NCBI GenBank assembly: GCA_963725235.1
Contig: CAVRXN010000002.1
Coordinates: 186,902-250,901, forward strand
DNA from: an uncultured bacterium
Lineage (GTDB): Bacteria; Patescibacteriota; Minisyncoccia; UBA6257; 2-01-FULL-56-20
DNA length: 64,000 nt
Direction of reading: 5' to 3'
Below the pieces are notes generated by a model that saw only the letters and a list, made by a program, of their open reading frames with translations, was not told where the DNA came from and made no database searches. The position numbers and the translations under genes were made by a program. Of the stretch, positions 1-64,000 are shown in pieces; position 1 is the first letter of the stretch; each line of letters begins with the position of its first letter.

Positions 1-1027
1 CGTGCGAAGCTCGAGTCGCTCGTACAGGAATATATTGATCGCTCGATCGCGTTGACAAAAGAAACCGTAACCGCGGCCGCACCAAAAGGCGCCGGTTTCC
101 AACTCGCGGACATTAACGAGATCATCATGGTCGGCGGCCAGACGCGCATGCCGGCGATCGTCGAAGCGGTCAAAAAGTTGTTCGGCAAAGATCCGCATCA
201 GGGCATCAATCCGGATGAAGTGGTCGCGATCGGCGCGGCGGTGCAGGCCGGCATCTTGCAGGGTGACGTCAAAGATATTTTGCTGCTCGACGTAACGCCG
301 CTGACGCTTGTCGATAGAAACATTCGGCGCGGTTGCGACGCCGATGATCCAAAAAAACACGACGGTGCCGACGGCGAAGACGCAGACGTTCTCAACCGCC
401 GCGGATAACCAAACATCCGTCGAAGTGCACGTCACGCAGGGCGAGCGCCCGATGGCAGCCGACAATAAAACCCTCGCGAGATTTTTGCTCGACGGCATTC
501 CGCCGTCGCCGCGCGGCGTCCCGCAAGTAGAAGTGACATTTGACATCGACGCGAACGGAATTTTGAACGTCTCCGCGAAAGACAAGGCGAGCGGAAAATC
601 GCAATCAGTAAAGATCGAGGCGAGCACGTCGCTGTCAAAAGACGACATTGAAAGGATGAAAAAAGAAGCGACCGAACACGCGGCGGAGGACGCGAAAAAG
701 AAAGAATTAATAGAGGCGCGGAACGGCGCGGAATCGTTAATCTACACAACGGAAAAAGCAATAACAGACGCAGGCGAAAAATTACCTGCGGATATAAAAG
801 CGTCAGTGGCCGAAAAGCTCGACACCCTGAAAAAGGCACAAGCCGGTGAAGACGCCGCCGCGATAGCTGCGGCAACACAAGCGCTGTCCACAGAAATACA
901 AAAAATAGGCCAGGCGGCGTATAATAAAGAGAATGGACCAACCAACCCAACCGACGCCCCCAGCAACCCCGGCAACTCCGGAACCGACACAGACGCCCCC
1001 GACCAAGCCGGGCCTCATCAGTCCTAG
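1..1027 (+). CDS. dnaK: Molecular chaperone DnaK (Hsp70), C-terminal ~340 codons. The 5' end lies upstream of the window. One apparent frameshift at ~308-311.
   Basis: Frame 1 from nt 1 reads [71 protein letters not shown]. The conserved continuation [72 protein letters not shown] is in frame 2 (ORF 308..1027). Confidence 0.9.
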
Positions 1028-2015
1028 TCACCTCTACCAGCCGCAATCTCAGCAAAATTTAATAAATCCGATAACGATCGTCGAGGAACATCCGGTCCGA
1101 ATTTGGAAAACGCTCATCTTCGACATCCTGACCGTTATCGCCGCCGGCGGATTCGGATATTCATTCGTGCGGTTCCTTGCCGGCGGATCGTTCTGGTGGG
1201 TCTCCGCCGCACTCCTCATCTGGTCAGCCGTTTCCGTTATCGTAGGGTTCATCCAAAAAGATGCGGGCCGGCGATTCTTGGTCGCCCTCCTCGAATCGAT
1301 CGCCATGGTCGCGTTCTTCTATACGCTCGCATGGCAAGCGCTCGCGGTAACCGCGCTCGTCGTTTTACTCTGCTTGCTCTGGGGATATTTTTCCATCCGC
1401 CGCGAACTGCGCAATACGATCGAGATCCGTTTTTTCACGGCGAGCGGCAAAATGGTTGGTAAGATTATCACCGCCGCGGTCGTTTTCGTAATTATTATGT
1501 ACGGATCGCTTGCGAATAATAACGGCAGCTTATTTGTTTCGCAAGGAGTTTTTAATTCATTCTTTAATTGGACCGGTGCGTTCGTCAATAAATTTTATCC
1601 AACCGTCCCGGTGACGGGCTCATTCGGCGATTTTGCACAAGCTATTGCAGAGATGCAGCTCGCAAATAATCCGGCATTCCAAAGCTTGCCGCCCGCCGAA
1701 CAAAACCAGGCGGTTGCGGATTCGGCCCAGCAATTCATGAATGGATTCACGACGTCGACGAGCGCAGCGACGATGCCGACGAGCAATGTTTTTTACGACT
1801 ATATAGTCCATCTGTTCGCGGATTTGCAAAACCGTTATAATGATTTCTTCATTGGTAGCTGGGGGTTGTTGCTGTTCTTGATTTTACGCAGCATTGGGAT
1901 TATCGTGGTGTGGGTCGGCCAGTTTGCGGCGGCCATCTTGTACGAGATCTTGCTTGCGACAGGATTTTTGAAGATCGCCGAACATCCGGCGACAAAGGAA
2001 ACTATTGAAATATAA
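933..2015 (+). CDS. Multi-pass membrane protein of unknown function with a Pro/Thr/Gln-rich N-terminus, sitting between dnaK and dnaJ
   Basis: 360-aa ORF with several long hydrophobic segments ([58 protein letters not shown]). The only ATG upstream of the first TM segment is at 933 and overlaps the dnaK 3' end, so the start is uncertain. Confidence 0.55.
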
Positions 2016-2023
2016 ATGGCACC

Positions 2024-3139
2024 ATGGCAAAAGATTATTACAACATTTTAGGCATCGGCAAAAACGCATCCGAAGACGATATCAAAAAAGCATATCGTAA
2101 ATTGGCGCACCAATATCATCCGGACAAGACCGGCGGTGATGATAAAAAGTTCAAGGAGATCAACGAAGCGTATCAGGTGTTATCCGACAAAAATCGGCGT
2201 ATGCAGTACGACCGGTTTGGGACGGCCGAACCGTTCGGCGCCGGCGGCGCGGGCGGTTTTCCTGGTGGCGGTTTTCCCGGCGGCGCGCAATGGGGCGGCT
2301 TCGGTTTCGATCCATCGCAATTCAACGGACAGTTCAACGGTGCCGATATGGGCGATCTCGGTGATATGATGGAAAGTATTTTCGAAGGATTCGGCGTTGG
2401 CCCACGGCGGAAGACATACGAGAAAGGCGCCGACCTCGAATTGCAGGAGCATATTACACTAGAAGAATCCTTCCGCGGGCTCGTGAAAAATATTAAATTG
2501 CGGACGCTCGTCGAATGCGCGAAATGCAAAGGCAAGGGCGCCGAGCCGGGCAGTGGTTTCGAAAAGTGCACGACCTGCGATGGGCGCGGCGAGATCCGCG
2601 AAGAGAAGCGCTCATTCTTTGGTAGTTTTTCCCAGGTGCGGACCTGTTCGAAATGCCATGGCACGGGCGAAATTCCGAAGAAGGCCTGCAACACATGCAA
2701 GGGCTCCGGCCGCGTCGAATCCGACCGCGACATTCGCCTCGAAATTTTGCCGGGCATCGAAGACAACCAGCTGATACAAATCCGCGGAGCCGGCGAAGCA
2801 GGTGAGCGTGGAACCGCAGCGGGCGATCTCTATATCCGCGTTCGCGTCAAACCGCATTCGGTTTTTGAACGCCATGGCGCGAACCTCGTCGTCGCGCGTG
2901 AATTGAACGTCGTCGATTTATTACTCGGCCGCAAGATCGAAGTGCCGACCATCGCTGGTGGCCATCTCGCAATCGATATTCCAGCTGGCTCCAATCTGAA
3001 AGAAAATTTCCGTATCGTGGGCGAAGGCATGCCGCATTTCAACTCCCGCGGCCGCGGCGACCTGTACGTTAACTTCATCATAAAAGCGCCGAAGAAACTC
3101 GACGGGAAGGCACGGAAAGCGTTGGAGGACGGGGAGTAG
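2024..3139 (+). CDS. dnaJ: Co-chaperone DnaJ (Hsp40)
   Basis: J-domain [35 protein letters not shown], a G/F-rich linker, and four CxxCxGxG zinc-finger repeats ([32 protein letters not shown]). Confidence 0.95.
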
Positions 3140-3171
3140 GGTTTGGAGATTAAAAAAGTATTAAACATTTT

Positions 3172-3201
3172 TTGACGGTAATTTAGGAAGTTTCATACAA
3201 T
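3172..3201 (+). promoter_or_regulatory. Sigma70-type promoter for hicBA: -35 TTGACG, 18-nt spacer, -10 TACAAT
   Basis: TTGACG at 3172-3177 and TACAAT at 3196-3201. The -10 box overlaps the first ATG (3200) of the ORF, which argues for the second ATG at 3236 as the true hicB start. Confidence 0.45.
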
Positions 3202-3469
3202 GAAACAAAGTCGCAAAAAAAATAAAAAAAAGACGATGTACCACTACAATATTGTGCTCCGGCCTGAACCGGAAGGTGGTTTTACTGCTATGGCGCCCGC
3301 GTTTCCGGGCTGCATAACATATGGGCGGACGCTCGACGAGGCAAAATCGTTAATCAAAGATGCCATAATTGGTTATATGACCAGCTTGGCAAAGCATAAG
3401 GAGCCGATTCCTACTGATACCGAGACGTTGGTTACCTCGCTTGATCTCGAGTATGCCAAAACTTCCTAG
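3200..3469 (+). CDS. hicB: HicB-family antitoxin; likely true start at 3236
   Basis: YHYNIVLRPEPEGGFTAMAPAFPGCITYGRTLDEAKSLIKDAI is the typical HicB N-terminal (RNase H-like fold) signature. It overlaps the downstream hicA by 29 nt. Confidence 0.8.
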   Translation: MKQSRKKNKKKTMYHYNIVLRPEPEGGFTAMAPAFPGCITYGRTLDEAKSLIKDAIIGYMTSLAKHKEPIPTDTETLVTSLDLEYAKTS

Positions 3470-3671
3470 TTTTCGACCACGCGAAATAATCAAATTTCTT
3501 ATGGCCAATGGATTCACTCTCGACCACGTAAGCGGCAGTCATTATATATTCTACAACCCGACCAATAAGCGTCGTGCCGTCGTTCCGCGCCATAATCATG
3601 ATATGCCGAAAGGGACGCTATTAGCGCTTTTGAAAGAGGCGGGATTTACCAAAGAAGATTTCTTGAGGTAA
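3441..3671 (+). CDS. hicA: HicA-family mRNA interferase toxin (YcfA/HicA)
   Basis: PREIIKFLMANGFTLDHVSGSHYIFYNP..RAVVPRHNHDMPKGTLLALLKEAGFTKEDF matches the HicA pattern. 76 aa, paired with hicB. Confidence 0.85.
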   Translation: MISSMPKLPSFRPREIIKFLMANGFTLDHVSGSHYIFYNPTNKRRAVVPRHNHDMPKGTLLALLKEAGFTKEDFLR

Positions 3672-4212
3672 GAATAAGCGTTACGATAGCGACAATAAAA
3701 ACAGCCGCTTCGAATGCCAGTTCCGGACTGCGCAAGTAATGCTTGACCCAATCCGGATCACCAAACTCTGCTGCGGCCTGTTTTTGCTCGCCCGGCGTCC
3801 ACGAAACGACAAATTGCCGAGCAGATTTCCCATCCTTACCCGCAAAGAATTTATAATATTTTTTTGAGAATGGATATAGCCAGCGAATACCCCAGCCGCC
3901 GCCTTTGGGAATGGAGTCGTGAAGAAAATGCCAGAATGATAGGGCCGCAAAGAGCCATGCGACGGCGATGCTCCAGAAAGATAATATGATGAATCCAATG
4001 CCAATAAAGATAATGGGATTATGTGTGATGTCGCGATGCTCGTGGGCGAACTCATCGAGCTGTTTTTCCTTGAAAAAATAAATAGCAAAATCTATATCAG
4101 GCAGGAGTGAGAATAAAATGGAGACCAGAAGAATGCGCCAATCGAGAGGGACGCTTTCGGCGTGGACAAAGATGATGGCTGCAAAGATTCCGATTCCAAT
4201 GTCGAGAGGCAT
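3646..4212 (-). CDS. Membrane-bound metal-dependent hydrolase (DUF457/YdjM-like)
   Basis: Multi-TM protein with LLPDIDF.. and HEHRDITHNPI motifs typical of DUF457. A TATAAT box (4219-4224, minus strand) lies 6 nt upstream of the ATG. Confidence 0.7.
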   Translation of the reverse strand: MPLDIGIGIFAAIIFVHAESVPLDWRILLVSILFSLLPDIDFAIYFFKEKQLDEFAHEHRDITHNPIIFIGIGFIILSFWSIAVAWLFAALSFWHFLHDSIPKGGGWGIRWLYPFSKKYYKFFAGKDGKSARQFVVSWTPGEQKQAAAEFGDPDWVKHYLRSPELAFEAAVFIVAIVTLILTSRNLLW

Positions 4213-4241
4213 AATGACATTATAGCAAGAAATGCTATTAT

Positions 4242-4871
4242 ATGACTATGAATTTGAAAGAACAGCTTACCCAAGCTAAGAAAACGCGATGGCTTGATAT
4301 TGGCAGTGGCGGGAATTTCGAAGATGGATTTTATTATCTTGATACTTTTCCGGAAGGGATGGTCGATGAACGTTTTCGAAAAAGATACTTTCGTGCCGAT
4401 CTTTTGAATAGTTCCGACTTGAAGTTGAAAGAATTAGGAACTTTTGATTTGGTGCGGTTGCAGCATACTTTCGAGCACTTTACTCCGGAAGAAGGCCTGC
4501 GTGTTTTGCAAACATGCGCAAGATTGTTGAATGATGGCGGTTATATTTTGATTAGTGTTCCAGATCTCAGGGTTCATATAGAGAAGTATAGAAATGGTGG
4601 TTATGCTGATTGGAAAGGGTTTAGATGGTGGGCGAATCAAAGAATTTCTGAGAATGCGCCGGATAGTTTTTACTTTTCGATTTTTGCTCATAGTATGCCA
4701 TATGAAGGTCATAAGTGGTGCTATGATAACGAGGGCTTGCAATTTCAACTAGAGCAAGCGGAAGTTTTTGTTGATATCCAAGAATTGAAATTGGACAACC
4801 CCCTATCTTCAACTCCATTTACACACAATCGTCCAGAAGAAGATGTTTGCTATCTTGCTCGGAAAAAATGA
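4242..4871 (+). CDS. Class I SAM-dependent methyltransferase; possible start at 4248
   Basis: LDIGSGGN (motif I-like), followed by LLNDGGYILISVPD (post-II/III motif). Stop TGA overlaps the next gene's ATG (ATGA at 4868-4871). Confidence 0.65.
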   Translation: MTMNLKEQLTQAKKTRWLDIGSGGNFEDGFYYLDTFPEGMVDERFRKRYFRADLLNSSDLKLKELGTFDLVRLQHTFEHFTPEEGLRVLQTCARLLNDGGYILISVPDLRVHIEKYRNGGYADWKGFRWWANQRISENAPDSFYFSIFAHSMPYEGHKWCYDNEGLQFQLEQAEVFVDIQELKLDNPLSSTPFTHNRPEEDVCYLARKK

Positions 4872-5281
4872 AGAAAGGTTCAATATTGATTTCATCCTCT
4901 AAAAATTTCATCCAGGCCGCCGAAGCGGCCGCACTTTACATCGAGCTTGGCTGGGGAACTGCGCGCGAGTACACAGCTGCAAAAATGCGCCGCTCGCTCG
5001 CGAATTGTGACATCGTCGTCGGCGCGCGGAATGAAGCCGGCGAATTAATCGGCATCGCGCGAGCGCTCAGCGACTTCGCCATCGAAACGAAAATCCTCGA
5101 CATGATTATCGCGCCGGAATATCAGCGGCAGGGGATTGGCGCGAAGCTGATGCGCGAGATCGAACGCCTCGCGAGCGGCACAAACATCTACTTCGAAACC
5201 GAGCCAAAAAATTTTGGGTTTGCGGCGAAGTGTGGCTATCGCAAGCGCAATGGCCTTGCCGTTTTCGTGAAAAAACGGTAA
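4868..5281 (+). CDS. GNAT-family N-acetyltransferase
   Basis: Acetyl-CoA binding motif QRQGIGAKLMREIERLA and a C-terminal GY..R segment. Start chosen at the ATGA overlap with the upstream gene. Confidence 0.8.
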   Translation: MKKGSILISSSKNFIQAAEAAALYIELGWGTAREYTAAKMRRSLANCDIVVGARNEAGELIGIARALSDFAIETKILDMIIAPEYQRQGIGAKLMREIERLASGTNIYFETEPKNFGFAAKCGYRKRNGLAVFVKKR

Positions 5282-5301
5282 AGTGGACTGCGTATCGACG
5301 A

Positions 5302-5373
5302 GCCCTCGTCGTTCAACGGATAGGACGTAAGATTGCGGATCTTATGATTGAGGTTCGATTCCTCACGAGGGCA
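5302..5373 (+). tRNA. tRNA-Arg (anticodon GCG)
   Basis: Manual cloverleaf: acceptor GCCCTCG/CGAGGGC, D arm GTTC..GGAC, anticodon stem TAAGA/TCTTA with loop TTGCGGA, T arm TGAGG-TTCGATT-CCTCA, discriminator A. 72 nt, no encoded CCA. Confidence 0.9.
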
Positions 5374-5383
5374 CAACGACAAT

Positions 5384-5851
5384 TTAAAATCTCAGCAGTT
5401 TCTCAATCGCCTCAATCAGCGTCGTCTGATGCTCGACCTCGCGCAGGATCAGTTTCAAATTCTTGCGGATCTCATCGAGCGCTTCCGCCGGCGCCAAAAT
5501 TTTTAATGGTGTCTTTAATTTGGCGCGAAAATTGAACGCGACCTCGGACCAGCCCTCGGTAAATTCCTCGGCGCTCCAACTTTCAAATTCTTTTAATGCG
5601 TGGTATTTATGCGCACCAACGGTCAACCCGCTGTCCGTCAATTCGAAATCTATCTCGCGCGGTTCACGGTTCGCCCACGTTATAACGAGGATCTCAGCGA
5701 CGACGACAAAAAAGCCAAACAGGAAATTGCGCTCCCAGACGGCGAAAGCGATAATGCAGGCGGCCGCGATAATCGAGATCCAGTACCACGAGACGGTTTT
5801 CTCACGATACTCGAACTCGGGTGCCTGCCAATGAATTTCAAATTGTGCCAT
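5384..5851 (-). CDS. Hypothetical two-TM membrane protein
   Basis: 155-aa ORF: N-terminal WYWISIIAAACIIAFAVW and LFGFFVVVAEILVITW hydrophobic helices, then a soluble tail. No recognisable family. Confidence 0.55.
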   Translation of the reverse strand: MAQFEIHWQAPEFEYREKTVSWYWISIIAAACIIAFAVWERNFLFGFFVVVAEILVITWANREPREIDFELTDSGLTVGAHKYHALKEFESWSAEEFTEGWSEVAFNFRAKLKTPLKILAPAEALDEIRKNLKLILREVEHQTTLIEAIEKLLRF

Positions 5852-5863
5852 AGTGAAAGTATA

Positions 5864-6589
5864 TCATGTTTTCGCAACGGCGAGCGCGACGATCCGGTCG
5901 GCGCCAGCGGCTTTCAAAACAAGCGCCGCTTCATAGAACGTCGAGCCGGTCGTCGAGACGTCGTCGATCAAAATAATATTTTTACCGAAGACGGTCGAGC
6001 GCGTGGCCCCGCTATCATCCGCAACCGCAAACACACCGCGAATATTCTCGCGCCGCTCGGCGACATCGCCGATGTCGCTCTGCGGCTTCGCGTGCCGCGA
6101 GCGAATTAATGTCGCAGTATCGAGCGGCAGCGACAATCGAGAAGCGAACCGCCGCGCGATGAGTTCGGCTTGGTTGTAGCCGCGCGATCGACGGCGCCGG
6201 CGCGACAGGGGAACGGGCATGACAACGAAATCCGAGAAGTCGACCGCGAAGTCGACCGGCAACCGCCGCGCGTAATTATAGAGGAGGTCGCCGAGCGGTT
6301 CGGCCGCGATGCTAATTGAGCGGAATTTTAGATGATGGATGAGCGACTGCAGGACACGATTTTCATACGGCGCCGCGCCGCCGAGCATAAACGGAAAATC
6401 GGGATGGCAAGGGCTCGCGGAGTCGCCCGCCGCCGTAACCACCCACGCATGACATGCCCCGCACATCAGCGCGTTATTCAATTCGATGCCAGCAAAACAC
6501 GTATCGCAAACAGCGCCACGCGCTATTCGCGCGCGGCAGGCGACGCAAACGGGTGGGAATAAAATGTTAGCAATAAAGTCGGCGGACAT
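5864..6589 (-). CDS. comFC: ComF-family competence protein / phosphoribosyltransferase (ComFC-like)
   Basis: N-terminal zinc-ribbon cysteines (CVACRARI..CDTC, CGACHAW) and the C-terminal PRTase motif NIILIDDVSTTGST. Start taken at MSADF (ATG 6589); the longer TTG-initiated ORF to 6757 would overlap pilM. Confidence 0.8.
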   Translation of the reverse strand: MSADFIANILFPPVCVACRARIARGAVCDTCFAGIELNNALMCGACHAWVVTAAGDSASPCHPDFPFMLGGAAPYENRVLQSLIHHLKFRSISIAAEPLGDLLYNYARRLPVDFAVDFSDFVVMPVPLSRRRRRSRGYNQAELIARRFASRLSLPLDTATLIRSRHAKPQSDIGDVAERRENIRGVFAVADDSGATRSTVFGKNIILIDDVSTTGSTFYEAALVLKAAGADRIVALAVAKT

Positions 6590-6632
6590 GGTAAAATAAG
6601 GGTAGGTAAATCTTGCGCTTATTTTTTCAGCT

Positions 6633-7718
6633 ATGCAAAATCCTTTTAATAATCTTTTTAACTTTGGCAGCAATTCATATCTTGCGGTCGATATTGGGAC
6701 GACATCTATTAAGGCGGTGGAAATAAAAACCGACAAGCGCGCGCCGCGGATTACCAATTACGGCGTGCTCGAATCGAGCGGCTATTTGGCGCGGGCGAAC
6801 CAGGCGCTCCAGACGAGCAGTTTGAAAATATTCGAAGGCGACGTTATCGAATTGCTAAAAACGTTGACCAAGCAGATGGGCGTGCAAACGTCTCAGGCGG
6901 TCGCATCACTCCCGCCGTTTTCGGCATTTACGACCGTCCTCGATTTTCCGAAGATGGATCCGAAGGAAATCGAGAAGGCCATGGTGTATCAGGCGAAGCA
7001 GTATGTCCCGCTACCGCTTTCCGAAGTAGCGCTCGATTGGCTCTTGATCGGCGAGTATCAGGATGATAAAGGATTCGAACACCAAAAAATTATGCTGATC
7101 TCCGTCCCGCAGGAGCAGATCCAAAAATATCAGCGGATTTTTAAAGGTGCGGGCCTCGACTTGAAAGCGCTCGAGATCGAAAGTCTAAGTATCGCGCGGA
7201 CGATGAGCGACGATCCGACGCCGACGCTCGTTATCGATATCGGCAGCCGATCGACGAATATCGTCTTCATGGAAGACGGCCGGTTTACGTTCAGCGGCCA
7301 GAGTGATTTCGGCGGCGCATCGCTTACCCAGGCGCTCGCGACGAGCTTAGGCATCAATCCGTTGCGAGCCGAGGAACTGAAAAAAGAGCGTGGCATCGTC
7401 GGCACCGGGCCGAACTACGAATTATCCACAATCATGCTTCCATTTTTAGATGCTATACTGAATGAGGTGAAGAAGGTCCAGTTTTTATACCAGCAACAGC
7501 TGCCGTCGGCAAGGAAAACCGAGCGCGTCGTACTCGCCGGCGGAGGAGCCAACCTCCTCGGCATCGAAAAGTATTTCGAACGGGAGTTCGGCATGCCGGT
7601 TGTAAAGGCTGCGCCGTTTCTGAAGTATGATCACCCGGCTTCCATCGAACCCTTCGTTTCGGAGCTCAATCCGGTTATGTCGATCGCGCTCGGCCTCGGC
7701 ATGAAGATTGCAAAATAA
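6633..7718 (+). CDS. pilM: Type IV pilus assembly protein PilM (actin-like ATPase fold)
   Basis: N-terminal LAVDIGTTSIKAVEIK phosphate-1 motif, LVIDIGSRSTNIVF, VVLAGGGANLLGIEKYFEREFGMPV. First gene of the pilMNO block. Confidence 0.85.
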   Translation: MQNPFNNLFNFGSNSYLAVDIGTTSIKAVEIKTDKRAPRITNYGVLESSGYLARANQALQTSSLKIFEGDVIELLKTLTKQMGVQTSQAVASLPPFSAFTTVLDFPKMDPKEIEKAMVYQAKQYVPLPLSEVALDWLLIGEYQDDKGFEHQKIMLISVPQEQIQKYQRIFKGAGLDLKALEIESLSIARTMSDDPTPTLVIDIGSRSTNIVFMEDGRFTFSGQSDFGGASLTQALATSLGINPLRAEELKKERGIVGTGPNYELSTIMLPFLDAILNEVKKVQFLYQQQLPSARKTERVVLAGGGANLLGIEKYFEREFGMPVVKAAPFLKYDHPASIEPFVSELNPVMSIALGLGMKIAK

Positions 7719-8301
7719 CAACGATATGCCACTTCCACAGCAGGTTATCAATCAGTTGTCCCGTGAACCGGCGGAAACGCCAGGATGGTCCACCGGGATC
7801 ATTTTCTTTTCCGGCGCATTGCTCGTTATCGTGCTCGCGGTCTATTTCGCGATGATATTATTTTTCGAACCGCATATCAACACGCAGATTTCGAACATCG
7901 ATAGCCAAGTACAAACCCTCAGCCAATCGATTTCGTCACAGGACCAAACGAATCTCCTGACGTTCTACTCCCAGATTTCCAATTTGCAATCGCTGTTGGC
8001 GCATCACGTCCTCTTCTCGCAATTTTTAACCTGGCTTGAACAAAACACGGAAACAAATGTTGCCTATACTTCGTTTTCATTCAGCTCCGGCAACCAGATC
8101 TCGCTGACCGCAACTGCGGCGAGCGAAGCGGATATTAACCAGCAGATCGCGATCTTCCAGGCATCGCCGGAAGTTGAGAATGTTGTGATATCGAACGTCA
8201 GCGCTGCATCAACCGGCGGCGGCTTCCAATTCTCGGCGACGCTGCTGATGAACCCATCCGTATTTATCGCGTCGGCAACCGCTTCAACAACCGCACCATG
8301 A
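7708..8301 (+). CDS. pilN: PilN-like bitopic pilus assembly protein (TTG start at 7708, or ATG at 7726)
   Basis: A single N-terminal TM helix (IIFFSGALLVIVLAVYFAMILFF) followed by a periplasmic-type domain. Called mainly from its position after pilM. Confidence 0.55.
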   Translation: MQNNNDMPLPQQVINQLSREPAETPGWSTGIIFFSGALLVIVLAVYFAMILFFEPHINTQISNIDSQVQTLSQSISSQDQTNLLTFYSQISNLQSLLAHHVLFSQFLTWLEQNTETNVAYTSFSFSSGNQISLTATAASEADINQQIAIFQASPEVENVVISNVSAASTGGGFQFSATLLMNPSVFIASATASTTAP

Positions 8302-8882
8302 AACAAACCTCCAAGCGATTAATGAGTATCGGGTCGGCATTGCTTTTTATCGTCGTTGCGCTCGTCGTACTCTTTGATTTGGTCCAGCCCGAATACGGAA
8401 ATTTCCAGACGTTGAAAGGGCAGCTCGCGGGTGAGCAGGCGTTTTTGCAAAGCGAGACGACGGCTGTTGCGCAGGCACAGACGCTGATCAGCCAGTATCA
8501 AGGGCAGAGCGCAAGCGCGCAAACCGCGGCGCTCGCCGTGCCAACCGGTGAAGATCTTGCGGGCGCACTCGCGCAGGTCTACGGGCTGGCAGCGAATAGT
8601 AAGGGTTTGGTGATACAAACCGTCGGCGTCAGCGCGCCGGCGCTCCAGTCGCAGACAGCATCGTCGACCCAATTGGTCCAGCCGCTCGGGACGATAACAT
8701 TTCAAATTTCCGCCATCGGCAGCTATGAAGCGTTGCAGGATTTTCTCTCTGGCCTCGAAACCAATGTGCGGATATTCGACATAAAGGGGTTATCGGTCGC
8801 CCCTGCGAACGGGGCGACAGGCAAGTCCCAGGATTTTTTCACGTATAATCTAACAGTAGCGACCTATTATCAAACACAGTAA
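8298..8882 (+). CDS. pilO: PilO-like bitopic pilus assembly protein
   Basis: N-terminal TM helix (IGSALLFIVVALVVLF), a coiled-coil segment, and ATGA overlap with pilN. Position-based call. Confidence 0.55.
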   Translation: MKQTSKRLMSIGSALLFIVVALVVLFDLVQPEYGNFQTLKGQLAGEQAFLQSETTAVAQAQTLISQYQGQSASAQTAALAVPTGEDLAGALAQVYGLAANSKGLVIQTVGVSAPALQSQTASSTQLVQPLGTITFQISAIGSYEALQDFLSGLETNVRIFDIKGLSVAPANGATGKSQDFFTYNLTVATYYQTQ

Positions 8883-9184
8883 TGGCTATTATTATCGAAG
8901 AAGAAAAAATTAATAAATCGAACGCCACGAACCTGCTCGGCTGGTTTGTTATCATCGTCGCGCTTGGCGCCGCTGCCTATTATCTTTTCTTCGTGAGCGC
9001 CGCGCCAACAATCATAACCCCCCCCGCCGGATTCAGTAATATCACCCCGATTACACAGATAACGATCAATCCGCAGGCCGTCATAGCCAGCCCCCAGTTT
9101 ACGTCTCTTACGCAGACCGTCGCCGAACCGACATCGACAGGACCCGCTGCGGTCGGCCGCCAAGACCCATTCCTCGTGCCATAG
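8882..9184 (+). CDS. Small bitopic membrane protein, pilus-locus accessory (function unknown)
   Basis: 100-aa ORF with one TM helix (LLGWFVIIVALGAAAYYLFFV). TAATG overlap with pilO. Confidence 0.45.
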   Translation: MAIIIEEEKINKSNATNLLGWFVIIVALGAAAYYLFFVSAAPTIITPPAGFSNITPITQITINPQAVIASPQFTSLTQTVAEPTSTGPAAVGRQDPFLVP

Positions 9185-9202
9185 GTGTGGTAAAATGTAA
9201 GT

Positions 9203-10933
9203 ATGAATGATGAACAGCTCCTCGCACAGCTGCAAGCACAAAATTTAGTCGACGCCGCGACGGCGACGCGTCTCAAGCGCGATGCTCTGATCGGTAGTGA
9301 ATCGATCGAGTCGCTGATTTCGCGGCAGCATATGGTTGACGACGTGCAGGTGGCGCAGATAAAGAGCGCGGCGCTGAAAGTGCCGTATAAGAAAGTCGAT
9401 CTAACAACGATCGATGCGAAACTGCTGCAAATGCTTCCCGAGGATACCGCGCGGACCTATGCGGCCATCCCGCTCTCATTCGATAACAACCTGCTCGTTA
9501 TCGGGATGGTCCATCCGGACGATGCAAAAGCGCAGGACGCAGTGAAATTTATCGCGCGGCAAAACCGCTGGAATCTCGGCGTGTATTTGATTTCATACGG
9601 CGACTGGCAGGATGCCCTGAAAAAATATTCGCCGTACCGGAACGAGATTGAAAAGGCGGTCGAATCGCTCAATATTAAAGAAGGCGACAACCAACGAAAG
9701 GTGGTACAGCTCGGCGCAATGGGCGGCGCCGAAGATGCGCCAATCATCCGGATCGTTTCCGACACGTTTCAGGAAGCGGTCGAGAGTAAAGCATCCGACA
9801 TCCATATCGAACCGCAGGAAAAATTCCTGCGCGTTCGTTTGCGTATCGACGGCGACCTTCGCCAAGTTGCATCGCTTCCGCCCGAGCTTGCCCAGCCAGT
9901 CGCGTCGCGCGTCAAAGTTATTTCAAATTTAAAAATCGACGAAACGCGTATCCCGCAAGACGGCCGCTTCCGTGCACGCATCTTTGACCGCGACATCGAC
10001 TTCCGCGTCGCAACATTCCCAACGCCGCTCGGCGAAAAAATCGCGATCCGCGTTCTCGACCCATCAAGCGGCCTGAAGGGATTCGATAATTTGCCATATT
10101 CCGACCATAACCGAAAAACGATAACCGAAGCACTCGACAAGCCGTTCGGCATGGTACTCGTAACGGGTCCAACCGGTTCCGGAAAAACGACGTCGCTCTA
10201 CGCAATTTTGCAAAAATTAAATACCGAAGACGTAAACATCGTTTCACTCGAAGATCCGGTCGAATATTTCGTAAGCGGTATTAACCAGTCGCAGGTCAGG
10301 CCGGAAATCGGCTACGATTTCGCATCCGGCCTCCGACAAATTCTGCGCCAAGACCCCGACGTCATCATGGTCGGCGAAATTCGCGACAGTGAAACTGCCG
10401 GCTTGGCCATTCAGGCAGCGCTGACCGGCCATATCGTTTTGTCGACGTTGCATACGAATAACGCCGCCGGCGTCATCCCGCGCTTGATCGATATGAAAGT
10501 TGAACCGTTCTTGATTCCGGTTTCATTAAATTTGATAGTCGCGCAGCGGTTGATCGGAACGCTTTGCCCCGATTGCAAACAGCCGGAAGAAGCATCCGCG
10601 CTGGTTCAGGAAATTATCGCCCGCGCAATCGACGATTTGCCCGAAGACGCCAAACCGGCGGTAACCGCGAAATATCAAGCGCCCTACAAGATCTACCACG
10701 CGAAAGGATGCAACACCTGCAAAGGCCGCGGCATTCTCGGCCGCAGCCAGATTCAGGAAGTGTTCCGGATGACGCCTGCAATCGAGCGCATCGTCGCCGA
10801 AGGCCCAACAATCGAGAAGCTGACCGCCGAAGCAAAGCGGCAGGGAATGGTCACACTGCGACAGGATGGCGTCGTAAAAGCACTCGACGGCCAGTTCTCA
10901 ATGGAGGATGTGTTGAGGGAGACGGAGGACTAA
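9203..10933 (+). CDS. pilB: Type IV pilus assembly (extension) ATPase PilB / GspE family
   Basis: T2SSE N-terminal domain, Walker A GPTGSGKTT, Asp box, Walker B DPDVIMVGEIRD, His box LTGHIVLSTLHTN, tetracysteine CPDC..C..C. Confidence 0.95.
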   Translation: MNDEQLLAQLQAQNLVDAATATRLKRDALIGSESIESLISRQHMVDDVQVAQIKSAALKVPYKKVDLTTIDAKLLQMLPEDTARTYAAIPLSFDNNLLVIGMVHPDDAKAQDAVKFIARQNRWNLGVYLISYGDWQDALKKYSPYRNEIEKAVESLNIKEGDNQRKVVQLGAMGGAEDAPIIRIVSDTFQEAVESKASDIHIEPQEKFLRVRLRIDGDLRQVASLPPELAQPVASRVKVISNLKIDETRIPQDGRFRARIFDRDIDFRVATFPTPLGEKIAIRVLDPSSGLKGFDNLPYSDHNRKTITEALDKPFGMVLVTGPTGSGKTTSLYAILQKLNTEDVNIVSLEDPVEYFVSGINQSQVRPEIGYDFASGLRQILRQDPDVIMVGEIRDSETAGLAIQAALTGHIVLSTLHTNNAAGVIPRLIDMKVEPFLIPVSLNLIVAQRLIGTLCPDCKQPEEASALVQEIIARAIDDLPEDAKPAVTAKYQAPYKIYHAKGCNTCKGRGILGRSQIQEVFRMTPAIERIVAEGPTIEKLTAEAKRQGMVTLRQDGVVKALDGQFSMEDVLRETED

Positions 10934-10980
10934 GAGACACCCAGACAAGGAGACAAAGATACACGGAGACAGAAGACAAG
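10933..10980 (+). repeat. GAGACA-type dispersed repeat, copy A (purine-rich strand on +)
   Basis: AGAGACACCCAGACAAGGAGACAAAGATACACGGAGACAGAAGACAAG. Shares GAGACAAAGA and ACACGGA with the reverse complement of copy B. It also shares TGTCTTCTGTCTCC and GTCTGGGTGT (as reverse complement) with the copy inside pilD. Confidence 0.7.
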
Positions 10981-10986
10981 CGACTG

Positions 10987-10995
10987 TGCTATAAT
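10987..10995 (+). promoter_or_regulatory. Extended -10 promoter element TGCTATAAT upstream of pilT
   Basis: A perfect TGnTATAAT lies between the two inverted repeat copies, 60 nt upstream of the pilT ATG. Confidence 0.5.
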
Positions 10996-11010
10996 TTTCT
11001 TGTAGATCTC

Positions 11011-11052
11011 CGGTCTCTTCGTATCCGTGTCTTTCTGTCTCTTTGTCTCTCT
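11011..11052 (+). repeat. GAGACA-type dispersed repeat, copy B (inverted relative to copy A)
   Basis: CGGTCTCTTCGTATCCGTGTCTTTCTGTCTCTTTGTCTCTCT. Its reverse complement GAGAGACAAAGAGACAGAAAGACACGGATACGAAGAGACCG aligns with copy A and with the ligA copy. Confidence 0.7.
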
Positions 11053-11055
11053 ACT

Positions 11056-12129
11056 ATGGACGACTTTAAAGCAAAACTTATCGACTTGCTGACGACGACG
11101 GCGAAGCAGAATGCTTCCGATTTGCATTTGGCGGTCGGACGGCGGCCGACGTTGCGTATCGATGGCGTACTCGTGCCGCTCCAGAAAGAGCCAATTACGA
11201 CGCCGGAAGTTGCGGAGGGGATTATCGGCGCGCTGATAACGGATGAGCAAAAGCAGAAATTGATCCGCGACCGGCAGGTGGACTTTGCCTACAGCTTCGA
11301 GGACAAAGCGCGCTTCCGCGTCAACGTATATTACCAGCGCGGCTATCTCGCAGCGGCGCTTCGCTTGGTTCCGAACCGCATCAAGACGATCGAAGAGCTC
11401 AACTTGCCGCCGCTCCTCCACGATCTCGCAAAGCTTTCGCAGGGATTCGTCCTCGTCGTCGGTCCCGCTGGCCACGGTAAGTCCTCGACCCTCGCCGCAA
11501 TTATCGACGAGATCAACCACACGCGCTCCGACCATATTATTACCATCGAAGACCCCGTCGAATATTTATTTACGCAGGACAAGTGCATCGTCTCCCAGCG
11601 CGAAGTCGGCAGTGACGCCGTCGGTTTCCATTCCGCGCTGCGAACGGTTCTCCGCCAAGACCCCGACGTCATCATGATCGGCGAAATGCGCGACGCCGTT
11701 TCGATCGGCACGGCGATGACCGCATCCGAAACCGGCCACTTGGTGTTATCGACGCTCCATACGAACTCCGCCTCGCAAACAATCGACCGCATCATCGACT
11801 CATTCCCAGCCGAACAGCAGGGCCAGGTGACATCCCAGCTCGCGGCGACGCTCGTCGCAATCATTTCCGAACGCTTGATGCCGCGCTTGTCCGGCGGCCG
11901 CATCCCGGCGATGGAAATCATGATCGTGAATCCCGCCATCAGGAACCTTATCCGCGAACGGAAAACATACCAGATCGACCTCGTGATCGAAACCAGTTTG
12001 CAGGAGGGGATGGTGACGCTCAACCGGTCGCTCGTAAACTTGGTGAAGAATAAAGAGATTTCACTCGAGAATGCCGAGCTGTATTCGCTGAATCCGGCGG
12101 AGTTGCGGATTCTTCTCGAAAGAACATAG
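11056..12129 (+). CDS. pilT: Twitching-motility (retraction) ATPase PilT
   Basis: MDDFKAKLIDLL..ASDLHLAVGRRPTLRIDG, Walker A GPAGHGKSST, DPDVIMIGEMRD, TGHLVLSTLHTNSA, AIRNLIRE motif. The 5' extension of ORF 10564 is a spurious overlap with pilB. Confidence 0.95.
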   Translation: MDDFKAKLIDLLTTTAKQNASDLHLAVGRRPTLRIDGVLVPLQKEPITTPEVAEGIIGALITDEQKQKLIRDRQVDFAYSFEDKARFRVNVYYQRGYLAAALRLVPNRIKTIEELNLPPLLHDLAKLSQGFVLVVGPAGHGKSSTLAAIIDEINHTRSDHIITIEDPVEYLFTQDKCIVSQREVGSDAVGFHSALRTVLRQDPDVIMIGEMRDAVSIGTAMTASETGHLVLSTLHTNSASQTIDRIIDSFPAEQQGQVTSQLAATLVAIISERLMPRLSGGRIPAMEIMIVNPAIRNLIRERKTYQIDLVIETSLQEGMVTLNRSLVNLVKNKEISLENAELYSLNPAELRILLERT

Positions 12130-12141
12130 TTTTGTTACGCA

Positions 12142-13360
12142 ATGAAATTCAAATATCAAGCCCGAACTAAACAAGGCGAGATGCAGGTTGGGTTCGTTGA
12201 GGCGGGCAGCCGCGACGGCGCAATCGGCATCCTGACGTCCCACGACCTGTTCGTCTTGAAAGTCGAGTCGTCGGAATCCGTCAGCCCGCTCGATCGCGTA
12301 AACGCTTTTCTCTCGAAGCCGCGCCGGAAAGATATGATCATCTTTTCACGCCAGCTCGCGACGCTACTCGAAGCGCGCTTACCGCTCAATAACGCACTGA
12401 AGATTCTTTCCCAGCAGACCAGAACAAGTCACTGCAAGGCGGCAATCGGGCAGGTGACGGAAGACATCGACGCCGGTTTATCATTTTCGCAGGCGATGGC
12501 GCGCCAGCCGAATATTTTTCCCGACTACTATGTCGAGATGATCCGCGCGGCGGAGGTGACGGGCAATATGAACGAGGTGTCGACCTTCCTCGCCGACTAT
12601 ACCGAGAAGGAAGCGGAGCTTTGCGAGCAAGGCGTCGTCGGCGCATGATCTATCCGGGCATCGTGCTCGCCGTGTTCTTTGTTGTCGCATTCATCTTGCT
12701 GACATTCGTTTATCCGGCGCTCGGCTCCGTCTTCGCCGAGAACGGTGTCACGTTGCCATGGTACACGAAAATACTGCTCGCAACCGGCAATTTCTTGGCG
12801 AAGTGGTGGCCGGTCGTTATCATCGCGATCGCCGCCCTCGGTTTCGTCATCGTCGATTACTTCGGAACTGACGAAGGCAAAGCGCTGCTCGATGACGCGA
12901 AGATAACGCTGCCGATCGTGAAGCAAGTCTACAATCCGGTCATCATGGCGCGCTTCGGTAACTCGGCCGCGCTCCTCGTCCACGGCGGCATCCCGATCGC
13001 GCAGTCGATGGAGATCATCGGCCATATGGTCGACAACGTTTTATATCGCGACGTCATCCACGATATCGCCGAAGACGTCCGGCAGGGCATTTTGCTGTCT
13101 GAAGCATCGCGAAGCATCCGCGTTTCTTCCCGTCGCTCGTCCCGCAGATGGTCGCCGTCGGCGAAACGACCGGCAAGGTAGAAGATATGTTCAACCGCCT
13201 CGCCACTATCTACACCCGCGACGCCGACAAGATAACCAATAACCTCGTCGACCTCATCCAGCCAATCCTCATCATCGGCATGGGTCTTATGGTCGGCCTG
13301 CTGTTCGCTTCGATCCTCATCCCGATCTATAGCTTGACGGCAAATGTCGGGAATGGGTAA
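12142..13360 (+). CDS. pilC: Type IV pilus platform protein PilC (GspF family), split over three frames by two apparent 1-nt indels
   Basis: ORFs 12142..12648, 12621..13181 and 13148..13360 together give a collinear PilC: IFSRQLATLLEARLPLNNAL.., MIYPGIVLAVFFVV.., FPSLVPQMVAVGETTGKVEDMF..IQPILIIGMGLMVG. Frame changes occur at the T-run 12620-12622 and at GAAG 13111-13114. Confidence 0.85.
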
Positions 13361-13415
13361 GGCGGGCGGCAGCGCCGAGTTTTCCACAGGTCTGCCGGTT
13401 GCCCCAGTCGCGGGA

Positions 13416-13424
13416 TGGTATACT
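13416..13424 (+). promoter_or_regulatory. Extended -10 element TGGTATACT upstream of the major pilin gene
   Basis: TGnTATACT about 50-60 nt upstream of the pilin start. The leader contains the purine-rich tract AAAGAAAGGGAAAGAGAAAGG (SD-like). Confidence 0.4.
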
Positions 13425-13476
13425 AAAAGTGACCTAAAGAAAGGGAAAGAGAAAGGTCGAGATACTTATTAAATAA

Positions 13477-13998
13477 ATGTTAAACGAAATGAAAGATTTC
13501 AACCGAAAGGGTTTTACGCTTATCGAAATCTTGATCGTCGTCGCAATCATCGCAATCTTGGCATCCATCGTTCTCGTCGGTCTCGGGCCCAGCCAACAGG
13601 CAGGCCGCGATGCGCGCCGATTGTCGGATTTGCATGAAATCCAGACCGGTCTCGAATTGTACTACAATGCCTGCGGATATTATCCAGGTACCGACACAAA
13701 AACGCCGTGTACTGGATATAAAAACTCAACAGGATTCGTAGCCCTAAAAGGCATTCTTACCGGATTTGCGAGTTTAGGTATCACCAGCGTTCCTGATGAT
13801 CCGACAGGAGGGAAGCATTATACTTATAGCACTGTTCCAGGTACAGGAACTTCGTATGTGTTGAGTGCTACTTTGGAAAATGCTAATAATACCGTTTTCA
13901 CGAGCTACACTCCTCCAAATAATGCAGCGGCTGCTACTGATGGAGATGGCAAGCAGACCTGTGCTGCGGCTGGTCCTCAGTATTGTATTTCTATCTAG
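13477..13998 (+). CDS. pilA: Major type IV pilin (prepilin with N-terminal cleavage/methylation motif)
   Basis: Leader ..NRKG followed by FTLIEILIVVAIIAILASIVLVGL (G/FTLIE class III signal, Glu5). A strong terminator lies immediately downstream. Confidence 0.85.
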   Translation: MLNEMKDFNRKGFTLIEILIVVAIIAILASIVLVGLGPSQQAGRDARRLSDLHEIQTGLELYYNACGYYPGTDTKTPCTGYKNSTGFVALKGILTGFASLGITSVPDDPTGGKHYTYSTVPGTGTSYVLSATLENANNTVFTSYTPPNNAAAATDGDGKQTCAAAGPQYCISI

Positions 13999-14030
13999 TG
14001 TAGTGTTAGGTTGGTGGAATCGTTTTCCCG

Positions 14031-14056
14031 AAAACCCCGCCTCGTGCGGGGTTTTT
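14031..14056 (+). terminator. Rho-independent terminator after the pilin gene
   Basis: AAAACCCCGC-CTCGT-GCGGGGTTTT: a GC-rich stem followed by a T-run. Confidence 0.7.
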
Positions 14057-14212
14057 GATTGTCGGCGAGCGCGGTGCAGCAAGGGGAGATTTCAGCAACT
14101 CAAAAACCGCCTTTTAGCGGTCTTTGATCGGGGTACTTTTGGCACCCAGCCTCCTCGCCAGATGATTATCATAATACCCCCGTTGTGTCGGGTTCTGCGC
14201 TATAATAAACCC

Positions 14213-15067
14213 ATGCTCTGGTTTCTTCTCTTTGTCTTCGGCGCAGCGATCGGGAGTTTTTTAAACGTCGTCGCGGTTCGGTATGACGGCGAAAAGTTTT
14301 TGTTCTCAACGAAAGCGATCGGCGGCCGCTCGCATTGTCCGCACTGCAAGAAAACCCTCCAGTGGTACGAACTGATCCCACTCGCCAGCTTCGCAATACA
14401 AGGCGGCAAGTGCCGAAACTGCAAAGCGCACATCTCATGGCGCTATCCGATTATGGAACTGCTCTCCGCCGCTATCTTTGTCTTCGTCCCATTCTTTCTG
14501 TCTTCTGTCTCCCTGTCTTCTTTGTCTTTTGTCTCCCTGTCTCTCGTCTGGGTGTTCGCATTCGAGCTCCTCCTCCTGATCGCCTACATCGACCTCTTGC
14601 TAACCATCATCCCGGATGAACTAAACATCGCCCTTGCCGTCGTCGCACTCGTCGAGATCATATTATCAATACACGCGTTCGGCGCCGCCAACCAATCATC
14701 CTTCGGCCCATTCGCAAGCGTCTTCGGCTTACAATCGAATATCTGGATCAACCACATAGTCGCCGCCGTGTTCGGCGTCGCGTTCTTCGGCGCGATCGTC
14801 GGCGCGACGCGTGGACGGGGGATGGGTATGGGCGACGCGAAGCTCGCGTTGCCGCTCGGCCTGCTCTTCGGCTGGCCCGATATCCTGATCATCGCCATGA
14901 TAGCGTTCGTCATCGGCGGCGCGTACGGGCTGATCGCGATAACGGCTGGCAGGAAGACGATGAAAAGCGCTGTGCCATTCGGACCATTCCTCGTCATCGC
15001 CTCGACCATCGCATTCTTCGCCGGCACCGGTTTATTTAACTGGTATTTCCATATGTTAGGATTATAG
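14213..15067 (+). CDS. pilD: Prepilin peptidase / N-methyltransferase PilD (A24 family)
   Basis: MLWFLLFVFGAAIGSFLNVV, zinc cysteines CPHC..C.NC, catalytic Asp motifs IDLLLTIIPDE and GMGMGDAKL. TATAAT at 14201-14206 is 6 nt from the ATG. The longer ORF from 13865 crosses the pilin terminator and is rejected. Confidence 0.9.
   Translation: MLWFLLFVFGAAIGSFLNVVAVRYDGEKFLFSTKAIGGRSHCPHCKKTLQWYELIPLASFAIQGGKCRNCKAHISWRYPIMELLSAAIFVFVPFFLSSVSLSSLSFVSLSLVWVFAFELLLLIAYIDLLLTIIPDELNIALAVVALVEIILSIHAFGAANQSSFGPFASVFGLQSNIWINHIVAAVFGVAFFGAIVGATRGRGMGMGDAKLALPLGLLFGWPDILIIAMIAFVIGGAYGLIAITAGRKTMKSAVPFGPFLVIASTIAFFAGTGLFNWYFHMLGL
14476..14557 (+). repeat. GAGACA-type dispersed repeat, copy C, embedded in frame in pilD
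   Basis: CTTTGTCTTCGTCCCATTCTTTCTGTCTTCTGTCTCCCTGTCTTCTTTGTCTTTTGTCTCCCTGTCTCTCGTCTGGGTGTTC. Contains the exact 14-mer TGTCTTCTGTCTCC and 10-mer GTCTGGGTGT found in the reverse complement of copy A. Translated as FVPFFLSSVSLSSLSFVSLSLVWVF. Confidence 0.7.
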
Positions 15068-15068
15068 T

Positions 15069-15728
15069 ATGTCGTTTCAAATAAATCGGCACTCGCGCGC
15101 CCGCGCCACCCGCGCGCATCGCCGCGCATTCACTCTTATCGAACTCCTGATCGTCGTCGCCATTTCAGCGATTTTTTCGACGCTCGCGATAACGTACTCG
15201 AGCGTCGGCCGCAATGCGACGACGCTGACTGTCGAGGAGGCGAAGATTTCACAATTCATACTACAAGCGAAGCAGCTCTCGCTTTCGACCTATACCGTCG
15301 GCAATGCGACGTCATCTTGCGCGTTCGGCATGACATTCGATTTGGCCGCAACACCGCAAACATATTCGATCTTTTCCTATGATCCAGGAACGCCCAACTG
15401 TCCATCCGACGATACGATTACAAATATTACGACCGATCAAGAAAAAGAATATACGAATGGAACATGGAAAGTGCCGGTTGCGCAGGGCGTTGTCTTGAAG
15501 TCGCAGGATAATAATGATGGCCTCGTGACGATTTTATTCTATCCGCCGGCGCCGGATGTATTTCTCTTGCGCGAAGCGGATATTAGTAATGGGGGTTCGG
15601 GGCCGCAAACATTCGGCAGCGGGCCAAATAATCCGGGAAGCGCGAGCGTCTATCTCGAAACAATTGACGGCAAAAATAGTGCAACATTTTCAGTCGACTC
15701 CGAAGGGCAAATTTCTTTCGCACAATGA
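15069..15728 (+). CDS. Minor pilin / pseudopilin with prepilin-type N-terminal motif
   Basis: ..HRRA-FTLIELLIVVAISAIFSTLAI. Position -1 is Ala rather than the usual Gly. Confidence 0.75.
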   Translation: MSFQINRHSRARATRAHRRAFTLIELLIVVAISAIFSTLAITYSSVGRNATTLTVEEAKISQFILQAKQLSLSTYTVGNATSSCAFGMTFDLAATPQTYSIFSYDPGTPNCPSDDTITNITTDQEKEYTNGTWKVPVAQGVVLKSQDNNDGLVTILFYPPAPDVFLLREADISNGGSGPQTFGSGPNNPGSASVYLETIDGKNSATFSVDSEGQISFAQ

Positions 15729-16312
15729 AACATTTTAGCAAAAAATCTGGCCGCCAATCCGGACAAACGCTCGTCGAGGTCATGGTCGCGCTGTTCGTTC
15801 TGACGACCGGTTTTCTCGGCATCGTAACGCTCCTCTCCCAGTCACTCTATATCAGCAAAAATATCAGCACCGAAACGACGGCAACCTATCTCGCCGCCGA
15901 AGGGATTGAGCTCGCGAAGAATATTATAGACCATGATGTATACCAGCATCTCGATTGCAACGTGCAAGGAACCGGATGGGCGCAGGGATCTCACGATACG
16001 GCGTTCACGGTCGGCCGCAGTTATCAACTCGACTACACGACATGCAACGATCTGGCGGGACGAGCAACGGATTGCGATCCTCAGCTCTACAACAATCAGA
16101 ATCAATTATTACTCGACCCAACGACTGGCCTCTACGGCTATCAAAGCGGCGCCCCGACGCCGTTTACGCGCGAAGTCCGAATATCCTCCGATCTATCAAA
16201 CGAAGAGCTGACCGTCCAATCGATCGTGACCTGGCATGTCGGCCTCGGCACGCAGAGCGTAACGCTCGAAGACGATTTCTATAACTGGCATCCATCAACC
16301 AGCTGCACATAA
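15725..16312 (+). CDS. Minor pilin, PilV-like
   Basis: ..RQSG-QTLVEVMVALFVLTTGFLGIV (Glu5 present). ATGA overlap with the upstream gene. Confidence 0.7.
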   Translation: MKHFSKKSGRQSGQTLVEVMVALFVLTTGFLGIVTLLSQSLYISKNISTETTATYLAAEGIELAKNIIDHDVYQHLDCNVQGTGWAQGSHDTAFTVGRSYQLDYTTCNDLAGRATDCDPQLYNNQNQLLLDPTTGLYGYQSGAPTPFTREVRISSDLSNEELTVQSIVTWHVGLGTQSVTLEDDFYNWHPSTSCT

Positions 16313-16316
16313 CATT

Positions 16317-16940
16317 ATGAAATTAAAAAAAGGATTCACTCTTATAGAATTGTTGGTCGCCATCGCGGTTTTTTCGATCGTCGTCGCGATCGGTGTCGGC
16401 GGCTTCGTACATGCGCTCCGCACCCAGCGCGAAGTTGCGGCGCTTATCGCAACCGAAACAAACGCTTCGACCGCACTCGAGCAGATGGCGCGCGAGATTC
16501 GAACGGGAGAGCTGTTCTGTACCAATGCTGGCAGCGATCCGGGAACGCCAGCGACGCAAAACGCTGCGTGCGCACCGGTGAATGGAATGGGCTGTTCAAT
16601 CAACGGCACCGTCTGGACCTGCAACAGCATCCTCGACTTCTACAACTCCGACGGCAACAACGTCGACTATGAATTGAACAACGGATCGCTCGGCCGAAGC
16701 CAGGACGGCATCGACGGCGACTTCACGCCGTTGACGAGCAACAACGTAAACGTCGTCAGCACGACCTTCATCATTTTCGGCAACACGGAAGGCGATAACT
16801 GGCCGCCGCGGATAACGATCGTGCTCCGCGTCGCACCGAGCTCGACCGACCCGGCGCTCGCAAACGACATCCTCGACTTCCAAACCACCGTCAGCGCCCG
16901 TGAAATCGACTGCACCCAGGGGCCAAGCGTCGAGTGTTGA
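16317..16940 (+). CDS. Minor pilin, PilW-like
   Basis: MKLKKG-FTLIELLVAIAVFSIVVAIGV class III signal. Confidence 0.75.
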   Translation: MKLKKGFTLIELLVAIAVFSIVVAIGVGGFVHALRTQREVAALIATETNASTALEQMAREIRTGELFCTNAGSDPGTPATQNAACAPVNGMGCSINGTVWTCNSILDFYNSDGNNVDYELNNGSLGRSQDGIDGDFTPLTSNNVNVVSTTFIIFGNTEGDNWPPRITIVLRVAPSSTDPALANDILDFQTTVSAREIDCTQGPSVEC

Positions 16941-16965
16941 CAAATTTTCCATAATACGCTATCAT
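16937..16965 (+). promoter_or_regulatory. Canonical sigma70 promoter (TTGACA, 17 nt, TATCAT) for the 17034 gene
   Basis: TTGACA at 16937-16942 and TATCAT at 16960-16965. Followed by a long leader and a strong SD GGGGGAG 3-4 nt before ATG 17034, which is unlike the neighbouring leaderless-style genes. Confidence 0.5.
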
Positions 16966-17033
16966 AAGGGCAGATTCGCACTTATCAGCTTTAGGTCGAA
17001 TTTGGTTCAAAAATTGCATATAAAGGGGGAGCT

Positions 17034-17903
17034 ATGAAACAGCTCTTTTTCGCTACGTTTTTGCTCGCGTTTTCGCACGTGAGTACATTGTTGGGGCAAT
17101 CAGAGCCGTCCATGGCTCGGGATCTTGAGATTTCTAGTCCGAACTTGGGCCTGGTCTATTCGTCTCCTTCGGGGAACTCCTGTATCACCTTGAGGGTCGC
17201 AATCGGAGACGCCAATGGGGTTCCGCTTGAAAAAGAACTCCAAGCGTTTGGCAGTCAGAGTTTCGGCGACGTCTCGTTCTGCCCGGGCGTCACGGTGAAA
17301 TTCTCGGTTGCCGACCTTCCGCCTGGAACATATCAGGTGCACGTCACGGATCCGACGAATGGGGCGATCGACCAGACGCTTAACCTTCCATTGAATGGCG
17401 CTGAAAATCGTCTCACCACCGAAAGCGAAAACTCGCAATCGGCCGCGATTATGGCTAGCCAAGCATTTTCGCCGGGGACGGGTTTTTTTGCATACGTATC
17501 GCCCGATGAGCAGCCGGCTGGCAGCACGGTCATCTATTTGACTGGCAACGGATATCCGTACAATAGGGCACCGAGGTACGTTCTCTCGCAGAAACAAGAC
17601 GATGGCACTTGGGTGACGTGGGAGGCCAGGCCCCAGGTTGGTCAGTACTCGGAGTTCTGCAACGAGGTCGATTACTTTCAGGCAGAATCGGGCGGCACGC
17701 TTGTAGAGAGAGATCTATGGGCGCAAACGCTGACGGTGCCGGTCCCGTATATTCGGGAGGATAGGCCAACGTATGCAACCATCATCGACGATAATCCCGA
17801 TGGTTATCGTGGCCAAAGCGTGACGATCGTTCTGATTTCGCTAGCCTCAATGCGCACCGCTTTCCCGGTATGCCATCCGGGCGGGCAGTTCTCATTCAAC
17901 TAG
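17034..17903 (+). CDS. Secreted protein of unknown function (signal peptide)
   Basis: N-terminal MKQLFFATFLLAFSHVSTLLGQ signal-like sequence. 289 aa, no recognisable domain. Confidence 0.6.
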   Translation: MKQLFFATFLLAFSHVSTLLGQSEPSMARDLEISSPNLGLVYSSPSGNSCITLRVAIGDANGVPLEKELQAFGSQSFGDVSFCPGVTVKFSVADLPPGTYQVHVTDPTNGAIDQTLNLPLNGAENRLTTESENSQSAAIMASQAFSPGTGFFAYVSPDEQPAGSTVIYLTGNGYPYNRAPRYVLSQKQDDGTWVTWEARPQVGQYSEFCNEVDYFQAESGGTLVERDLWAQTLTVPVPYIREDRPTYATIIDDNPDGYRGQSVTIVLISLASMRTAFPVCHPGGQFSFN

Positions 17904-17980
17904 CAACCGTAGCCGGTCCCAGTTCCTTGTAGGGGCTGTCGATATCCACATCGACGGCCCCTTTTATTAACCAATATGTT

Positions 17981-18529
17981 ATGATTATTCTAATGGAAAC
18001 AAGACGTGGTTCAGTCCTGATCATCCTCATTATCGTCGTCGTAATTATTATCGCCCTCGTTGCATGGTGGATTATTTGGCAACAGGGGATGGCCGAACAG
18101 GCCCCAACAACAACGGCGACCACTACGCCTTCGTCAACTATCAATTATTTATCCGACGATCAAACCCCGACCGGCATTCCGTCGGGTCTGCCAATAGATG
18201 CGAGTCCGGAAATTTTGCAAAATTCCCAGAGCAATTATCCGGTGTCCCGGCCGCAGCAAGCACTCTTCGAATATGTGACGGCGAAAACGGTGGAGCAAGC
18301 CTATGCCGACTATATGAATTATCTCCGACAAAATAATTGGATCGTCACTGCGTCGAGCACGGCGAGTGGCGTCGGCAGAATCTCCGCGCAAACGAAGTTC
18401 GTCGCCATGAGCGTGATTATTGGGACGAACACCGTGTTGAACCAGAATACCGTCACGATCGCGACGAACTATTACGCTCCGTCAACGGCACCGTTGAGCG
18501 AGACATCTACGGCGACAGGCAGGCCATAA
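17981..18529 (+). CDS. N-terminally anchored membrane protein of unknown function
   Basis: RRGSVLIILIIVVVIIIALVAWWIIW TM anchor followed by a Thr-rich linker and a ~130-aa domain. Confidence 0.55.
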   Translation: MIILMETRRGSVLIILIIVVVIIIALVAWWIIWQQGMAEQAPTTTATTTPSSTINYLSDDQTPTGIPSGLPIDASPEILQNSQSNYPVSRPQQALFEYVTAKTVEQAYADYMNYLRQNNWIVTASSTASGVGRISAQTKFVAMSVIIGTNTVLNQNTVTIATNYYAPSTAPLSETSTATGRP

Positions 18530-18536
18530 ATATTCA

Positions 18537-18899
18537 ATGAATAGATCATCAAAATTTATTATAATATCCGGGTTAATTTTTTCGGCTTTTATCGTGCTGG
18601 GCGGCTTTCAGCTCCATAGCGCAAAGGCAGTTAATGTGTCTTGTGTCGACGGTGACGTACTTTACTGTGCATCATGTAGGCCGGCCGTTCAAGGTCAATA
18701 TTCTTTTTCGTGCGGTGGACCGTATGATCCAGGAATTCCATTCGAGGATCCTACCACCGGAGGTTGTTATGTCCCGTATTACTGTGCTGATACTTGGGTT
18801 AATGGTGACGCCGTCGCCAGCTGTATTAATTTTGGCCCCGGCAGTGATGTATGCGGGTATTCTGCTGTTGCAGGTTCCTGCCAGGCAGATCTAGGGTAA
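18537..18899 (+). CDS. Small Cys-rich secreted/anchored protein, in frame with the following ORF across one TAA
   Basis: Signal/anchor FIIISGLIFSAFIVLGGF, then 9 Cys in ~90 aa. Stop TAA at 18897-18899 is followed directly by GTG 18900 in the same frame. Confidence 0.55.
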   Translation: MNRSSKFIIISGLIFSAFIVLGGFQLHSAKAVNVSCVDGDVLYCASCRPAVQGQYSFSCGGPYDPGIPFEDPTTGGCYVPYYCADTWVNGDAVASCINFGPGSDVCGYSAVAGSCQADLG

Positions 18900-20522
18900 G
18901 TGGGACCGGAAAATTTGCCGGTAGCATGCTCGAGCCTACAAGCTCCGACTTCGGCAACTCCTCCGGCCCCCCAGCCAACTTCTTCCGGTGTGCCCGACTT
19001 CACCCTTCAGCTTAATCCTACGACGCTTATCCCGGTTACCGCTGGCGATCCGGCGCCGACGTTAACGCTCACATTGACCCCGAACGGTAACTACAGCGGA
19101 GATACGACGCTGACGATAAACGGCATCGGCGGCACGTTATATTATCCGGGCAATGTTCCGGTTAACGGTCCGGTTCTTGTCACGGCAGGCACTGCTCAAA
19201 CATTTAAACTCATCCCTGACGACAATTCCGCAGGTAATTATCCTATCAGCGTAACTGGCGTCAGATTTGACGGCACGGTTCCCCGCAACAGCAATACGGT
19301 AACGTTCGTCGTAAATGCTGCGCCGGTGATCACGGGTGTTACTGTCAACTGCCCGTCGTCAGTGGTCATTAACCAAACCATTCCGTGCAATGCAGTGGTT
19401 AAGGGACACGGCAGTTTCGATTCGACGGTTGCATGGAGCGTTATTAGCCCAATTGGAGGAGGGTGGGGATCTTTCTCGCCGCTGACCACGACGAATGGCG
19501 TTGCAACGAATTATACGGCGCCTGGATCGGTCGGGAATGTGAGGGTGAGGGCGGTGAGTCCAAGCGGAAAATCGGGTACTGAGTGGATCCAGATCGTCGC
19601 CCCATCTCCCTGCACTCCATTGACTTATAGTGCCGCAACTTCCGGTTTCGCAACCTCGACAGCCGGTCCAACAAATCAGAATTCGATAACGCTCGCACCT
19701 ACCGACCAAGTATTCTATACGTACGTCGATTATGGCGAGCAGTATGCGGATTCAATTCAAGCGCCAACTGCTCCAAGCGCGCCGGCATGCACGTTCGATT
19801 CAGCGGATGGCACGAATGGATGGCTTGGCACGGTCGCAATCTTTAAATGCACGACGCCGACCGTCGGCAACTACACCTATAGCACCGGCGTAAACGGCGG
19901 AACGTCGGATAACGATTGTGCAGTTGGCTCGCAGCAGATCGGCGCGGCGAACGGCGTAACGGTATCGAATCCTCTCTCTGGCGGTCCGCCTTCGATATCC
20001 AATCCAAATCCGAATCCGGTTAATCCTGGCGAGGCGACGACGATAACGGCGGCTGGTGGCTGCGGCATCGACACGTGGACTACGAGCGGGAATAATGGCA
20101 CGATCACCGCTCCATCAAATACCGGCACTACATATTCTCCTACAGATTCTCAGCAGGACACTTATACGGTCACCGTTACGGATAGTTGCGGTCAAGCAAG
20201 TACAATGGTGAACGTCTGGAGTCCTATATGTACTCTCGGGGCAAATCCTGAAGTCGTTACCCCACCACAGAGTTCAGATCTTTCGTACACGTGTTTGTAT
20301 GCCGCATTCTGCGAGATAACGGGGAAAGATGTGAACGGGGCGATTGATTACACGAGCAATCAGCTTCCTTCTGCAATGAACGGAGTAGTCACGGTTACAC
20401 CATCGAAGACAACGAATTACACGCTCGTCTGCAACGGCAATGGTTCCGGTCCAGGCAATACTACCCAAAACACCGCCACGGTTAGCGTCTCCGGCTCCAA
20501 CATCCACGAAACGAATCCATGA
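18900..20522 (+). CDS. Large Thr/Gly/Asn-rich surface protein with Ig-like beta-sandwich style repeats (candidate pilus-associated adhesin); no signal peptide of its own
   Basis: 540-aa ORF starting at GTG. Repeated ..TPNGNYSGDTTLT.., ..VTVNCPSSVVINQTIPCNAV.., ..TVSVSG.. segments. Same frame as the upstream Cys-rich ORF. Confidence 0.55.
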   Translation: MGPENLPVACSSLQAPTSATPPAPQPTSSGVPDFTLQLNPTTLIPVTAGDPAPTLTLTLTPNGNYSGDTTLTINGIGGTLYYPGNVPVNGPVLVTAGTAQTFKLIPDDNSAGNYPISVTGVRFDGTVPRNSNTVTFVVNAAPVITGVTVNCPSSVVINQTIPCNAVVKGHGSFDSTVAWSVISPIGGGWGSFSPLTTTNGVATNYTAPGSVGNVRVRAVSPSGKSGTEWIQIVAPSPCTPLTYSAATSGFATSTAGPTNQNSITLAPTDQVFYTYVDYGEQYADSIQAPTAPSAPACTFDSADGTNGWLGTVAIFKCTTPTVGNYTYSTGVNGGTSDNDCAVGSQQIGAANGVTVSNPLSGGPPSISNPNPNPVNPGEATTITAAGGCGIDTWTTSGNNGTITAPSNTGTTYSPTDSQQDTYTVTVTDSCGQASTMVNVWSPICTLGANPEVVTPPQSSDLSYTCLYAAFCEITGKDVNGAIDYTSNQLPSAMNGVVTVTPSKTTNYTLVCNGNGSGPGNTTQNTATVSVSGSNIHETNP

Positions 20523-20974
20523 TGAGGCGTAGCCGTAAGCGCGAGCGCAGCCATAGCCGCGGGCGCGACGGCCAAGCCATGCTCATCGCCATCCTCACGC
20601 TCGGCGGCGCGATTTTAGGCGCAACATCGCTCGCCGGTTTGCTGCTACTGTACCAAATCCGCTCGACAACCGATACCGAGAATTCCGCAAAAGCAATCTT
20701 CGCGGCGGACACCGGCGCAAACTGGGCACTCTATACATACTTCAATTCGCCGCAGCAGGGGACCGGCCCGGGCATCAACAAGAATGGAGCGCTTGATGAC
20801 GACGAGTCCGTTGCGATAACCTGTTATGCTGCGGATGGGGCGACTCTCGCAGCATGTGATGATCAAGATAATAATCCCGCAACGACGTCGTACGCTATTG
20901 CCGAGGGCTTATCCGGCGGCGCACGGCGTGCGTTTTGGCTCGGCTTGGCTACCGCGACCGGAACGGTGCCTTAG
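20519..20974 (+). CDS. PilX-N-like pilus assembly protein
   Basis: Basic N-terminus, then GQAMLIAILTLGGAILGATSLAGLLLLY, resembling the PilX N-terminal hydrophobic segment. ATGATG overlap with the upstream gene. Confidence 0.5.
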   Translation: MMRRSRKRERSHSRGRDGQAMLIAILTLGGAILGATSLAGLLLLYQIRSTTDTENSAKAIFAADTGANWALYTYFNSPQQGTGPGINKNGALDDDESVAITCYAADGATLAACDDQDNNPATTSYAIAEGLSGGARRAFWLGLATATGTVP

Positions 20975-21031
20975 GTGTGCGACATCCGCGTGCCGCTCCA
21001 AAAAGGCCGCAGGCGGGTATAATAGAAAGGT

Positions 21032-23128
21032 ATGACGAAGGCCGCCGCCCGCGAGCGCATTGAACAGTTGAAAAAACTGATTGCCAAATACCGCTCCTCG
21101 CGGCTGACTTTTAATAAAGAATTAATTTCACCCGAAGCCGAGGATGCGCTCAAAAAAGAATTGTTCGATCTCGAAACGCAATTTCCGGATTTGGTAACTG
21201 CGGATTCGCCGACCCAGCGGATCGGCGGGGCGCCATTAAAAGAATTTAAAAAAGTTCACCACACCGAGCGGATGACGTCGTTTAACGATGCGTTCAGCGA
21301 GGATGATATGCGCGCGTGGTTCAAGCGGTTGGAGGATTATTTAGGCAGAGAGCGCAGGAGAGAAAGAGAGCAGAGAGTGGAATTTTACTGCGAGCTAAAA
21401 ATCGATGGTCTCGCGATCGAGCTCGAATATGAGAACGGTGTTTTCGTTCGCGGGTCGACGCGCGGGGATGGGATGGTCGGCGAAGATGTTACCCAGAATC
21501 TGAAAACCATCGAAGCGATTCCGCTGCAGATTTCGGGCGACGGTTTGCCGCGCGGGATCAAGATGCCGCAGCGTTTGATCGTCCGCGGCGAAGTTTTTTT
21601 AACCAAGCGCGAGTTTGCGCGCATCAACCGCGAGCTCGCCGCGCGCGATGCGAAGACCTACGCGAATCCACGCAACGTCGCCGCCGGCTCAATTCGCCAG
21701 CTCGATCCGCGCATCACGGCCTCGCGCCGTCTCGATTCGTTCCAGTATGACATCGTGACCGACCTCGGCCAGAAGACACACGAAGAGGAACACGAACTCC
21801 TCGCCGCGATGGGTTTTCGGACGAATCCGAACAATCGGTTAGTTCACTCACTCGAGGAAGTTTTTAAGTTTCGCGACTATTGGGGTGAACACGAACGGCG
21901 CGAGAAAATCGACTACGAATATGACGGCATCGTCGTTATTGTTAATGATAATTTAATTTTCGAGCGCGGCGGCATTATCGGCAAAGCGCCGCGCGCCGCG
22001 ATGGCGTACAAATTTTCACCGCGCGAGGCGACGACGATTGTCGAAGACATCAAAGTCCAGGTCGGCCGAACCGGCGCGCTGACGCCGGTTGCCGTCATGC
22101 GGCCCGTTAATGTCGGCGGCGTAACGATAACGCATGCGTCGCTGCATAACGCCGACGAGATTGAACGACTCGGCCTGAAGATTGGCGATACGGTCATTGT
22201 TCAGCGTGCAGGCGATGTCATTCCGCAGATTACTCGCGTGTTGCCGGAGCTGCGGACGGGTCGCGAACGGGCGTTTAAGATGCCGACGCGTTGTCCGGTC
22301 GATGGATCGCCGGTTGTTCGCGACGCCGACGGCGCAATCTCGCGCTGCTCGTCACGCCAGTGTGCCGCCCAACATCGTGAACAGCTCTCTCATTTCGTCT
22401 CGCGCGCCGCGTTTAACATCGAGGGCCTCGGCCCAAAAATCATCGACAAGTTCCTCGACGAAGGATTGATCGCCGATGCCGCAGATTTTTTCTCGCTGCG
22501 CGCCGGCGACATCGCCGCACTCGAGCGATTCGGCGAGAAGTCGGCGGAGAATATTGTTAGCGAAGTTGCTGCGAAACGGCGCGTGACGCTGCCGCGGTTT
22601 TTGTATGCGCTTGGGATTTTGCACGTCGGTGAGGAAACGGCGGTGGCGTTGGCGAGAAATACTGACTTTGGACAAAGGGACAAAGAAACAGGGAAACACG
22701 GAAATATACACATTAAGGATATATTAAAAATGTTTCGCGAACTCTCACTCGACGACTTGCAAAAAATCCCCGACATTGGCCCGAAAGTTGCGCAGAGTAT
22801 TTATGATTGGTTTCATGAGTCACGCAACGCGAAGTTGCTCGAGCGGCTCGAGAAGGCGGGAGTCGAAGTAGAAATCCCGGCCGGAGTTACCGCGCGAGGA
22901 AAGCTCGCCGGACAATCGTTCGTTATCACCGGCAGCTTGGAGTCCATGAGTCGCGAGGAGGCGAAGGAAAAAATTCGCGAGCAAGGCGGTGATGCATCCG
23001 AATCCGTATCGGGCAAAACCAGCTATCTCGTCGCCGGCAGCGAGCCCGGATCGAAGTTCGAGAAGGCGAAGAAGCTTGGCGTGAAGGTGATTGGGGAGAA
23101 GGAATTTCTAAAATTGATTGGACAATAA
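21032..23128 (+). CDS. ligA: NAD-dependent DNA ligase LigA
   Basis: Adenylation motif CELKIDGLA, OB fold, Zn-finger CPVDGSPV..C..C, HhH motifs, C-terminal BRCT (GQSFVITGSLESMSREEAKEKIREQGG). Confidence 0.95.
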   Translation: MTKAAARERIEQLKKLIAKYRSSRLTFNKELISPEAEDALKKELFDLETQFPDLVTADSPTQRIGGAPLKEFKKVHHTERMTSFNDAFSEDDMRAWFKRLEDYLGRERRREREQRVEFYCELKIDGLAIELEYENGVFVRGSTRGDGMVGEDVTQNLKTIEAIPLQISGDGLPRGIKMPQRLIVRGEVFLTKREFARINRELAARDAKTYANPRNVAAGSIRQLDPRITASRRLDSFQYDIVTDLGQKTHEEEHELLAAMGFRTNPNNRLVHSLEEVFKFRDYWGEHERREKIDYEYDGIVVIVNDNLIFERGGIIGKAPRAAMAYKFSPREATTIVEDIKVQVGRTGALTPVAVMRPVNVGGVTITHASLHNADEIERLGLKIGDTVIVQRAGDVIPQITRVLPELRTGRERAFKMPTRCPVDGSPVVRDADGAISRCSSRQCAAQHREQLSHFVSRAAFNIEGLGPKIIDKFLDEGLIADAADFFSLRAGDIAALERFGEKSAENIVSEVAAKRRVTLPRFLYALGILHVGEETAVALARNTDFGQRDKETGKHGNIHIKDILKMFRELSLDDLQKIPDIGPKVAQSIYDWFHESRNAKLLERLEKAGVEVEIPAGVTARGKLAGQSFVITGSLESMSREEAKEKIREQGGDASESVSGKTSYLVAGSEPGSKFEKAKKLGVKVIGEKEFLKLIGQ
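22671..22709 (+). repeat. GAGACA-type dispersed repeat, copy D, in frame inside ligA
   Basis: GACAAAGGGACAAAGAAACAGGGAAACACGGAAATATAC aligns with the reverse complement of copy B (GACAAAGAGACAGAAAGACACGGATAC). Encodes part of DFGQRDKETGKHGNIHIK. Confidence 0.6.
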
Positions 23129-23220
23129 TAGTTGAAATCGATTTTCATTTGTCAAAAAGTTTTTAATAATTTTTTAATGTGAGTGTGCTTTGATTAGATT
23201 GGGCGATAGAGCCCTATCTA

Positions 23221-23898
23221 ATGCCGATCTATAAAACCGTAAATCAGGATTTCTTCAAAACGTGGTCGAGCGATATGGCGTATGTACTCGGGTTTTTTGC
23301 TGCGGATAGGAATATGAGTAAAAACAAAAGAGGCGGATGCTATATTGATTTTGGCATAACAGACCTCGAGTTGCTCGAAGATATCAGGAAAGCATTCGGT
23401 TCTAATAATAAAATTTCAGCACGCGATAGGGGAGCAATTTGGAAAATACTCTATCGCTTGCAGATTGGTAGTAAAAATATGTATAACGATCTTATCGCGC
23501 TTGGTTTTACGCCTCGCAAAAGCTTAACTATCAAGTTCCCATCCATTCCAAAAAAGTATCTTGCAGATTTTGTGCGAGGGTATTTCGATGGAGACGGCTG
23601 TGTGCATTTTGGAAAATATTGGAGGAAAGATCGTCAAGAGTGGAAATTACAGTTGAGCGTTCATTTTATATCAGGCAACAGAGATTTTCTAGAAAAGCTA
23701 TGGAAGGGGTTAAGACCGCTTGTAGCGGGTGGGCATATTTCGAGCAAAAAAGGCGGATATGAGCTTGTATTTGGCCAGCACGATAGTGTTGCATTATTCC
23801 ATTTTATGTATGATAATAGTTCAGAATTGTTCTTGAAGCGCAAATATGAAAAATTTCTATTTGCATTTAAGGAACTAGGAGTTGCGGTCGTGGTGTAG
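23221..23898 (+). CDS. Free-standing LAGLIDADG homing endonuclease (two-motif, single-chain type)
   Basis: Two LAGLIDADG-like motifs: YVLGFFAADRN and FVRGYFDGDGCV. The 3' end overlaps the first 15 nt of tRNA-Asp. The surrounding region is AT-rich. Confidence 0.8.
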   Translation: MPIYKTVNQDFFKTWSSDMAYVLGFFAADRNMSKNKRGGCYIDFGITDLELLEDIRKAFGSNNKISARDRGAIWKILYRLQIGSKNMYNDLIALGFTPRKSLTIKFPSIPKKYLADFVRGYFDGDGCVHFGKYWRKDRQEWKLQLSVHFISGNRDFLEKLWKGLRPLVAGGHISSKKGGYELVFGQHDSVALFHFMYDNSSELFLKRKYEKFLFAFKELGVAVVV

Positions 23899-23958
23899 CC
23901 TGGTTAACATGTCTCCCTGTCACGGAGAAGATCGCCGGTTCAAATCCGGTCGGCCGCG
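23884..23958 (+). tRNA. tRNA-Asp (anticodon GTC)
   Basis: Acceptor GCGGTCG/CGGCCGC (one G-U pair), anticodon stem TCTCC/GGAGA with loop CTGTCAC, T arm GCCGG-TTCAAAT-CCGGT, discriminator G. 75 nt, no CCA. Confidence 0.9.
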
Positions 23959-23983
23959 CAGCTGAATTTTTCATGCTAAAAAC

Positions 23984-24005
23984 CCTTATCCCATAAGGAT
24001 TTTTT
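23984..24005 (+). terminator. Rho-independent terminator after tRNA-Asp
   Basis: CCTTAT-CCC-ATAAGG followed by ATTTTTT. Confidence 0.6.
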
Positions 24006-24049
24006 CGGTTCAAACATTTTGTGAAATCGGTTCAAGTCCGACAGGGAAG

Positions 24050-24274
24050 ATGTGCTATTATCAATCTATGGATCGAAAGGGCTTTTCGTCTCTTATCGTA
24101 ATTGGCATTATTGTCGTTGTTATTATCGTCGGTGCCATTGGATATTTTGCATGGAGGCAATCTTCACAGACATCTGAGGTTTCGCCCGTATCGGTAGCCA
24201 CTGACGGGATGTTCCAATGGCGTGCCGCAGGAATTACTTTCCAGTATCCAAATGGATGGAACGGCCTCTCGTGA
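24050..24274 (+). CDS. N-terminally anchored protein, 5' part; ends at an in-frame TGA
   Basis: TM anchor FSSLIVIGIIVVVIIVGAIGYFAW. Same reading frame as ORF 24353..24700, with no other stop between them. Confidence 0.55.
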   Translation: MCYYQSMDRKGFSSLIVIGIIVVVIIVGAIGYFAWRQSSQTSEVSPVSVATDGMFQWRAAGITFQYPNGWNGLS

Positions 24275-24352
24275 GAGCCGTCAGACCTTCAAGATAGTTC
24301 ACGAATAGAATTAATTTCGCCGATTGGTGCGAACGGAACAGGATATTTTTGT

Positions 24353-24700
24353 ATGGAATTGGATTTGGATTCCGCCACTTCTTCACCGCTGAATTCTAGG
24401 TATTATAAATTGGACGACGGAATCACAATCGGATCTATTTTGAATGGACTCGAACTATATCAACAAAAATATAAGTACAGTTCGACGAAAAATATTTTGC
24501 GAACGTATATTACTGACAATCAGCAATTCAGCGAGGTGCAGTTGCCGAATGGAAAAGAGCTTTTTGCGAATATCTCTTATAGTTGTACCGGGGGATCTAT
24601 TGAGACAGCAACGCTGACTTACGACCAACAACAAGAAAGCTCTGATTATCAAACCGCACTCAAAACTTTTGAATCTTTTAAATACATCCAGTCGCCATAA
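24353..24700 (+). CDS. Hypothetical protein, probably the 3' part of the 24050 gene
   Basis: The frame is open from 24275 to 24700 and matches the frame of 24050..24274. No signal peptide or promoter of its own was recognised. Confidence 0.5.
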   Translation: MELDLDSATSSPLNSRYYKLDDGITIGSILNGLELYQQKYKYSSTKNILRTYITDNQQFSEVQLPNGKELFANISYSCTGGSIETATLTYDQQQESSDYQTALKTFESFKYIQSP

Positions 24701-24791
24701 AATTTGGAATAAAGATTTTACCCTCATTTCTCATGAAATAGGTTCTAACATCGTCCGTCACCCCGCGCAAAATAAAATAAGCTCACAAAAT

Positions 24792-24818
24792 AAAAAACCG
24801 CACGATTCGTCGCGCGGT
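24792..24818 (-). terminator. Rho-independent terminator of the minus-strand 26848->24857 transcription unit
   Basis: On the minus strand: ACCGCGCGA-CGAA-TCGTGCGGT followed by TTTTTTATTTT. Confidence 0.65.
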
Positions 24819-24856
24819 CTAATAGCGATTCGATTGAGCGGACATGCCGGACGAGC

Positions 24857-25279
24857 CTAGCGTACAATCTTTTGGTCCCGACTTCTTGCCACCTGTTCGC
24901 GCGGAGTTTTCAGATCCATAGGATCCGCTCCGACATGGATAAGAGCCCATTCCCCGACAATGCTTTTATCACCATCCTGCTGGACGATGTCGAGACCCTT
25001 CACGAGGATCCTATACCCCAGCTTCAAGCCATCGTAACGCTTCTTCGCGCTTCTCATACTCGTAAAACTTTCCACCGAACGACGAATCGTGGGTTTTCTA
25101 TATCTCGTCTTTGTTGGATAAAACCAGATGATACTAAAGGCATCATGTGGGGATGTCGTTCGCGCGACTTCGGCGAGGCCTTCCCGGACCCTAGGGTTCT
25201 CCCCGAGAAAACGACCAGCGTTCTTATACATTATTTCCTTCTCCTCCCTCACGAGATGATTATCTTTTTTAGGAGGCAT
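24857..25279 (-). CDS. Hypothetical protein
   Basis: 140-aa ORF immediately downstream of the RnfD-like/FNR gene. No recognisable motifs. Confidence 0.5.
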   Translation of the reverse strand: MPPKKDNHLVREEKEIMYKNAGRFLGENPRVREGLAEVARTTSPHDAFSIIWFYPTKTRYRKPTIRRSVESFTSMRSAKKRYDGLKLGYRILVKGLDIVQQDGDKSIVGEWALIHVGADPMDLKTPREQVARSRDQKIVR

Positions 25280-25285
25280 GTCAAG

Positions 25286-26848
25286 CTACGCAAACCCCGG
25301 GAAGAAATCCGTCTTGATATGCCCTCGTGGAACGCCGAGCTCACGCAAAATCTTTTCGAACGAGACGACCATCGCGTGCGTGCCCGAGATGTAGAACGTC
25401 CGTTCGCGGTAGTCGGGGATCTCGCGCTCGACGCGCGCCCCGTCGAGCCGCCCATCGGTTTCGGTATTTACATAAATAGTTTTCAAATCGATCGTCCGCG
25501 CGGCTTCATCAAACACGTCGCGGTAGGCAACCTCGGACGCCGAGTGGTTGGAATATAAAAGAATAATATCGGGGCCGGGGGCGCCGGCGTTTTCGCCCGC
25601 GCGGTCACTGAGAAATTTTATCATGCTGCGGAACGGTGTTATGCCAATACCACCGGCGACGAAAACAAGTTTTTTCGCAACGCTGCTCGTGGCACCGCTC
25701 GCGCCAAAATCCCGCGGCAATGTAAAGTCGCCAGCGAGCTGGCCGGCCATCATCTGATCACCTGGCTGGAGCGCCAGCATTTTCTGTTTGAACGTGCTCG
25801 ATGGTATGTAGAACTTCACGCCGAGATGAAATTCCGATTCGGTCGGGGATGAGGCGACCGTAAAGTAGCGGCGGTTGCCGCGGCCATCGGCGCCGTCGCT
25901 CGGCAACGTGAACTCCATATATTGCCCCGGCGCGAACTTCATAATTTTTTCATTATTGGAACGCGCGTCCGTCGCGCCGTCCGGCGCAAACGTAAAGTCA
26001 TACATATCGCCACCGATCACGCGCTTCTCGCGGAACGTCAAGGCATATTTCGTTTTCGGGCTGACCGCGTATGATAAAATATTTCCGACGACGAGGGCGA
26101 GTTCCGGCGTCGAGTAGATCGAGCCGACATGGATCAGGGGCGAGAAGAGCGCGCCGACAATCGCGCCGTACGCGATGCGAAACCCGCGCGTCGGCGGCGT
26201 GGTCAGCGGCTCCGTGAGCATGATGAACGCGACGAACAACAACGAAGTATGGACAAACACCTTTTGAACGATTGCAAGCGGGTCGGCCGGAAAATTCGTA
26301 ACAACGCAGCTCGCGAACGCGGCAACAAAAAACGAAATGACGAGATCGAAGCGCTGAATTTTGCGCACGACGAGCAGGCCGCCGATCAGCACGAAAGCCA
26401 GCAATGGCAGGTTGCCACCGGCCCACCAGCTTGCATATTGGCCGAAGATGAATGCGGTCAGGGCGACCGCAATCGCGGCAGGATTAAAAATATGTTTGCG
26501 GTTGATCGCGAGAATATATTTTGAAGCCATCGCGAACGCTCCGGCCAAAACGAGAAACGCGATGTTCGCGGCGGACAAGCCGGGCGAGATGATGAGCGTG
26601 AGGATGAGCGACGTTATGTAAACCGATTCGACGTTCGCCGGGACACGGAAAATTTTTGCGAACGCGAAGTTCGCGGCCCAGCACGCGGCGAGGAGGATGA
26701 GTCCGGAGGCGATGAGCGTTATCGGATCGATCGCCATCCATCCGACGGCACCGAAGATCGCCGCGACCGCAACGAGAATTATTAAAAAATACATCACGAG
26801 GCGGTACATCGTGATGCGGTTCAGGAGGTTGTCGATAAACGTCAGCAT
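25286..26848 (-). CDS. Fusion protein: RnfD/NqrB-like polytopic membrane domain plus C-terminal ferredoxin-NADP reductase-type FAD/NAD(P)-binding domain
   Basis: The N-terminal ~250 aa are polytopic (..NRKHIFNPAAIAVAL.., ..MLTEPLTTPPT..). The C-terminus carries FNR motifs RRYFTVASSP (RxYS-type FAD site), LVFVAGGIGITPFRSM (NAD site) and FYISGTHAMV. Confidence 0.7.
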   Translation of the reverse strand: MLTFIDNLLNRITMYRLVMYFLIILVAVAAIFGAVGWMAIDPITLIASGLILLAACWAANFAFAKIFRVPANVESVYITSLILTLIISPGLSAANIAFLVLAGAFAMASKYILAINRKHIFNPAAIAVALTAFIFGQYASWWAGGNLPLLAFVLIGGLLVVRKIQRFDLVISFFVAAFASCVVTNFPADPLAIVQKVFVHTSLLFVAFIMLTEPLTTPPTRGFRIAYGAIVGALFSPLIHVGSIYSTPELALVVGNILSYAVSPKTKYALTFREKRVIGGDMYDFTFAPDGATDARSNNEKIMKFAPGQYMEFTLPSDGADGRGNRRYFTVASSPTESEFHLGVKFYIPSSTFKQKMLALQPGDQMMAGQLAGDFTLPRDFGASGATSSVAKKLVFVAGGIGITPFRSMIKFLSDRAGENAGAPGPDIILLYSNHSASEVAYRDVFDEAARTIDLKTIYVNTETDGRLDGARVEREIPDYRERTFYISGTHAMVVSFEKILRELGVPRGHIKTDFFPGFA

Positions 26849-26963
26849 CGTGCTTCTATTTTAATATAGATTTAACATTTGACGAAATTGCAGATTTGAA
26901 ATATGATGTTGGTGGCTCTCAACGGATGCAAATCTGGAGAGTACATTACAGCAGAGGTGAACT

Positions 26964-27662
26964 TTGAAAACTCATTTGAGCAGAATCCTTGCGGTTTTGG
27001 TTCTGATCATGGGCGTGGCAATTGCGACAAATGTCGCGATGGCAAGCCCGATCACAACCACAACGTACGACGCAGATGCGCCGGGCGGGTGGTACAACGG
27101 CACCGGTCCGGTCGATGGCGGTTTTGCTGTCGTTACGACGGACTATGGCGACGGAGATGTATTGAACCTATTCCTTCGCGTTCAGCAACGCGGCGTAGGG
27201 CCGATCGATCCGACGGTTGAAAACTTTTACCAAGTTCCAGCTGGAGACGTCTTCAATATCGATTTCGGTGAACAAACCATCGGCTCGACGGTTGCGAATT
27301 ATGTCGAGCAAAACGTCACGATCGACGATACGACCACCAATAAATCGTTTTCGTTCGATCCAACGTCAATATCTGACAATGCGACGATGACGAGTGGCGG
27401 ACAAGAAGTCGGGTTCGAGAACTCGGAGCAAATTATTTACTTTGCGAGTGTTCTCGGGTACAACCCCGGCGACAATCTCACGGTGAATTTCAGCGCGTAT
27501 CCCGGTGTCGCTCCAGCAGAAGATCCAAGTGATCTCATCAATATTGCTACTAGCGCCCTCACCCCAACCCCCGAACCGTCAACCTACGGATTCCTCGGTA
27601 TCGGCCTCGTCGGCATGGCCTTCTTCGCCCGCCGGCGCAAACAGACGGTGCAAAACCAGTAA
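26964..27662 (+). CDS. Secreted protein with PEP-CTERM-type C-terminal sorting signal (TTG start)
   Basis: Signal peptide ILAVLVLIMGVAIATNVAMA. The C-terminus TPTPEPSTYGFLGIGLVGMAFFARRRK has a PEP motif, a hydrophobic helix and a basic cluster. Confidence 0.65.
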   Translation: MKTHLSRILAVLVLIMGVAIATNVAMASPITTTTYDADAPGGWYNGTGPVDGGFAVVTTDYGDGDVLNLFLRVQQRGVGPIDPTVENFYQVPAGDVFNIDFGEQTIGSTVANYVEQNVTIDDTTTNKSFSFDPTSISDNATMTSGGQEVGFENSEQIIYFASVLGYNPGDNLTVNFSAYPGVAPAEDPSDLINIATSALTPTPEPSTYGFLGIGLVGMAFFARRRKQTVQNQ

Positions 27663-27719
27663 CCCTCCTTCAGCAGTTCCTTCCCGCCGCGGCGGATCCT
27701 TTCAAGGGTCTGACCGCGG

Positions 27720-28538
27720 TTATTTTTTTAACCATTTTTTAAATCCGCTCGTCATTGTCGCAATCCCGCGCGCGTCGATCATATACGCTTCGAGCTGCGC
27801 CGTCTTCGGGAGTGACTCGATAAACTGAATGCCGGCCGCACCCATCGCGAACGCCGCCGTTGCAAAGCGGTCAGCTTCATAGATGTTCGGCCCGATGATG
27901 GTTAAGCTGAGAATTTTATTTTCGCCATCGTTCGCGCCGCCGCCGGACCCGCCCGCCGCCGCGCCAGTTTTGGGATTATAAATATGCTCGCCGCGGATGT
28001 AAGTGCCGGATGTTGCGACGCCAAAACCGCCGACCGGCGCGTAAATCGTTTTCACGATCTCGGATTGCTTTAACGGATTTTTAATACCAACACTCCACGG
28101 TTCGCCATCGCCATTCACGCCACCCGTCTGGATATCGCCGCCTGCGTCGACATAAAAGTTGGCAAAGCTGCGATCGCGAATCAAACCGGCCGCATTCCAA
28201 ATTGCCCAGCCCTTCACGAGGCCAGACGGGTCGAGTAAGCCATCCGCGCCATCGCGGCCCGGCCGCCGAATATCAAAAAATCCGCCCGTGCGTTGCTTCG
28301 TTTCCTCCGACACCATTAAAACAATTCGCATGTCATCGCTCCACTCACTCTCCGCAAGCTCACCACGATTGATCCGCATCATCTCACTGTCCGGTTTGTA
28401 CGTGCTGAACTTTTTGTCGATATACGTGAAGTAATCAAAAACCGCAGCGATGGCGGCAGCAAGATCTTCCGGCGCGGACGTGCCGTCTGCAATTTCAACC
28501 GTCACCGGCATGCCCATCAGAACCCGCGTCTCTTTCAT
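27720..28538 (-). CDS. apbE: FAD:protein FMN transferase ApbE
   Basis: MGMPVTVEI.., SEMMRINRG, LDPSGLVKGWA, YVDAGGDIQTGG, WSVGIKNP, VATSGTYIRGEHIYNPKTG, EADRFATAAFAMG are all ApbE family hallmarks. Start taken at MKETRV (28538). Confidence 0.85.
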   Translation of the reverse strand: MKETRVLMGMPVTVEIADGTSAPEDLAAAIAAVFDYFTYIDKKFSTYKPDSEMMRINRGELAESEWSDDMRIVLMVSEETKQRTGGFFDIRRPGRDGADGLLDPSGLVKGWAIWNAAGLIRDRSFANFYVDAGGDIQTGGVNGDGEPWSVGIKNPLKQSEIVKTIYAPVGGFGVATSGTYIRGEHIYNPKTGAAAGGSGGGANDGENKILSLTIIGPNIYEADRFATAAFAMGAAGIQFIESLPKTAQLEAYMIDARGIATMTSGFKKWLKK

Positions 28539-28560
28539 ATTCGTGTTTCGCCGCGCATGG

Positions 28561-29049
28561 CTAGCCCTTCGCCTGTGCAAGTGCCGCCGCGAGTCCCTGC
28601 TGGAACGCCTCGCTCGTTTGTGTCGCACCGGAAACAATATTCACGTTCGCGTTCTGCGCCGCAATCGTTTCCTGTTCGAGCGTCGGCAACGCGGCCGTGT
28701 TGACCTGAATCGTGTGGCCTGCCGTGTTCGGATAAACCGGCCATGCGACCGCCGTGATCATGCCGCCGCTGACGGTTATATTCAGTTGGAGGTTGCCATA
28801 GATCGCATTTTCAACCGGACTCGTGTAGGTGCCATCGCTATATTGTCCCATCACCATGCCGCCCATGTCGCCGCTGCTCGCATTGCCAGCCGTTGAAGTC
28901 GTGTCGGTTCCCGTGCCAGTCGTGTCGCCGCCGGTGTTCGTCGCGGTTTGTGTCGCGCTTGAGTTCGAACCCGATCCGCTAAAAATAATATACGCGCCAA
29001 TCGCGACCACTATTACGAGCCCAACAATCCATCCCCAGATTTTTTTCAT
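28561..29049 (-). CDS. Membrane-anchored extracytosolic FMN-binding domain protein (predicted ApbE substrate)
   Basis: N-terminal TM anchor, Thr/Gly-rich linker, FMN_bind-like domain with the flavinylation motif VSGATQTS ([S/T]GA[S/T]). Confidence 0.75.
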   Translation of the reverse strand: MKKIWGWIVGLVIVVAIGAYIIFSGSGSNSSATQTATNTGGDTTGTGTDTTSTAGNASSGDMGGMVMGQYSDGTYTSPVENAIYGNLQLNITVSGGMITAVAWPVYPNTAGHTIQVNTAALPTLEQETIAAQNANVNIVSGATQTSEAFQQGLAAALAQAKG

Positions 29050-29110
29050 ATAATTTATTTTCTCTTATGATACCACAGTATACGACTTGAGCGGGGGATT
29101 TGTTGCGTTG

Positions 29111-29181
29111 TGGACCCACCGGGAATCGGACCCGGCCTTCGTCCATGCCATGGACGTGTAATACCACTTTACTATGGGCCC
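29111..29181 (-). tRNA. tRNA-Ala (anticodon GGC)
   Basis: Minus strand GGGCCCATAGTAAAGTGGTATTACACGTCCATGGCATGGACGAAGGCCGGGTCCGATTCCCGGTGGGTCCA. G3:U70 identity pair, anticodon loop ATGGCAT. The T loop TCCGATT is slightly atypical. Confidence 0.75.
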
Positions 29182-29235
29182 TCCTTTATTAATCCGATGA
29201 GAACGATTATAGTATAAAAACTGAAAGTTGGGAAC

Positions 29236-29310
29236 GTCCCCGTAGTTCAACGGATAGAACGGCTCACTCCTAACGAGTCGATCGAGGTTCAATTCCTCGC
29301 GGGGACACCA
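29236..29310 (+). tRNA. tRNA-Arg (anticodon CCT), CCA encoded
   Basis: Acceptor GTCCCCG/CGGGGAC, D arm GTTC-AACGGATA-GAAC, anticodon loop CTCCTAA, T arm CGAGG-TTCAATT-CCTCG, ACCA tail. The 3' half is overlapped on the opposite strand by the recombinase ORF. Confidence 0.85.
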
Positions 29311-30757
29311 CGCTTGAGTTAGTCCCCTCAGATGTCGAGATAGTGTTGAAAAGACGGCCCATCTGAGCGGTTCGAATATTTCCATTCAAAAATCCGGCCG
29401 GAAGAAGAAGACGATTGAACCGCTGGCGGAAGCTCGGTTTGAGCGACTCCCAAGTCGCGCGGAGTTTGCCCAAGGGCGCACTGATTTCGGTCAAGTGTTT
29501 GCGAGTGTGCTCGGCATTTATCACTCGGCACTTTTTCCCTTCGATAACCTCCTGTCGCTCAAGGATTGTTCTCTTCTGGCGCACGTACTCCTCGTCCGTA
29601 ATTAGACCTTTGGAACGCATACTGATCAGTTCATCCACTTCCCGATCTAGGTTGCGGGCGCGTTCTCGACTGCGCCGGAGCGACGCTCGTCCATCCGTCT
29701 CCCGATCGTGGGCTTCCGCGAGAACAGCGTCTCGGAGCTTTTGCAGCGCCTCCTGCGTTGGTGCGACCTGATCAAGAAAGGCCATGAAGTCCGCATATGG
29801 ACGGTCGATTGGAACGCTCTTGCCATATTTTGTGCACGCCTTGAACCGGCATACGTAATAAGGATAGAGACGGCTTCTGCCGCGTGAAGAACCGCCAGTC
29901 ATGTAGTGGGAACACGAATCGCATCGGATAAGGCCGCGCAGCGGAAACAAGGAATTCACTTTTTGGTGGGCTACCGAATGGTTCCGGCGAGCGATCACGC
30001 GTTGCACGCGCAGAAACTCATCCCGCGTTACCATCGGAGCTTGTTTTCCCTCGTACTCTTCACCGCTCCAAGGATCAACAAGGATTCCCACGTAGTATTT
30101 GTTCGTGAAGAGGAGTGACAGGAATTGTGGGCTGAATGCACCGTTGCCATGGGGGCTCGTAAGGCCACGCGACACCATAAGCCGACCGATTTCAGCCTGC
30201 GTGTAGGCGCCGGTCGCGAAATCTCTCCATGCCCGTTGCAGTAATCCAAAAGTCGGCTGGTCCGGCAGATCGGGAAACAGTTTCTTTTCCTTCTTCGTGA
30301 CAGAACTCTTGTACCCGAGCGGCGGCCCCCAAGGGAAGATACCCTCCTGGAGTTTTCGCCGCATTCCCTGCACCGTCCGCGCCGCACGGATGTCATTATC
30401 AAATTGCGCGAATCCGGCCAGGATCGTTTCCATCAGCTTGCCTTCCGGATTGGCATCGATTGGTTCAGTAACCGACATGATGCGCACGCCGTACTTTGCG
30501 AGCGTGGCTTTCACGCTGAAGTGATCCGCCACGTTCCGCGCGAATCGGTCAACTTTCCACACGAGAAGCGCTTGGACTGTGCCTTTGTTCTCTCGACAAA
30601 AATCGATCAGTTCGATGAGCTGCGTCCGGTCAGCGAATTTCGCGGATTCGCCTTGTTCGATAAATGCTTTCAATACGCGAATGTCCTTCGAGCGGGCATA
30701 TTCCTGGCACGCCGCCTGCTGCGATTCGAGGCTGGTGCCTTCTATTTGCTCCTTTGA
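29270..30757 (-). pseudogene. Large serine recombinase, 5'-truncated (catalytic-Ser N-terminus missing)
   Basis: Homology runs from ..SKEQIEGTSLESQQAACQEYARSKDIRVLKAFIEQGESAKF..LLVWKVDRFARN (resolvase domain) through the recombinase and zinc-ribbon domains (CDSCSHYM..YYVCR) and a coiled coil. No start codon or beta1/Ser motif exists upstream. The last 41 nt are antisense to tRNA-Arg. Confidence 0.75.
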
Positions 30758-30905
30758 TGGAGGCGGGAGTAATGCAGGAAGTACGTAAGGCCATCATGGG
30801 CCATTCAAGCGGCGAAGACGTGAACTCCATTTACACCCATGTCGAATTACCGGCGAAGCGTGCAGCGATCCGGAAGCTCGAAGCATGGGTGCGTGAACAA
30901 CAACT
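30742..30905 (+). pseudogene. Tyrosine recombinase (phage-integrase family), C-terminal fragment only
   Basis: ..LMEAGVMQEVRKAIMGHSSGEDVNSIYTHV.. is the LGH..Y(T)H C-terminal catalytic box. Nothing corresponding to the N-terminal ~250 aa is present. Confidence 0.6.
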
Positions 30906-30934
30906 ACAACTTGAGCGCGAAGGAGGCGCATCAG

Positions 30935-31150
30935 ATGACCGCACAGAAAAAGACGGAGGCGGTACCGCCGCCAGCCGAAACGGACAAAGCCGAACGGAAG
31001 CCGTGGAAGAAGAGAACCCCGGTGGAAATCGTGCTTGACCAGATCCAAAAAGTGAAGGACGACGTGGCGAAGAAGGAAGACGAACTGAAAATCGCACGAC
31101 GCCAACTCCAAAAACTCGAAGAGGCGCGAAAGCTCCTCGAAACGATCTAG
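30935..31150 (+). CDS. Small basic coiled-coil protein
   Basis: Canonical SD AGGAGG (30921-30926) 8 nt before the ATG. 71 aa with a heptad-like KVKDDVAKKEDELKIARRQLQKLEEARKLLE segment. Confidence 0.5.
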   Translation: MTAQKKTEAVPPPAETDKAERKPWKKRTPVEIVLDQIQKVKDDVAKKEDELKIARRQLQKLEEARKLLETI

Positions 31151-31225
31151 CACATTTATCTTGAGCTTGCCCATCGGGCAGGCTCTTCTTTTGGTTGACC
31201 GAGAGGAATGAACGGGAGAGTAACC

Positions 31226-31772
31226 ATGAACGACATGAATCGCGACGACGCCATCATGAACGCAGGAATCGGTTTCGGAGCCGAGGCTGTCCGCGAAGAT
31301 TTCCGAAGACCAAGGCTATTTCGGTGAACGCATTGCGGCTGCTCGGCGCGAGGTCATTCGAACGTGGCATGATCGGGCTGGGAAGCTCAAGCCCAACGCT
31401 CGCGGCACGGACATCATGGGAGCGCTACTCCTCGCCGATCAGTTGTTCAGCCGCGTTCCGGCTGGCACGAAGAAGTATCTCTACGTCTTTTCCGACATGC
31501 GCCACGTCACGCGAGGATTGAACCTTGAGCTCCCGCATATCGTTGCAGCGGATACGCTCCTCGCGACCGCAGCGCGGCGTCGCCTAATCGCGAATCTACC
31601 CGGGGTTACTGTGCATGTGTTGGGAGCCGACGCCGAGGGAATGCCCGTCGCGGCATGGGATGACCTGCGGCGGTTTTGGGGGGCCTATTTCAAGAAGGCC
31701 GGAGCGAATCTAGTCAGTTACTCATCGCTCTCCGAACCGGAGATGTTGCCGCAAGCGGCTTCCGTCCAGTGA
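31226..31772 (+). pseudogene. Degraded gene, possibly vWA-like, with a frameshift near 31260-31325
   Basis: ATG 31226 follows GGGAGAG. That frame stops at ~31325, while the other frame continues ..ARGTDIMGALLLADQLF..KKYLYVFSDMRH.. (vWA-like T-D..G and hydrophobic-S/TD strand). The family call is weak. Confidence 0.3.
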
Positions 31773-32107
31773 GACGTGTTCGCCAGCACTCATGGTGTAG
31801 ATTCGCAAATGGAACAAAGGATCAAGCTTTGACAGACGATGCTCTATATAGAGGAGCTCGAAGCTCAGCGGAGCCTTATGGTTGCCGTCGCAACCGGGGG
31901 ACCGCGAATTCAGCAAGTCAACGACGAATATTCTATCCACAGAGCTTCTTGATAACAGGGCCCGTTAGCTCTATAGTTAAGGCTAAGGCGTTGTCCCGCC
32001 TTCTTCAAACTCAACACTCCTTTCGTGCATCATTCCGACCCACTTAACCAAAGATGTGGGCCGCAACCAGAGCTTCAAGGTTCTAAGATCTCGCTTTCCA
32101 TCTGCAC

Positions 32108-33346
32108 ATGAGAAAAGGTTTTACCCTCATCGAGCTTCTGGTCGTAATCGCTATCATCGCGATACTTTCTGTCGTCGTGATCTTCGCGCTCAATCCGGTC
32201 GTACTCCTCGAGCAGGGGCGGGATTCGTCGCGTATGTCGGACATGGCGGTCCTCAACAACAACATCAATTTTGCGAGTGAGGTAGGCAGCGGAGGCGGGA
32301 TATCCCTCGGCTCGCCCGACACCGTCTATATTTCCATCCCTGATCCCGTTGCAACATCCACTGCCGGTGATCAGTGCCAGGGTCTCGGACTCGGAACGCT
32401 TCCCTCGGGCTGGGCCTATCACTGCGCCGCATCATCCACCTATCACAATGTAAATGGCACGGGCTGGGTGCCGATCAACTTCACCATCCTCCCGGGAGGT
32501 AGCCCATCGGGTGCGTTGCCCGTTGATCCCGTGAACCAAACTTCAACGTTCCTCTATTACACCTACGTCATGAATTCGAGCTACCAGTACCAGCTCTATG
32601 CCCACTTCGAGTCGCCGAGTTACCAAGCCCAGGAATCGACGGAAGGCACGCCGGGGATAGACCCCGAGACCTACAAGATAGGGACGAACGTGGATATCGC
32701 TCCCTTTGCCGGAGGGATGGCCGGCTATTGGCCATTTACGGAAGGAAATGGAGCGACAACAGGTGACCTTTCTGGATATGGAAATACGGGTACGCTAACT
32801 AATGTCTCTTGGATCACCGGAACTCATGGCGCGGCTCTCAGTTTTAATGGGAATAATAGTATCGTCACTCTCTCCAACGCCGATGTCATAGGTTCGGGGC
32901 CGTTTACTTTCATTGCATGGGTTAATGCGACGACATCACCGGATCTTGAAATTCTCTTTACGACTGGCTATACCGGTTGCACGATTGTCGCCGCCTGGGC
33001 TCCGGGAGCCAATTTTGATTGTACTAATACTAATTATGCAAATGTCGCAACTGCTGGTAGCAACGGGTCATACACATCGTATTTGGGTCACTGGACGCAA
33101 GTGGCAGCGGTCCGGAACATAAATGGGGCGTACACCCTTTATATAAATGGCAGTCAGGTAGGCTTCGCTAATCAGAATGCCGGACCTGTGACCGGTGGCG
33201 GCGGATACACCGTGATCGGATGTGGTGGGTATAGCCCTCCTTGCGCGCCCAATGGAGATTTTAGCGGGGAGATGAATGACATCTTTTTATATAGTCGTCC
33301 GCTTAGCGCAACAGAGATTGCAGCCATCTACAATGCGACACAATGA
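32108..33346 (+). CDS. Type IV pilin-like protein fused to a LamG/concanavalin-A-like lectin domain
   Basis: MRKG-FTLIELLVVIAIIAILSVVV class III signal. The C-terminal half has LamG_3-like features (GYWPFTEGNG..DLSGYGNTGTL..HGAALSFNG.., FTFIAWVN, YTLYINGSQV, FSGEMNDIFLYSRPLSATEI). Confidence 0.75.
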   Translation: MRKGFTLIELLVVIAIIAILSVVVIFALNPVVLLEQGRDSSRMSDMAVLNNNINFASEVGSGGGISLGSPDTVYISIPDPVATSTAGDQCQGLGLGTLPSGWAYHCAASSTYHNVNGTGWVPINFTILPGGSPSGALPVDPVNQTSTFLYYTYVMNSSYQYQLYAHFESPSYQAQESTEGTPGIDPETYKIGTNVDIAPFAGGMAGYWPFTEGNGATTGDLSGYGNTGTLTNVSWITGTHGAALSFNGNNSIVTLSNADVIGSGPFTFIAWVNATTSPDLEILFTTGYTGCTIVAAWAPGANFDCTNTNYANVATAGSNGSYTSYLGHWTQVAAVRNINGAYTLYINGSQVGFANQNAGPVTGGGGYTVIGCGGYSPPCAPNGDFSGEMNDIFLYSRPLSATEIAAIYNATQ

Positions 33347-33563
33347 TGAGAAATGTATGTGGCGTTTCAGGCCATATTCACTATTGTTATGTTATAATTA
33401 GGATGATATCAATGGGCAAGTTTTCATTATTATCTCGTCTTGGATGCGCCTCGGTTGCGCTCGTAGCAATGCTCATGTTTTTGGCTCTTTCTCCGAATGC
33501 GCATGCGGCGATTTCTTTTGTGAGTGCAACTAGCACACCCGTAACAGATGGCACTCTCATAAG

Positions 33564-34567
33564 CTGTGAATTACGAAATTCCCTTTTTCATATGAATACG
33601 GAGAACGCAAAGGAACCGCAGTGGTCTGCGGATTTCAAGTTTTTTGAACAGGACCCATCAAACACACAAAAGAAAGTTACTTGCTGAGCACAAAGGAACA
33701 GACAGCGTTCGCGTAGTTCGCGAGGTAGCCGTCAACGGAACGCGGCAGCGACGTCACGAGGCCGTAGAACAGTTTCATGGAGCGGAAGTCGAATTCGATC
33801 TGGAACCTCGACCGGTAGAGCTTCAACTGCCAGGGCAGGGCGAGCTTCTTCATGCTCCTGAGCGGGCGGATCATGACCCACCGCTTGCCATCGATGTTCA
33901 TATCCTTCTCCAGTTGCTTCGAGACATAGCCCGCATCGGCAACGATGACACCGTTAATATCTTTGTTCACGGAACGGAAAAGGTCGCGGTCATTCTTCGT
34001 CGCATCCGAGAACCGGATGCCGAGGATGTTTCCGTCCGCATCCCGCGTCATCGTCATTTTGAGCCCGTAATACCAGCCTTTCGAGCTCCTGCCGAGGGAT
34101 GCGAACGCTTTCATCACCCGGTGGGAATCGGCATTCTTCTTGAGGCAGACCGGAAGGTCGGTCGCATCCGTGTACTTCACGAGATGCCCATGGGCCTTTC
34201 CCCATTGCATGATGATCGCGAGGATCTTCATCGCGAAAACGCCGGCACGGTTCATGGCAACGACAAGCGTCTTGTATGAGCAGGCGAGCCCATCCTTGAA
34301 ATCCTCGTATACGGACTTCTTCGTAGCCCGTGTGCTCGCATGCTGGTAGAGGGCTAATGCCACCGCATCCAGATTTTCAATTTTCAGAGGTCGACCTTGG
34401 GGATTCTTTTTGTGTGTCAGATTGAGCTTGAATGATGTTACAATATCAGTGATCCTGTTCTTGAGATTTCTCAAGATGGGTGAATTCATTTTGTCGTGAG
34501 AGGCGCCTTCGGGCGCCTTTTGCATTATGCCGTATTCATATGAAAAAGGGAATTTCGTAATTCACAG
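33564..34567 (-). mobile_element. IS982-family insertion sequence, 1004 bp, with perfect 38-bp terminal inverted repeats and an 8-bp target-site duplication
   Basis: IR CTGTGAATTACGAAATTCCCTTTTTCATATGAATACGG at 33564-33601, with its exact reverse complement at 34530-34567. Direct repeat CTCATAAG at 33556-33563 and 34568-34575. Confidence 0.9.
33677..34525 (-). CDS. IS982-family DDE transposase
   Basis: DDE triad contexts YTDATDLPVC, VIVADAGYVS, RSRFQIEFDFRSMK. 282 aa, filling the IS. Confidence 0.8.
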   Translation of the reverse strand: MQKAPEGASHDKMNSPILRNLKNRITDIVTSFKLNLTHKKNPQGRPLKIENLDAVALALYQHASTRATKKSVYEDFKDGLACSYKTLVVAMNRAGVFAMKILAIIMQWGKAHGHLVKYTDATDLPVCLKKNADSHRVMKAFASLGRSSKGWYYGLKMTMTRDADGNILGIRFSDATKNDRDLFRSVNKDINGVIVADAGYVSKQLEKDMNIDGKRWVMIRPLRSMKKLALPWQLKLYRSRFQIEFDFRSMKLFYGLVTSLPRSVDGYLANYANAVCSFVLSK

Positions 34568-36304
34568 CTCATAAGCAGTGACACAAAACAGTTTGCGATC
34601 AACGCCACTGACCTCGTTTTGGTAACCTGTCAGTTTATTGGCGGCGGTACAGGAACTGCCGTCACTTCAACCGTAACTGACACCCTCGGCAACACCTACA
34701 CCAACTTCGGGGGAGCACAGATCAATGGGGGTGACAACTCTGAAGTTCAGATGTTCTACGCCATCAGTTCGAGCACCAATGCTTCCGACGCCATAGCATG
34801 CAACTATGCAACTAGCTCTAACTTCGCTGTGGTTGGGATAGATCAGTACGGCGGCGTTGTTCAGACAAATCCATTGGACGTCTCAAATACCACCCAATGG
34901 TTTTTCGGGACCGGCGCAACGTCAACTGCATTTACGACCACGAACGCCAACGATGTAATTGTCGCCGCCGTCGGCGATGATACTAATCAAACTCATACTG
35001 CCGGAACAAATTACACGATGCGCCTTACAGGGTCGGTTCAAAATCCTTTCGAAGATTGGATAGCCACCTCAACTCAAACGAATGCGACGGCAAACATGTC
35101 CGGACCAGGCAATACCCATGCCGTGATGGTTATAGGGGCCTTCAAAGCGGCCGACCTCACCCCTCCCTCCGTTACCATCGTCTCTCCCACCTCAGGCTCT
35201 ATAGTTTCTTCTACCATCACTCTTTCCGTTTCTTCCACTGATAATGTAGGTGTCGCAGGCGTCCAATTCCAGATAGATGGAACAAATCTCGGATCAGAGG
35301 TAACCGCCACCTCAGGCCCCACTATATATAGCACCACCTGGAACACAGCCTCTTCTACCGATAGCTCTCATACAATCTCCGCCATCGCCTATGACTCCTC
35401 GAACAACAGTTCGACCGCTACCTCCAGCGTCACCGTCCACAACGCCCTCTTGAACGTCACGACCTCCACATCCCTCAGCTTCTCTGCTACCTCAGGGGAT
35501 ACCGCAACTTCTTCCCAAGTTATCGTCATCCAAAACACCGGTACGGCATCCAGCACCCTCTCCTGGACATCCACATCCACCCAATCCTGGCTTACCCTCT
35601 CATCTACCTCAGGTTCTCTTGCGGGTAGCACCACGTCGTCTCTTCTCCTCATTGCCGATCCCTCAGGTCTCTCCGCCGCCACCTATACCGCAACGGCCAC
35701 CATCACCGATTCAAATCTCTCAAGCTCCTATCTCTCTCTTCCCATAACATTTACGATCGCCGCAAGTTCCACGCCCGCTCCAGAGACCCTCCCTGCCGTT
35801 GGCGTCGCCTCCGCTTACGGCATCCCCACCTATTGGCTGCTCCCGAGTTCCACAGACCCAACCTCAGGAGACACTGCGGCATCCTCATCGCCTGCGTCAT
35901 CTCCCACATCACTCGCTTCCCTCCAGGCCACCCTCGCATCTCTTGAAGCCAAGCTCCAATCCCTCCTTGCAGAAGCAGAAAGCCAAGGCATCACGATACC
36001 GAACCTCCCGGCCTCAGTATCTTCTCCCCAAACTCCCTTCTCCTTCACCCGAAATCTCTCCCTCTGGGACCAGGGATCTGATGTAGAAGCTCTCCAGCAA
36101 TTCCTCGTCACCCAGAACACCGGACCCCATGCACAAAAGCTCAAATCCCATGGCACAACCCAATTCTTTGGCTTCCTTACGCACAACGCCCTCAAGGAAT
36201 ACCAAGCGAGCGTGGGTCTTCCTGCCACGGGATACTTTGGGGAGATGACGAGGAACCATCTGCATTCTCAAGCAGGAAATACAAAATAATATCATGAAAT
36301 CATA

Positions 36305-39300
36305 ATGAAAAAATACATCCTCGTTCTGGTTGGTTTTTTCATCTTTCTCTCCTTCATCTCACAAACTCACGCTGCAATCTCCTTTGTAAGTGCCGCCAAC
36401 ACAGCACAAGGGAATGGCACACTGGCCACGAACTCATCCCTTACCGCCTCCGTCTCCTCAGGTAATCTCCTCGTCGTGGTTTGTGATTACTATGGCGGCG
36501 GCACGGGAGTCGCTGTCACTTCGTCCGTGACCGACACTATCGGCAATACTTTTACCAACTTTGGCGGTGGCTTGTTGAACTCCGGCGCCAATAGCGAGGA
36601 GCAGATGTTCTATTCCATCAGTTCCGGCAGTAATGCAGCCGACAATATCAGTTGTAACTACGCCACGAACTCCAATTACGCCTCTATGGCTGTTGCTCAA
36701 TACAATGGCGTTACCACGTCGAGTCCTCTTGATGCTTCGAACATAACCCAGTGGTACTTTGCTCCCAACGTCACCTCGACTCCTTTCACCACCACCCAGG
36801 CCAATGAGGTCATCGTCGCGGCTGTTGGAAGTGCCGCCGTAGGATATACGTTCATTCCCGGAACCAACTACATCCTCCGCACTACGGCAACCAACCCCGA
36901 TGCCATCGAGGATTGGATCACGGGTTCAATGCAAACCAATCAGGTTGCTGGCATGAGCGTGAGCAGCGGGGATACGAGGGGCGTGATGGTGGTAGGAACG
37001 TTCAAACTTGCCTCTGGCGGTAGTGGTTTAGCCACGTCTACCTTCACCCTCACAAATGGCGGTGGTGGGTCGGTTACCAGCAATCCTGCCGGCATCAATT
37101 GCGGCAGTATCTGTTCCATGACTGTGAATAATGGTACAAGTATCACGCTCATCGCAACACCAAACTTGGGATACACGACGAGCTGGAGTAATTGTGGCGG
37201 TACGACGAGTGGCGGCACATGCACTCTTATAGTGAACGCCGATACTACGGTCAGCGTTGTCTTCAACGCCCCCGACACCACTCCTCCTTCCATTCCGAAC
37301 AGCCTTAGCGCTAATGCCGTCTCCTCCTCGCAAATCAATCTATCTTGGACCGCGTCCACGGACAATATCAGCGTCACGGGTTATAACATCTACCGCAACG
37401 GTTCCAAAATCGGTACGACCGCAAACACTGCGTACAGCGATACTGGCTTGTCCGCCTCAACTCAATACACCTACACGATCTCCGCCTATGACGCCGCAGG
37501 CAACACTTCATCCCAGTCGACTAGTGCGAGCGCGACAACCTTGGCTAGCGAAGGCGGAAGTGGAGGCAGTCCTCTGGCCGCAGGGATTATTGACCCATCC
37601 CGTGACGTTGATTGGAGCCAAGCTGGCATCCCCGGGGGCATTCCGAATCGAACCACCCAATGCGGCGCGACTATCGCAGCGTACGGGACAAGTGCTTCTC
37701 CGGCATCTCCCGCAACCATCAACAACGCGGTTGCCAGTTGTCCAGCAGGACAATTCGTCTCACTCGGAGCGGGTACTTTCTATCTGAATGCCGGCTTATG
37801 GTTTGGCGGGAACAATAACATCACCCTCCGTGGACAAGGAGCTGATCAGACCGACCTTGTCTTTAGTGGCCATTTTGGCTGCAATGGACCTTGGGCGTCT
37901 GTATGTATGGCCGGCGGTGTCAATTCTCCTGGATACGAAGATAATGTTTGCGATTGGGCCGCCGGATACGCAAGGGGCTCTACTCAGATCACTCTTGCGA
38001 ACTGTGGAACGACGCTGCCTAATAAAGGGAGTCTATCCAATCTCAAGGTAGGCAGTATGTTGACCTTGGACCAAGTAGATGAGACAGCTGATACTGGACA
38101 CATTTGGAATTGCGCTGCAGGCACGGCATGCGACGATGGACTGCAAGGTGGGTTTGGACGAACCGATGGTCCGAGCGTCAACGGTACTAATATTCGATCC
38201 CAGCAACAAGTAGTAACTGTCACTGCTATCAACGGCAACCAGGTCACGATTTCCCCAGGTCTTTACATGTCGAATTGGAGAAGTTCGCAGGCGCCACAGG
38301 CTTGGTTTGCAAATCCAAACGGTCAAGTTCAAGGGGAAGGATTAGAAAATCTTTCCCTGAATCAAACCACCAGCAATGGCGCCGACGCCGTTGAAATTAT
38401 GAACTGTAACGGATGTTGGGTGAAGGGCATCCGTTCGATTGATCCGGCGCGGGCCCATATACAACTCTTAGTCGACACTCATTCCGTGGTCGAGGATAGT
38501 TACTTCTATCAGGGCCAATCTCATCAGGCGGTCAGTTATGCGACCGAGTTCGATACCGTAGGAGACTCTTTGTTTCAAAATAATATTTGTCAGCAAGCGA
38601 CAGATAGTTGCCCAAACAACAACGGAGGAGCTGAGGGCAATGTCTGGGCATATAACTTTGCTATTGACGACGTATTTCTTGCTAATGGATGGTTTGTGCA
38701 AAGCGCTTTCGAGCATGCCGCCGGTGGCGCTATGAATCTCTGGGAAGGGAATATAGGTCCCGGATATAGTTCGGATGATATTCATGGAACACATCATTTC
38801 GAGACCATATTCCGCAATTATTTTCCGGGAGACCAGGCGGCTGGATGCGGGAGTGCCGGTGATAATGTCTGCAATGCCCAAACGACACCAATGATTCTGG
38901 CTGCGGGCTCTCGTTATTTTAATATCATCGGGAATGTGCTCGGCGATCCAGGGTATCACGGCACGTACACCTATTCGTCTGCGTCAACAGGAGCAACGCA
39001 CGGTGGCAGTACGTATTCCATTTACACGCTTGGCTATATTGAAAATGATGGTTGGTCGACGGATTCAAATATCACTGGCTTCTGCCTTTCTCCTTCGTGC
39101 ACGACCACGGGCGATTATGATCCGCAGGTTGGAAATTATCTTTTCCGCTGGGGTAACTGGGATGTGGTGAATGATTCTACTCAGTGGAATCCGTCTGAAG
39201 TCCCCACTAATATAGGTCCCTATTCGAATCCCGTCCCTTCTGGCGAAACTCTCCCTCCTTCTCTCTATCTGACCGACAAACCTTCTTTTTGGGACAGCAT

Positions 39301-41143
39301 GCCTTGGCCTGGTATCGGTCCCGACGTCACAGGTGGTACTGTGACCGGATCGTCGCTCGGACTTGCAGCTTCAGGTCCTGCGACCAACCTCGGTGGCCAC
39401 ATCTACATGAATCCTGCCATGAATTGCTTCTTGAATACTATGGGCGGGCCCGTCGATGGCACCGGCAATGTCCTTAGTTTCAATGCTGCCACCTGTTATC
39501 CTGGTGACTATCCTTCCGGCGGCTCCAATCCTCCTCCCGACACCACCCCTCCGACCACCAGCATCACTTCTCCTACCAACAACGCCACCGCCTCCGGCAC
39601 CCTCGCCGTCACCGCCACTGCCTCAGATAATGTGGGCGTCACCTCCGTCCAGCTTTACGTGGACGGCTCTCTCGGAGGGAGGGACACCACTGCTCCCTAT
39701 ACCTTCTCCCTTGATACGACCTCTCTTTCAAATGGCATCCATACCCTCGCAACCAAGGCCTCTGACGCCCCAGGGAACATAGGAAGTTCTCCCAACATAT
39801 CTATCACCGTATCAAACACCACCTCCACCTCAACCCCCGAGACCCTCTCTGCCAATCTCTCCGCATCCTTCCTCTCGGGAACTGCCCCTCTCACCATCAA
39901 TCTTTCCGCCGCCGCCGCCGGCACCGCCCAAGGCACCATCAATTACATCTTTTACTGCAATAGGCCTGATACCGGCACCAATATCACGAGTCCTGCCGAC
40001 CTCACGATCAACGCCACGAACCAGAATCCTTACGTAGCAAGCAACCTCTGCACCTACCAATCCGCAGGCACCTACACCTCCAAGGTCATCATTGAGCAGG
40101 GAAGCGCCCCACCCGCACAGGTACAACAAACCATCACCGTCTCAGCCCCCAGTTCGGGAGGAGGGACGTCTGGTGGAGGGGGCGGCGGTTCTTCAGGGGG
40201 CGGAAGCACCGGAGGTGGCGGATCTTCCTCTGGCGGAGGTGGTGGAGGCGGATCATCTGGCGGAAGTGGAAGTACAGGTGGCGGCTCCTCTTCTGGAGGT
40301 GGCACCGGCCCCGCCTTCTCGCTCGGCATCACGGTCGCGACCTCAACCACAACCTCGGCCAAGATCACGGTAACGACGTCCGTTCCCGCACAGACCCAGC
40401 TCTTCTACGGCACCAACCCCAGCTATGGATCAACCACGCTCCTCTCCTTGCCTCTCACGACGAGCTATTTCAACCTCCCGAACCTTGTGCCGAACACTAA
40501 GTACTATCTGAAGGCCGTGTCGCTTGCGGGCGGGCAAACCGTCTCCCAAAGCATTACCTTCATTCCGGGTCAAGGCATCCCTGCGCCTGTAGCTTCATCC
40601 TCAACCGCGCCCCTCCCTCCCTTCACGAGGAACCTCACGATTGGATCGGAAGGATCAGATGTCCTTGAGCTCCAGGAGTTTCTCAACCAATGGGGCTATA
40701 CGATAGCTCCCCAAGGACCTGGTTCCAAAGGAAACGAAACAACGCATTTCGGTTCCCTTACCACGAAAGCCGTCCAAAAGTTCCAATCGGCGGAACAGAT
40801 CACTCCTGTCTCTGGCTATGTAGGACCTCTTACCCGAGCGAAGCTCAACCAATTGATCGGAGGTAGTCAAACAACGACGCCCGCCCCGACACCTTCAGCT
40901 TCAGGATCTCTTACTGAGAATCTCTCAGTAGGATCGACCGGAGCTCAAGTGATCGAGCTCCAAAACCTCCTTACCAAAGACGACGACTATGCTGGACCCG
41001 TCACCGGATACTACGGAACCCTTACCAAACAAGCCGTTCAAGCCTTCCAATCCAAGTACGGCATCATCTCTTATGGCACGCCTGACACCACAGGCTATGG
41101 TGCTGTGGGGCCGAAGACGAGAAATCAATTGGAAATGCTATAG
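36305..41143 (+). CDS. Giant (1612 aa) secreted multidomain surface protein. Domains in order: paralog-specific N-domain, FN3, right-handed beta-helix (pectate-lyase/tailspike-like) region, Ig-like, PKD-like, Gly/Ser linker, FN3-like, and two peptidoglycan-binding domains.
   Basis: Signal peptide ..ISQTHA. FN3 PDTTPPSIPNSLSANAVSSSQINLSWTAS..YNIYRNG..YTYTISAYDAAGN. Beta-helix entry motif INNAVASCPAGQFVSLGAGTFYL..ITLRGQGADQTDLVF. Ig-like TSPTNNATASGTLAVTATASDNVGVTSVQLYVDG. Two C-terminal PG_binding_1-like repeats (GSDVLELQEFLN.., GAQVIELQNLLT..). Confidence 0.8.
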   Translation: MKKYILVLVGFFIFLSFISQTHAAISFVSAANTAQGNGTLATNSSLTASVSSGNLLVVVCDYYGGGTGVAVTSSVTDTIGNTFTNFGGGLLNSGANSEEQMFYSISSGSNAADNISCNYATNSNYASMAVAQYNGVTTSSPLDASNITQWYFAPNVTSTPFTTTQANEVIVAAVGSAAVGYTFIPGTNYILRTTATNPDAIEDWITGSMQTNQVAGMSVSSGDTRGVMVVGTFKLASGGSGLATSTFTLTNGGGGSVTSNPAGINCGSICSMTVNNGTSITLIATPNLGYTTSWSNCGGTTSGGTCTLIVNADTTVSVVFNAPDTTPPSIPNSLSANAVSSSQINLSWTASTDNISVTGYNIYRNGSKIGTTANTAYSDTGLSASTQYTYTISAYDAAGNTSSQSTSASATTLASEGGSGGSPLAAGIIDPSRDVDWSQAGIPGGIPNRTTQCGATIAAYGTSASPASPATINNAVASCPAGQFVSLGAGTFYLNAGLWFGGNNNITLRGQGADQTDLVFSGHFGCNGPWASVCMAGGVNSPGYEDNVCDWAAGYARGSTQITLANCGTTLPNKGSLSNLKVGSMLTLDQVDETADTGHIWNCAAGTACDDGLQGGFGRTDGPSVNGTNIRSQQQVVTVTAINGNQVTISPGLYMSNWRSSQAPQAWFANPNGQVQGEGLENLSLNQTTSNGADAVEIMNCNGCWVKGIRSIDPARAHIQLLVDTHSVVEDSYFYQGQSHQAVSYATEFDTVGDSLFQNNICQQATDSCPNNNGGAEGNVWAYNFAIDDVFLANGWFVQSAFEHAAGGAMNLWEGNIGPGYSSDDIHGTHHFETIFRNYFPGDQAAGCGSAGDNVCNAQTTPMILAAGSRYFNIIGNVLGDPGYHGTYTYSSASTGATHGGSTYSIYTLGYIENDGWSTDSNITGFCLSPSCTTTGDYDPQVGNYLFRWGNWDVVNDSTQWNPSEVPTNIGPYSNPVPSGETLPPSLYLTDKPSFWDSMPWPGIGPDVTGGTVTGSSLGLAASGPATNLGGHIYMNPAMNCFLNTMGGPVDGTGNVLSFNAATCYPGDYPSGGSNPPPDTTPPTTSITSPTNNATASGTLAVTATASDNVGVTSVQLYVDGSLGGRDTTAPYTFSLDTTSLSNGIHTLATKASDAPGNIGSSPNISITVSNTTSTSTPETLSANLSASFLSGTAPLTINLSAAAAGTAQGTINYIFYCNRPDTGTNITSPADLTINATNQNPYVASNLCTYQSAGTYTSKVIIEQGSAPPAQVQQTITVSAPSSGGGTSGGGGGGSSGGGSTGGGGSSSGGGGGGGSSGGSGSTGGGSSSGGGTGPAFSLGITVATSTTTSAKITVTTSVPAQTQLFYGTNPSYGSTTLLSLPLTTSYFNLPNLVPNTKYYLKAVSLAGGQTVSQSITFIPGQGIPAPVASSSTAPLPPFTRNLTIGSEGSDVLELQEFLNQWGYTIAPQGPGSKGNETTHFGSLTTKAVQKFQSAEQITPVSGYVGPLTRAKLNQLIGGSQTTTPAPTPSASGSLTENLSVGSTGAQVIELQNLLTKDDDYAGPVTGYYGTLTKQAVQAFQSKYGIISYGTPDTTGYGAVGPKTRNQLEML
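40151..40309 (+). repeat. Low-complexity GGN/AGY tract encoding a ~53-aa Gly/Ser linker
   Basis: Encodes SSGGGTSGGGGGGSSGGGSTGGGGSSSGGGGGGGSSGGSGSTGGGSSSGGGTG inside the giant protein. Confidence 0.8.
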
Positions 41144-41179
41144 GGTTTGGGGCCCAGGAAACTTGCTACTATCGGCTAG

Positions 41180-41431
41180 ATGCCGACAGAACATATCCTT
41201 GCGCTTTTGATCCAGGAACGAGACAAGCTCAATCGAGCCATTGCTGCGCTCCAAGAAGGCGTGAAACGCAGGGGCAGGCCTCCTAAAAATCCTCTGCTTG
41301 GTGGATCGCCGGCCTCGACCACGGTTCTTAAAACTGGGGTGCGGAAAAAACGGAATTGGAGCGCCTCCCGAAAACGAGAGCAGGCAAAGCGGATGAAAGA
41401 ATATTGGGCGAAGAAGCGAAAGCAGAAGTGA
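41180..41431 (+). CDS. Small basic protein with AT-hook-like motif (candidate DNA-binding protein)
   Basis: 83 aa. KRRGRPPKNP contains the GRP AT-hook core. Lys/Arg-rich C-terminus. Confidence 0.5.
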   Translation: MPTEHILALLIQERDKLNRAIAALQEGVKRRGRPPKNPLLGGSPASTTVLKTGVRKKRNWSASRKREQAKRMKEYWAKKRKQK

Positions 41432-41463
41432 TTGTTTCTGACGAGCTCTGAAATCTTCCGCCT

Positions 41464-41987
41464 TCACCCTCTCATTGCGCGGGCCGAATTCTGGGTGGTG
41501 TGCAGCGTCGTCCTCGGCATTGTATCAATGGCGATAGCTGGCGTTTCGAGACCAAGCCGAAACTCCTCATTGAATCGCTCCGTCCAGTCGTGGAGCGCTT
41601 GAGCAGCCTCGCGGTAAGGCCAGTCACTAGCTGAGAGAACGTGCTCTTTCAATTCGTCATTGATCGGCTCGCCTGCAGGGCATATTCCAGACGCGGGCTG
41701 CTTAGACCCGTTCGGCACATTTGAAGTCGCTGCTTGAGGTTTAAACCACACGGCCTTCACCATGTCAGCCACCACCTTCCGAGTCGCTCGCCGAATGCCA
41801 GCAAGTTGCCATGCAGGCGATTCATCACTGACCGATAACATTGAAAACACAATTCATGATCTCGGTCGAAACGAACTCGGCCGCCATATTTATACAGGGC
41901 TTTACGCACGCGGCAGCAAACGCAGAGTTTCCGTTCGGCTTTGTGGTTGCGGCGAGCAGGGCTGGTCGTGGCCCGTGGCAAGTCCAC
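41464..41987 (-). CDS. Hypothetical zinc-ribbon protein, either frameshifted or two overlapping ORFs
   Basis: ORF 41757..41987 carries CVCC..(27 aa)..CFQC. ORF 41464..41850 overlaps it by 94 nt in another frame. The start lies 15 bp from the IS481-like element. Confidence 0.35.
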
Positions 41988-42001
41988 TGCGGAAGATGAG
42001 A

Positions 42002-43088
42002 TACATCGGTGACACTCTGGTGTTGCCCGATGACCTACAAACTACGGATCAAAAATAGCGGCAAAACGAGGTATGCTGGGCACAACATGCCTACCTCCCA
42101 TATCCTGCCGGGGGCGATGGAACTCGCCCGCATTCCAACCCTCAGCCGCGAAGCCAAGAAGCGTCTGGACTGGTTTGATTTCTACCGGGCAAACAAAGAG
42201 AATGCGGCGTTGACCTGCCGCCACTTCGGCATCAGCCGGGAATGTTTTTACGAATGGAAGCGGAGATATGATCCATTCAACCTCTCATCACTCGAGGAGA
42301 AAAGCCGTGCGCCCAAGAAGACGCGAACGTGGGAAGTGTCACGAATTGAAGAGTTCCGCATCCTGCGTCTGCGTCGCGCCCACATCCGCTGGGGCAAGAT
42401 GAAGCTCAGGATTCTGTACGGGCAGGAATATGGCACGCCCATCTCGTCGTGGAAAATCCAGCGAGTGATCGAAAAGCATCAGCTGTATTTCCATCCGGCG
42501 AAGAACGAGAAGCTTGCCAAGAAACGTAAGCAGAACCAGCCCAAAAAACGCATCACGGAGCTCAAGAAGGAGCAACGTGCGGGATTTCTCGTGGCACTCG
42601 ACACCGTCGTGCGGCATACGGCCGGACTCAAGCGATATATCCTCACGGGGATCGACGTCCACTCGAAAATCGCCTTTGCGCGGATGTATCCGGGGCACGG
42701 GTCGAACCATGCGGCTGATTTCCTGAAGCGGATCAATTACCTGTTTGATGCGAAGATCGAGAATCTCCAGACGGACAATGGCAGCGAGTTTGCAAAATAT
42801 TTCCGGGAGGCAGCTGCAGAACTTTCGTTGCCGCATTACCATTCGCGTCCGAGAACGCCCAAAGACAATCCCGTGGACGAACGGTTCAATGGCACCATCG
42901 AGCGGGAATTTCTCCAGCTGGGCAACATGAGTACCGACTGCGATGCCTTCAATCGAAAGATGACCGAGTGGCTGATCGAATACAATTTCAAGCGTCCCCA
43001 TCAGACCCTTGGCTACGAGGTACCGGTCGAGTACCATTACAAGAACCAGAAAGTGTCACCGATGTACCCGTCCAGCACATCCACTTGA
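42002..43088 (+). mobile_element. IS481-family-like insertion sequence (boundaries approximate)
   Basis: Single rve-type transposase ORF. Imperfect inverted repeats TACATCGGTGACACTCTGGT (42002-42021) and ACCAGAAAGTGTCACCGATGTA (43045-43066). No clear target duplication was seen, and the ORF stop lies 22 nt beyond the right repeat. Confidence 0.55.
42009..43088 (+). CDS. IS481-family DDE transposase/integrase (HTH + rve core); probable start at 42087
   Basis: HTH region CRHFGISRECFYEWKRRY. DDE contexts LVALDTVV, LQTDNGSEF, PKDNPVDERFNGTIEREF. C-terminal YNFKRPHQTLGY. Confidence 0.8.
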   Translation: MTLWCCPMTYKLRIKNSGKTRYAGHNMPTSHILPGAMELARIPTLSREAKKRLDWFDFYRANKENAALTCRHFGISRECFYEWKRRYDPFNLSSLEEKSRAPKKTRTWEVSRIEEFRILRLRRAHIRWGKMKLRILYGQEYGTPISSWKIQRVIEKHQLYFHPAKNEKLAKKRKQNQPKKRITELKKEQRAGFLVALDTVVRHTAGLKRYILTGIDVHSKIAFARMYPGHGSNHAADFLKRINYLFDAKIENLQTDNGSEFAKYFREAAAELSLPHYHSRPRTPKDNPVDERFNGTIEREFLQLGNMSTDCDAFNRKMTEWLIEYNFKRPHQTLGYEVPVEYHYKNQKVSPMYPSSTST

Positions 43089-43363
43089 CTTTCTAGGTGG
43101 ACGGGAGTATTGGTTAGATTGTAAATATCTGAATCTAATATGTTTACTTGGGTTGTAAGACGTGATCTGTTCGGCATCGTACGTTCTTTCCGATGTTGAA
43201 CAGGTGCCCGTCTCACAACGGGCGGCCCCATTTGGATGGTGGAACATCCGGTGGGGCTTACTTTTAGTTAAGGCCACTGTCCAACACCTACGCTAGTTCC
43301 AGTGTTGGCACTAAGGTATTGAAAGTACAGTAGTTCGTGGCAGTTCTATGTAGCTACGCCCAG

Positions 43364-44167
43364 CTACGCAAGAGGTGACAGGCCAGCGTTCCTGAGGCAT
43401 TCGAGCCGCTTGCTACGCCACCGGGGGTGAACGTCTTCGGGAAGTGCATCTCGCATGGCAGCGAGCCAAAGATCTTCGAATGCATTCTTGAAAAATCGAT
43501 AACCAGCCCCGTTATCCTCCACGCCCATGATAAGCGCCGGGCGGTGGTCGGTCGATCCACACTCGTGAAAGCATGCCCCGGTTCGGTTGAAGGGGAGCAA
43601 CTCTACTTTTAAATATCGGTCGTTGCAGATTGCTTGCATTGTCGGAACCGAGGTGTAGCGGTACACCTCAACGTAATCCTTTGCGTCCTGGACCTCCCTC
43701 CACCCCGACCAGGCGCTCTCTACGTTCGCTCGCACGCGTGCAGGTTTCTCGGCCGCGTTATCCGCCCAATTTGCCAGAGCCTCTTCCGAGGGCGGCCACC
43801 AGGTCAACACGCGAAAGTGTTTCGTCTGGACTACACCTTCATCGAACCACGATCTGATACGGTCGAGAGTATGGCATGAGCTTATGCTTGCGAAGAGGAC
43901 ACTGCTTGATTCTTCCTGCAAAATGGTTTCAAGCCAATCGCCTTTGCGATTCGCAAGGCTGAGCTGCACCTGGACGTTTTCTTCCGTCGGTCGGTTGAGC
44001 ACGATTAAGCGGTAGCCATCCTCCTCGGTGACAATTTCGAAGGTGACCCCCTCACCGGGATAATAGTTGTGGTAGGAAGGAATCTTCAATCGAATATCCT
44101 GAATTACACTGCGGACATTATTCTTACTCTTCTCGCCGTAGTTATCTCCCATTGGCAGTTCAAGCAT
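43364..44167 (-). CDS. Hypothetical protein with an OmpR/PhoB-type winged-helix-like N-terminal segment and an uncharacterised C-terminal domain
   Basis: NNVRSVIQDIRLKI...FEIVTEEDGYRLIV resembles the Trans_reg_C pattern (..I..LR.KI....I.TVRG.GY.L). The remaining ~190 aa are unassigned. Confidence 0.45.
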   Translation of the reverse strand: MLELPMGDNYGEKSKNNVRSVIQDIRLKIPSYHNYYPGEGVTFEIVTEEDGYRLIVLNRPTEENVQVQLSLANRKGDWLETILQEESSSVLFASISSCHTLDRIRSWFDEGVVQTKHFRVLTWWPPSEEALANWADNAAEKPARVRANVESAWSGWREVQDAKDYVEVYRYTSVPTMQAICNDRYLKVELLPFNRTGACFHECGSTDHRPALIMGVEDNGAGYRFFKNAFEDLWLAAMRDALPEDVHPRWRSKRLECLRNAGLSPLA

Positions 44168-44169
44168 TT

Positions 44170-44852
44170 TTGCTAGGTCGGACGACGACGGGTATTACGC
44201 TGAGGAGATCAACCAATTAAAGGAGCGATACGGTAGCCTCCGGAACATTTTGGCCCAAGCTCGTCCTGAGGATTTCCCAGCGAGATCAAGACGGCGCAGA
44301 GTCTGCGAGCGCATTGAGGAACTGCGAGGGTTTTTGGCGGTGCGTGCTCAGAATCCTGATCCCGCTACCTTGCTCGACGAATTGTTTCCACGCGAGAACG
44401 AAGGCACTAGGGCGATGCGGCTGATTTTTGACGGATTGTTCGAAGACGACGATACCCCAGCGTCGTTGTACGGCAAATATATCGATTATGCGAGATCTGT
44501 GCCGCAAGCCGCGAATACGGTAAGGATCATGAGCCTCATGGCATCCAAAGGTCTCCAAGCCGAGCACGTGTATATCATGGGATGCAATAGTGGCAATATC
44601 CCCGGCGCGAATAGATCGGTTCACTTAACGGATGCCGAGCATCGGCAAGAACAGCTTCGTTTTCTGTATGTTGGCTTCACGCGTGCGACGCGGTCCCTTA
44701 CGGTCAGTTGGGCACGAGAAATCCCCTTCAGCCAAGCGATGGGCCAACACACTCCCGGTGTGCGAACCCTTCGAAGGCGCGGTCAGCAACCAACGTCCGA
44801 GGTTGGAATATCCGAGCTTCTCCAGGCTCTCAACGTCGATTGGGAGACATAA
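44170..44852 (+). pseudogene. UvrD/Rep/PcrA-type superfamily-1 helicase, C-terminal fragment only
   Basis: VRIMSLMASKGLQAEHVYIMG (motif V/VI region, compare TiH.sKGLEf..V) and EQLRFLYVGFTRATRSLTVSW (RLlYVa.TRA motif). The N-terminal ATPase motifs are absent. Confidence 0.65.
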
Positions 44853-44988
44853 TTATAAGATCACTCCTGGTTCAACTTTCGCCAGCGGAGTCTATTTCGA
44901 TGACTATTATCGAACCGGCTTTCTCGGGGTCGCTCCGGCTCATCATCGCCGTTCATGATCTCCCAGAATGCTTGTATTTCAAGGATGG

Positions 44989-45020
44989 CGCGGTTCAACT
45001 CTTCGCTAGCGAGGGACACA
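44989..45020 (+). repeat. Candidate degenerate copy of the tRNA-Arg(CCT) 3' end (possible right-hand att remnant of the island)
   Basis: CGCGGTTCAACTCTTCGCTAGCGAGGGACACA versus tRNA CGAGGTTCAATTCCTCGC-GGGGACACCA. That is 14/17 matches, a ~5-nt insertion, then 8/10 matches. Could be chance. Confidence 0.3.
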
Positions 45021-45047
45021 TGCCAGGCACCAAAATTTTCGTTTCCG

Positions 45048-45056
45048 TGGTATAAT
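45048..45056 (+). promoter_or_regulatory. Extended -10 element TGGTATAAT, 7 nt upstream of the ABC ATPase ATG
   Basis: TGnTATAAT at 45048-45056; ATG at 45064. Confidence 0.5.
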
Positions 45057-45063
45057 CTCCCAT

Positions 45064-45807
45064 ATGGTCGAGTTTTCCCATTTAACGAAGCTCTATAAAA
45101 AACGCAAGGCGGCGGTGGATGATTTTTCGTTGACGGTTGGTGTGCCGATTTTTGGTTTTCTCGGACAGAACGGTGCGGGAAAAACGACGATAATGAAAAT
45201 GATTGTCGGTCTACTCGAACCAACAGAGGGGACGATTATGATCGACGGTGTGCCATCGACGGCGCTCGCTGCAAAAAAGAAAATGGGCTATATGCCTGAG
45301 ACACCATATTTTTACGAACGTATGAAGGGGATTGAGTTTCTAAAATTCTGCGATGAACTTGACGGGCGAGCAGCGGCCGGCGGCCATGGCACTGCGCACC
45401 GCACGGCGCATTATGAAAAACTCCTTAAACGCGTCGGCATTTTCGATGCACGCAATTTTGAGATCCGGACATATTCGAAGGGCATGCGCCAGCGGCTCGG
45501 CTTCGCGCAGGCGCTCGTAAACGACCCTGAATATTTATTTCTCGACGAACCGCTCGACGGACTCGATCCGATTGGCCGGCGCGAGATGAAAGAGGTGATG
45601 CTCGGGTTACGCGCAGAAAACCGGCGCATTTTTCTCAACACACACATCCTCGCCGACGTCGAAGAAATTTGCGATGAGGTCGGCATCATCCATGCCGGAA
45701 AATTGCTCTATGCCGGCAGCGTGCAAAAGTTCTGCAATGGCAAACCGCTCGAGGAGCGTTTTATGGAAACCGTCGGGCAACATGAAAAAAACATTAAACT
45801 TTCATGA
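45064..45807 (+). CDS. ABC transporter ATP-binding protein (ABC-2 subfamily style)
   Basis: Walker A GQNGAGKTT, signature YSKGMRQR, Walker B LFLDEPLDGLD, H-loop NTHIL. Confidence 0.9.
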   Translation: MVEFSHLTKLYKKRKAAVDDFSLTVGVPIFGFLGQNGAGKTTIMKMIVGLLEPTEGTIMIDGVPSTALAAKKKMGYMPETPYFYERMKGIEFLKFCDELDGRAAAGGHGTAHRTAHYEKLLKRVGIFDARNFEIRTYSKGMRQRLGFAQALVNDPEYLFLDEPLDGLDPIGRREMKEVMLGLRAENRRIFLNTHILADVEEICDEVGIIHAGKLLYAGSVQKFCNGKPLEERFMETVGQHEKNIKLS

Positions 45808-46586
45808 ACAATATCCTCACCATCGCGAAAAATACCTTCACGCTCGAGGTCCGCGACCGCATCATCATCGGTATCCTGATCTTCGCGCTCGGCTATCTTT
45901 TGATAACGCTTTTCCTCGCGGACCTGGTACTGAAAGAGCTCCCAATGGTGAAAAGTTTCGGCCTGACCGGCATATATTTTTTCAACGCGATAACGGCGCT
46001 CTTCCTCGGCACAACCTCATTCTTTAAAGATGTTGACCGTAAAGTGGTGTATTTCATCCTTTCTAAACCAGTTTCACGTGCACAGTTCCTGCTCGGCAAA
46101 TTCTTTGGCCTCTGCGCGGTCCTGTTGCTGACGAGCGCGATCCTCGGCGTCGTGTATCTCGGCGTCGTCGCATATGAAAGTGCGGCAGGCGGAACCGGCG
46201 CGATAATCGACTGGCTCGGCCTGCTCGCGATCGCAATGCAGTTTCTCGAGATGGGACTCTTCCTCGCGTTCGCGATTTTCGTTTCAACGTTCTCCAGCTC
46301 ACTGCTCTCGATCGTCTACACGTCGGCAATATTCTTCATGGGCCATATCGTGAGCTCGCTCGTAACCGACGCGCAGGCGGTCGGCCTCGGCGGCATAAAA
46401 TTATTCCTCGTAAAAGTACTCTATTATATATTCCCGAACCTCGAAAAATTCGACATACGAAGTATAGCCATCTATAACGTCAGCGAACCGTTTTCGATGT
46501 TCGCGCTCGCGCTCGTTTACGCCGTCGTCTACGTCGTCTTACTTTTGTCCGCTGCGGTTTGGATATTCGACAAGAAAGAAATTTAA
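45804..46586 (+). CDS. ABC-2 type transporter permease
   Basis: 260-aa, six-TM-type hydrophobic protein. ATGA overlap with the ATPase gene. Confidence 0.75.
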   Translation: MNNILTIAKNTFTLEVRDRIIIGILIFALGYLLITLFLADLVLKELPMVKSFGLTGIYFFNAITALFLGTTSFFKDVDRKVVYFILSKPVSRAQFLLGKFFGLCAVLLLTSAILGVVYLGVVAYESAAGGTGAIIDWLGLLAIAMQFLEMGLFLAFAIFVSTFSSSLLSIVYTSAIFFMGHIVSSLVTDAQAVGLGGIKLFLVKVLYYIFPNLEKFDIRSIAIYNVSEPFSMFALALVYAVVYVVLLLSAAVWIFDKKEI

Positions 46587-46596
46587 TGCATTTTTA

Positions 46597-47454
46597 ATGC
46601 GCACGTTACATCTCAATCGCTCGCTCAGATTTCTCTCCGTCGTCGCGTTGCTGGCTACAATCGCCGGAACACAGTTTTTATACGATGCCGTCAGCGTTCC
46701 GCCGCCTGCCGGTGAAGGTGCCGGCTTGTCGCCGGAAGTCGTCCGCATGCTCGACATGGGCTTCCATTCAACCGTCGCGTCATTCCTCTGGGTCGCGACG
46801 ATGCCTGACATTCTCGATCTGTTCCGAGACAAAACCGAATATCTCGGGCAAGTCGCATACCTAAACCAAGTCGATCCGCGCCTCAGCTATCCGTACGCGT
46901 TCTCCGTCATAACGCTGCCAGCCGTGCCGACATCGACGGGCTATACGACGGGCTTGCAAGATGCGCAGGCGATCGGCTTGCGTGGCATCGCGAATGCAAA
47001 TCCTGATTGGCGTATTCCGTATTACATGGCGTTTAATTATTATCTCGAGCTGAACGATGTAAAAGATGCGGCAATCTATTTCGATAAGGCGGCGCAAACG
47101 CCCGGCGTTCCGTATTACGCACAGCGGTTCGCGGAAAATTTCGGCGGTCAGGAAAGCCAGCGTGACACGACGATCGATCTTTGGACGACAATCCGCGATT
47201 CGACGAATGATCCCGATACGAAAGCGCGTGCGCAGGCATACATTGACCACTTCGAACTTTGGGATTATCTCCAATCCGCCGCCGACCAATACAAAAAGCA
47301 GTACGACACGGAGCCGACTGCTTTAGGTGATCTCATTACGAAAGGGATCATTCCTGGAATTCCGGAGGATCCATTCGGTTATCTCTTCGAGATCGACAGT
47401 GGAACGGTTGAGTTGAATCTTACGGCGACGTCATCGTTGTCGACGACACCGTAG
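46597..47454 (+). CDS. N-terminally anchored protein of unknown function (helical-repeat/TPR-like)
   Basis: TM anchor FLSVVALLATIAG. Segments such as YYMAFNYYLELNDVKDAAIYFDKAAQ resemble TPR-like helices. Confidence 0.5.
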   Translation: MRTLHLNRSLRFLSVVALLATIAGTQFLYDAVSVPPPAGEGAGLSPEVVRMLDMGFHSTVASFLWVATMPDILDLFRDKTEYLGQVAYLNQVDPRLSYPYAFSVITLPAVPTSTGYTTGLQDAQAIGLRGIANANPDWRIPYYMAFNYYLELNDVKDAAIYFDKAAQTPGVPYYAQRFAENFGGQESQRDTTIDLWTTIRDSTNDPDTKARAQAYIDHFELWDYLQSAADQYKKQYDTEPTALGDLITKGIIPGIPEDPFGYLFEIDSGTVELNLTATSSLSTTP

Positions 47455-48268
47455 TCGTTGATCCATTCGCCGCGTTGAGCGCATTGAACTGGGCGATCAG
47501 CTGCGAGATAAGTGTTTCAATTTGAACGATCTCGGCTTGCAAACCAGCCATACTAGTTGTGGTTTCGGCAGTCGTGCTTTTGCTCGTGCCGTTACCCGTT
47601 ACGGTCGTAACACTCGTGATGGTCCCGATGCCGACGACCGGCTTCGAAGTGTCGCGGACAATCTGCGCTTGGATCATATCCGCGCCATCGAAATAGCCAA
47701 AGACATTGATCGTGTCACCCGGCGTGATGTTCCCAAGTGCGGCACTCGTACGATCATTCAGCAGGAGCTGCGTCGCATTCGTCACATTTATTTGGAACGT
47801 GCTTGATGCCGTCGATGGTATCGGGCAATCGATCGCGGTTCCCGTGTCGGCAAATTCAGTCGCATACGAAACGCAGGAAACTGTACCCGATGCCATTGCG
47901 TCGATCGTCGTTGGCAACATAACCGAGCCAATGCTATTTACCACCAGGCCGTTGAACTGGATGAAACCAGCCGCCGGATTCACGCTGGCCGGCGGCGTTA
48001 TCGTCGTTGTTACGACGATCGTCGGCGATGGCAACGAGGAAGATGACGTGCTCGATGTCGAAGAGGTAGCGGCTATCGTATTCATGCTGGTCGCTGTTGC
48101 CGCCATTGCCGGCGTAGTCGTGCCCACGACTGAAGTCGAGGCTGTCGTTGTTGTTGCGCCGTACGTGAAGAGCTGCGCGTTTGCGAACGGCACCGCCAGG
48201 ATTCCCGCCGCGAGCATTCCGGTTGCGGCGAGCGCCACCGCGGCCGCTGCTATTCTTTTCATGTTCAT
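47420..48268 (-). CDS. Secreted Thr/Ser-rich protein of unknown function
   Basis: Signal peptide MNMKRIAAAAVALAATGMLAAGILAVPFANA. Long T/S-rich tracts. Confidence 0.55.
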   Translation of the reverse strand: MNMKRIAAAAVALAATGMLAAGILAVPFANAQLFTYGATTTTASTSVVGTTTPAMAATATSMNTIAATSSTSSTSSSSLPSPTIVVTTTITPPASVNPAAGFIQFNGLVVNSIGSVMLPTTIDAMASGTVSCVSYATEFADTGTAIDCPIPSTASSTFQINVTNATQLLLNDRTSAALGNITPGDTINVFGYFDGADMIQAQIVRDTSKPVVGIGTITSVTTVTGNGTSKSTTAETTTSMAGLQAEIVQIETLISQLIAQFNALNAANGSTTTVSSTTMTSP

Positions 48269-48442
48269 GGTTTTTCATTAAATTTTAATTTTTATAATTT
48301 ATGACCTTTGTGGTGCGAGCAGGCGATCATTGCAATGTGTGGCGTCCCGGCGCCACCTGCGTCGCCGGTAGCCACAGTTATTGCTACGGGGTGGGGTGGG
48401 GAATTATTACAAAGAGCTGAAATATGCTACACTCTCCTTCAT

Positions 48443-49465
48443 ATGAAGCTCTCTCTCGGCATCGTCGGCCTCCCGAACGTCGGCAAGTCGACGCTGTTTA
48501 AAATTCTCACCAAACAGGATATCACGATCGCGAATTATCCCTTTGCGACGATCGATCCGAACGTCGGCGTCGTCGCGGTTCCGGATGAGCGAGTCGACAA
48601 ACTCGCGGCGCTTTCGAAGTCCCGCAAAAAAATTCCCGCAGTTGTCGAATTCTACGACATCGCTGGTTTGGTCAAAGGCGCGAACAAAGGTGAAGGCCTC
48701 GGCAACCAATTTTTAGCGCATATCCGTGAAACACAGGCGATCGTTTTGGTATTGCGAATTTTTCCCGCACCCGAAATCATCCACGTCGAAAATTCCGTCG
48801 ACGCCGCGCGCGACCTCGATATCATCATGAGTGAGTTGATGCTGAAGGATTTGGACGCGGTTGAGAAGCGGCTCGCGCGCGCCGAAGCGGAAGCGCGGAC
48901 AGGCATTAAAACAGCGATCGGTGAGCGCGACGAATTAACCCGTATTAAAAATTTATTAAATGCCGGCCAGCCGGCGGATGCTGTCGCAGCAGACAAAAAT
49001 TTGAGCGATTTAAATTTATTGACGGCGAAGCGCCGGATATTTTTGTTGAACGGCGTCGAAAGCGATATCCCAGCGGGGCTGATCGAAAAATTGAAAGCGC
49101 TCGGCGGGGAATATATTACGATCGATTTAAGCCAAGCTGAAGACGCCAGCGCCGGCGGCGAAAGCGCATCCGTCGCCGCGCTAATCAAAAAAGCGTACGA
49201 CGTGCTCGGCCTCGCGAGCTTCTTCACGACGGGCGAAGATGAAACGCGCGCGTGGACCATCGAACGCGGCACGCTCGCCCCGCAAGCCGCCGGCGTCATC
49301 CACACCGATTTCGAAAAAAAGTTCATCCGCCTCGAAGTCGTCGCAGCCGACAAACTGCTCGAAGCCGGCGGCTGGGCCGCAGCGAAACAAAAGGGCTGGG
49401 TGCGCGTCGAAGGGAAGGAGTATGAGGTCAAAGATGGGGACGTGATGGTCGTGCGGCATGGGTAA
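48443..49465 (+). CDS. ychF: Ribosome-binding ATPase YchF (Obg-like)
   Basis: MKLSLGIVGLPNVGKSTLF (G1), DIAGLVKGA (G3), C-terminal TGS-like WTIERGTLAPQAAGVIHTDFEKKFIR. The longer ORF from 48308 is rejected. Confidence 0.9.
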   Translation: MKLSLGIVGLPNVGKSTLFKILTKQDITIANYPFATIDPNVGVVAVPDERVDKLAALSKSRKKIPAVVEFYDIAGLVKGANKGEGLGNQFLAHIRETQAIVLVLRIFPAPEIIHVENSVDAARDLDIIMSELMLKDLDAVEKRLARAEAEARTGIKTAIGERDELTRIKNLLNAGQPADAVAADKNLSDLNLLTAKRRIFLLNGVESDIPAGLIEKLKALGGEYITIDLSQAEDASAGGESASVAALIKKAYDVLGLASFFTTGEDETRAWTIERGTLAPQAAGVIHTDFEKKFIRLEVVAADKLLEAGGWAAAKQKGWVRVEGKEYEVKDGDVMVVRHG

Positions 49466-49520
49466 AGGCGACTGAAACATATTTTGTCCGGCGGTATAGT
49501 CGGGTGGTATACTGGAGGCA

Positions 49521-50537
49521 ATGAAATTCCCTCGCTCGAAAAAGCTTATTTTCGTGAATAATAAAGGCGGCGTCGGCAAGACGACTCTGGCTTTTAATTG
49601 TGCGGTTTCGTTCGCGGAACAGGGCTATAAGACGGCACTTATTGATCTTGATCCGCAGTGTAACCTGACGCGTCTCGCGATGGGAGAAACCTTTTACCTG
49701 AAAAATCTTTTTTCCGGCAGCGAGAAAACGGTCTACGATGTTTTGCGCGGCGTGATTGAAGGCGGGAGCGATGTCGATTTGGGCGTTGCCTTTTTGCCAG
49801 TTCAGGCGAACAAAAACTTGTCCCTCCTAAAAGGCGATATCCGCTTGTCGCTCTACGAAAATATTTTAACAACCGCATACGGTTCGGCAGCTGCAGGCCA
49901 ACCACTCGGTTATTTCCAGACGAGTGCTATCGATCGGTTTTTGCGCGAGAAGGGGTTAAGCGAGCAAATCGATATTTTTGTCATTGATACTTCGCCGAGC
50001 TTGGGCTTGTTGAATCAGATGATTTTTCTCGGCGCGGATTATTTCGTCGTGCCGATGATGCCGGATGCGTTTAGCGTACAGGGGATTGAGAACTTAGGGA
50101 TCATCTACGAGCAATGGAAAACCCAGTGGCGCAACACGGCGAAAGCGTTATCCGGAAATACGGAAACCCGGCTTGTGTTGGGGGGTGATCCGCTGTTTAT
50201 CGGTTACATCGTCAATTCGTATAACGTGTACGGCAAGCAGCCGATCGCCGACCATCGCGCGTGGATGGAGCGCATCCCTGATCGCGTGCGCCAATATCTT
50301 TCGGAAAAACATGGCCGTAATGGCCTTGTCCGACAAAGCTGGGAAACGCCATTGCAGATCGTACAAGATTACGGACGCATTCCTTCAAAATGCCAGGAGT
50401 TGGGCGTTGCGATTTTCGATCTCGATCCATCGCTTGTCGCCGACAACCAGCAGGGGACGAAAGATAATATTGAAAAGGCACGTGAAGAATTCACGCATCT
50501 TTCGGGAGCGATTTTGAAGACGCTTGCGGCGTATTGA
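49521..50537 (+). CDS. ParA/MinD-family P-loop ATPase, unusually long (338 aa), no adjacent parB
   Basis: Deviant Walker A NNKGGVGKTT, LIDLDPQCNLT, VIDTSPSLG. Confidence 0.75.
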   Translation: MKFPRSKKLIFVNNKGGVGKTTLAFNCAVSFAEQGYKTALIDLDPQCNLTRLAMGETFYLKNLFSGSEKTVYDVLRGVIEGGSDVDLGVAFLPVQANKNLSLLKGDIRLSLYENILTTAYGSAAAGQPLGYFQTSAIDRFLREKGLSEQIDIFVIDTSPSLGLLNQMIFLGADYFVVPMMPDAFSVQGIENLGIIYEQWKTQWRNTAKALSGNTETRLVLGGDPLFIGYIVNSYNVYGKQPIADHRAWMERIPDRVRQYLSEKHGRNGLVRQSWETPLQIVQDYGRIPSKCQELGVAIFDLDPSLVADNQQGTKDNIEKAREEFTHLSGAILKTLAAY

Positions 50538-50578
50538 GCGTGCCGTGCAGCCGCTTATAAAAATTTTGAAACAAAAAA

Positions 50579-50603
50579 CGGCGCGGAGGGTAAGTCCGCG
50601 CCG
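50579..50603 (-). terminator. Rho-independent terminator for the minus-strand PRTase gene
   Basis: Minus strand: CGGCGCGGA-CTTACCC-TCCGCGCCG followed by TTTTTTGTTT. Confidence 0.65.
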
Positions 50604-50624
50604 GGGAGAAGGTAAAAATGAGCG

Positions 50625-51407
50625 TTAAGTTTTGCCGGTCAGCTCCGCCCAGTTCTGTTTCGGTCGGAGTCGTTGCGATCCTGCCTTACAGAGCGGGCAG
50701 TCTTTCGGATCCCAAACGAAGATATCGTAATGCGCCAGATAAACAACGGGCGCACCCTCGATCTCGTAAACATCGGAGCGATGGACGAGAACTCCGACCA
50801 CAGGAGCGAACGCAACCGGATTAGGATTGCCCGTTCGAATTCCTTCGCGTACTGCCAAGAGTGTTCCTGCCGTGGCCATCAGTTCCTCAACTTGGAGAAC
50901 AGATTCGCCTGGATGAATAGCGAAGCGTTTCCAGCCCTGCTGCTTCCCATCTGGGCCACCCTTCTCGGTGAAGTCATGTTTACAGCCGAGCCACCGAGCA
51001 ACGTCATGAGAGAAATCTGCGCTCGCATGATCAGAGCCGACGACCCACCCGATTTCACGATATAGAGCCGTGAGCGCATCTTCGCTGTTCTCGATTTTGT
51101 CGAGTTCGGCCTCGATGGCATGGGTCATATGGTATGCAAGGATGTCGCAGACATTCGTATAGCGCAAAGCGCGAAGAACATCCACGAATCCATTGCTGCG
51201 TTCGCCCCCAGTGAGTTCAGCGTGTGGATCTTTCGGATCGCCGGAATGAAGCCACAACGCCTCACATAACTTCAGGATGTGGGTCACTCCTTCTTGTGTT
51301 AGAGTGTCATGCGTTTGGGCGAGCCAAGTTGTTGCGACGCTGCCCATAAATCGATTCAACTCAGCGAGAGTTGGGATCGAGAGAATGCGATCTTCAGTTG
51401 CTGTCAT
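50625..51407 (-). CDS. Phosphoribosyltransferase, PyrE-like (orotate PRTase-like subfamily)
   Basis: HAELTGGERSNGF resembles the H(F/A).L.SG.HS..Y motif of PyrE-like PRTases. PRPP-binding-type loop VLQVEELMATAGT. C-terminal CPLC. Confidence 0.55.
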   Translation of the reverse strand: MTATEDRILSIPTLAELNRFMGSVATTWLAQTHDTLTQEGVTHILKLCEALWLHSGDPKDPHAELTGGERSNGFVDVLRALRYTNVCDILAYHMTHAIEAELDKIENSEDALTALYREIGWVVGSDHASADFSHDVARWLGCKHDFTEKGGPDGKQQGWKRFAIHPGESVLQVEELMATAGTLLAVREGIRTGNPNPVAFAPVVGVLVHRSDVYEIEGAPVVYLAHYDIFVWDPKDCPLCKAGSQRLRPKQNWAELTGKT

Positions 51408-51478
51408 TATGACCTGTCTTTCTTTGTAAATTATACCGCTGTCGCCACTATATCCCGCTGGCGTGTTAAAATCAATAC

Positions 51479-52024
51479 ATGCATGAATATGTGACCAAGG
51501 CAGTGGTGCTCGACAAACAGACGCGCGGCGGCGAGGCGGATGCGCGGTATTCCTTTTTCACGGAGCGGTATGGAAAAATCCGTGCAAAAGCGACGAGCTC
51601 GCGCAAGATCGTGTCGAAACTCGCCGGCCATCTCGAGCCGGGAACGCTCGCGGCGGTCAGAATCATAGAGCAGCATGGGACGAAGGTTGTTGACGCGCTG
51701 AAAGTTACACACGTGGGAATACCGATGCGCAGCTTGGCGGCGCTGAACGAACTGTTAGGGGAGTGGGAGCCGGATCGAGAGCTTTGGGATCTATTGAGTC
51801 GTTCGGCGCCCAGTAGGTCATCGTTCTCCTGGGCAAACGCACTCGCGATCCTCGGCTGGGATCCAGAGGGCGCGGTCTGCGCAAACTGCAACGGGACGAA
51901 AGGCCGCGAGGCCCGCTATTTCTCCATCCCGCGCCAGGAATTTTTCTGCACTGGATGCGCCACGCAATTCGCCGCCGCTTCCCGGTATTCTAAAAGCATC
52001 CAGAATCATTTAATATTAGTTTAA
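51479..52024 (+). CDS. recO: DNA repair protein RecO (short form)
   Basis: N-terminal OB-fold pattern AVVLDKQTRGGEADARYSFFTERYGKIRAKA and a C-terminal zinc motif CANC..C.GC. TGTTAAAAT lies 6 nt upstream of the ATG. Confidence 0.7.
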   Translation: MHEYVTKAVVLDKQTRGGEADARYSFFTERYGKIRAKATSSRKIVSKLAGHLEPGTLAAVRIIEQHGTKVVDALKVTHVGIPMRSLAALNELLGEWEPDRELWDLLSRSAPSRSSFSWANALAILGWDPEGAVCANCNGTKGREARYFSIPRQEFFCTGCATQFAAASRYSKSIQNHLILV

Positions 52025-53763
52025 TGGAACCAAAAACCTCGCGCGGGCCACTATGGTTCGGCATCGGCCTCGTCGTTATCATCATCGGCATCGTCGGCTG
52101 GATCTATTTCCTTCAGCCGCCCGCCGGATTAAATTTTGGCATACAGCTTACGACCAATCAGGCGAACGTGTATGTTGGTTCTCCGTTTGCGCTGTCGGTC
52201 GTCGTGACGAACGATTCCGGCTCGGCGATGCAAACCTCGTCAATCGCGCTCGTCCTCCCGCAGGATGTGGTTTCGGCCGACGACCCCGGCGCACGCGTCG
52301 TAACCCTCCCAGTCGGCACGATCGAAAATGGCGGCGTCAGCCATCAAACATTCAACTTGGTCGTCGTCGGCACGCAAAACACCGTCGAAGATTTTACCGC
52401 GAACGTCCTCTATAACGTTGCCGGCTCGAGTGCGCAATTCCAAAACAGTGGAACGCTCACGCTCCCCATCGGCCAGCCCGCGGTCGGCATAAACGTTTCG
52501 GCACCGGCGAGCGTATACAGCGGGCAAAATTTTCCCGTGACAGTCAGCTACAACAATAATACGAGTGAGCCGGTTCCGAATTTTTCGATCGCGATGCAGT
52601 ATCCACCGGCGTTTTCGACGAGCGCCACCAGCAGTTCGTGGAATTTAGGCATGCTCGCGCCGAACGCGACGGGGACGATAACGATTAATGGAAATTTAAT
52701 AGGCCCGAACAATGCGTCATATCCGATCGCCGCAACCCTCGCTGAAAATGTTGGCGGCCAAAGTTATACGATCGCCAATCCTGCAGCGAACGTTGTCCTC
52801 GCGACATCGCCGTTGTCATTCGCCGTCACCGTAAACAACTCATCAACCTATGTTTCGAATACGAACGATTCTCTTAATTACCTTTTAACATTTACCAATA
52901 ACTCATCGGTCGCATTCCAAAACATTGCGATCAGCGCAAAATTCAGCGGCAGCATGCTCGATTTCTCGACACTCCAAGCGAACGGCGGTTCATTTAATTC
53001 CGTCAACGATACGGTTAGCTGGAATGGCGCCGGCGTTCCGCAGCTTCTGTCGCTCGCACCCGGGCAATCCGGTTCGGTAAATGTTTACGTGCATACAAAA
53101 AGCGCATTCCCGATCCGTCTGCCGAGCGATAAGGATTATACGGTCGGCGTGAGCGCGAGGATTTCTTCGCCGACGGTTCCGCCGGGAACGACAGCGAGCA
53201 CGACGATTTCCGTCGCGGGGTTGACGACGAAGCTCGGCGGTGCAGATCGTGCTCTCGACGACGGCGTATCAGAAAGATCCGACGGGGGTCTGCGGCTACG
53301 GCCGGGGCCAGCGGAACGGCAATACAGGTCCATATCCGCCGATCGTAAACAAAGCGACACAGTATACGATCCATTGGCTGATAACGAACTATGCAACCGA
53401 CGCGGACAATGTTACGATTTCGGCGTATCTGCAATCGGGGACGACGTGCACGGGCGTGACGAGGGCGCCGGCGTCATCGACGTTCGTCGTGCGATCCGTC
53501 GAACGGACGAGGTGACGTGGCCGATCCCGGTCGTGCCGGCGACAACGGGCATAACCGGCAAGCCGCTCGAAGCTGTCTTCCAAGTCACGAACACGCCGGC
53601 GGTAAACCAGGTCGGCCAGGACGTAACGCTGATTGGCCCGGCGACTTGACCGCGACCGATGGTTTACCGAGCTGCCGCAATGCAATCGTCCGTACAGCCA
53701 GTGACGACCGAACTGCCGAATGATACGAGTGTGTCGACGAAGCAGAGGGAGGTAACGCAATAA
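52024..53763 (+). CDS. Large N-terminally anchored surface protein with beta-sandwich (DUF11/CARDB-like) repeats; the 3' third is broken by several frame changes
   Basis: TM anchor LWFGIGLVVIIIGIVGWIYF. The collinear protein can be followed through frames 1, 2, 0, 1, 0, 2, 1 between ~53235 and 53763 (e.g. QIVLSTTAYQKDPTG..PYPPIVNKATQYTIHWLITNYATDADNVTISAYLQSG in ORF 53240..53515). Confidence 0.6.
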
Positions 53764-53775
53764 TTAAATTAAATC

Positions 53776-55106
53776 ATGAAACCATACGGACAAAGTGAAA
53801 ATTTAATGGAAAAAATTGTTTCGCTTTGTAAGCGGCGTGGTTTTGTTTTCCCCGGCTCGGAAATCTATGGCGGATTCGCGAATTCATGGGACTACGGGCC
53901 GCTCGGCGTCGAGCTGAAAAATAATATCAAAAAAGCGTGGTGGGACGGTTCATACATCGGCGGGACGATATGGTTGGTATCGATGCGGCCTTGATCATGA
54001 ATCCAAAAGTATGGGAAGCGAGTGGACATTTGAATGAGTTTCACCGATCCGCTTGTTGAATGCAAAAATTGTCATGAGCGTTTTCGCGCAGACCAAATTG
54101 ATCTAAAGGCGCCATGTCCGAATTGTGGCAAGAAAAATACATTCACTGAAGCGAAGCAATTTAATTTAATGTTGAAGACGTTTCTCGGACCTGCTGAAGA
54201 GAAAGCGAATGAGGTATATTTCCGTCCTGAAACGGCGCAGGCGATGTTCGTCGATTTTAAAAATGTTTTAGATACTTCGCGAAAGACATTGCCGTTCGGT
54301 ATCGCGCAAATCGGAAAAGCATTTCGCAACGAGATAACGCCGGGCAATTTCATTTTCCGCACGCGCGAATTCGAACAGATGGAAATCGAATATTTCATTC
54401 CCGTCGCCCGCGAACGAAGGGGATTGGCAAGACGCATTTCGAATATTGGCGGAAGGAAATGTCGACATGGATGAAGAATGACCTTGGCATTGATAAGGAG
54501 CATGTCCACGAGCTGAATTGCGGAAGGCGAGCTAGCTCATTATTCGAAACGAACGATCGACTTCGAATACGATTTTCCGTTCGGTCAGAAAGGAGTTATA
54601 CGGCCTCGCGTATCGGACCGATTTCGATTTAAAGAGTCATTATAAAGAGCCGCCATATAAGGATCCGTCAGACGGGCGAGGTGAGCTGGCCGCATACGAT
54701 CGAGCCAACATTGGGCCTCGATCGCTCGGTGCTCGCAGTTTTGGCGAATGCTTACACCGAAGAATCCGACGGCAAAGATGGCACGCGCATCTACCTGAAA
54801 CTGCCGCCAGCGCTCGCGCCGTACAAAGCCGCCATTTTCCCGTTGCTCGCGAACAAACCCGAACTCGTCGCCCGCGCGCGTGAAGTCTATGAAACGCTCC
54901 GCAAAAAATATTTCGTTGCATGGGATGATCGCGGCAATATCGGCAAGCGCTATTATTCACAAGATGAAATCGGCACACCATTCTGCATCACCATCGACTT
55001 CGATACGCTCGAGAACGATACTGTCACCGTCCGCGACCGTGACACGGCAACGCAGGAACGTGTTGCGATCGATGGTCTTGGAGGATACCTGTGGGCCAAA
55101 TTATAA
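53776..55106 (+). CDS. glyQS: Glycine--tRNA ligase (class II, dimeric GlyQS type), broken by at least six frame changes
   Basis: Collinear GlyRS segments lie in alternating frames: [46 protein letters not shown] / [32 protein letters not shown] / [43 protein letters not shown] / [18 protein letters not shown] / [21 protein letters not shown] / [15 protein letters not shown] / [39 protein letters not shown]. Confidence 0.85.
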
Positions 55107-55142
55107 ATAGGATGAAATGACGCGGCACCGCGGCGCGCGAAA

Positions 55143-55169
55143 TAAAAAGCACGGACCGAATGGCCGTGC
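55143..55169 (-). terminator. Rho-independent terminator for the small minus-strand gene
   Basis: Minus strand: GCACGG-CCATTCGGT-CCGTGC followed by TTTTTATTT. Confidence 0.5.
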
Positions 55170-55253
55170 CGATGAAAATACCACAGTACCGACTTAGAAC
55201 TTCACGGTCTTGATGTTGTCGAATTCTTGTTGTCGACAGGAATTTTCGTCCAG

Positions 55254-55448
55254 CTATATTTCAACGTAACATTCATAAACGTTTACGATCCGACCATCAA
55301 TGACTGTTCCGTCGTCCAGCGTGAACCGAGGATAGTGGCTGGAGCCCTCCTCCTGCTCGTGTTGCAGGTCGATGAGCTTCCGTCGAAGGCTTTCATGCGA
55401 AATTGAGTGTGCGTGAACGGTTGTGAAAAGAGTTGTGGGTAGTGTCAT
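55254..55448 (-). CDS. Small hypothetical protein (64 aa)
   Basis: Start chosen at the second ATG, because TGGTATCAT (an extended -10) overlaps the first ATG at 55490. Confidence 0.4.
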   Translation of the reverse strand: MTLPTTLFTTVHAHSISHESLRRKLIDLQHEQEEGSSHYPRFTLDDGTVIDGRIVNVYECYVEI

Positions 55449-55540
55449 GTCAGTCCATTTCAGCTTGCCGGATGATACCACGATCCGCAAAATTTTGGAA
55501 ATACTTCCAAATCTGCTAAATTTATAGGGCTATCAAATCT

Positions 55541-56860
55541 ATGAAATTCATCATCCACGGCGGCAAGCCGCTGTTCGGCGAAATAGCATTAAGTGGTGCC
55601 AAAATGGGGGCGCCCAAACTGATGGTTGCATCGTTACTGACCAACGAACCGTGCTTTTTGGAAAATTATCCTCACATTGGTGATACCTCTATCACTGCAG
55701 AATTGTTGGAAAACATTGGTAGTCAAATTGACATCGCGGGTTCGGTGGCAAAAATAAGTACCCCCGAAATTAAGAACAATCATGTTTTACAACTTACCCG
55801 CAAGAACCGTATTCCGATTCTTGCGTTGGCTCCGCTTCTGGCGCGCACTGGAGAAGCGGAAGTCCCGGTTTTGGGCGGAGATAAAATCGGGGCGCGTCCT
55901 GTCGATATCCATCTTGAAGCATTAACTAAGCTTGGCGTACAGATCCAAATTACAAAAAATAGCTATCACGCATGGGCAAGAAATGGTCTGCGTGGCGCTG
56001 AGATTGAATTAAGATTTCCGAGTGTCGGTGCAACAGAGAATACCATTTTGGCTGGAGTATTGGCCGAAGGGAAAACTGTTATAAAGAATGCCGCACTCGA
56101 ACCGGAAATTATCGAACTCATTAAGATGCTTCAAAAGATGGGCGCGATTATCGAACTTTGTCCACCGCGAGTGATCACGATTGAAGGTGTCAAGAAGTTG
56201 CATGGCGTCACGCACCGCATAATTCCTGATCGTAATGAAGCAGTTTCATTCGCGGCGCTCGCGATCGCAACGAACGGGAAGATTTTATTAAAAGGGGCCG
56301 AGCAGGAACATTTAATAACTTTTTTAAACTCTGTGCGGCGGATGGGTGCGGAATACGAAGTGACGCCGGATGGGATTTCGTTTTTTCGGGCGCCGAGCGA
56401 AGCCGATCCAGATATTAAAAATCCATTAAAAGCTTTGGCGATCGAAACAGCAACCCATCCCGGCTTCATGACCGACTGGCAGCAGCCGTTTTGCGTCGCG
56501 ATGACACAGGCGACGGGCATTTCGACGATCCACGAAACAATTTACGAAGACCGGTTCGCGTATGCGCATGATCTGAACGAGATGGGCGCGAAGATTCGCG
56601 TTTCGATGGAGTGCCCCGAAGGAGAGCTGTGCCGGTTTAATGGAAAAAACTTTTATCACACTGCAACCATCGAAGGCCCAACCGAATTGACGAGCGCCAA
56701 GCTGACCGTCCGCGACCTACGCTCCGGGATGGTCGACATCATCGCCGCACTCGTCGCGCGCGGCGTTTCCGAAGTCGACGGCGTCGACGAGATCGACCGC
56801 GGCTATGAGCGGATCGACGAACGCCTGCGCGATTTGGGCGCGGACATCACGCGGGTGTAA
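55541..56860 (+). CDS. murA: UDP-N-acetylglucosamine 1-carboxyvinyltransferase MurA
   Basis: EPSP-synthase-fold family. GGDKIGARPVDIHL with the active-site loop, FPSVGATENTILAGVLAEG, and a C-terminal IDRGYERIDERLRDLGA. Confidence 0.9.
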   Translation: MKFIIHGGKPLFGEIALSGAKMGAPKLMVASLLTNEPCFLENYPHIGDTSITAELLENIGSQIDIAGSVAKISTPEIKNNHVLQLTRKNRIPILALAPLLARTGEAEVPVLGGDKIGARPVDIHLEALTKLGVQIQITKNSYHAWARNGLRGAEIELRFPSVGATENTILAGVLAEGKTVIKNAALEPEIIELIKMLQKMGAIIELCPPRVITIEGVKKLHGVTHRIIPDRNEAVSFAALAIATNGKILLKGAEQEHLITFLNSVRRMGAEYEVTPDGISFFRAPSEADPDIKNPLKALAIETATHPGFMTDWQQPFCVAMTQATGISTIHETIYEDRFAYAHDLNEMGAKIRVSMECPEGELCRFNGKNFYHTATIEGPTELTSAKLTVRDLRSGMVDIIAALVARGVSEVDGVDEIDRGYERIDERLRDLGADITRV

Positions 56861-56889
56861 AACGACCGCGGCGGGTGTAGAATATAAGC

Positions 56890-57177
56890 ATGAAGCTCGC
56901 GCTCGCCATCGTCCTCTTTATCGTACTTGTCTTTGTCGGTTGGCAGGCTTTTGGTTTTTGGCGGCAAGAAAGTTCGTTGAACGCGAGTTTATCCGATGTT
57001 CAATCGCGACTCGCGACGGCGCAGTCGAATGAGGCCGACCTGCAAGCCGAAACGCAGTACCTCGCAGACCCGGCAAATCTCGAAAAAGAATTACGTGCAC
57101 AATTTAATTATAAGAAGCCGGGCGAGACGATGATTATTATCGTGCCGGATCAGAGCCAAAGTTCGACGAACCCGTAG
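56890..57177 (+). CDS. ftsB: Septum formation initiator FtsB/DivIC-like
   Basis: N-terminal TM helix, coiled coil (..LQAETQYLADPANLEKELRAQFNYKKPGE..), 95 aa. Confidence 0.7.
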   Translation: MKLALAIVLFIVLVFVGWQAFGFWRQESSLNASLSDVQSRLATAQSNEADLQAETQYLADPANLEKELRAQFNYKKPGETMIIIVPDQSQSSTNP

Positions 57178-57658
57178 CTATTTCTTTTTTGTGCGTGGGT
57201 TTCCCCTCCAACCGTTCCGAAACATTCAGCTTCCGCAAGAAATATAAAACGAGTGTGATAAGTAATGCCGCGACGGTTGCGAATAAACACAATCCGATCC
57301 CGACGAGCGCACCGATCGCGGCGGTCGTCCAGACAAGTGCCGCGGTCGTTACGCCGTACGCATGGTCGCCGTCGTGGATGATCAAACCAGCGCCGAGGAA
57401 GCCGATGCCGACAACAATGTTCGCGATGACGGCGACGGCCGCATTGACGGTCGACGCGTCGGGCAATGCGCCGATCCCGGCGGCGGTAATATAGGGGAGC
57501 GTGATGCCAATCATCGCAAAAATTGCCGCTCCACCTGCGACAAGCATTTCCGTCCGGACACCCGCTTCTTTTTTCACGAGCTCGCGTTCGACGCCCAGGA
57601 TCGCGCCAAGCGCGAGTGCGATCACGAGCCGCGTGAGCATTTGCTCAAAAGTTAACAT
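57137..57658 (-). CDS. MgtC/SapB-family membrane protein
   Basis: LTRLVIALALGAILGVERE.. is the MgtC family signature. Start taken at MLTFEQ (57658). TGCTAATAT lies 7 nt upstream. Confidence 0.75.
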   Translation of the reverse strand: MLTFEQMLTRLVIALALGAILGVERELVKKEAGVRTEMLVAGGAAIFAMIGITLPYITAAGIGALPDASTVNAAVAVIANIVVGIGFLGAGLIIHDGDHAYGVTTAALVWTTAAIGALVGIGLCLFATVAALLITLVLYFLRKLNVSERLEGKPTHKKEIATGSSNFGSDPAR

Positions 57659-57681
57659 TGTTTTAATATTAGCATACTGAT

Positions 57682-59112
57682 ATGAGCTTAGAAGAGAGAA
57701 CATACATCGGAGACCTCGGCGCTTCGATCGGGAAAGAAGTAACGATCATGGGGTGGGTCGACGTTCGCCGCGATCAGGGCAAGCTCATTTTTTTTGATTT
57801 CCGCGACATGACGGGTTACGTCCAAGGCGTCATTTTGCCCGCCGCGGCCGAGGCGCATGCGGTCGGCGAAAAAATTCGCGCAGAATATGTTGTTGAAGTT
57901 ACGGGCAAAGTAAACCAGCGGCCGGAGAAAAATATTCAAAAAGAAAAACAGAACGGCGATATCGAGCTTGAAATCTTGGCGATAACGATTCTGAACGAAG
58001 CGGAAACGCCGCCGTTTGATGTTCGCGACGACGGGATGGATATCAATGAAGAAGTTCGCATGAAATATCGTTATCTCGATCTGCGACGTCCGCGTTTGCA
58101 AAAAAATATTCGCATGCGCGACAAGATTATTTCGTTCTTCCGCGATTATATGCATCGCCACCATTTTGTCGAAATCGAGACGCCGATCTTGATGAAGGGA
58201 ACGCCCGAGGGTTCGCGGGAGTATATCGTCCCATCGCGTCTCGAAAAAGGTAAGTTCTATGCATTGCCACAGTCGCCGCAGCAGTTTAAGCAGCTGTCGA
58301 TGGTTGCCGGATTTGAGCGCTATTTCCAAATCGCCCGTTGTATGCGCGACGAAGATCTACGCGGCGATCGCCAGCCGGAATTCACGCAGCTCGACTTCGA
58401 AATGTCGTTTGTAACGCAGGAAGATATTTTGCAATTTACGGAGCCGATGTTTATCGAACTTGTAAAAACGCTTTTCCCCGAAAAAACTATCTCGCAAATC
58501 CCATTCCCGCGCATTACATTCCGCGAGTCGATGGAGGGGTATGGAAATGACAAGCCGGATCTGCGGAAAGATAAAAATGATCCGAATGAATTGGCGTTTG
58601 CATGGATCGTCGACTTCCCGATGTTCGAGAAAGACAAAGAGGGGAATATCCAGACGGCGCATCACCCATTTTGCTCGATAAAAGACGAAGATGTCGACAA
58701 GTTTATGAAAAGCGAAGATCTGATGTCGATCCGGGCAAATTCGTATGACTTGATATTAAATGGTTACGAACTGAGTTCTGGCAGTATTCGTATTCATAAG
58801 GCGGATATGCAGCATAAGGTTTTTGAATTGTTAAATATTGATGCGGCGACCCAGCAAAAAAAGTTTGGCCATATGCTCGAAGCATTTAAATTCGGCGCCC
58901 CGCCACATGGTGGCTTCGCTCCCGGCATCGACCGAATCGTCATGCTCCTGATGGGCGAGCCGAACATCCGTGAGGTGATTGCATTCCCGAAGACCGGCGA
59001 AGGAAAGGACCTCCTGATGGGGTCGCCCGCGGAAGCGGACAAGAAGCAGTTGGACGAATTGGGCATTCAGGTGATACAATCGGCGAAGGAGAAAACTGGG
59101 GACAAAAAATAA
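57682..59112 (+). CDS. aspS: Aspartate--tRNA ligase, short form lacking the bacterial GAD insertion domain
   Basis: OB-fold anticodon-binding N-domain, class II motifs (FFRDYM..FVEIETP, FQIARCMRDEDLR, GGFAPGIDRIVML). DKPDLR is followed directly by ..FAWIVDFPMFE with no ~100-aa insertion. 476 aa. Confidence 0.9.
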   Translation: MSLEERTYIGDLGASIGKEVTIMGWVDVRRDQGKLIFFDFRDMTGYVQGVILPAAAEAHAVGEKIRAEYVVEVTGKVNQRPEKNIQKEKQNGDIELEILAITILNEAETPPFDVRDDGMDINEEVRMKYRYLDLRRPRLQKNIRMRDKIISFFRDYMHRHHFVEIETPILMKGTPEGSREYIVPSRLEKGKFYALPQSPQQFKQLSMVAGFERYFQIARCMRDEDLRGDRQPEFTQLDFEMSFVTQEDILQFTEPMFIELVKTLFPEKTISQIPFPRITFRESMEGYGNDKPDLRKDKNDPNELAFAWIVDFPMFEKDKEGNIQTAHHPFCSIKDEDVDKFMKSEDLMSIRANSYDLILNGYELSSGSIRIHKADMQHKVFELLNIDAATQQKKFGHMLEAFKFGAPPHGGFAPGIDRIVMLLMGEPNIREVIAFPKTGEGKDLLMGSPAEADKKQLDELGIQVIQSAKEKTGDKK

Positions 59113-59130
59113 TTAAACAAAAATAAAACT

Positions 59131-59733
59131 ATGGCACATCCAAAAATGGAGCGAACGCTGGTGATGGTAAAACCTGACGGCATCCAGCGGACATTAATAG
59201 GCGAAATAATCAAACGCTACGAGCAAAGCGGTTTGAAGCTCGTGGGGATGAAGATGTTAGTACCGACGGAAGAAATGATCGATAAGCATTACCTGCTCGA
59301 TCCGGAATGGCGTGTGAAAACGGGTTTGAAAACGATTGAATCATATAAGAAAAAAGGGAAGAAGCCACCGTCAGAGGATCCGTTGGAGATAACGGCCGTC
59401 ATATTAAAAAATCTTAAAAAGTATATGACGAAAGGGCCGGTAGTGGCGATGGTCTGGCAGGGCATTCATGCTGCAGCTATCGTCAAAAAAATAACCGGCG
59501 GCACCGAACCGTTGACCTCCGATATGGGAACGATTCGTGGTGATTATACGATTGACTCGTATGAAGTTTCTGATGTCGATAGTCGCGCGGTACGAAACCT
59601 CGTCCATTGCTCCGGCAACGCACAAGAAGCGGCCCAAGAAGTTGATCTTTGGTTTAAACCGCACGAATTGATCGATTATCGTTTGATCAACGAAGCGATG
59701 CTGTATGATCCCGAGATAAGCAATATTCTCTAG
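59131..59733 (+). CDS. ndk: Nucleoside-diphosphate kinase with an internal ~50-aa insertion
   Basis: ERTLVMVKPDGIQRTLIGEIIKRYEQSGLKLVGMKM and GTIRGDY..N.VHCSG (catalytic His). 200 aa versus ~140 typical. Confidence 0.85.
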   Translation: MAHPKMERTLVMVKPDGIQRTLIGEIIKRYEQSGLKLVGMKMLVPTEEMIDKHYLLDPEWRVKTGLKTIESYKKKGKKPPSEDPLEITAVILKNLKKYMTKGPVVAMVWQGIHAAAIVKKITGGTEPLTSDMGTIRGDYTIDSYEVSDVDSRAVRNLVHCSGNAQEAAQEVDLWFKPHELIDYRLINEAMLYDPEISNIL

Positions 59734-59736
59734 GCG

Positions 59737-60207
59737 ATGCCCGATCTCGACCCACGTCTTCATTTCGTTGCAGTGACGTGCATTATCGAACGTGACGGTA
59801 AATTTTTAATCACGAAGCGAGCGCCTACCGAAAAAGCATGGCCAAATAAATGGACGGTGCCGGGCGGTAAATTTGTCTACACCGAATATAAAGATTTGCC
59901 GCGAAGCGCGGTGAATGAGCTTCAGTGGTACGACGTTATGGATTTTGTGCTTCGGAAAGAAGTTCGCGAAGAGGTCGGATTGGAAGTTGAAAAGCCGGAT
60001 TATGTTACCAATCTTGTCGGCGTCCGACCGGATGGATATCCAGTGGTCGTATTTTCATTTTGGGCGCGATATAAGAGTGGTGAGGTTAAGTTGAGCGATG
60101 AGATGACTGATTTCGCCTGGGTGACTGCGGAAGAGTCAAAAAAGTACGACATGATTGCCGGCATCCCGGATGAGCTTGAGCAAGTCGAGAAATCGCTGGC
60201 GAAATAA
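59737..60207 (+). CDS. NUDIX hydrolase
   Basis: Nudix box GGKFVYTEY....VLRKEVREEVGLEV (GX5EX7REUXEEXGU-like). Confidence 0.8.
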   Translation: MPDLDPRLHFVAVTCIIERDGKFLITKRAPTEKAWPNKWTVPGGKFVYTEYKDLPRSAVNELQWYDVMDFVLRKEVREEVGLEVEKPDYVTNLVGVRPDGYPVVVFSFWARYKSGEVKLSDEMTDFAWVTAEESKKYDMIAGIPDELEQVEKSLAK

Positions 60208-60208
60208 C

Positions 60209-60928
60209 TTACTTAAACGCTTTAACAATCGGCTCCATATCCCCGTCGAGGATTTTTTCGATGTTGTGCCACTTCTTGCCGATGCGGTGGTCGGTGATGC
60301 GGTCGTCGGGGAAGTTATAGGTCCGGATCTTTTCCGAACGGTCGGCGGTGCCGATTTGCTCTCGCCGGATATCGCCGCGATTGCCGACGGCCCGGAGTTG
60401 TTCGATCTCGTAGAGCTTGGCGCGGAGAACGTCCATGGCTTTTTCCCGGTTCGCGTTCTGCGACCGCTCCTCGCGTGAACCGACGACGATGCCGGTCGGC
60501 TTGTGCAAAATCCGGACGGCGGTTTCAACTTTATTAACATTCTGGCCGCCAGGACCGCCGGCACGAGAGAACGTAACCTCTAAGTCATTCGGGGAAATCG
60601 TAACCTCGCGCGCTTCGACGATCGGCAAAACCGCAACCGACGCGGTCGACGTATGTACGCGGCCCGATTTCTCGGTCTTCGGCACGCGCTGGACGCGATG
60701 GACGCCTGACTCGTTGCGGAATGCTTCATAGACGCCTTCGCCGCGCGCTTCGGCTGTTAATGACTTATAGCCCTCAAGCGAGGTTTGGTTCGAATCGAGG
60801 ATAGAAAACGTCCAGCCGCGGCGGGCTGAATAGCGTTGGTACATGCGCGCCAAATCGCCGGCAAAAATAGCGGCCTCATCGCCGCCCGCGCCCGCCCTGA
60901 TTTCCACAATGATCTTGTTGGTCGTCAT
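60209..60928 (-). CDS. prfA: Class I peptide chain release factor, RF1-type, lacking the N-terminal domain 1 (239 aa)
   Basis: Starts at [25 protein letters not shown] (equivalent to ~residue 105 of E. coli RF1). RF1-type tripeptide context [17 protein letters not shown]; GGQ motif [13 protein letters not shown]. The upstream flank is a divergent + strand gene. Confidence 0.8.
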
Positions 60929-60954
60929 GAATATGCTATACTAACATTAAATCC

Positions 60955-61344
60955 ATGCCAGACCAACCCCTTATTTTGCTGGTTGACGATGAGGCCGACT
61001 TTCGCGAGATTTTCAGCATGAAATTGAAGCAGGCAGGTTTTCGCGTCGAAACAGCGGAGAATGGCCAACAGGGCGTCGATAAAGCGAAGGCGTTGATGCC
61101 GAACTTGATATTGATGGACGTCAAAATGCCGGTGATGGATGGCGCGACCGCAGTTCTAAAACTTCGTGAGGATCCGGCGACGAAGGATATTAAAGTCGCA
61201 TTCCTGACAAGCTTGGGCGATCCGCACGCCGAGATGCAGGCCGTGAATGCGAAATTTTCCGAGGACTTTGGCGCGCAGGGATATTTGAAAAAGACCGACG
61301 ACCTTGATTCACTCGTGGAAAAAATAAAAGGGTTTTTGAAATAA
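60955..61344 (+). CDS. Single-domain response regulator (CheY-like receiver)
   Basis: LLVDDE, phospho-acceptor context LILMDVKMPVMDG, and a conserved T/K (FLTSLGD.., GYLKK). 129 aa, no output domain. Confidence 0.85.
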   Translation: MPDQPLILLVDDEADFREIFSMKLKQAGFRVETAENGQQGVDKAKALMPNLILMDVKMPVMDGATAVLKLREDPATKDIKVAFLTSLGDPHAEMQAVNAKFSEDFGAQGYLKKTDDLDSLVEKIKGFLK

Positions 61345-61364
61345 ATTGGCGCCACCCCGTTCCG

Positions 61365-61757
61365 ATGCGTGAAAAACCGCTCATCCTGCTTGTCGACGAC
61401 GAAGCGAACTTTCTCGAGATAATCTCGACGAAGCTTGGCGCTGCAGGTTTTGAAGTTGTTGCGGCGCATAACGCCGACCAAGCGATCGCTGCCGCTCGGA
61501 AAATTATGCCGGACCTTATCCTGATGGATGTCATGATGCCCGGCGAAACGGGAACCGACGCAGCGGTTGCGATAAAACAGGATCCGGCGATGAAAGATAT
61601 TAAGATTGCGTTCCTGAGCAATATGAAAGATCCGTGGCCGCGCACGGCGACGCCGCGCGATGAGCTCGCGAAGGTACTCGGCGCGGAAGAATTTATCGAC
61701 AAGTCCGGCGACCTCGACACGATCGCGACGCGAGTGAAAGAAATTCTTGCGAGATAA
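61365..61757 (+). CDS. Single-domain response regulator (CheY-like receiver), tandem paralog
   Basis: LLVDDEANF, LILMDVMMPGETG, FLSNMKD. 130 aa. Confidence 0.85.
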   Translation: MREKPLILLVDDEANFLEIISTKLGAAGFEVVAAHNADQAIAAARKIMPDLILMDVMMPGETGTDAAVAIKQDPAMKDIKIAFLSNMKDPWPRTATPRDELAKVLGAEEFIDKSGDLDTIATRVKEILAR

Positions 61758-61795
61758 AAAAGGCGCCGCACCGTGAGCGGTATGGCGCCGGATAG

Positions 61796-62455
61796 TTATT
61801 CTTCGGGCTCAAAAGACGTCCCGAGCGTGATGATATCAGATAGCCGCCGTGCTCTCTTATAGACCCAGAAAATGATTGGCATTACAAACGGCAAGATGTA
61901 GCTGAGGTATTGCAAGTGTTGTCGGAACTCAGGTACATTCATTGCAAACGCGAATGCGATCCCGTAGCAGATACCCTTGATCGTGTTTCCGACAAGAGCG
62001 AGATAGAGCGTTTTGAGCGGAACAAAATCAAGGAACTCGGCCATCATGAATGTTCCCCAAACACCACCACTCGGGATGCAGCAGAGCAACGGTATTGCGC
62101 GGTATCCCCATTGGTAGCGCCAGCTTTTGAGCTCTGCGCCAGTCGGTTTTTGGTGCCAGAGCCACGGTATCCGCCGCTGCACAGCTGGATAACGTTCGAG
62201 AAAGTGCCTGAGCTCCTTCATGCCAAAAAACACGAACGCCCACCAGTGGCAATCGGCGAAATTGCCAATCACGGTGGCGATAAGCGTTGCAAGCCATGCT
62301 GGGTAGCCGAGCGTTATCCATGAGCCGATCAACCACTCGCTCCCTAAAAAAGTTCGGCATAGGATTCTTCCGGTGCCGCCGGCGTGAAATAGGAGAAGTA
62401 ATATACTTCCCAAGAGCACGCCATAAATCAGTGCAAATGTGAGTCGTTTATTCAC
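61796..62455 (-). CDS. Polytopic membrane protein of unknown function
   Basis: 219 aa with 5-6 hydrophobic segments and several Trp/Cys-rich loops. No family recognised. Confidence 0.5.
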   Translation of the reverse strand: MNKRLTFALIYGVLLGSILLLLFHAGGTGRILCRTFLGSEWLIGSWITLGYPAWLATLIATVIGNFADCHWWAFVFFGMKELRHFLERYPAVQRRIPWLWHQKPTGAELKSWRYQWGYRAIPLLCCIPSGGVWGTFMMAEFLDFVPLKTLYLALVGNTIKGICYGIAFAFAMNVPEFRQHLQYLSYILPFVMPIIFWVYKRARRLSDIITLGTSFEPEE

Positions 62456-62553
62456 GATCAGCCGCCCGTATGAAAGATTAAGTTGCTATTTTCAAGCTAT
62501 CAAGAATCCCATATTTTGTCGAGCGAATAGTAGTGGAATGGAAGCCAAAACCA

Positions 62554-62562
62554 TGCTATAAT
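62554..62562 (+). promoter_or_regulatory. Extended -10 element TGCTATAAT upstream of gyrB
   Basis: Perfect TGnTATAAT, 15 nt upstream of ATG 62578. Confidence 0.5.
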
Positions 62563-62577
62563 GAAGCATACTTAACC

Positions 62578-64000
62578 ATGGCAAAAGAACCTAAAAACGA
62601 GACGAAAAAAGAGCAAAAAACCCCTGAGGCGAAGACCTCAAACAAAGGCAGCGCTACCTACGGCGCGAAGGATATTTTTGTTTTGGAAGGTCTCGAGCCG
62701 GTGCGGAAGCGGCCCGGCATGTACATCGGTACGACCGGTCCGGATGGTTTGCATCACCTGATCCGCGAAGTCGTCGACAACTCGATCGACGAAGCGATGG
62801 CTGGCTATGCGACGGAAGTGACCGTCGAGCTATTGCCAGACAACGTCGTTGCCGTTACCGATAACGGCCGCGGTATTCCGGTTGAAATTCACCCGCAGAC
62901 AAAGAAGTCGACGCTCGAAACCGTTTTGACAATCCTTCACGCGGGCGGCAAATTCGGCGGTGAAGGCTATAAAGTGTCCGGCGGTTTGCACGGCGTCGGT
63001 GTGTCTGTCGTCAACGCGCTTTCCGAATGGATGAAAGCAGAAATCCATATCGACGGCGGTATTTATGTACAAGAATACAAGCGAGGCGTGCCGCAGGGTA
63101 AAGTGAAAAATATCGGCAAGCTGAAACCGGGCGCACCAACCGGAACAAAAATTACATTCTCACCTGACCCGCAAATTTTCCCTGTCATGGGATTTAATGA
63201 CAAACAAATCCTCGACCGCTTGCGCCAACAGGCATATTTGACGAAGGGGATTCGCATTAACTTTTTCGATCGTCGTGGGGCAGCGCCCGGCGCATCCACT
63301 CCGGCCGTTCCGGTTTTCTACGGCTTCTATTTCGAAGGCGGTTTATTGTCGTTCGTAAAATATCTCGCTCGAAATAAAAATCGGCTCCATGAAGACATTT
63401 TTTATGTCGAGAAGGAGGTTAACAAGACGGATATCGAAGTCGCGTTTTTATATATCGACGATACGCATGTCCACGAAATGAGTTTTGCCAACACGATCTA
63501 TACGCCGGATGGTGGTACGCAGCTGACCGGTTTCCGCTCGGCGCTGACGCGATCGCTTAATAACTTTGCCCGCGCCGAAGGATACTTAAAAGAGAAGGAG
63601 GAGAATTTGACGAGCGATGACGTTCGCGAAGGTTTGGTTGCTATCGTTTCGGTAAAGCTGAGGGATCCGCAGTTCGAAGGCCAGACGAAAAATCGCCTCG
63701 GCAATCCGGAGGTGCAGACGGCGACGCAGGCCGTCGTCGGTGAAGCGCTAAAAGAGTTTCTCGAGAAGCATCCGCAGGAAGCCCGCGCGATCATCGCAAA
63801 AGTTGTTCTGACTGCAAAAGCGCGGCTCGCGGCGAAAGCGGCGCGCGATACCGTGTTGCGGAAAGGTGCGTTTGAAGGGCTGACCCTGCCCGGCAAGCTG
63901 GCGGATTGTACGTCGAAAAATCCCGCAGAATCGGAACTATTTCTGGTGGAAGGCGAATCGGCCGGTGGTACGGCGCGAACGGGAAGGGATCGGCATACAC
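62578..64000 (+). CDS. gyrB: DNA gyrase subunit B, N-terminal ~474 codons (runs off the window)
   Basis: My own translation from ATG 62578: ..LEGLEPVRKRPGMYIGTTGPDGLHHLIREVVDNSIDEAMAG..TDNGRGIPV..LHAGGKFGG..YKVSGGLHGVGVSVVNALS.. (GHKL ATPase). Later QTKNRLGNPE and the start of TOPRIM LFLVEGESAGG. Not in the ORF track because no stop occurs before the window end. Confidence 0.9.
   Translation, partial: MAKEPKNETKKEQKTPEAKTSNKGSATYGAKDIFVLEGLEPVRKRPGMYIGTTGPDGLHHLIREVVDNSIDEAMAGYATEVTVELLPDNVVAVTDNGRGIPVEIHPQTKKSTLETVLTILHAGGKFGGEGYKVSGGLHGVGVSVVNALSEWMKAEIHIDGGIYVQEYKRGVPQGKVKNIGKLKPGAPTGTKITFSPDPQIFPVMGFNDKQILDRLRQQAYLTKGIRINFFDRRGAAPGASTPAVPVFYGFYFEGGLLSFVKYLARNKNRLHEDIFYVEKEVNKTDIEVAFLYIDDTHVHEMSFANTIYTPDGGTQLTGFRSALTRSLNNFARAEGYLKEKEENLTSDDVREGLVAIVSVKLRDPQFEGQTKNRLGNPEVQTATQAVVGEALKEFLEKHPQEARAIIAKVVLTAKARLAAKAARDTVLRKGAFEGLTLPGKLADCTSKNPAESELFLVEGESAGGTARTGRDRHT

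Follow-up and report, generated by a model that had tools for sequence, protein, structure and literature searches.

Why would a tiny and probably host-dependent bacterium carry on its surface a wall-anchored protein built around a beta-helix of the type seen in phage tailspikes? This question is raised by an open reading frame (ORF) at positions 36305..41143 (plus strand) of the window, that is, the 64-kb stretch of genomic DNA analysed here. The ORF is complete, starts with ATG and encodes a secreted multidomain surface protein of 1612 amino acids. The initial annotation, made from the sequence, had read this product as a wall-attached, glycan-degrading protein; the ORF is real, according to the ORF listing, most of the original domain list stands, and our results support that general reading, as none of the three findings named beforehand as speaking against it was obtained; the enzymatic activity, the substrate, the wall that is bound and any role in host contact are what we infer. 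The identical 1612-aa protein also has an entry in NCBI/ENA, where its contig measures 510,887 bp, and turns up again in a Logan assembly made independently. The AspRS of the organism is 78-93% identical to proteins from Candidatus Paceibacterota MAGs and, with its 511-kb contig, the source is a member of the Paceibacteria (CPR), tiny and probably host-dependent, which makes the option of an episymbiont, already entertained in the initial annotation, a realistic one. A scan of the locus for promoters and terminators revealed nothing above chance.

The protein, all parts of which are encoded on the plus strand, begins with a Sec-type signal peptide (aa 1-23, 36305..36373), in which n-, h- and c-regions can be read from the sequence and which ends in THA before an alanine. 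This N-terminus, MKKYILVLVGFFIFLSFISQTHA followed by A, is the sole hydrophobic segment of the protein, in agreement with the signal peptide originally called. The features of a sortase anchor are absent, inasmuch as neither an LPXTG or LPx[TSA]G motif nor a second hydrophobic or transmembrane segment is present in the 1612 residues. The signal peptide is followed by an all-beta domain (aa 24-245, 36374..37039) that is shared, at 45% identity, with an upstream paralog and otherwise has only four homologs, all weak, in a search of 5.8 billion proteins. This domain has no Pfam match, and its AlphaFold2 (AF2) model, built from 6 sequences, is poor and of low confidence (pLDDT 60), with no Foldseek match below E 0.15. 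Next come a Flg_new_2 or divergent InlB B-repeat domain (aa 246-322, 37040..37270; PF18998, E 1.7e-6, 28.3 bits, cut-off 23.6), which the initial annotation had overlooked, and a fibronectin type III (fn3) domain (aa 330-406, 37292..37522; PF00041, E 4e-9, 37.0 bits, gathering threshold 25), which had been correctly recognized and also matches FN3 modules of chitinase A1 and other proteins in the PDB (E 1e-15).

Downstream of the beta-helix, the predicted Ig-like domain proved to be a bacterial Ig domain of the Big_7 family (aa 1083-1148, 39551..39748; PF17957, E 3e-20, 72.9 bits, threshold 24.1). The beta-rich segment after it (aa ~1175-1282, 39827..40150) had been described as PKD-like; that assignment was dropped because aa 1160-1280 match neither PF00801 nor PF18911 nor any other Pfam family at E<=10. 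A flexible Gly/Ser linker with precisely the 53 residues first reported (aa 1283-1335, 40151..40309), read from the sequence and free of DNA tandem repeats that would hint at length variation, leads to a possible FN3/Ig-like domain (aa ~1338-1425, 40316..40579), for which the former label of a second FN3-like domain comes down to weak matches (fn3 E 0.077, Ig_7 E 0.008, Pur_ac_phosph_N E 0.12). The protein ends in the tandem of PG_binding_1 domains that had been proposed (PF01471; aa 1450-1514, 40652..40846, and, as a second stretch, aa ~1538-1606, 40916..41122), scoring far over the gathering threshold (84.5 bits over the two stretches vs a cut-off of 23; 91.7 bits for the isolated C-terminus). 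Domain 2 (aa 1538-1606) also matches PDB 6tci and aligns with the N-terminal PG-binding region of SleB. The tandem PF01471 arrangement resembles those of SleB and of MMP- and amidase-associated PGBDs; unlike in these wall enzymes, the module attached to it is a glycanase-type beta-helix rather than a peptidoglycan hydrolase.

The central region (aa ~424-1065, 37574..39499) is the putative polysaccharide depolymerase core. AF2, run on a monomer, models it as a right-handed parallel beta-helix (pLDDT 88.3, pTM 0.92) in which, over aa ~665-910, each coil consists of one long and two short strands in a regular pattern; the 'entry signature' that had been quoted in support of such a fold (aa 471-520) coincides with the cap helix of the model and its initial strands. 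In a Foldseek comparison with the PDB, the top match is the Klebsiella K1 capsule lyase of NTUH-K2044-K1-1 (7w1c, E 5e-11), followed by the tailspikes LKA1 gp49 (4ru4), phi297 gp61 (4ru5) and AP22 gp54 (4y9v); these phage depolymerases, along with KP34p57 (8bke), lead the structural comparison (E 5e-11 to 1e-7, probability 1.0), and GH110, the GH141-type BT_1002, GH28 and PL6 appear further down the list. Against BFVD, E-values reach down to 8e-13. All significant matches are beta-helix proteins, and the fold originally assigned to the centre of the protein is thus upheld by both the model and the comparison. The TM-scores against solved depolymerases and tailspikes are low (0.25-0.41, at 8-14% identity), which, together with the absence of sequence matches among PDB chains and CAZy-type Pfam models, limits the likeness to depolymerases to the level of fold class. 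Specifically, the module has no match in Pfam or NCBIfam, whose models include those of many GH and PL families, and the window protein matches none of the Pfam models of the pectin-lyase clan (PF12708, PF13229 and others) even at E<=1; among 63 members of its family, PF12708 is weakly matched in 8 (best E 1.3e-7) and Beta_helix in 3. When the family profile was compared with all PDB chain sequences at E<=10, fragilysin was returned at chance level (E 0.04 or worse) and was discarded, and no other chain matched.

The module belongs to a family of more than 1810 homologs (7045 clusters at 50% identity) that is spread over at least nine bacterial and archaeal lineages and has no relative by sequence in Pfam, NCBIfam or the PDB. 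Our literature searches found no description of this beta-helix family or of its fusion to a wall anchor, and we know of no enzymatic activity for any of its members. The closest relative of the window module is 61-64% identical to it, and the closest named relatives, from Terriglobia, 54%. Free-standing homologs, mostly from Acidobacteriota, are located in Wzx/Wzy-type polysaccharide-synthesis clusters at each of the six Pfam-annotated loci, where their partners are Asn_synthase, Wzy_C, a Polysacc_synt flippase, glycosyltransferases, a deacetylase and NDP-heptose genes, and a Wzy_C-like gene was detected by tblastn at most 8 kb away at 36 of 80 further homolog loci. Other long members of the family carry CHB_HEX_C_1, Fn3_assoc, ASH/Ig and Flg_new_2 domains, a set typical of extracellular carbohydrate-active proteins. 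A precedent for the free-standing forms is WceF of Pantoea stewartii, a tailspike-like beta-helix glycanase encoded in the stewartan exopolysaccharide cluster (PMC7949094). WceF, with AmsF and WcaM, shares with the window module the right-handed, tailspike-like beta-helix and, with the free-standing relatives of this module, the status of a single secreted gene in a Wzx/Wzy-type cluster. By contrast, the window gene lies outside any EPS cluster, and its product, made by a CPR bacterium, is fused to wall anchors and spacers. Furthermore, we detected no sequence relationship to WceF when the family profile was compared with the PDB chains, among which we take the WceF crystal structure to be, and the first 50 fold matches do not include WceF.

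More distant relatives are carried on 39 IMG/VR viral contigs, in which two ORFs, of 1400-2050 and 500-700 aa, often precede the homolog, and the neighbours include endolysin, tape-measure, DNA polymerase and Erf families. The large ORFs that flank the viral homologs are almost devoid of annotation (0/10, 0/10 and 0/8 with PHROG and Pfam, bar one 'minor tail protein' match), so the reading of these homologs as tail modules rests on gene order and on the phage hallmark families elsewhere in the contigs; among GenBank phages (INPHARED, searched with tblastn), no homolog of the module was found. Finally, a protein from another Patescibacteria MAG (P0081) has its beta-helix, Big_7 and PG_binding_1 in colinear order, and downstream of its gene there is also a Laminin_G_3 gene. 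The nearest relatives of the modules of these two CPR proteins are different non-CPR EPS-cluster enzymes rather than each other.

At 45-64% identity, 48 columns of the family alignment are invariant and about 100 others nearly so, and the 1612-aa protein retains 144 of the 150 columns conserved at >=90%. The residues Y733, Y745, Y783, H804, E814, D824, R837 and R870 are kept even in the viral homologs, at 25-46% identity, and the conserved motifs of the family include NNIxQQxTD and DxxHGTHH. Judging from this conservation, the residues listed are candidates for the active site. Of the conserved catalytic groove that the initial annotation called for, the many conserved polar residues are there and are kept in the window protein, whereas their position along a groove is our assumption.

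The same residues bear on the alternative that the beta-helix is a non-catalytic adhesin or lectin, which would bind a glycan without cutting it and glue the CPR cell to its partner, the anchors binding either its own or the partner's wall. Beta-helix adhesins exist, PfbA being one at Foldseek rank 42, WceF itself combines lectin-like agglutination with slow cleavage (PMC7949094), the window protein abounds in adhesion-type modules (FN3, Big_7, Flg_new_2 and the orphan beta-sandwich), and PGBD proteins of Paceibacteria have been proposed as attachment factors (PMC10936435). We nevertheless consider a purely adhesive role unlikely: the His/Glu/Asp/Arg/Tyr set is invariant from Acidobacteriota to archaea and viral contigs, and such conservation is commoner in active sites, binding surfaces normally diverging with their ligand; moreover, the free-standing members are single genes in biosynthesis clusters, as is the processing enzyme WceF.

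The surroundings of the gene are relevant to the question of whose glycan would be the substrate. The upstream paralog (33412..36289, plus strand), initially described as truncated, is in fact split by an insertion sequence of the IS982 family (33564..34567, minus strand; 1004 bp), identified by its inverted repeats and its transposase (33677..34525; DDE_Tnp_1_3, NF033520 transpos_IS982) and flanked by an 8-bp target-site duplication, CTCATAAG, at 33556-33563 and 34568-34575. Excision of the element in silico restores an intact ORF of 621 aa that, according to Pfam searches, comprises a signal peptide, the shared N-domain, Big_7, a weak BACON_2-like match (E 1.8e-4, under the cut-off) and one PG_binding_1 domain, without a beta-helix. 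The paralog had been said to share both the N-domain and the PG-binding tail; the former holds, at 45% identity, and the latter in part, in that a single PG_binding_1 domain is shared, at 37%. Another 282-aa ORF (47420..48268) was considered as a second copy of the insertion sequence and rejected upon comparison. On the same strand as the paralog and ending 65 bp upstream of it is a gene for a type IV pilin-like protein with a lectin-type Laminin_G_3 domain (32108..33346, plus strand; N_methyl E 1.6e-7, Laminin_G_3 E 3.8e-17), a probable operon partner of the paralog. The 29-45 kb region further contains a serine recombinase beside two tRNA genes, an rve-type IS in addition to the IS982-family element, and a UvrD_C fragment; a genomic island was considered and dropped, as there is no duplicated tRNA segment (att) and the GC content is the same as in the rest of the window.

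A second alternative is an enzyme of self-maintenance that trims or remodels an envelope polysaccharide of the CPR cell itself, such as a secondary wall polymer or a capsule. Anchoring on its own peptidoglycan would place the enzyme beside its own envelope, every annotated free-standing homolog adjoins genes for a glycan that its own cell makes and presumably acts on the product of that cluster, and some Parcubacteria encode many glycosyltransferases (PMC5220378). What makes this reading distinctly improbable, in our opinion, is that probes for Wzy, flippase, AsnB and glycosyltransferase had no match anywhere in the 64-kb window, the gene neighbours being instead the pilin-lectin gene, the surface-protein paralog and mobile elements; that the long stalk and the tether hold the module off the wall; and that the modules of the two CPR proteins are each nearest to a different non-CPR cluster enzyme. 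Because no biosynthesis cluster adjoins the gene in this CPR cell, a foreign glycan is the most likely substrate; the window, at 64 kb, is one part of a contig that measures at least 511 kb, so an own glycan could still be made elsewhere in the genome.

It is even less probable, and in our view quite improbable, that the module modifies a polysaccharide without cleaving it, as a C5-epimerase like AlgG or AlgE or another beta-helix modifying enzyme would. A location within biosynthesis clusters would suit a modifying enzyme too, PF12708, which a few family members match, is now titled 'Rhamnogalacturonase A/epimerase, pectate lyase-like', and the His/Asp/Asn-rich motifs NNIxQQxTD and DxxHGTHH loosely recall what we take to be epimerase motifs. 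However, lyases, hydrolases and tailspikes make up the first 50 fold matches, with no epimerase structure among them, and degradation rather than biosynthetic modification is the better fit to a module that viral contigs carry and that a cell lacking a cluster has joined to a wall anchor. That the gene is left over from a prophage or mobile element, as a tailspike gene that was domesticated or is decaying and does nothing for the cell, is suggested by the recombinase, tRNA genes, IS elements and UvrD_C fragment in the 29-45 kb region and yet hardly credible, considering the absence of phage structural genes nearby, the ORF that is intact over 4.8 kb with 144 of 150 conserved positions kept, the cellular signal peptide and wall anchors in place of a virion adaptor, the like architecture in another Patescibacteria MAG, the GC content of the rest of the window and the lack of an att-like tRNA repeat.

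The reading that we prefer, with slightly better than even confidence and largely by analogy, is that the protein is a peptidoglycan-tethered polysaccharide depolymerase, plausibly aimed at the exopolysaccharide of a host. The two C-terminal PG_binding_1 domains would hold it non-covalently on peptidoglycan, most simply that of its own wall, although they could bind the host wall instead, and the 53-residue Gly/Ser tether, with the Ig- and FN3-type spacers, would push the working end outward. This end would be made up of the beta-helix of ~640 residues together with the FN3 domain, the InlB-B-repeat domain and the orphan all-beta N-domain, the beta-helix being the presumptive catalytic part and a member of a large family of extracellular beta-helix proteins whose free-standing representatives reside in exopolysaccharide or O-antigen clusters of soil bacteria and whose more distant ones occur on soil phages. 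By analogy with WceF, the module would cleave one particular surface polysaccharide, either hydrolytically or by beta-elimination, and most likely one that is foreign to the cell, for example a capsule or exopolysaccharide made by a neighbour or a host. Clearing of this glycan might give access to the host surface or allow the sugars to be harvested, and the protein would then be a cell-mounted counterpart of the phage tailspike.

The likeness to phage tailspikes consists in a stalk-borne beta-helix at the surface that would face the glycan of another cell, and in the family relatives on viral contigs. In contrast to tailspikes, the window protein has no virion-adaptor domain and is fixed by PG_binding_1 to a cell wall, not to a phage tail, and its gene is chromosomal in a CPR genome, encodes a Sec signal peptide and has no phage structural genes nearby. 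Among CPR bacteria themselves, surface proteins with pectin-lyase, FN3 and concanavalin/lectin domains (PMC5220378) and, from Paceibacteria, extracellular PGBD/Ig/PKD proteins that are expressed at high levels (PMC10936435) have been reported. The window protein resembles these in the group of organisms, the building blocks, including the pilin-LamG neighbour, and the presumed role at the cell-cell interface. The earlier reports are annotations at the domain level with no defined beta-helix family, whereas the helix described here belongs to one particular family that can be traced to EPS clusters and to viral contigs.

Conceivably, although we put this forward as a tentative and rather doubtful extension, soil Paceibacteria mount 'cellular tailspikes' whose beta-helix depolymerase modules have been captured repeatedly, from EPS clusters of their hosts or from phages of these hosts, onto a conserved, wall-anchored stalk of Big_7 and PG_binding_1. 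That the two CPR modules are closest to different EPS-cluster enzymes resembles the module swapping of phage receptor-binding proteins. If such capture is real, the lineage of the host and the glycan that serves as receptor could, for an uncultured CPR bacterium, be predicted from the identity of its closest homolog in an EPS cluster.

To our knowledge, the hosts of soil CPR bacteria, and the way in which these bacteria pass the sugar coat of their hosts, are largely unknown. The protein described here offers a concrete handle on this question, being a wall-tethered, enzyme-like module whose closest relatives are found in exopolysaccharide clusters of Acidobacteriota and on viral contigs from soil. 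Should it be only an adhesin, it would be nothing unusual among CPR surface proteins. As a depolymerase, it would show that episymbionts and phages breach capsules by the same means, its relatives in sequence would serve to predict the host and the receptor glycan, and a function would be assigned to a family of some 7,000 protein clusters that has no representative in Pfam, NCBIfam or among known structures.

The open reading frame at 36305..41143 (+) was found as described in the initial annotation: it starts with ATG and encodes a protein of 1612 aa that is on record, in identical form, in the NCBI/ENA contig of 510,887 bp and in an independent Logan assembly, and so is not an assembly artefact. 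Comparison with the Pfam and NCBIfam models agreed with the proposed fn3 domain (aa 330-406, E 4e-9), with the "Ig-like" domain, which is Big_7 (aa 1083-1148, E 3e-20), and with the two C-terminal PG_binding_1 domains at aa 1450-1514 and ~1538-1606, which reach 84.5 bits (gathering cut-off 23), and revealed a domain that had been overlooked, the divergent InlB B-repeat Flg_new_2 (aa 246-322, E 1.7e-6). The segment previously called PKD-like drew no support from the Pfam HMMs, and the one called FN3-like is weakly supported (fn3, E 0.077). The Gly/Ser linker (aa 1283-1335) indeed consists of exactly 53 residues, and the predicted signal peptide corresponds to the N-terminal MKKYILVLVGFFIFLSFISQTHA|A, the sole hydrophobic segment of the protein; a search of the protein for an LPXTG motif found none.

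For the central region (aa ~415-1080), sequence searches of Pfam, NCBIfam and PDB yielded no match. The AlphaFold2 model of the module within it (aa ~424-1065), built from an alignment of 63 sequences, is confident (pLDDT 88.3, pTM 0.92) and repeats a unit of one long strand and two short ones, as is typical of a right-handed parallel beta-helix. A Foldseek search of the PDB with this model retrieved beta-helix proteins only, in line with the fold initially proposed, the "entry signature" of which maps to the N-terminal cap helix and the first rungs. The best match was the K1 capsule lyase of a Klebsiella phage (7w1c, E 5e-11), followed by depolymerase S2-4 of phage K64-1 and then by the tailspikes LKA1 gp49, phi297 gp61 and AP22 gp54, and KP34p57, with GH110, BT_1002, GH28, the HK620 tailspike and PL6 further down; a viral structure library likewise returned tailspikes and depolymerases. 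Given the low identity (8-14%) and TM-scores of 0.25-0.41, these matches point to a fold class rather than to any one family. A search of PDB chain sequences with a profile built for the beta-helix family found nothing, and weak Pfam matches were seen in a few relatives (PF12708 in 8 of 63, Beta_helix in 3 of 63).

In the 63-sequence alignment, 48 columns are invariant and about 100 nearly so. Of the 150 columns with >=90% conservation, the large protein keeps the consensus residue in 144 and departs from it in six (Q>P, A>D, V>I, T>A, P>S, P>D). Also kept in divergent viral homologs are R509, Y733, Y745, N759/N760, Y783/N784, H804, E814, D824, R837/N838, R870, N877, Y888, W949/N951/D953 and E965 (full-protein numbering). 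The regularly spaced asparagines look like a structural ladder, judging from the strand pattern, and the best catalytic candidates are H804, E814, D824, R837 and R870, together with the tyrosines. The candidate Glu/Asp pair would fit a hydrolase, and His/Tyr with Arg would fit a lyase; that the large protein is, instead, a non-catalytic adhesin appears unlikely to us.

The family to which the module belongs is large and is covered by no Pfam (2025) or NCBIfam (2026) model. More than 1810 homologs share 45-64% identity with the module, most of them free-standing proteins of 650-750 aa labelled "hypothetical", and when all 1.84 billion representatives were scanned with HMMER, 7045 clusters matched at E<=1e-3, of which 2568 reached E<=1e-30. 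Among species-representative genomes, the family is found mainly in Acidobacteriota from soil and peat, and also in Elusimicrobia, Nitrospirae, Rokubacteria, Opitutaceae, Myxococcota, Fibrobacterota and Steroidobacteraceae, as well as in Thermoplasmata and other archaeal MAGs. The archaeal homologs, from soil MAGs of Thermoplasmata and a "Methanobacteriota archaeon" (L041, L050-L052, L054 and L071), are full-length and share 39-41% identity, so the family crosses domains. The long members carry CHB_HEX_C_1, Fn3_assoc, ASH/Ig and Flg_new_2 domains, a set typical of extracellular carbohydrate-active proteins.

All six free-standing homologs with Pfam-annotated neighbourhoods are enclosed in Wzx/Wzy-type polysaccharide clusters. 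These clusters encode an AsnB-like amidotransferase (GATase_7/Asn_synthase), a Wzy_C protein with a Polysacc_synt flippase or a Wzm/Wzt ABC transporter, GT2 and GT4 glycosyltransferases, a polysaccharide deacetylase (Polysacc_deac_1), and a SIS/GHMP-kinase/HAD/nucleotidyl-transferase set that we take to be an NDP-heptose pathway. This gene set recurs across Acidobacteriota-type loci (L001, L002, L004, L005, L008 and L128, in the genes flanking position 8001). In 80 further loci, examined with crude tblastn probes, a Wzy_C-like gene lies within 8 kb of the homolog in 36 cases, and Wzy_C-like and AsnB-like genes are both present in 27. We found no description of a conserved AsnB, Wzy_C and beta-helix association in the literature. 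In their genomic setting, the free-standing homologs resemble WceF of Pantoea stewartii, a tailspike-like beta-helix protein that hydrolyses stewartan and is encoded inside the stewartan cluster (PMC7949094).

Full-length relatives of the module are also present in 39 IMG/VR viral contigs, at 25-46% identity. In many of these, an ORF of 1400-2050 aa and one of 500-700 aa precede the homolog, which is followed by small ORFs, and the PHROG families detected among 150 neighbouring ORFs include endolysin, tape measure protein, DNA polymerase, Erf and HNH endonucleases. Because the large flanking ORFs tested match no family and cultured GenBank phages contain no homolog, this arrangement is suggestive, and no proof, of a tail-spike position. 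In some contigs (L093 2901-9299; L109; L123 4752-9686; L124 7824-13685), the module forms part of a giant ORF (1,600 to 2,800 aa) and not of a gene of ~700 aa.

The same fusion is seen a second time in CPR, in P0081 (partial, 900 aa), which comes from a MAG labelled "Patescibacteria group bacterium" and aligns colinearly to the large protein (47% identity over 781 aa of beta-helix and Big_7; 39% over 99 aa of PG_binding_1), and a Laminin_G_3 gene lies downstream of it (L129 2718-3535). In distance and NJ analysis of the trimmed alignment, the nearest relatives of the window module and of P0081 are two EPS-cluster genes, P0001 and P0032, respectively, and the window module ranks only 44th of 76 for P0081. 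Since the two CPR modules are not mutual closest relatives, these sequence relationships suggest that modules have been swapped more than once between EPS-cluster enzymes and the CPR stalk.

The organism itself belongs to the CPR, class Paceibacteria, as indicated by the AspRS encoded in the window, which shares 78-93% identity with proteins from MAGs of Candidatus Paceibacterota, Pacebacteria and Taylorbacteria, and by a type IV pilus cluster (6633-15067) with PilM-like (6633..7718), PilB/T2SSE ATPase (9203..10933) and A24 prepilin peptidase (13865..15067) genes. Three genes that lie on the same strand, with short spacers between them, end with the one for the large protein; the first (32108..33346) specifies a type IV pilin-like protein, with an N-terminal methylation motif, fused to a Laminin_G_3 lectin-type domain. 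The second, the paralog at 33412..36289 (+), had been regarded as truncated and is actually split by an IS982-family element of 1004 bp (within 33556-34575), with a DDE transposase gene (33677..34525, minus strand; Pfam/NCBIfam matches) between 46-nt inverted repeats (33556-33601 and 34530-34575) and the 8-bp target duplication CTCATAAG on both sides. In-silico deletion of 33564..34575 gives back an uninterrupted 621-aa ORF, so the insertion looks recent. As had been noticed, the paralog shares the N-domain (45% identity, against aa 6-294 in the large protein) and the PG-binding tail, a single PG_binding_1 (37%); between them, in place of a beta-helix, lie Big_7 and a segment that weakly resembles BACON_2 (E 1.8e-4, under the gathering cut-off).

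Strongly negative values of GC skew (-0.08 to -0.22) are confined to the two surface-protein genes (34001-42000) and presumably stem from amino acid composition: Gly, Thr, Ser, Ala and Asn are very abundant in both products and make up 54% of the large one. Mobile-element debris lies on both sides of the locus (29110-30673 and 42009-44852), with a serine recombinase (29270..30673, minus strand) adjoining tRNA-Ala and tRNA-Arg on one side and, on the other, the transposase of an rve-family IS (42009..43088) together with a helicase fragment that consists of UvrD_C only (44250..44852). A 541-aa ORF (52024-53649) with weak DUF7619 and NPCBM_assoc matches may encode another surface or glycan-binding protein.

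With predicted Sec export and a C-terminal pair of peptidoglycan-binding domains as its only retention device, followed outward by a flexible tether, Ig/FN3 spacers and, at the far end, an enzyme-like beta-helix with N-terminal accessory domains, the large protein would be kept on the cell's own wall by its PG_binding_1 anchors. CPR cells make peptidoglycan and have no outer membrane (PMC5220378). The beta-helix would cut a specific polysaccharide, probably one that belongs to another organism (exopolysaccharide, capsule or O-antigen). EPS-cluster probes found no match in the entire 64-kb window, and, as the gene lacks a matching biosynthesis cluster nearby, the substrate is probably foreign to the CPR cell; trimming of the cell's own envelope glycan seems to us quite improbable, and a modifying activity of the beta-helix, such as that of an epimerase, very much so. 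That the gene is a mobile-element remnant is hardly credible; neither an att repeat nor a GC or compositional shift was found around the locus (29-45 kb). Cleavage of a foreign glycan might clear the way to the host surface, together with the adjacent lectin-pilin, or might provide sugars.

The general kind of protein is already known: the occurrence of pectin-lyase-fold, FN3 and lectin domains in surface proteins of CPR bacteria has been described in a general way (PMC5220378), Paceibacteria express at high levels extracellular proteins that contain PGBD, Ig and PKD domains (PMC10936435), and WceF is a precedent for cluster-encoded bacterial tailspike-like glycanases (PMC7949094). The novelty here lies in the particular beta-helix family, which has no name as yet, in its consistent association with EPS clusters and with viral contigs, and in the finding that CPR bacteria carry it on a PG_binding_1 stalk. 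With its putative biochemical activity, the large protein offers a testable route to the prediction of hosts and receptors for uncultured CPR bacteria.
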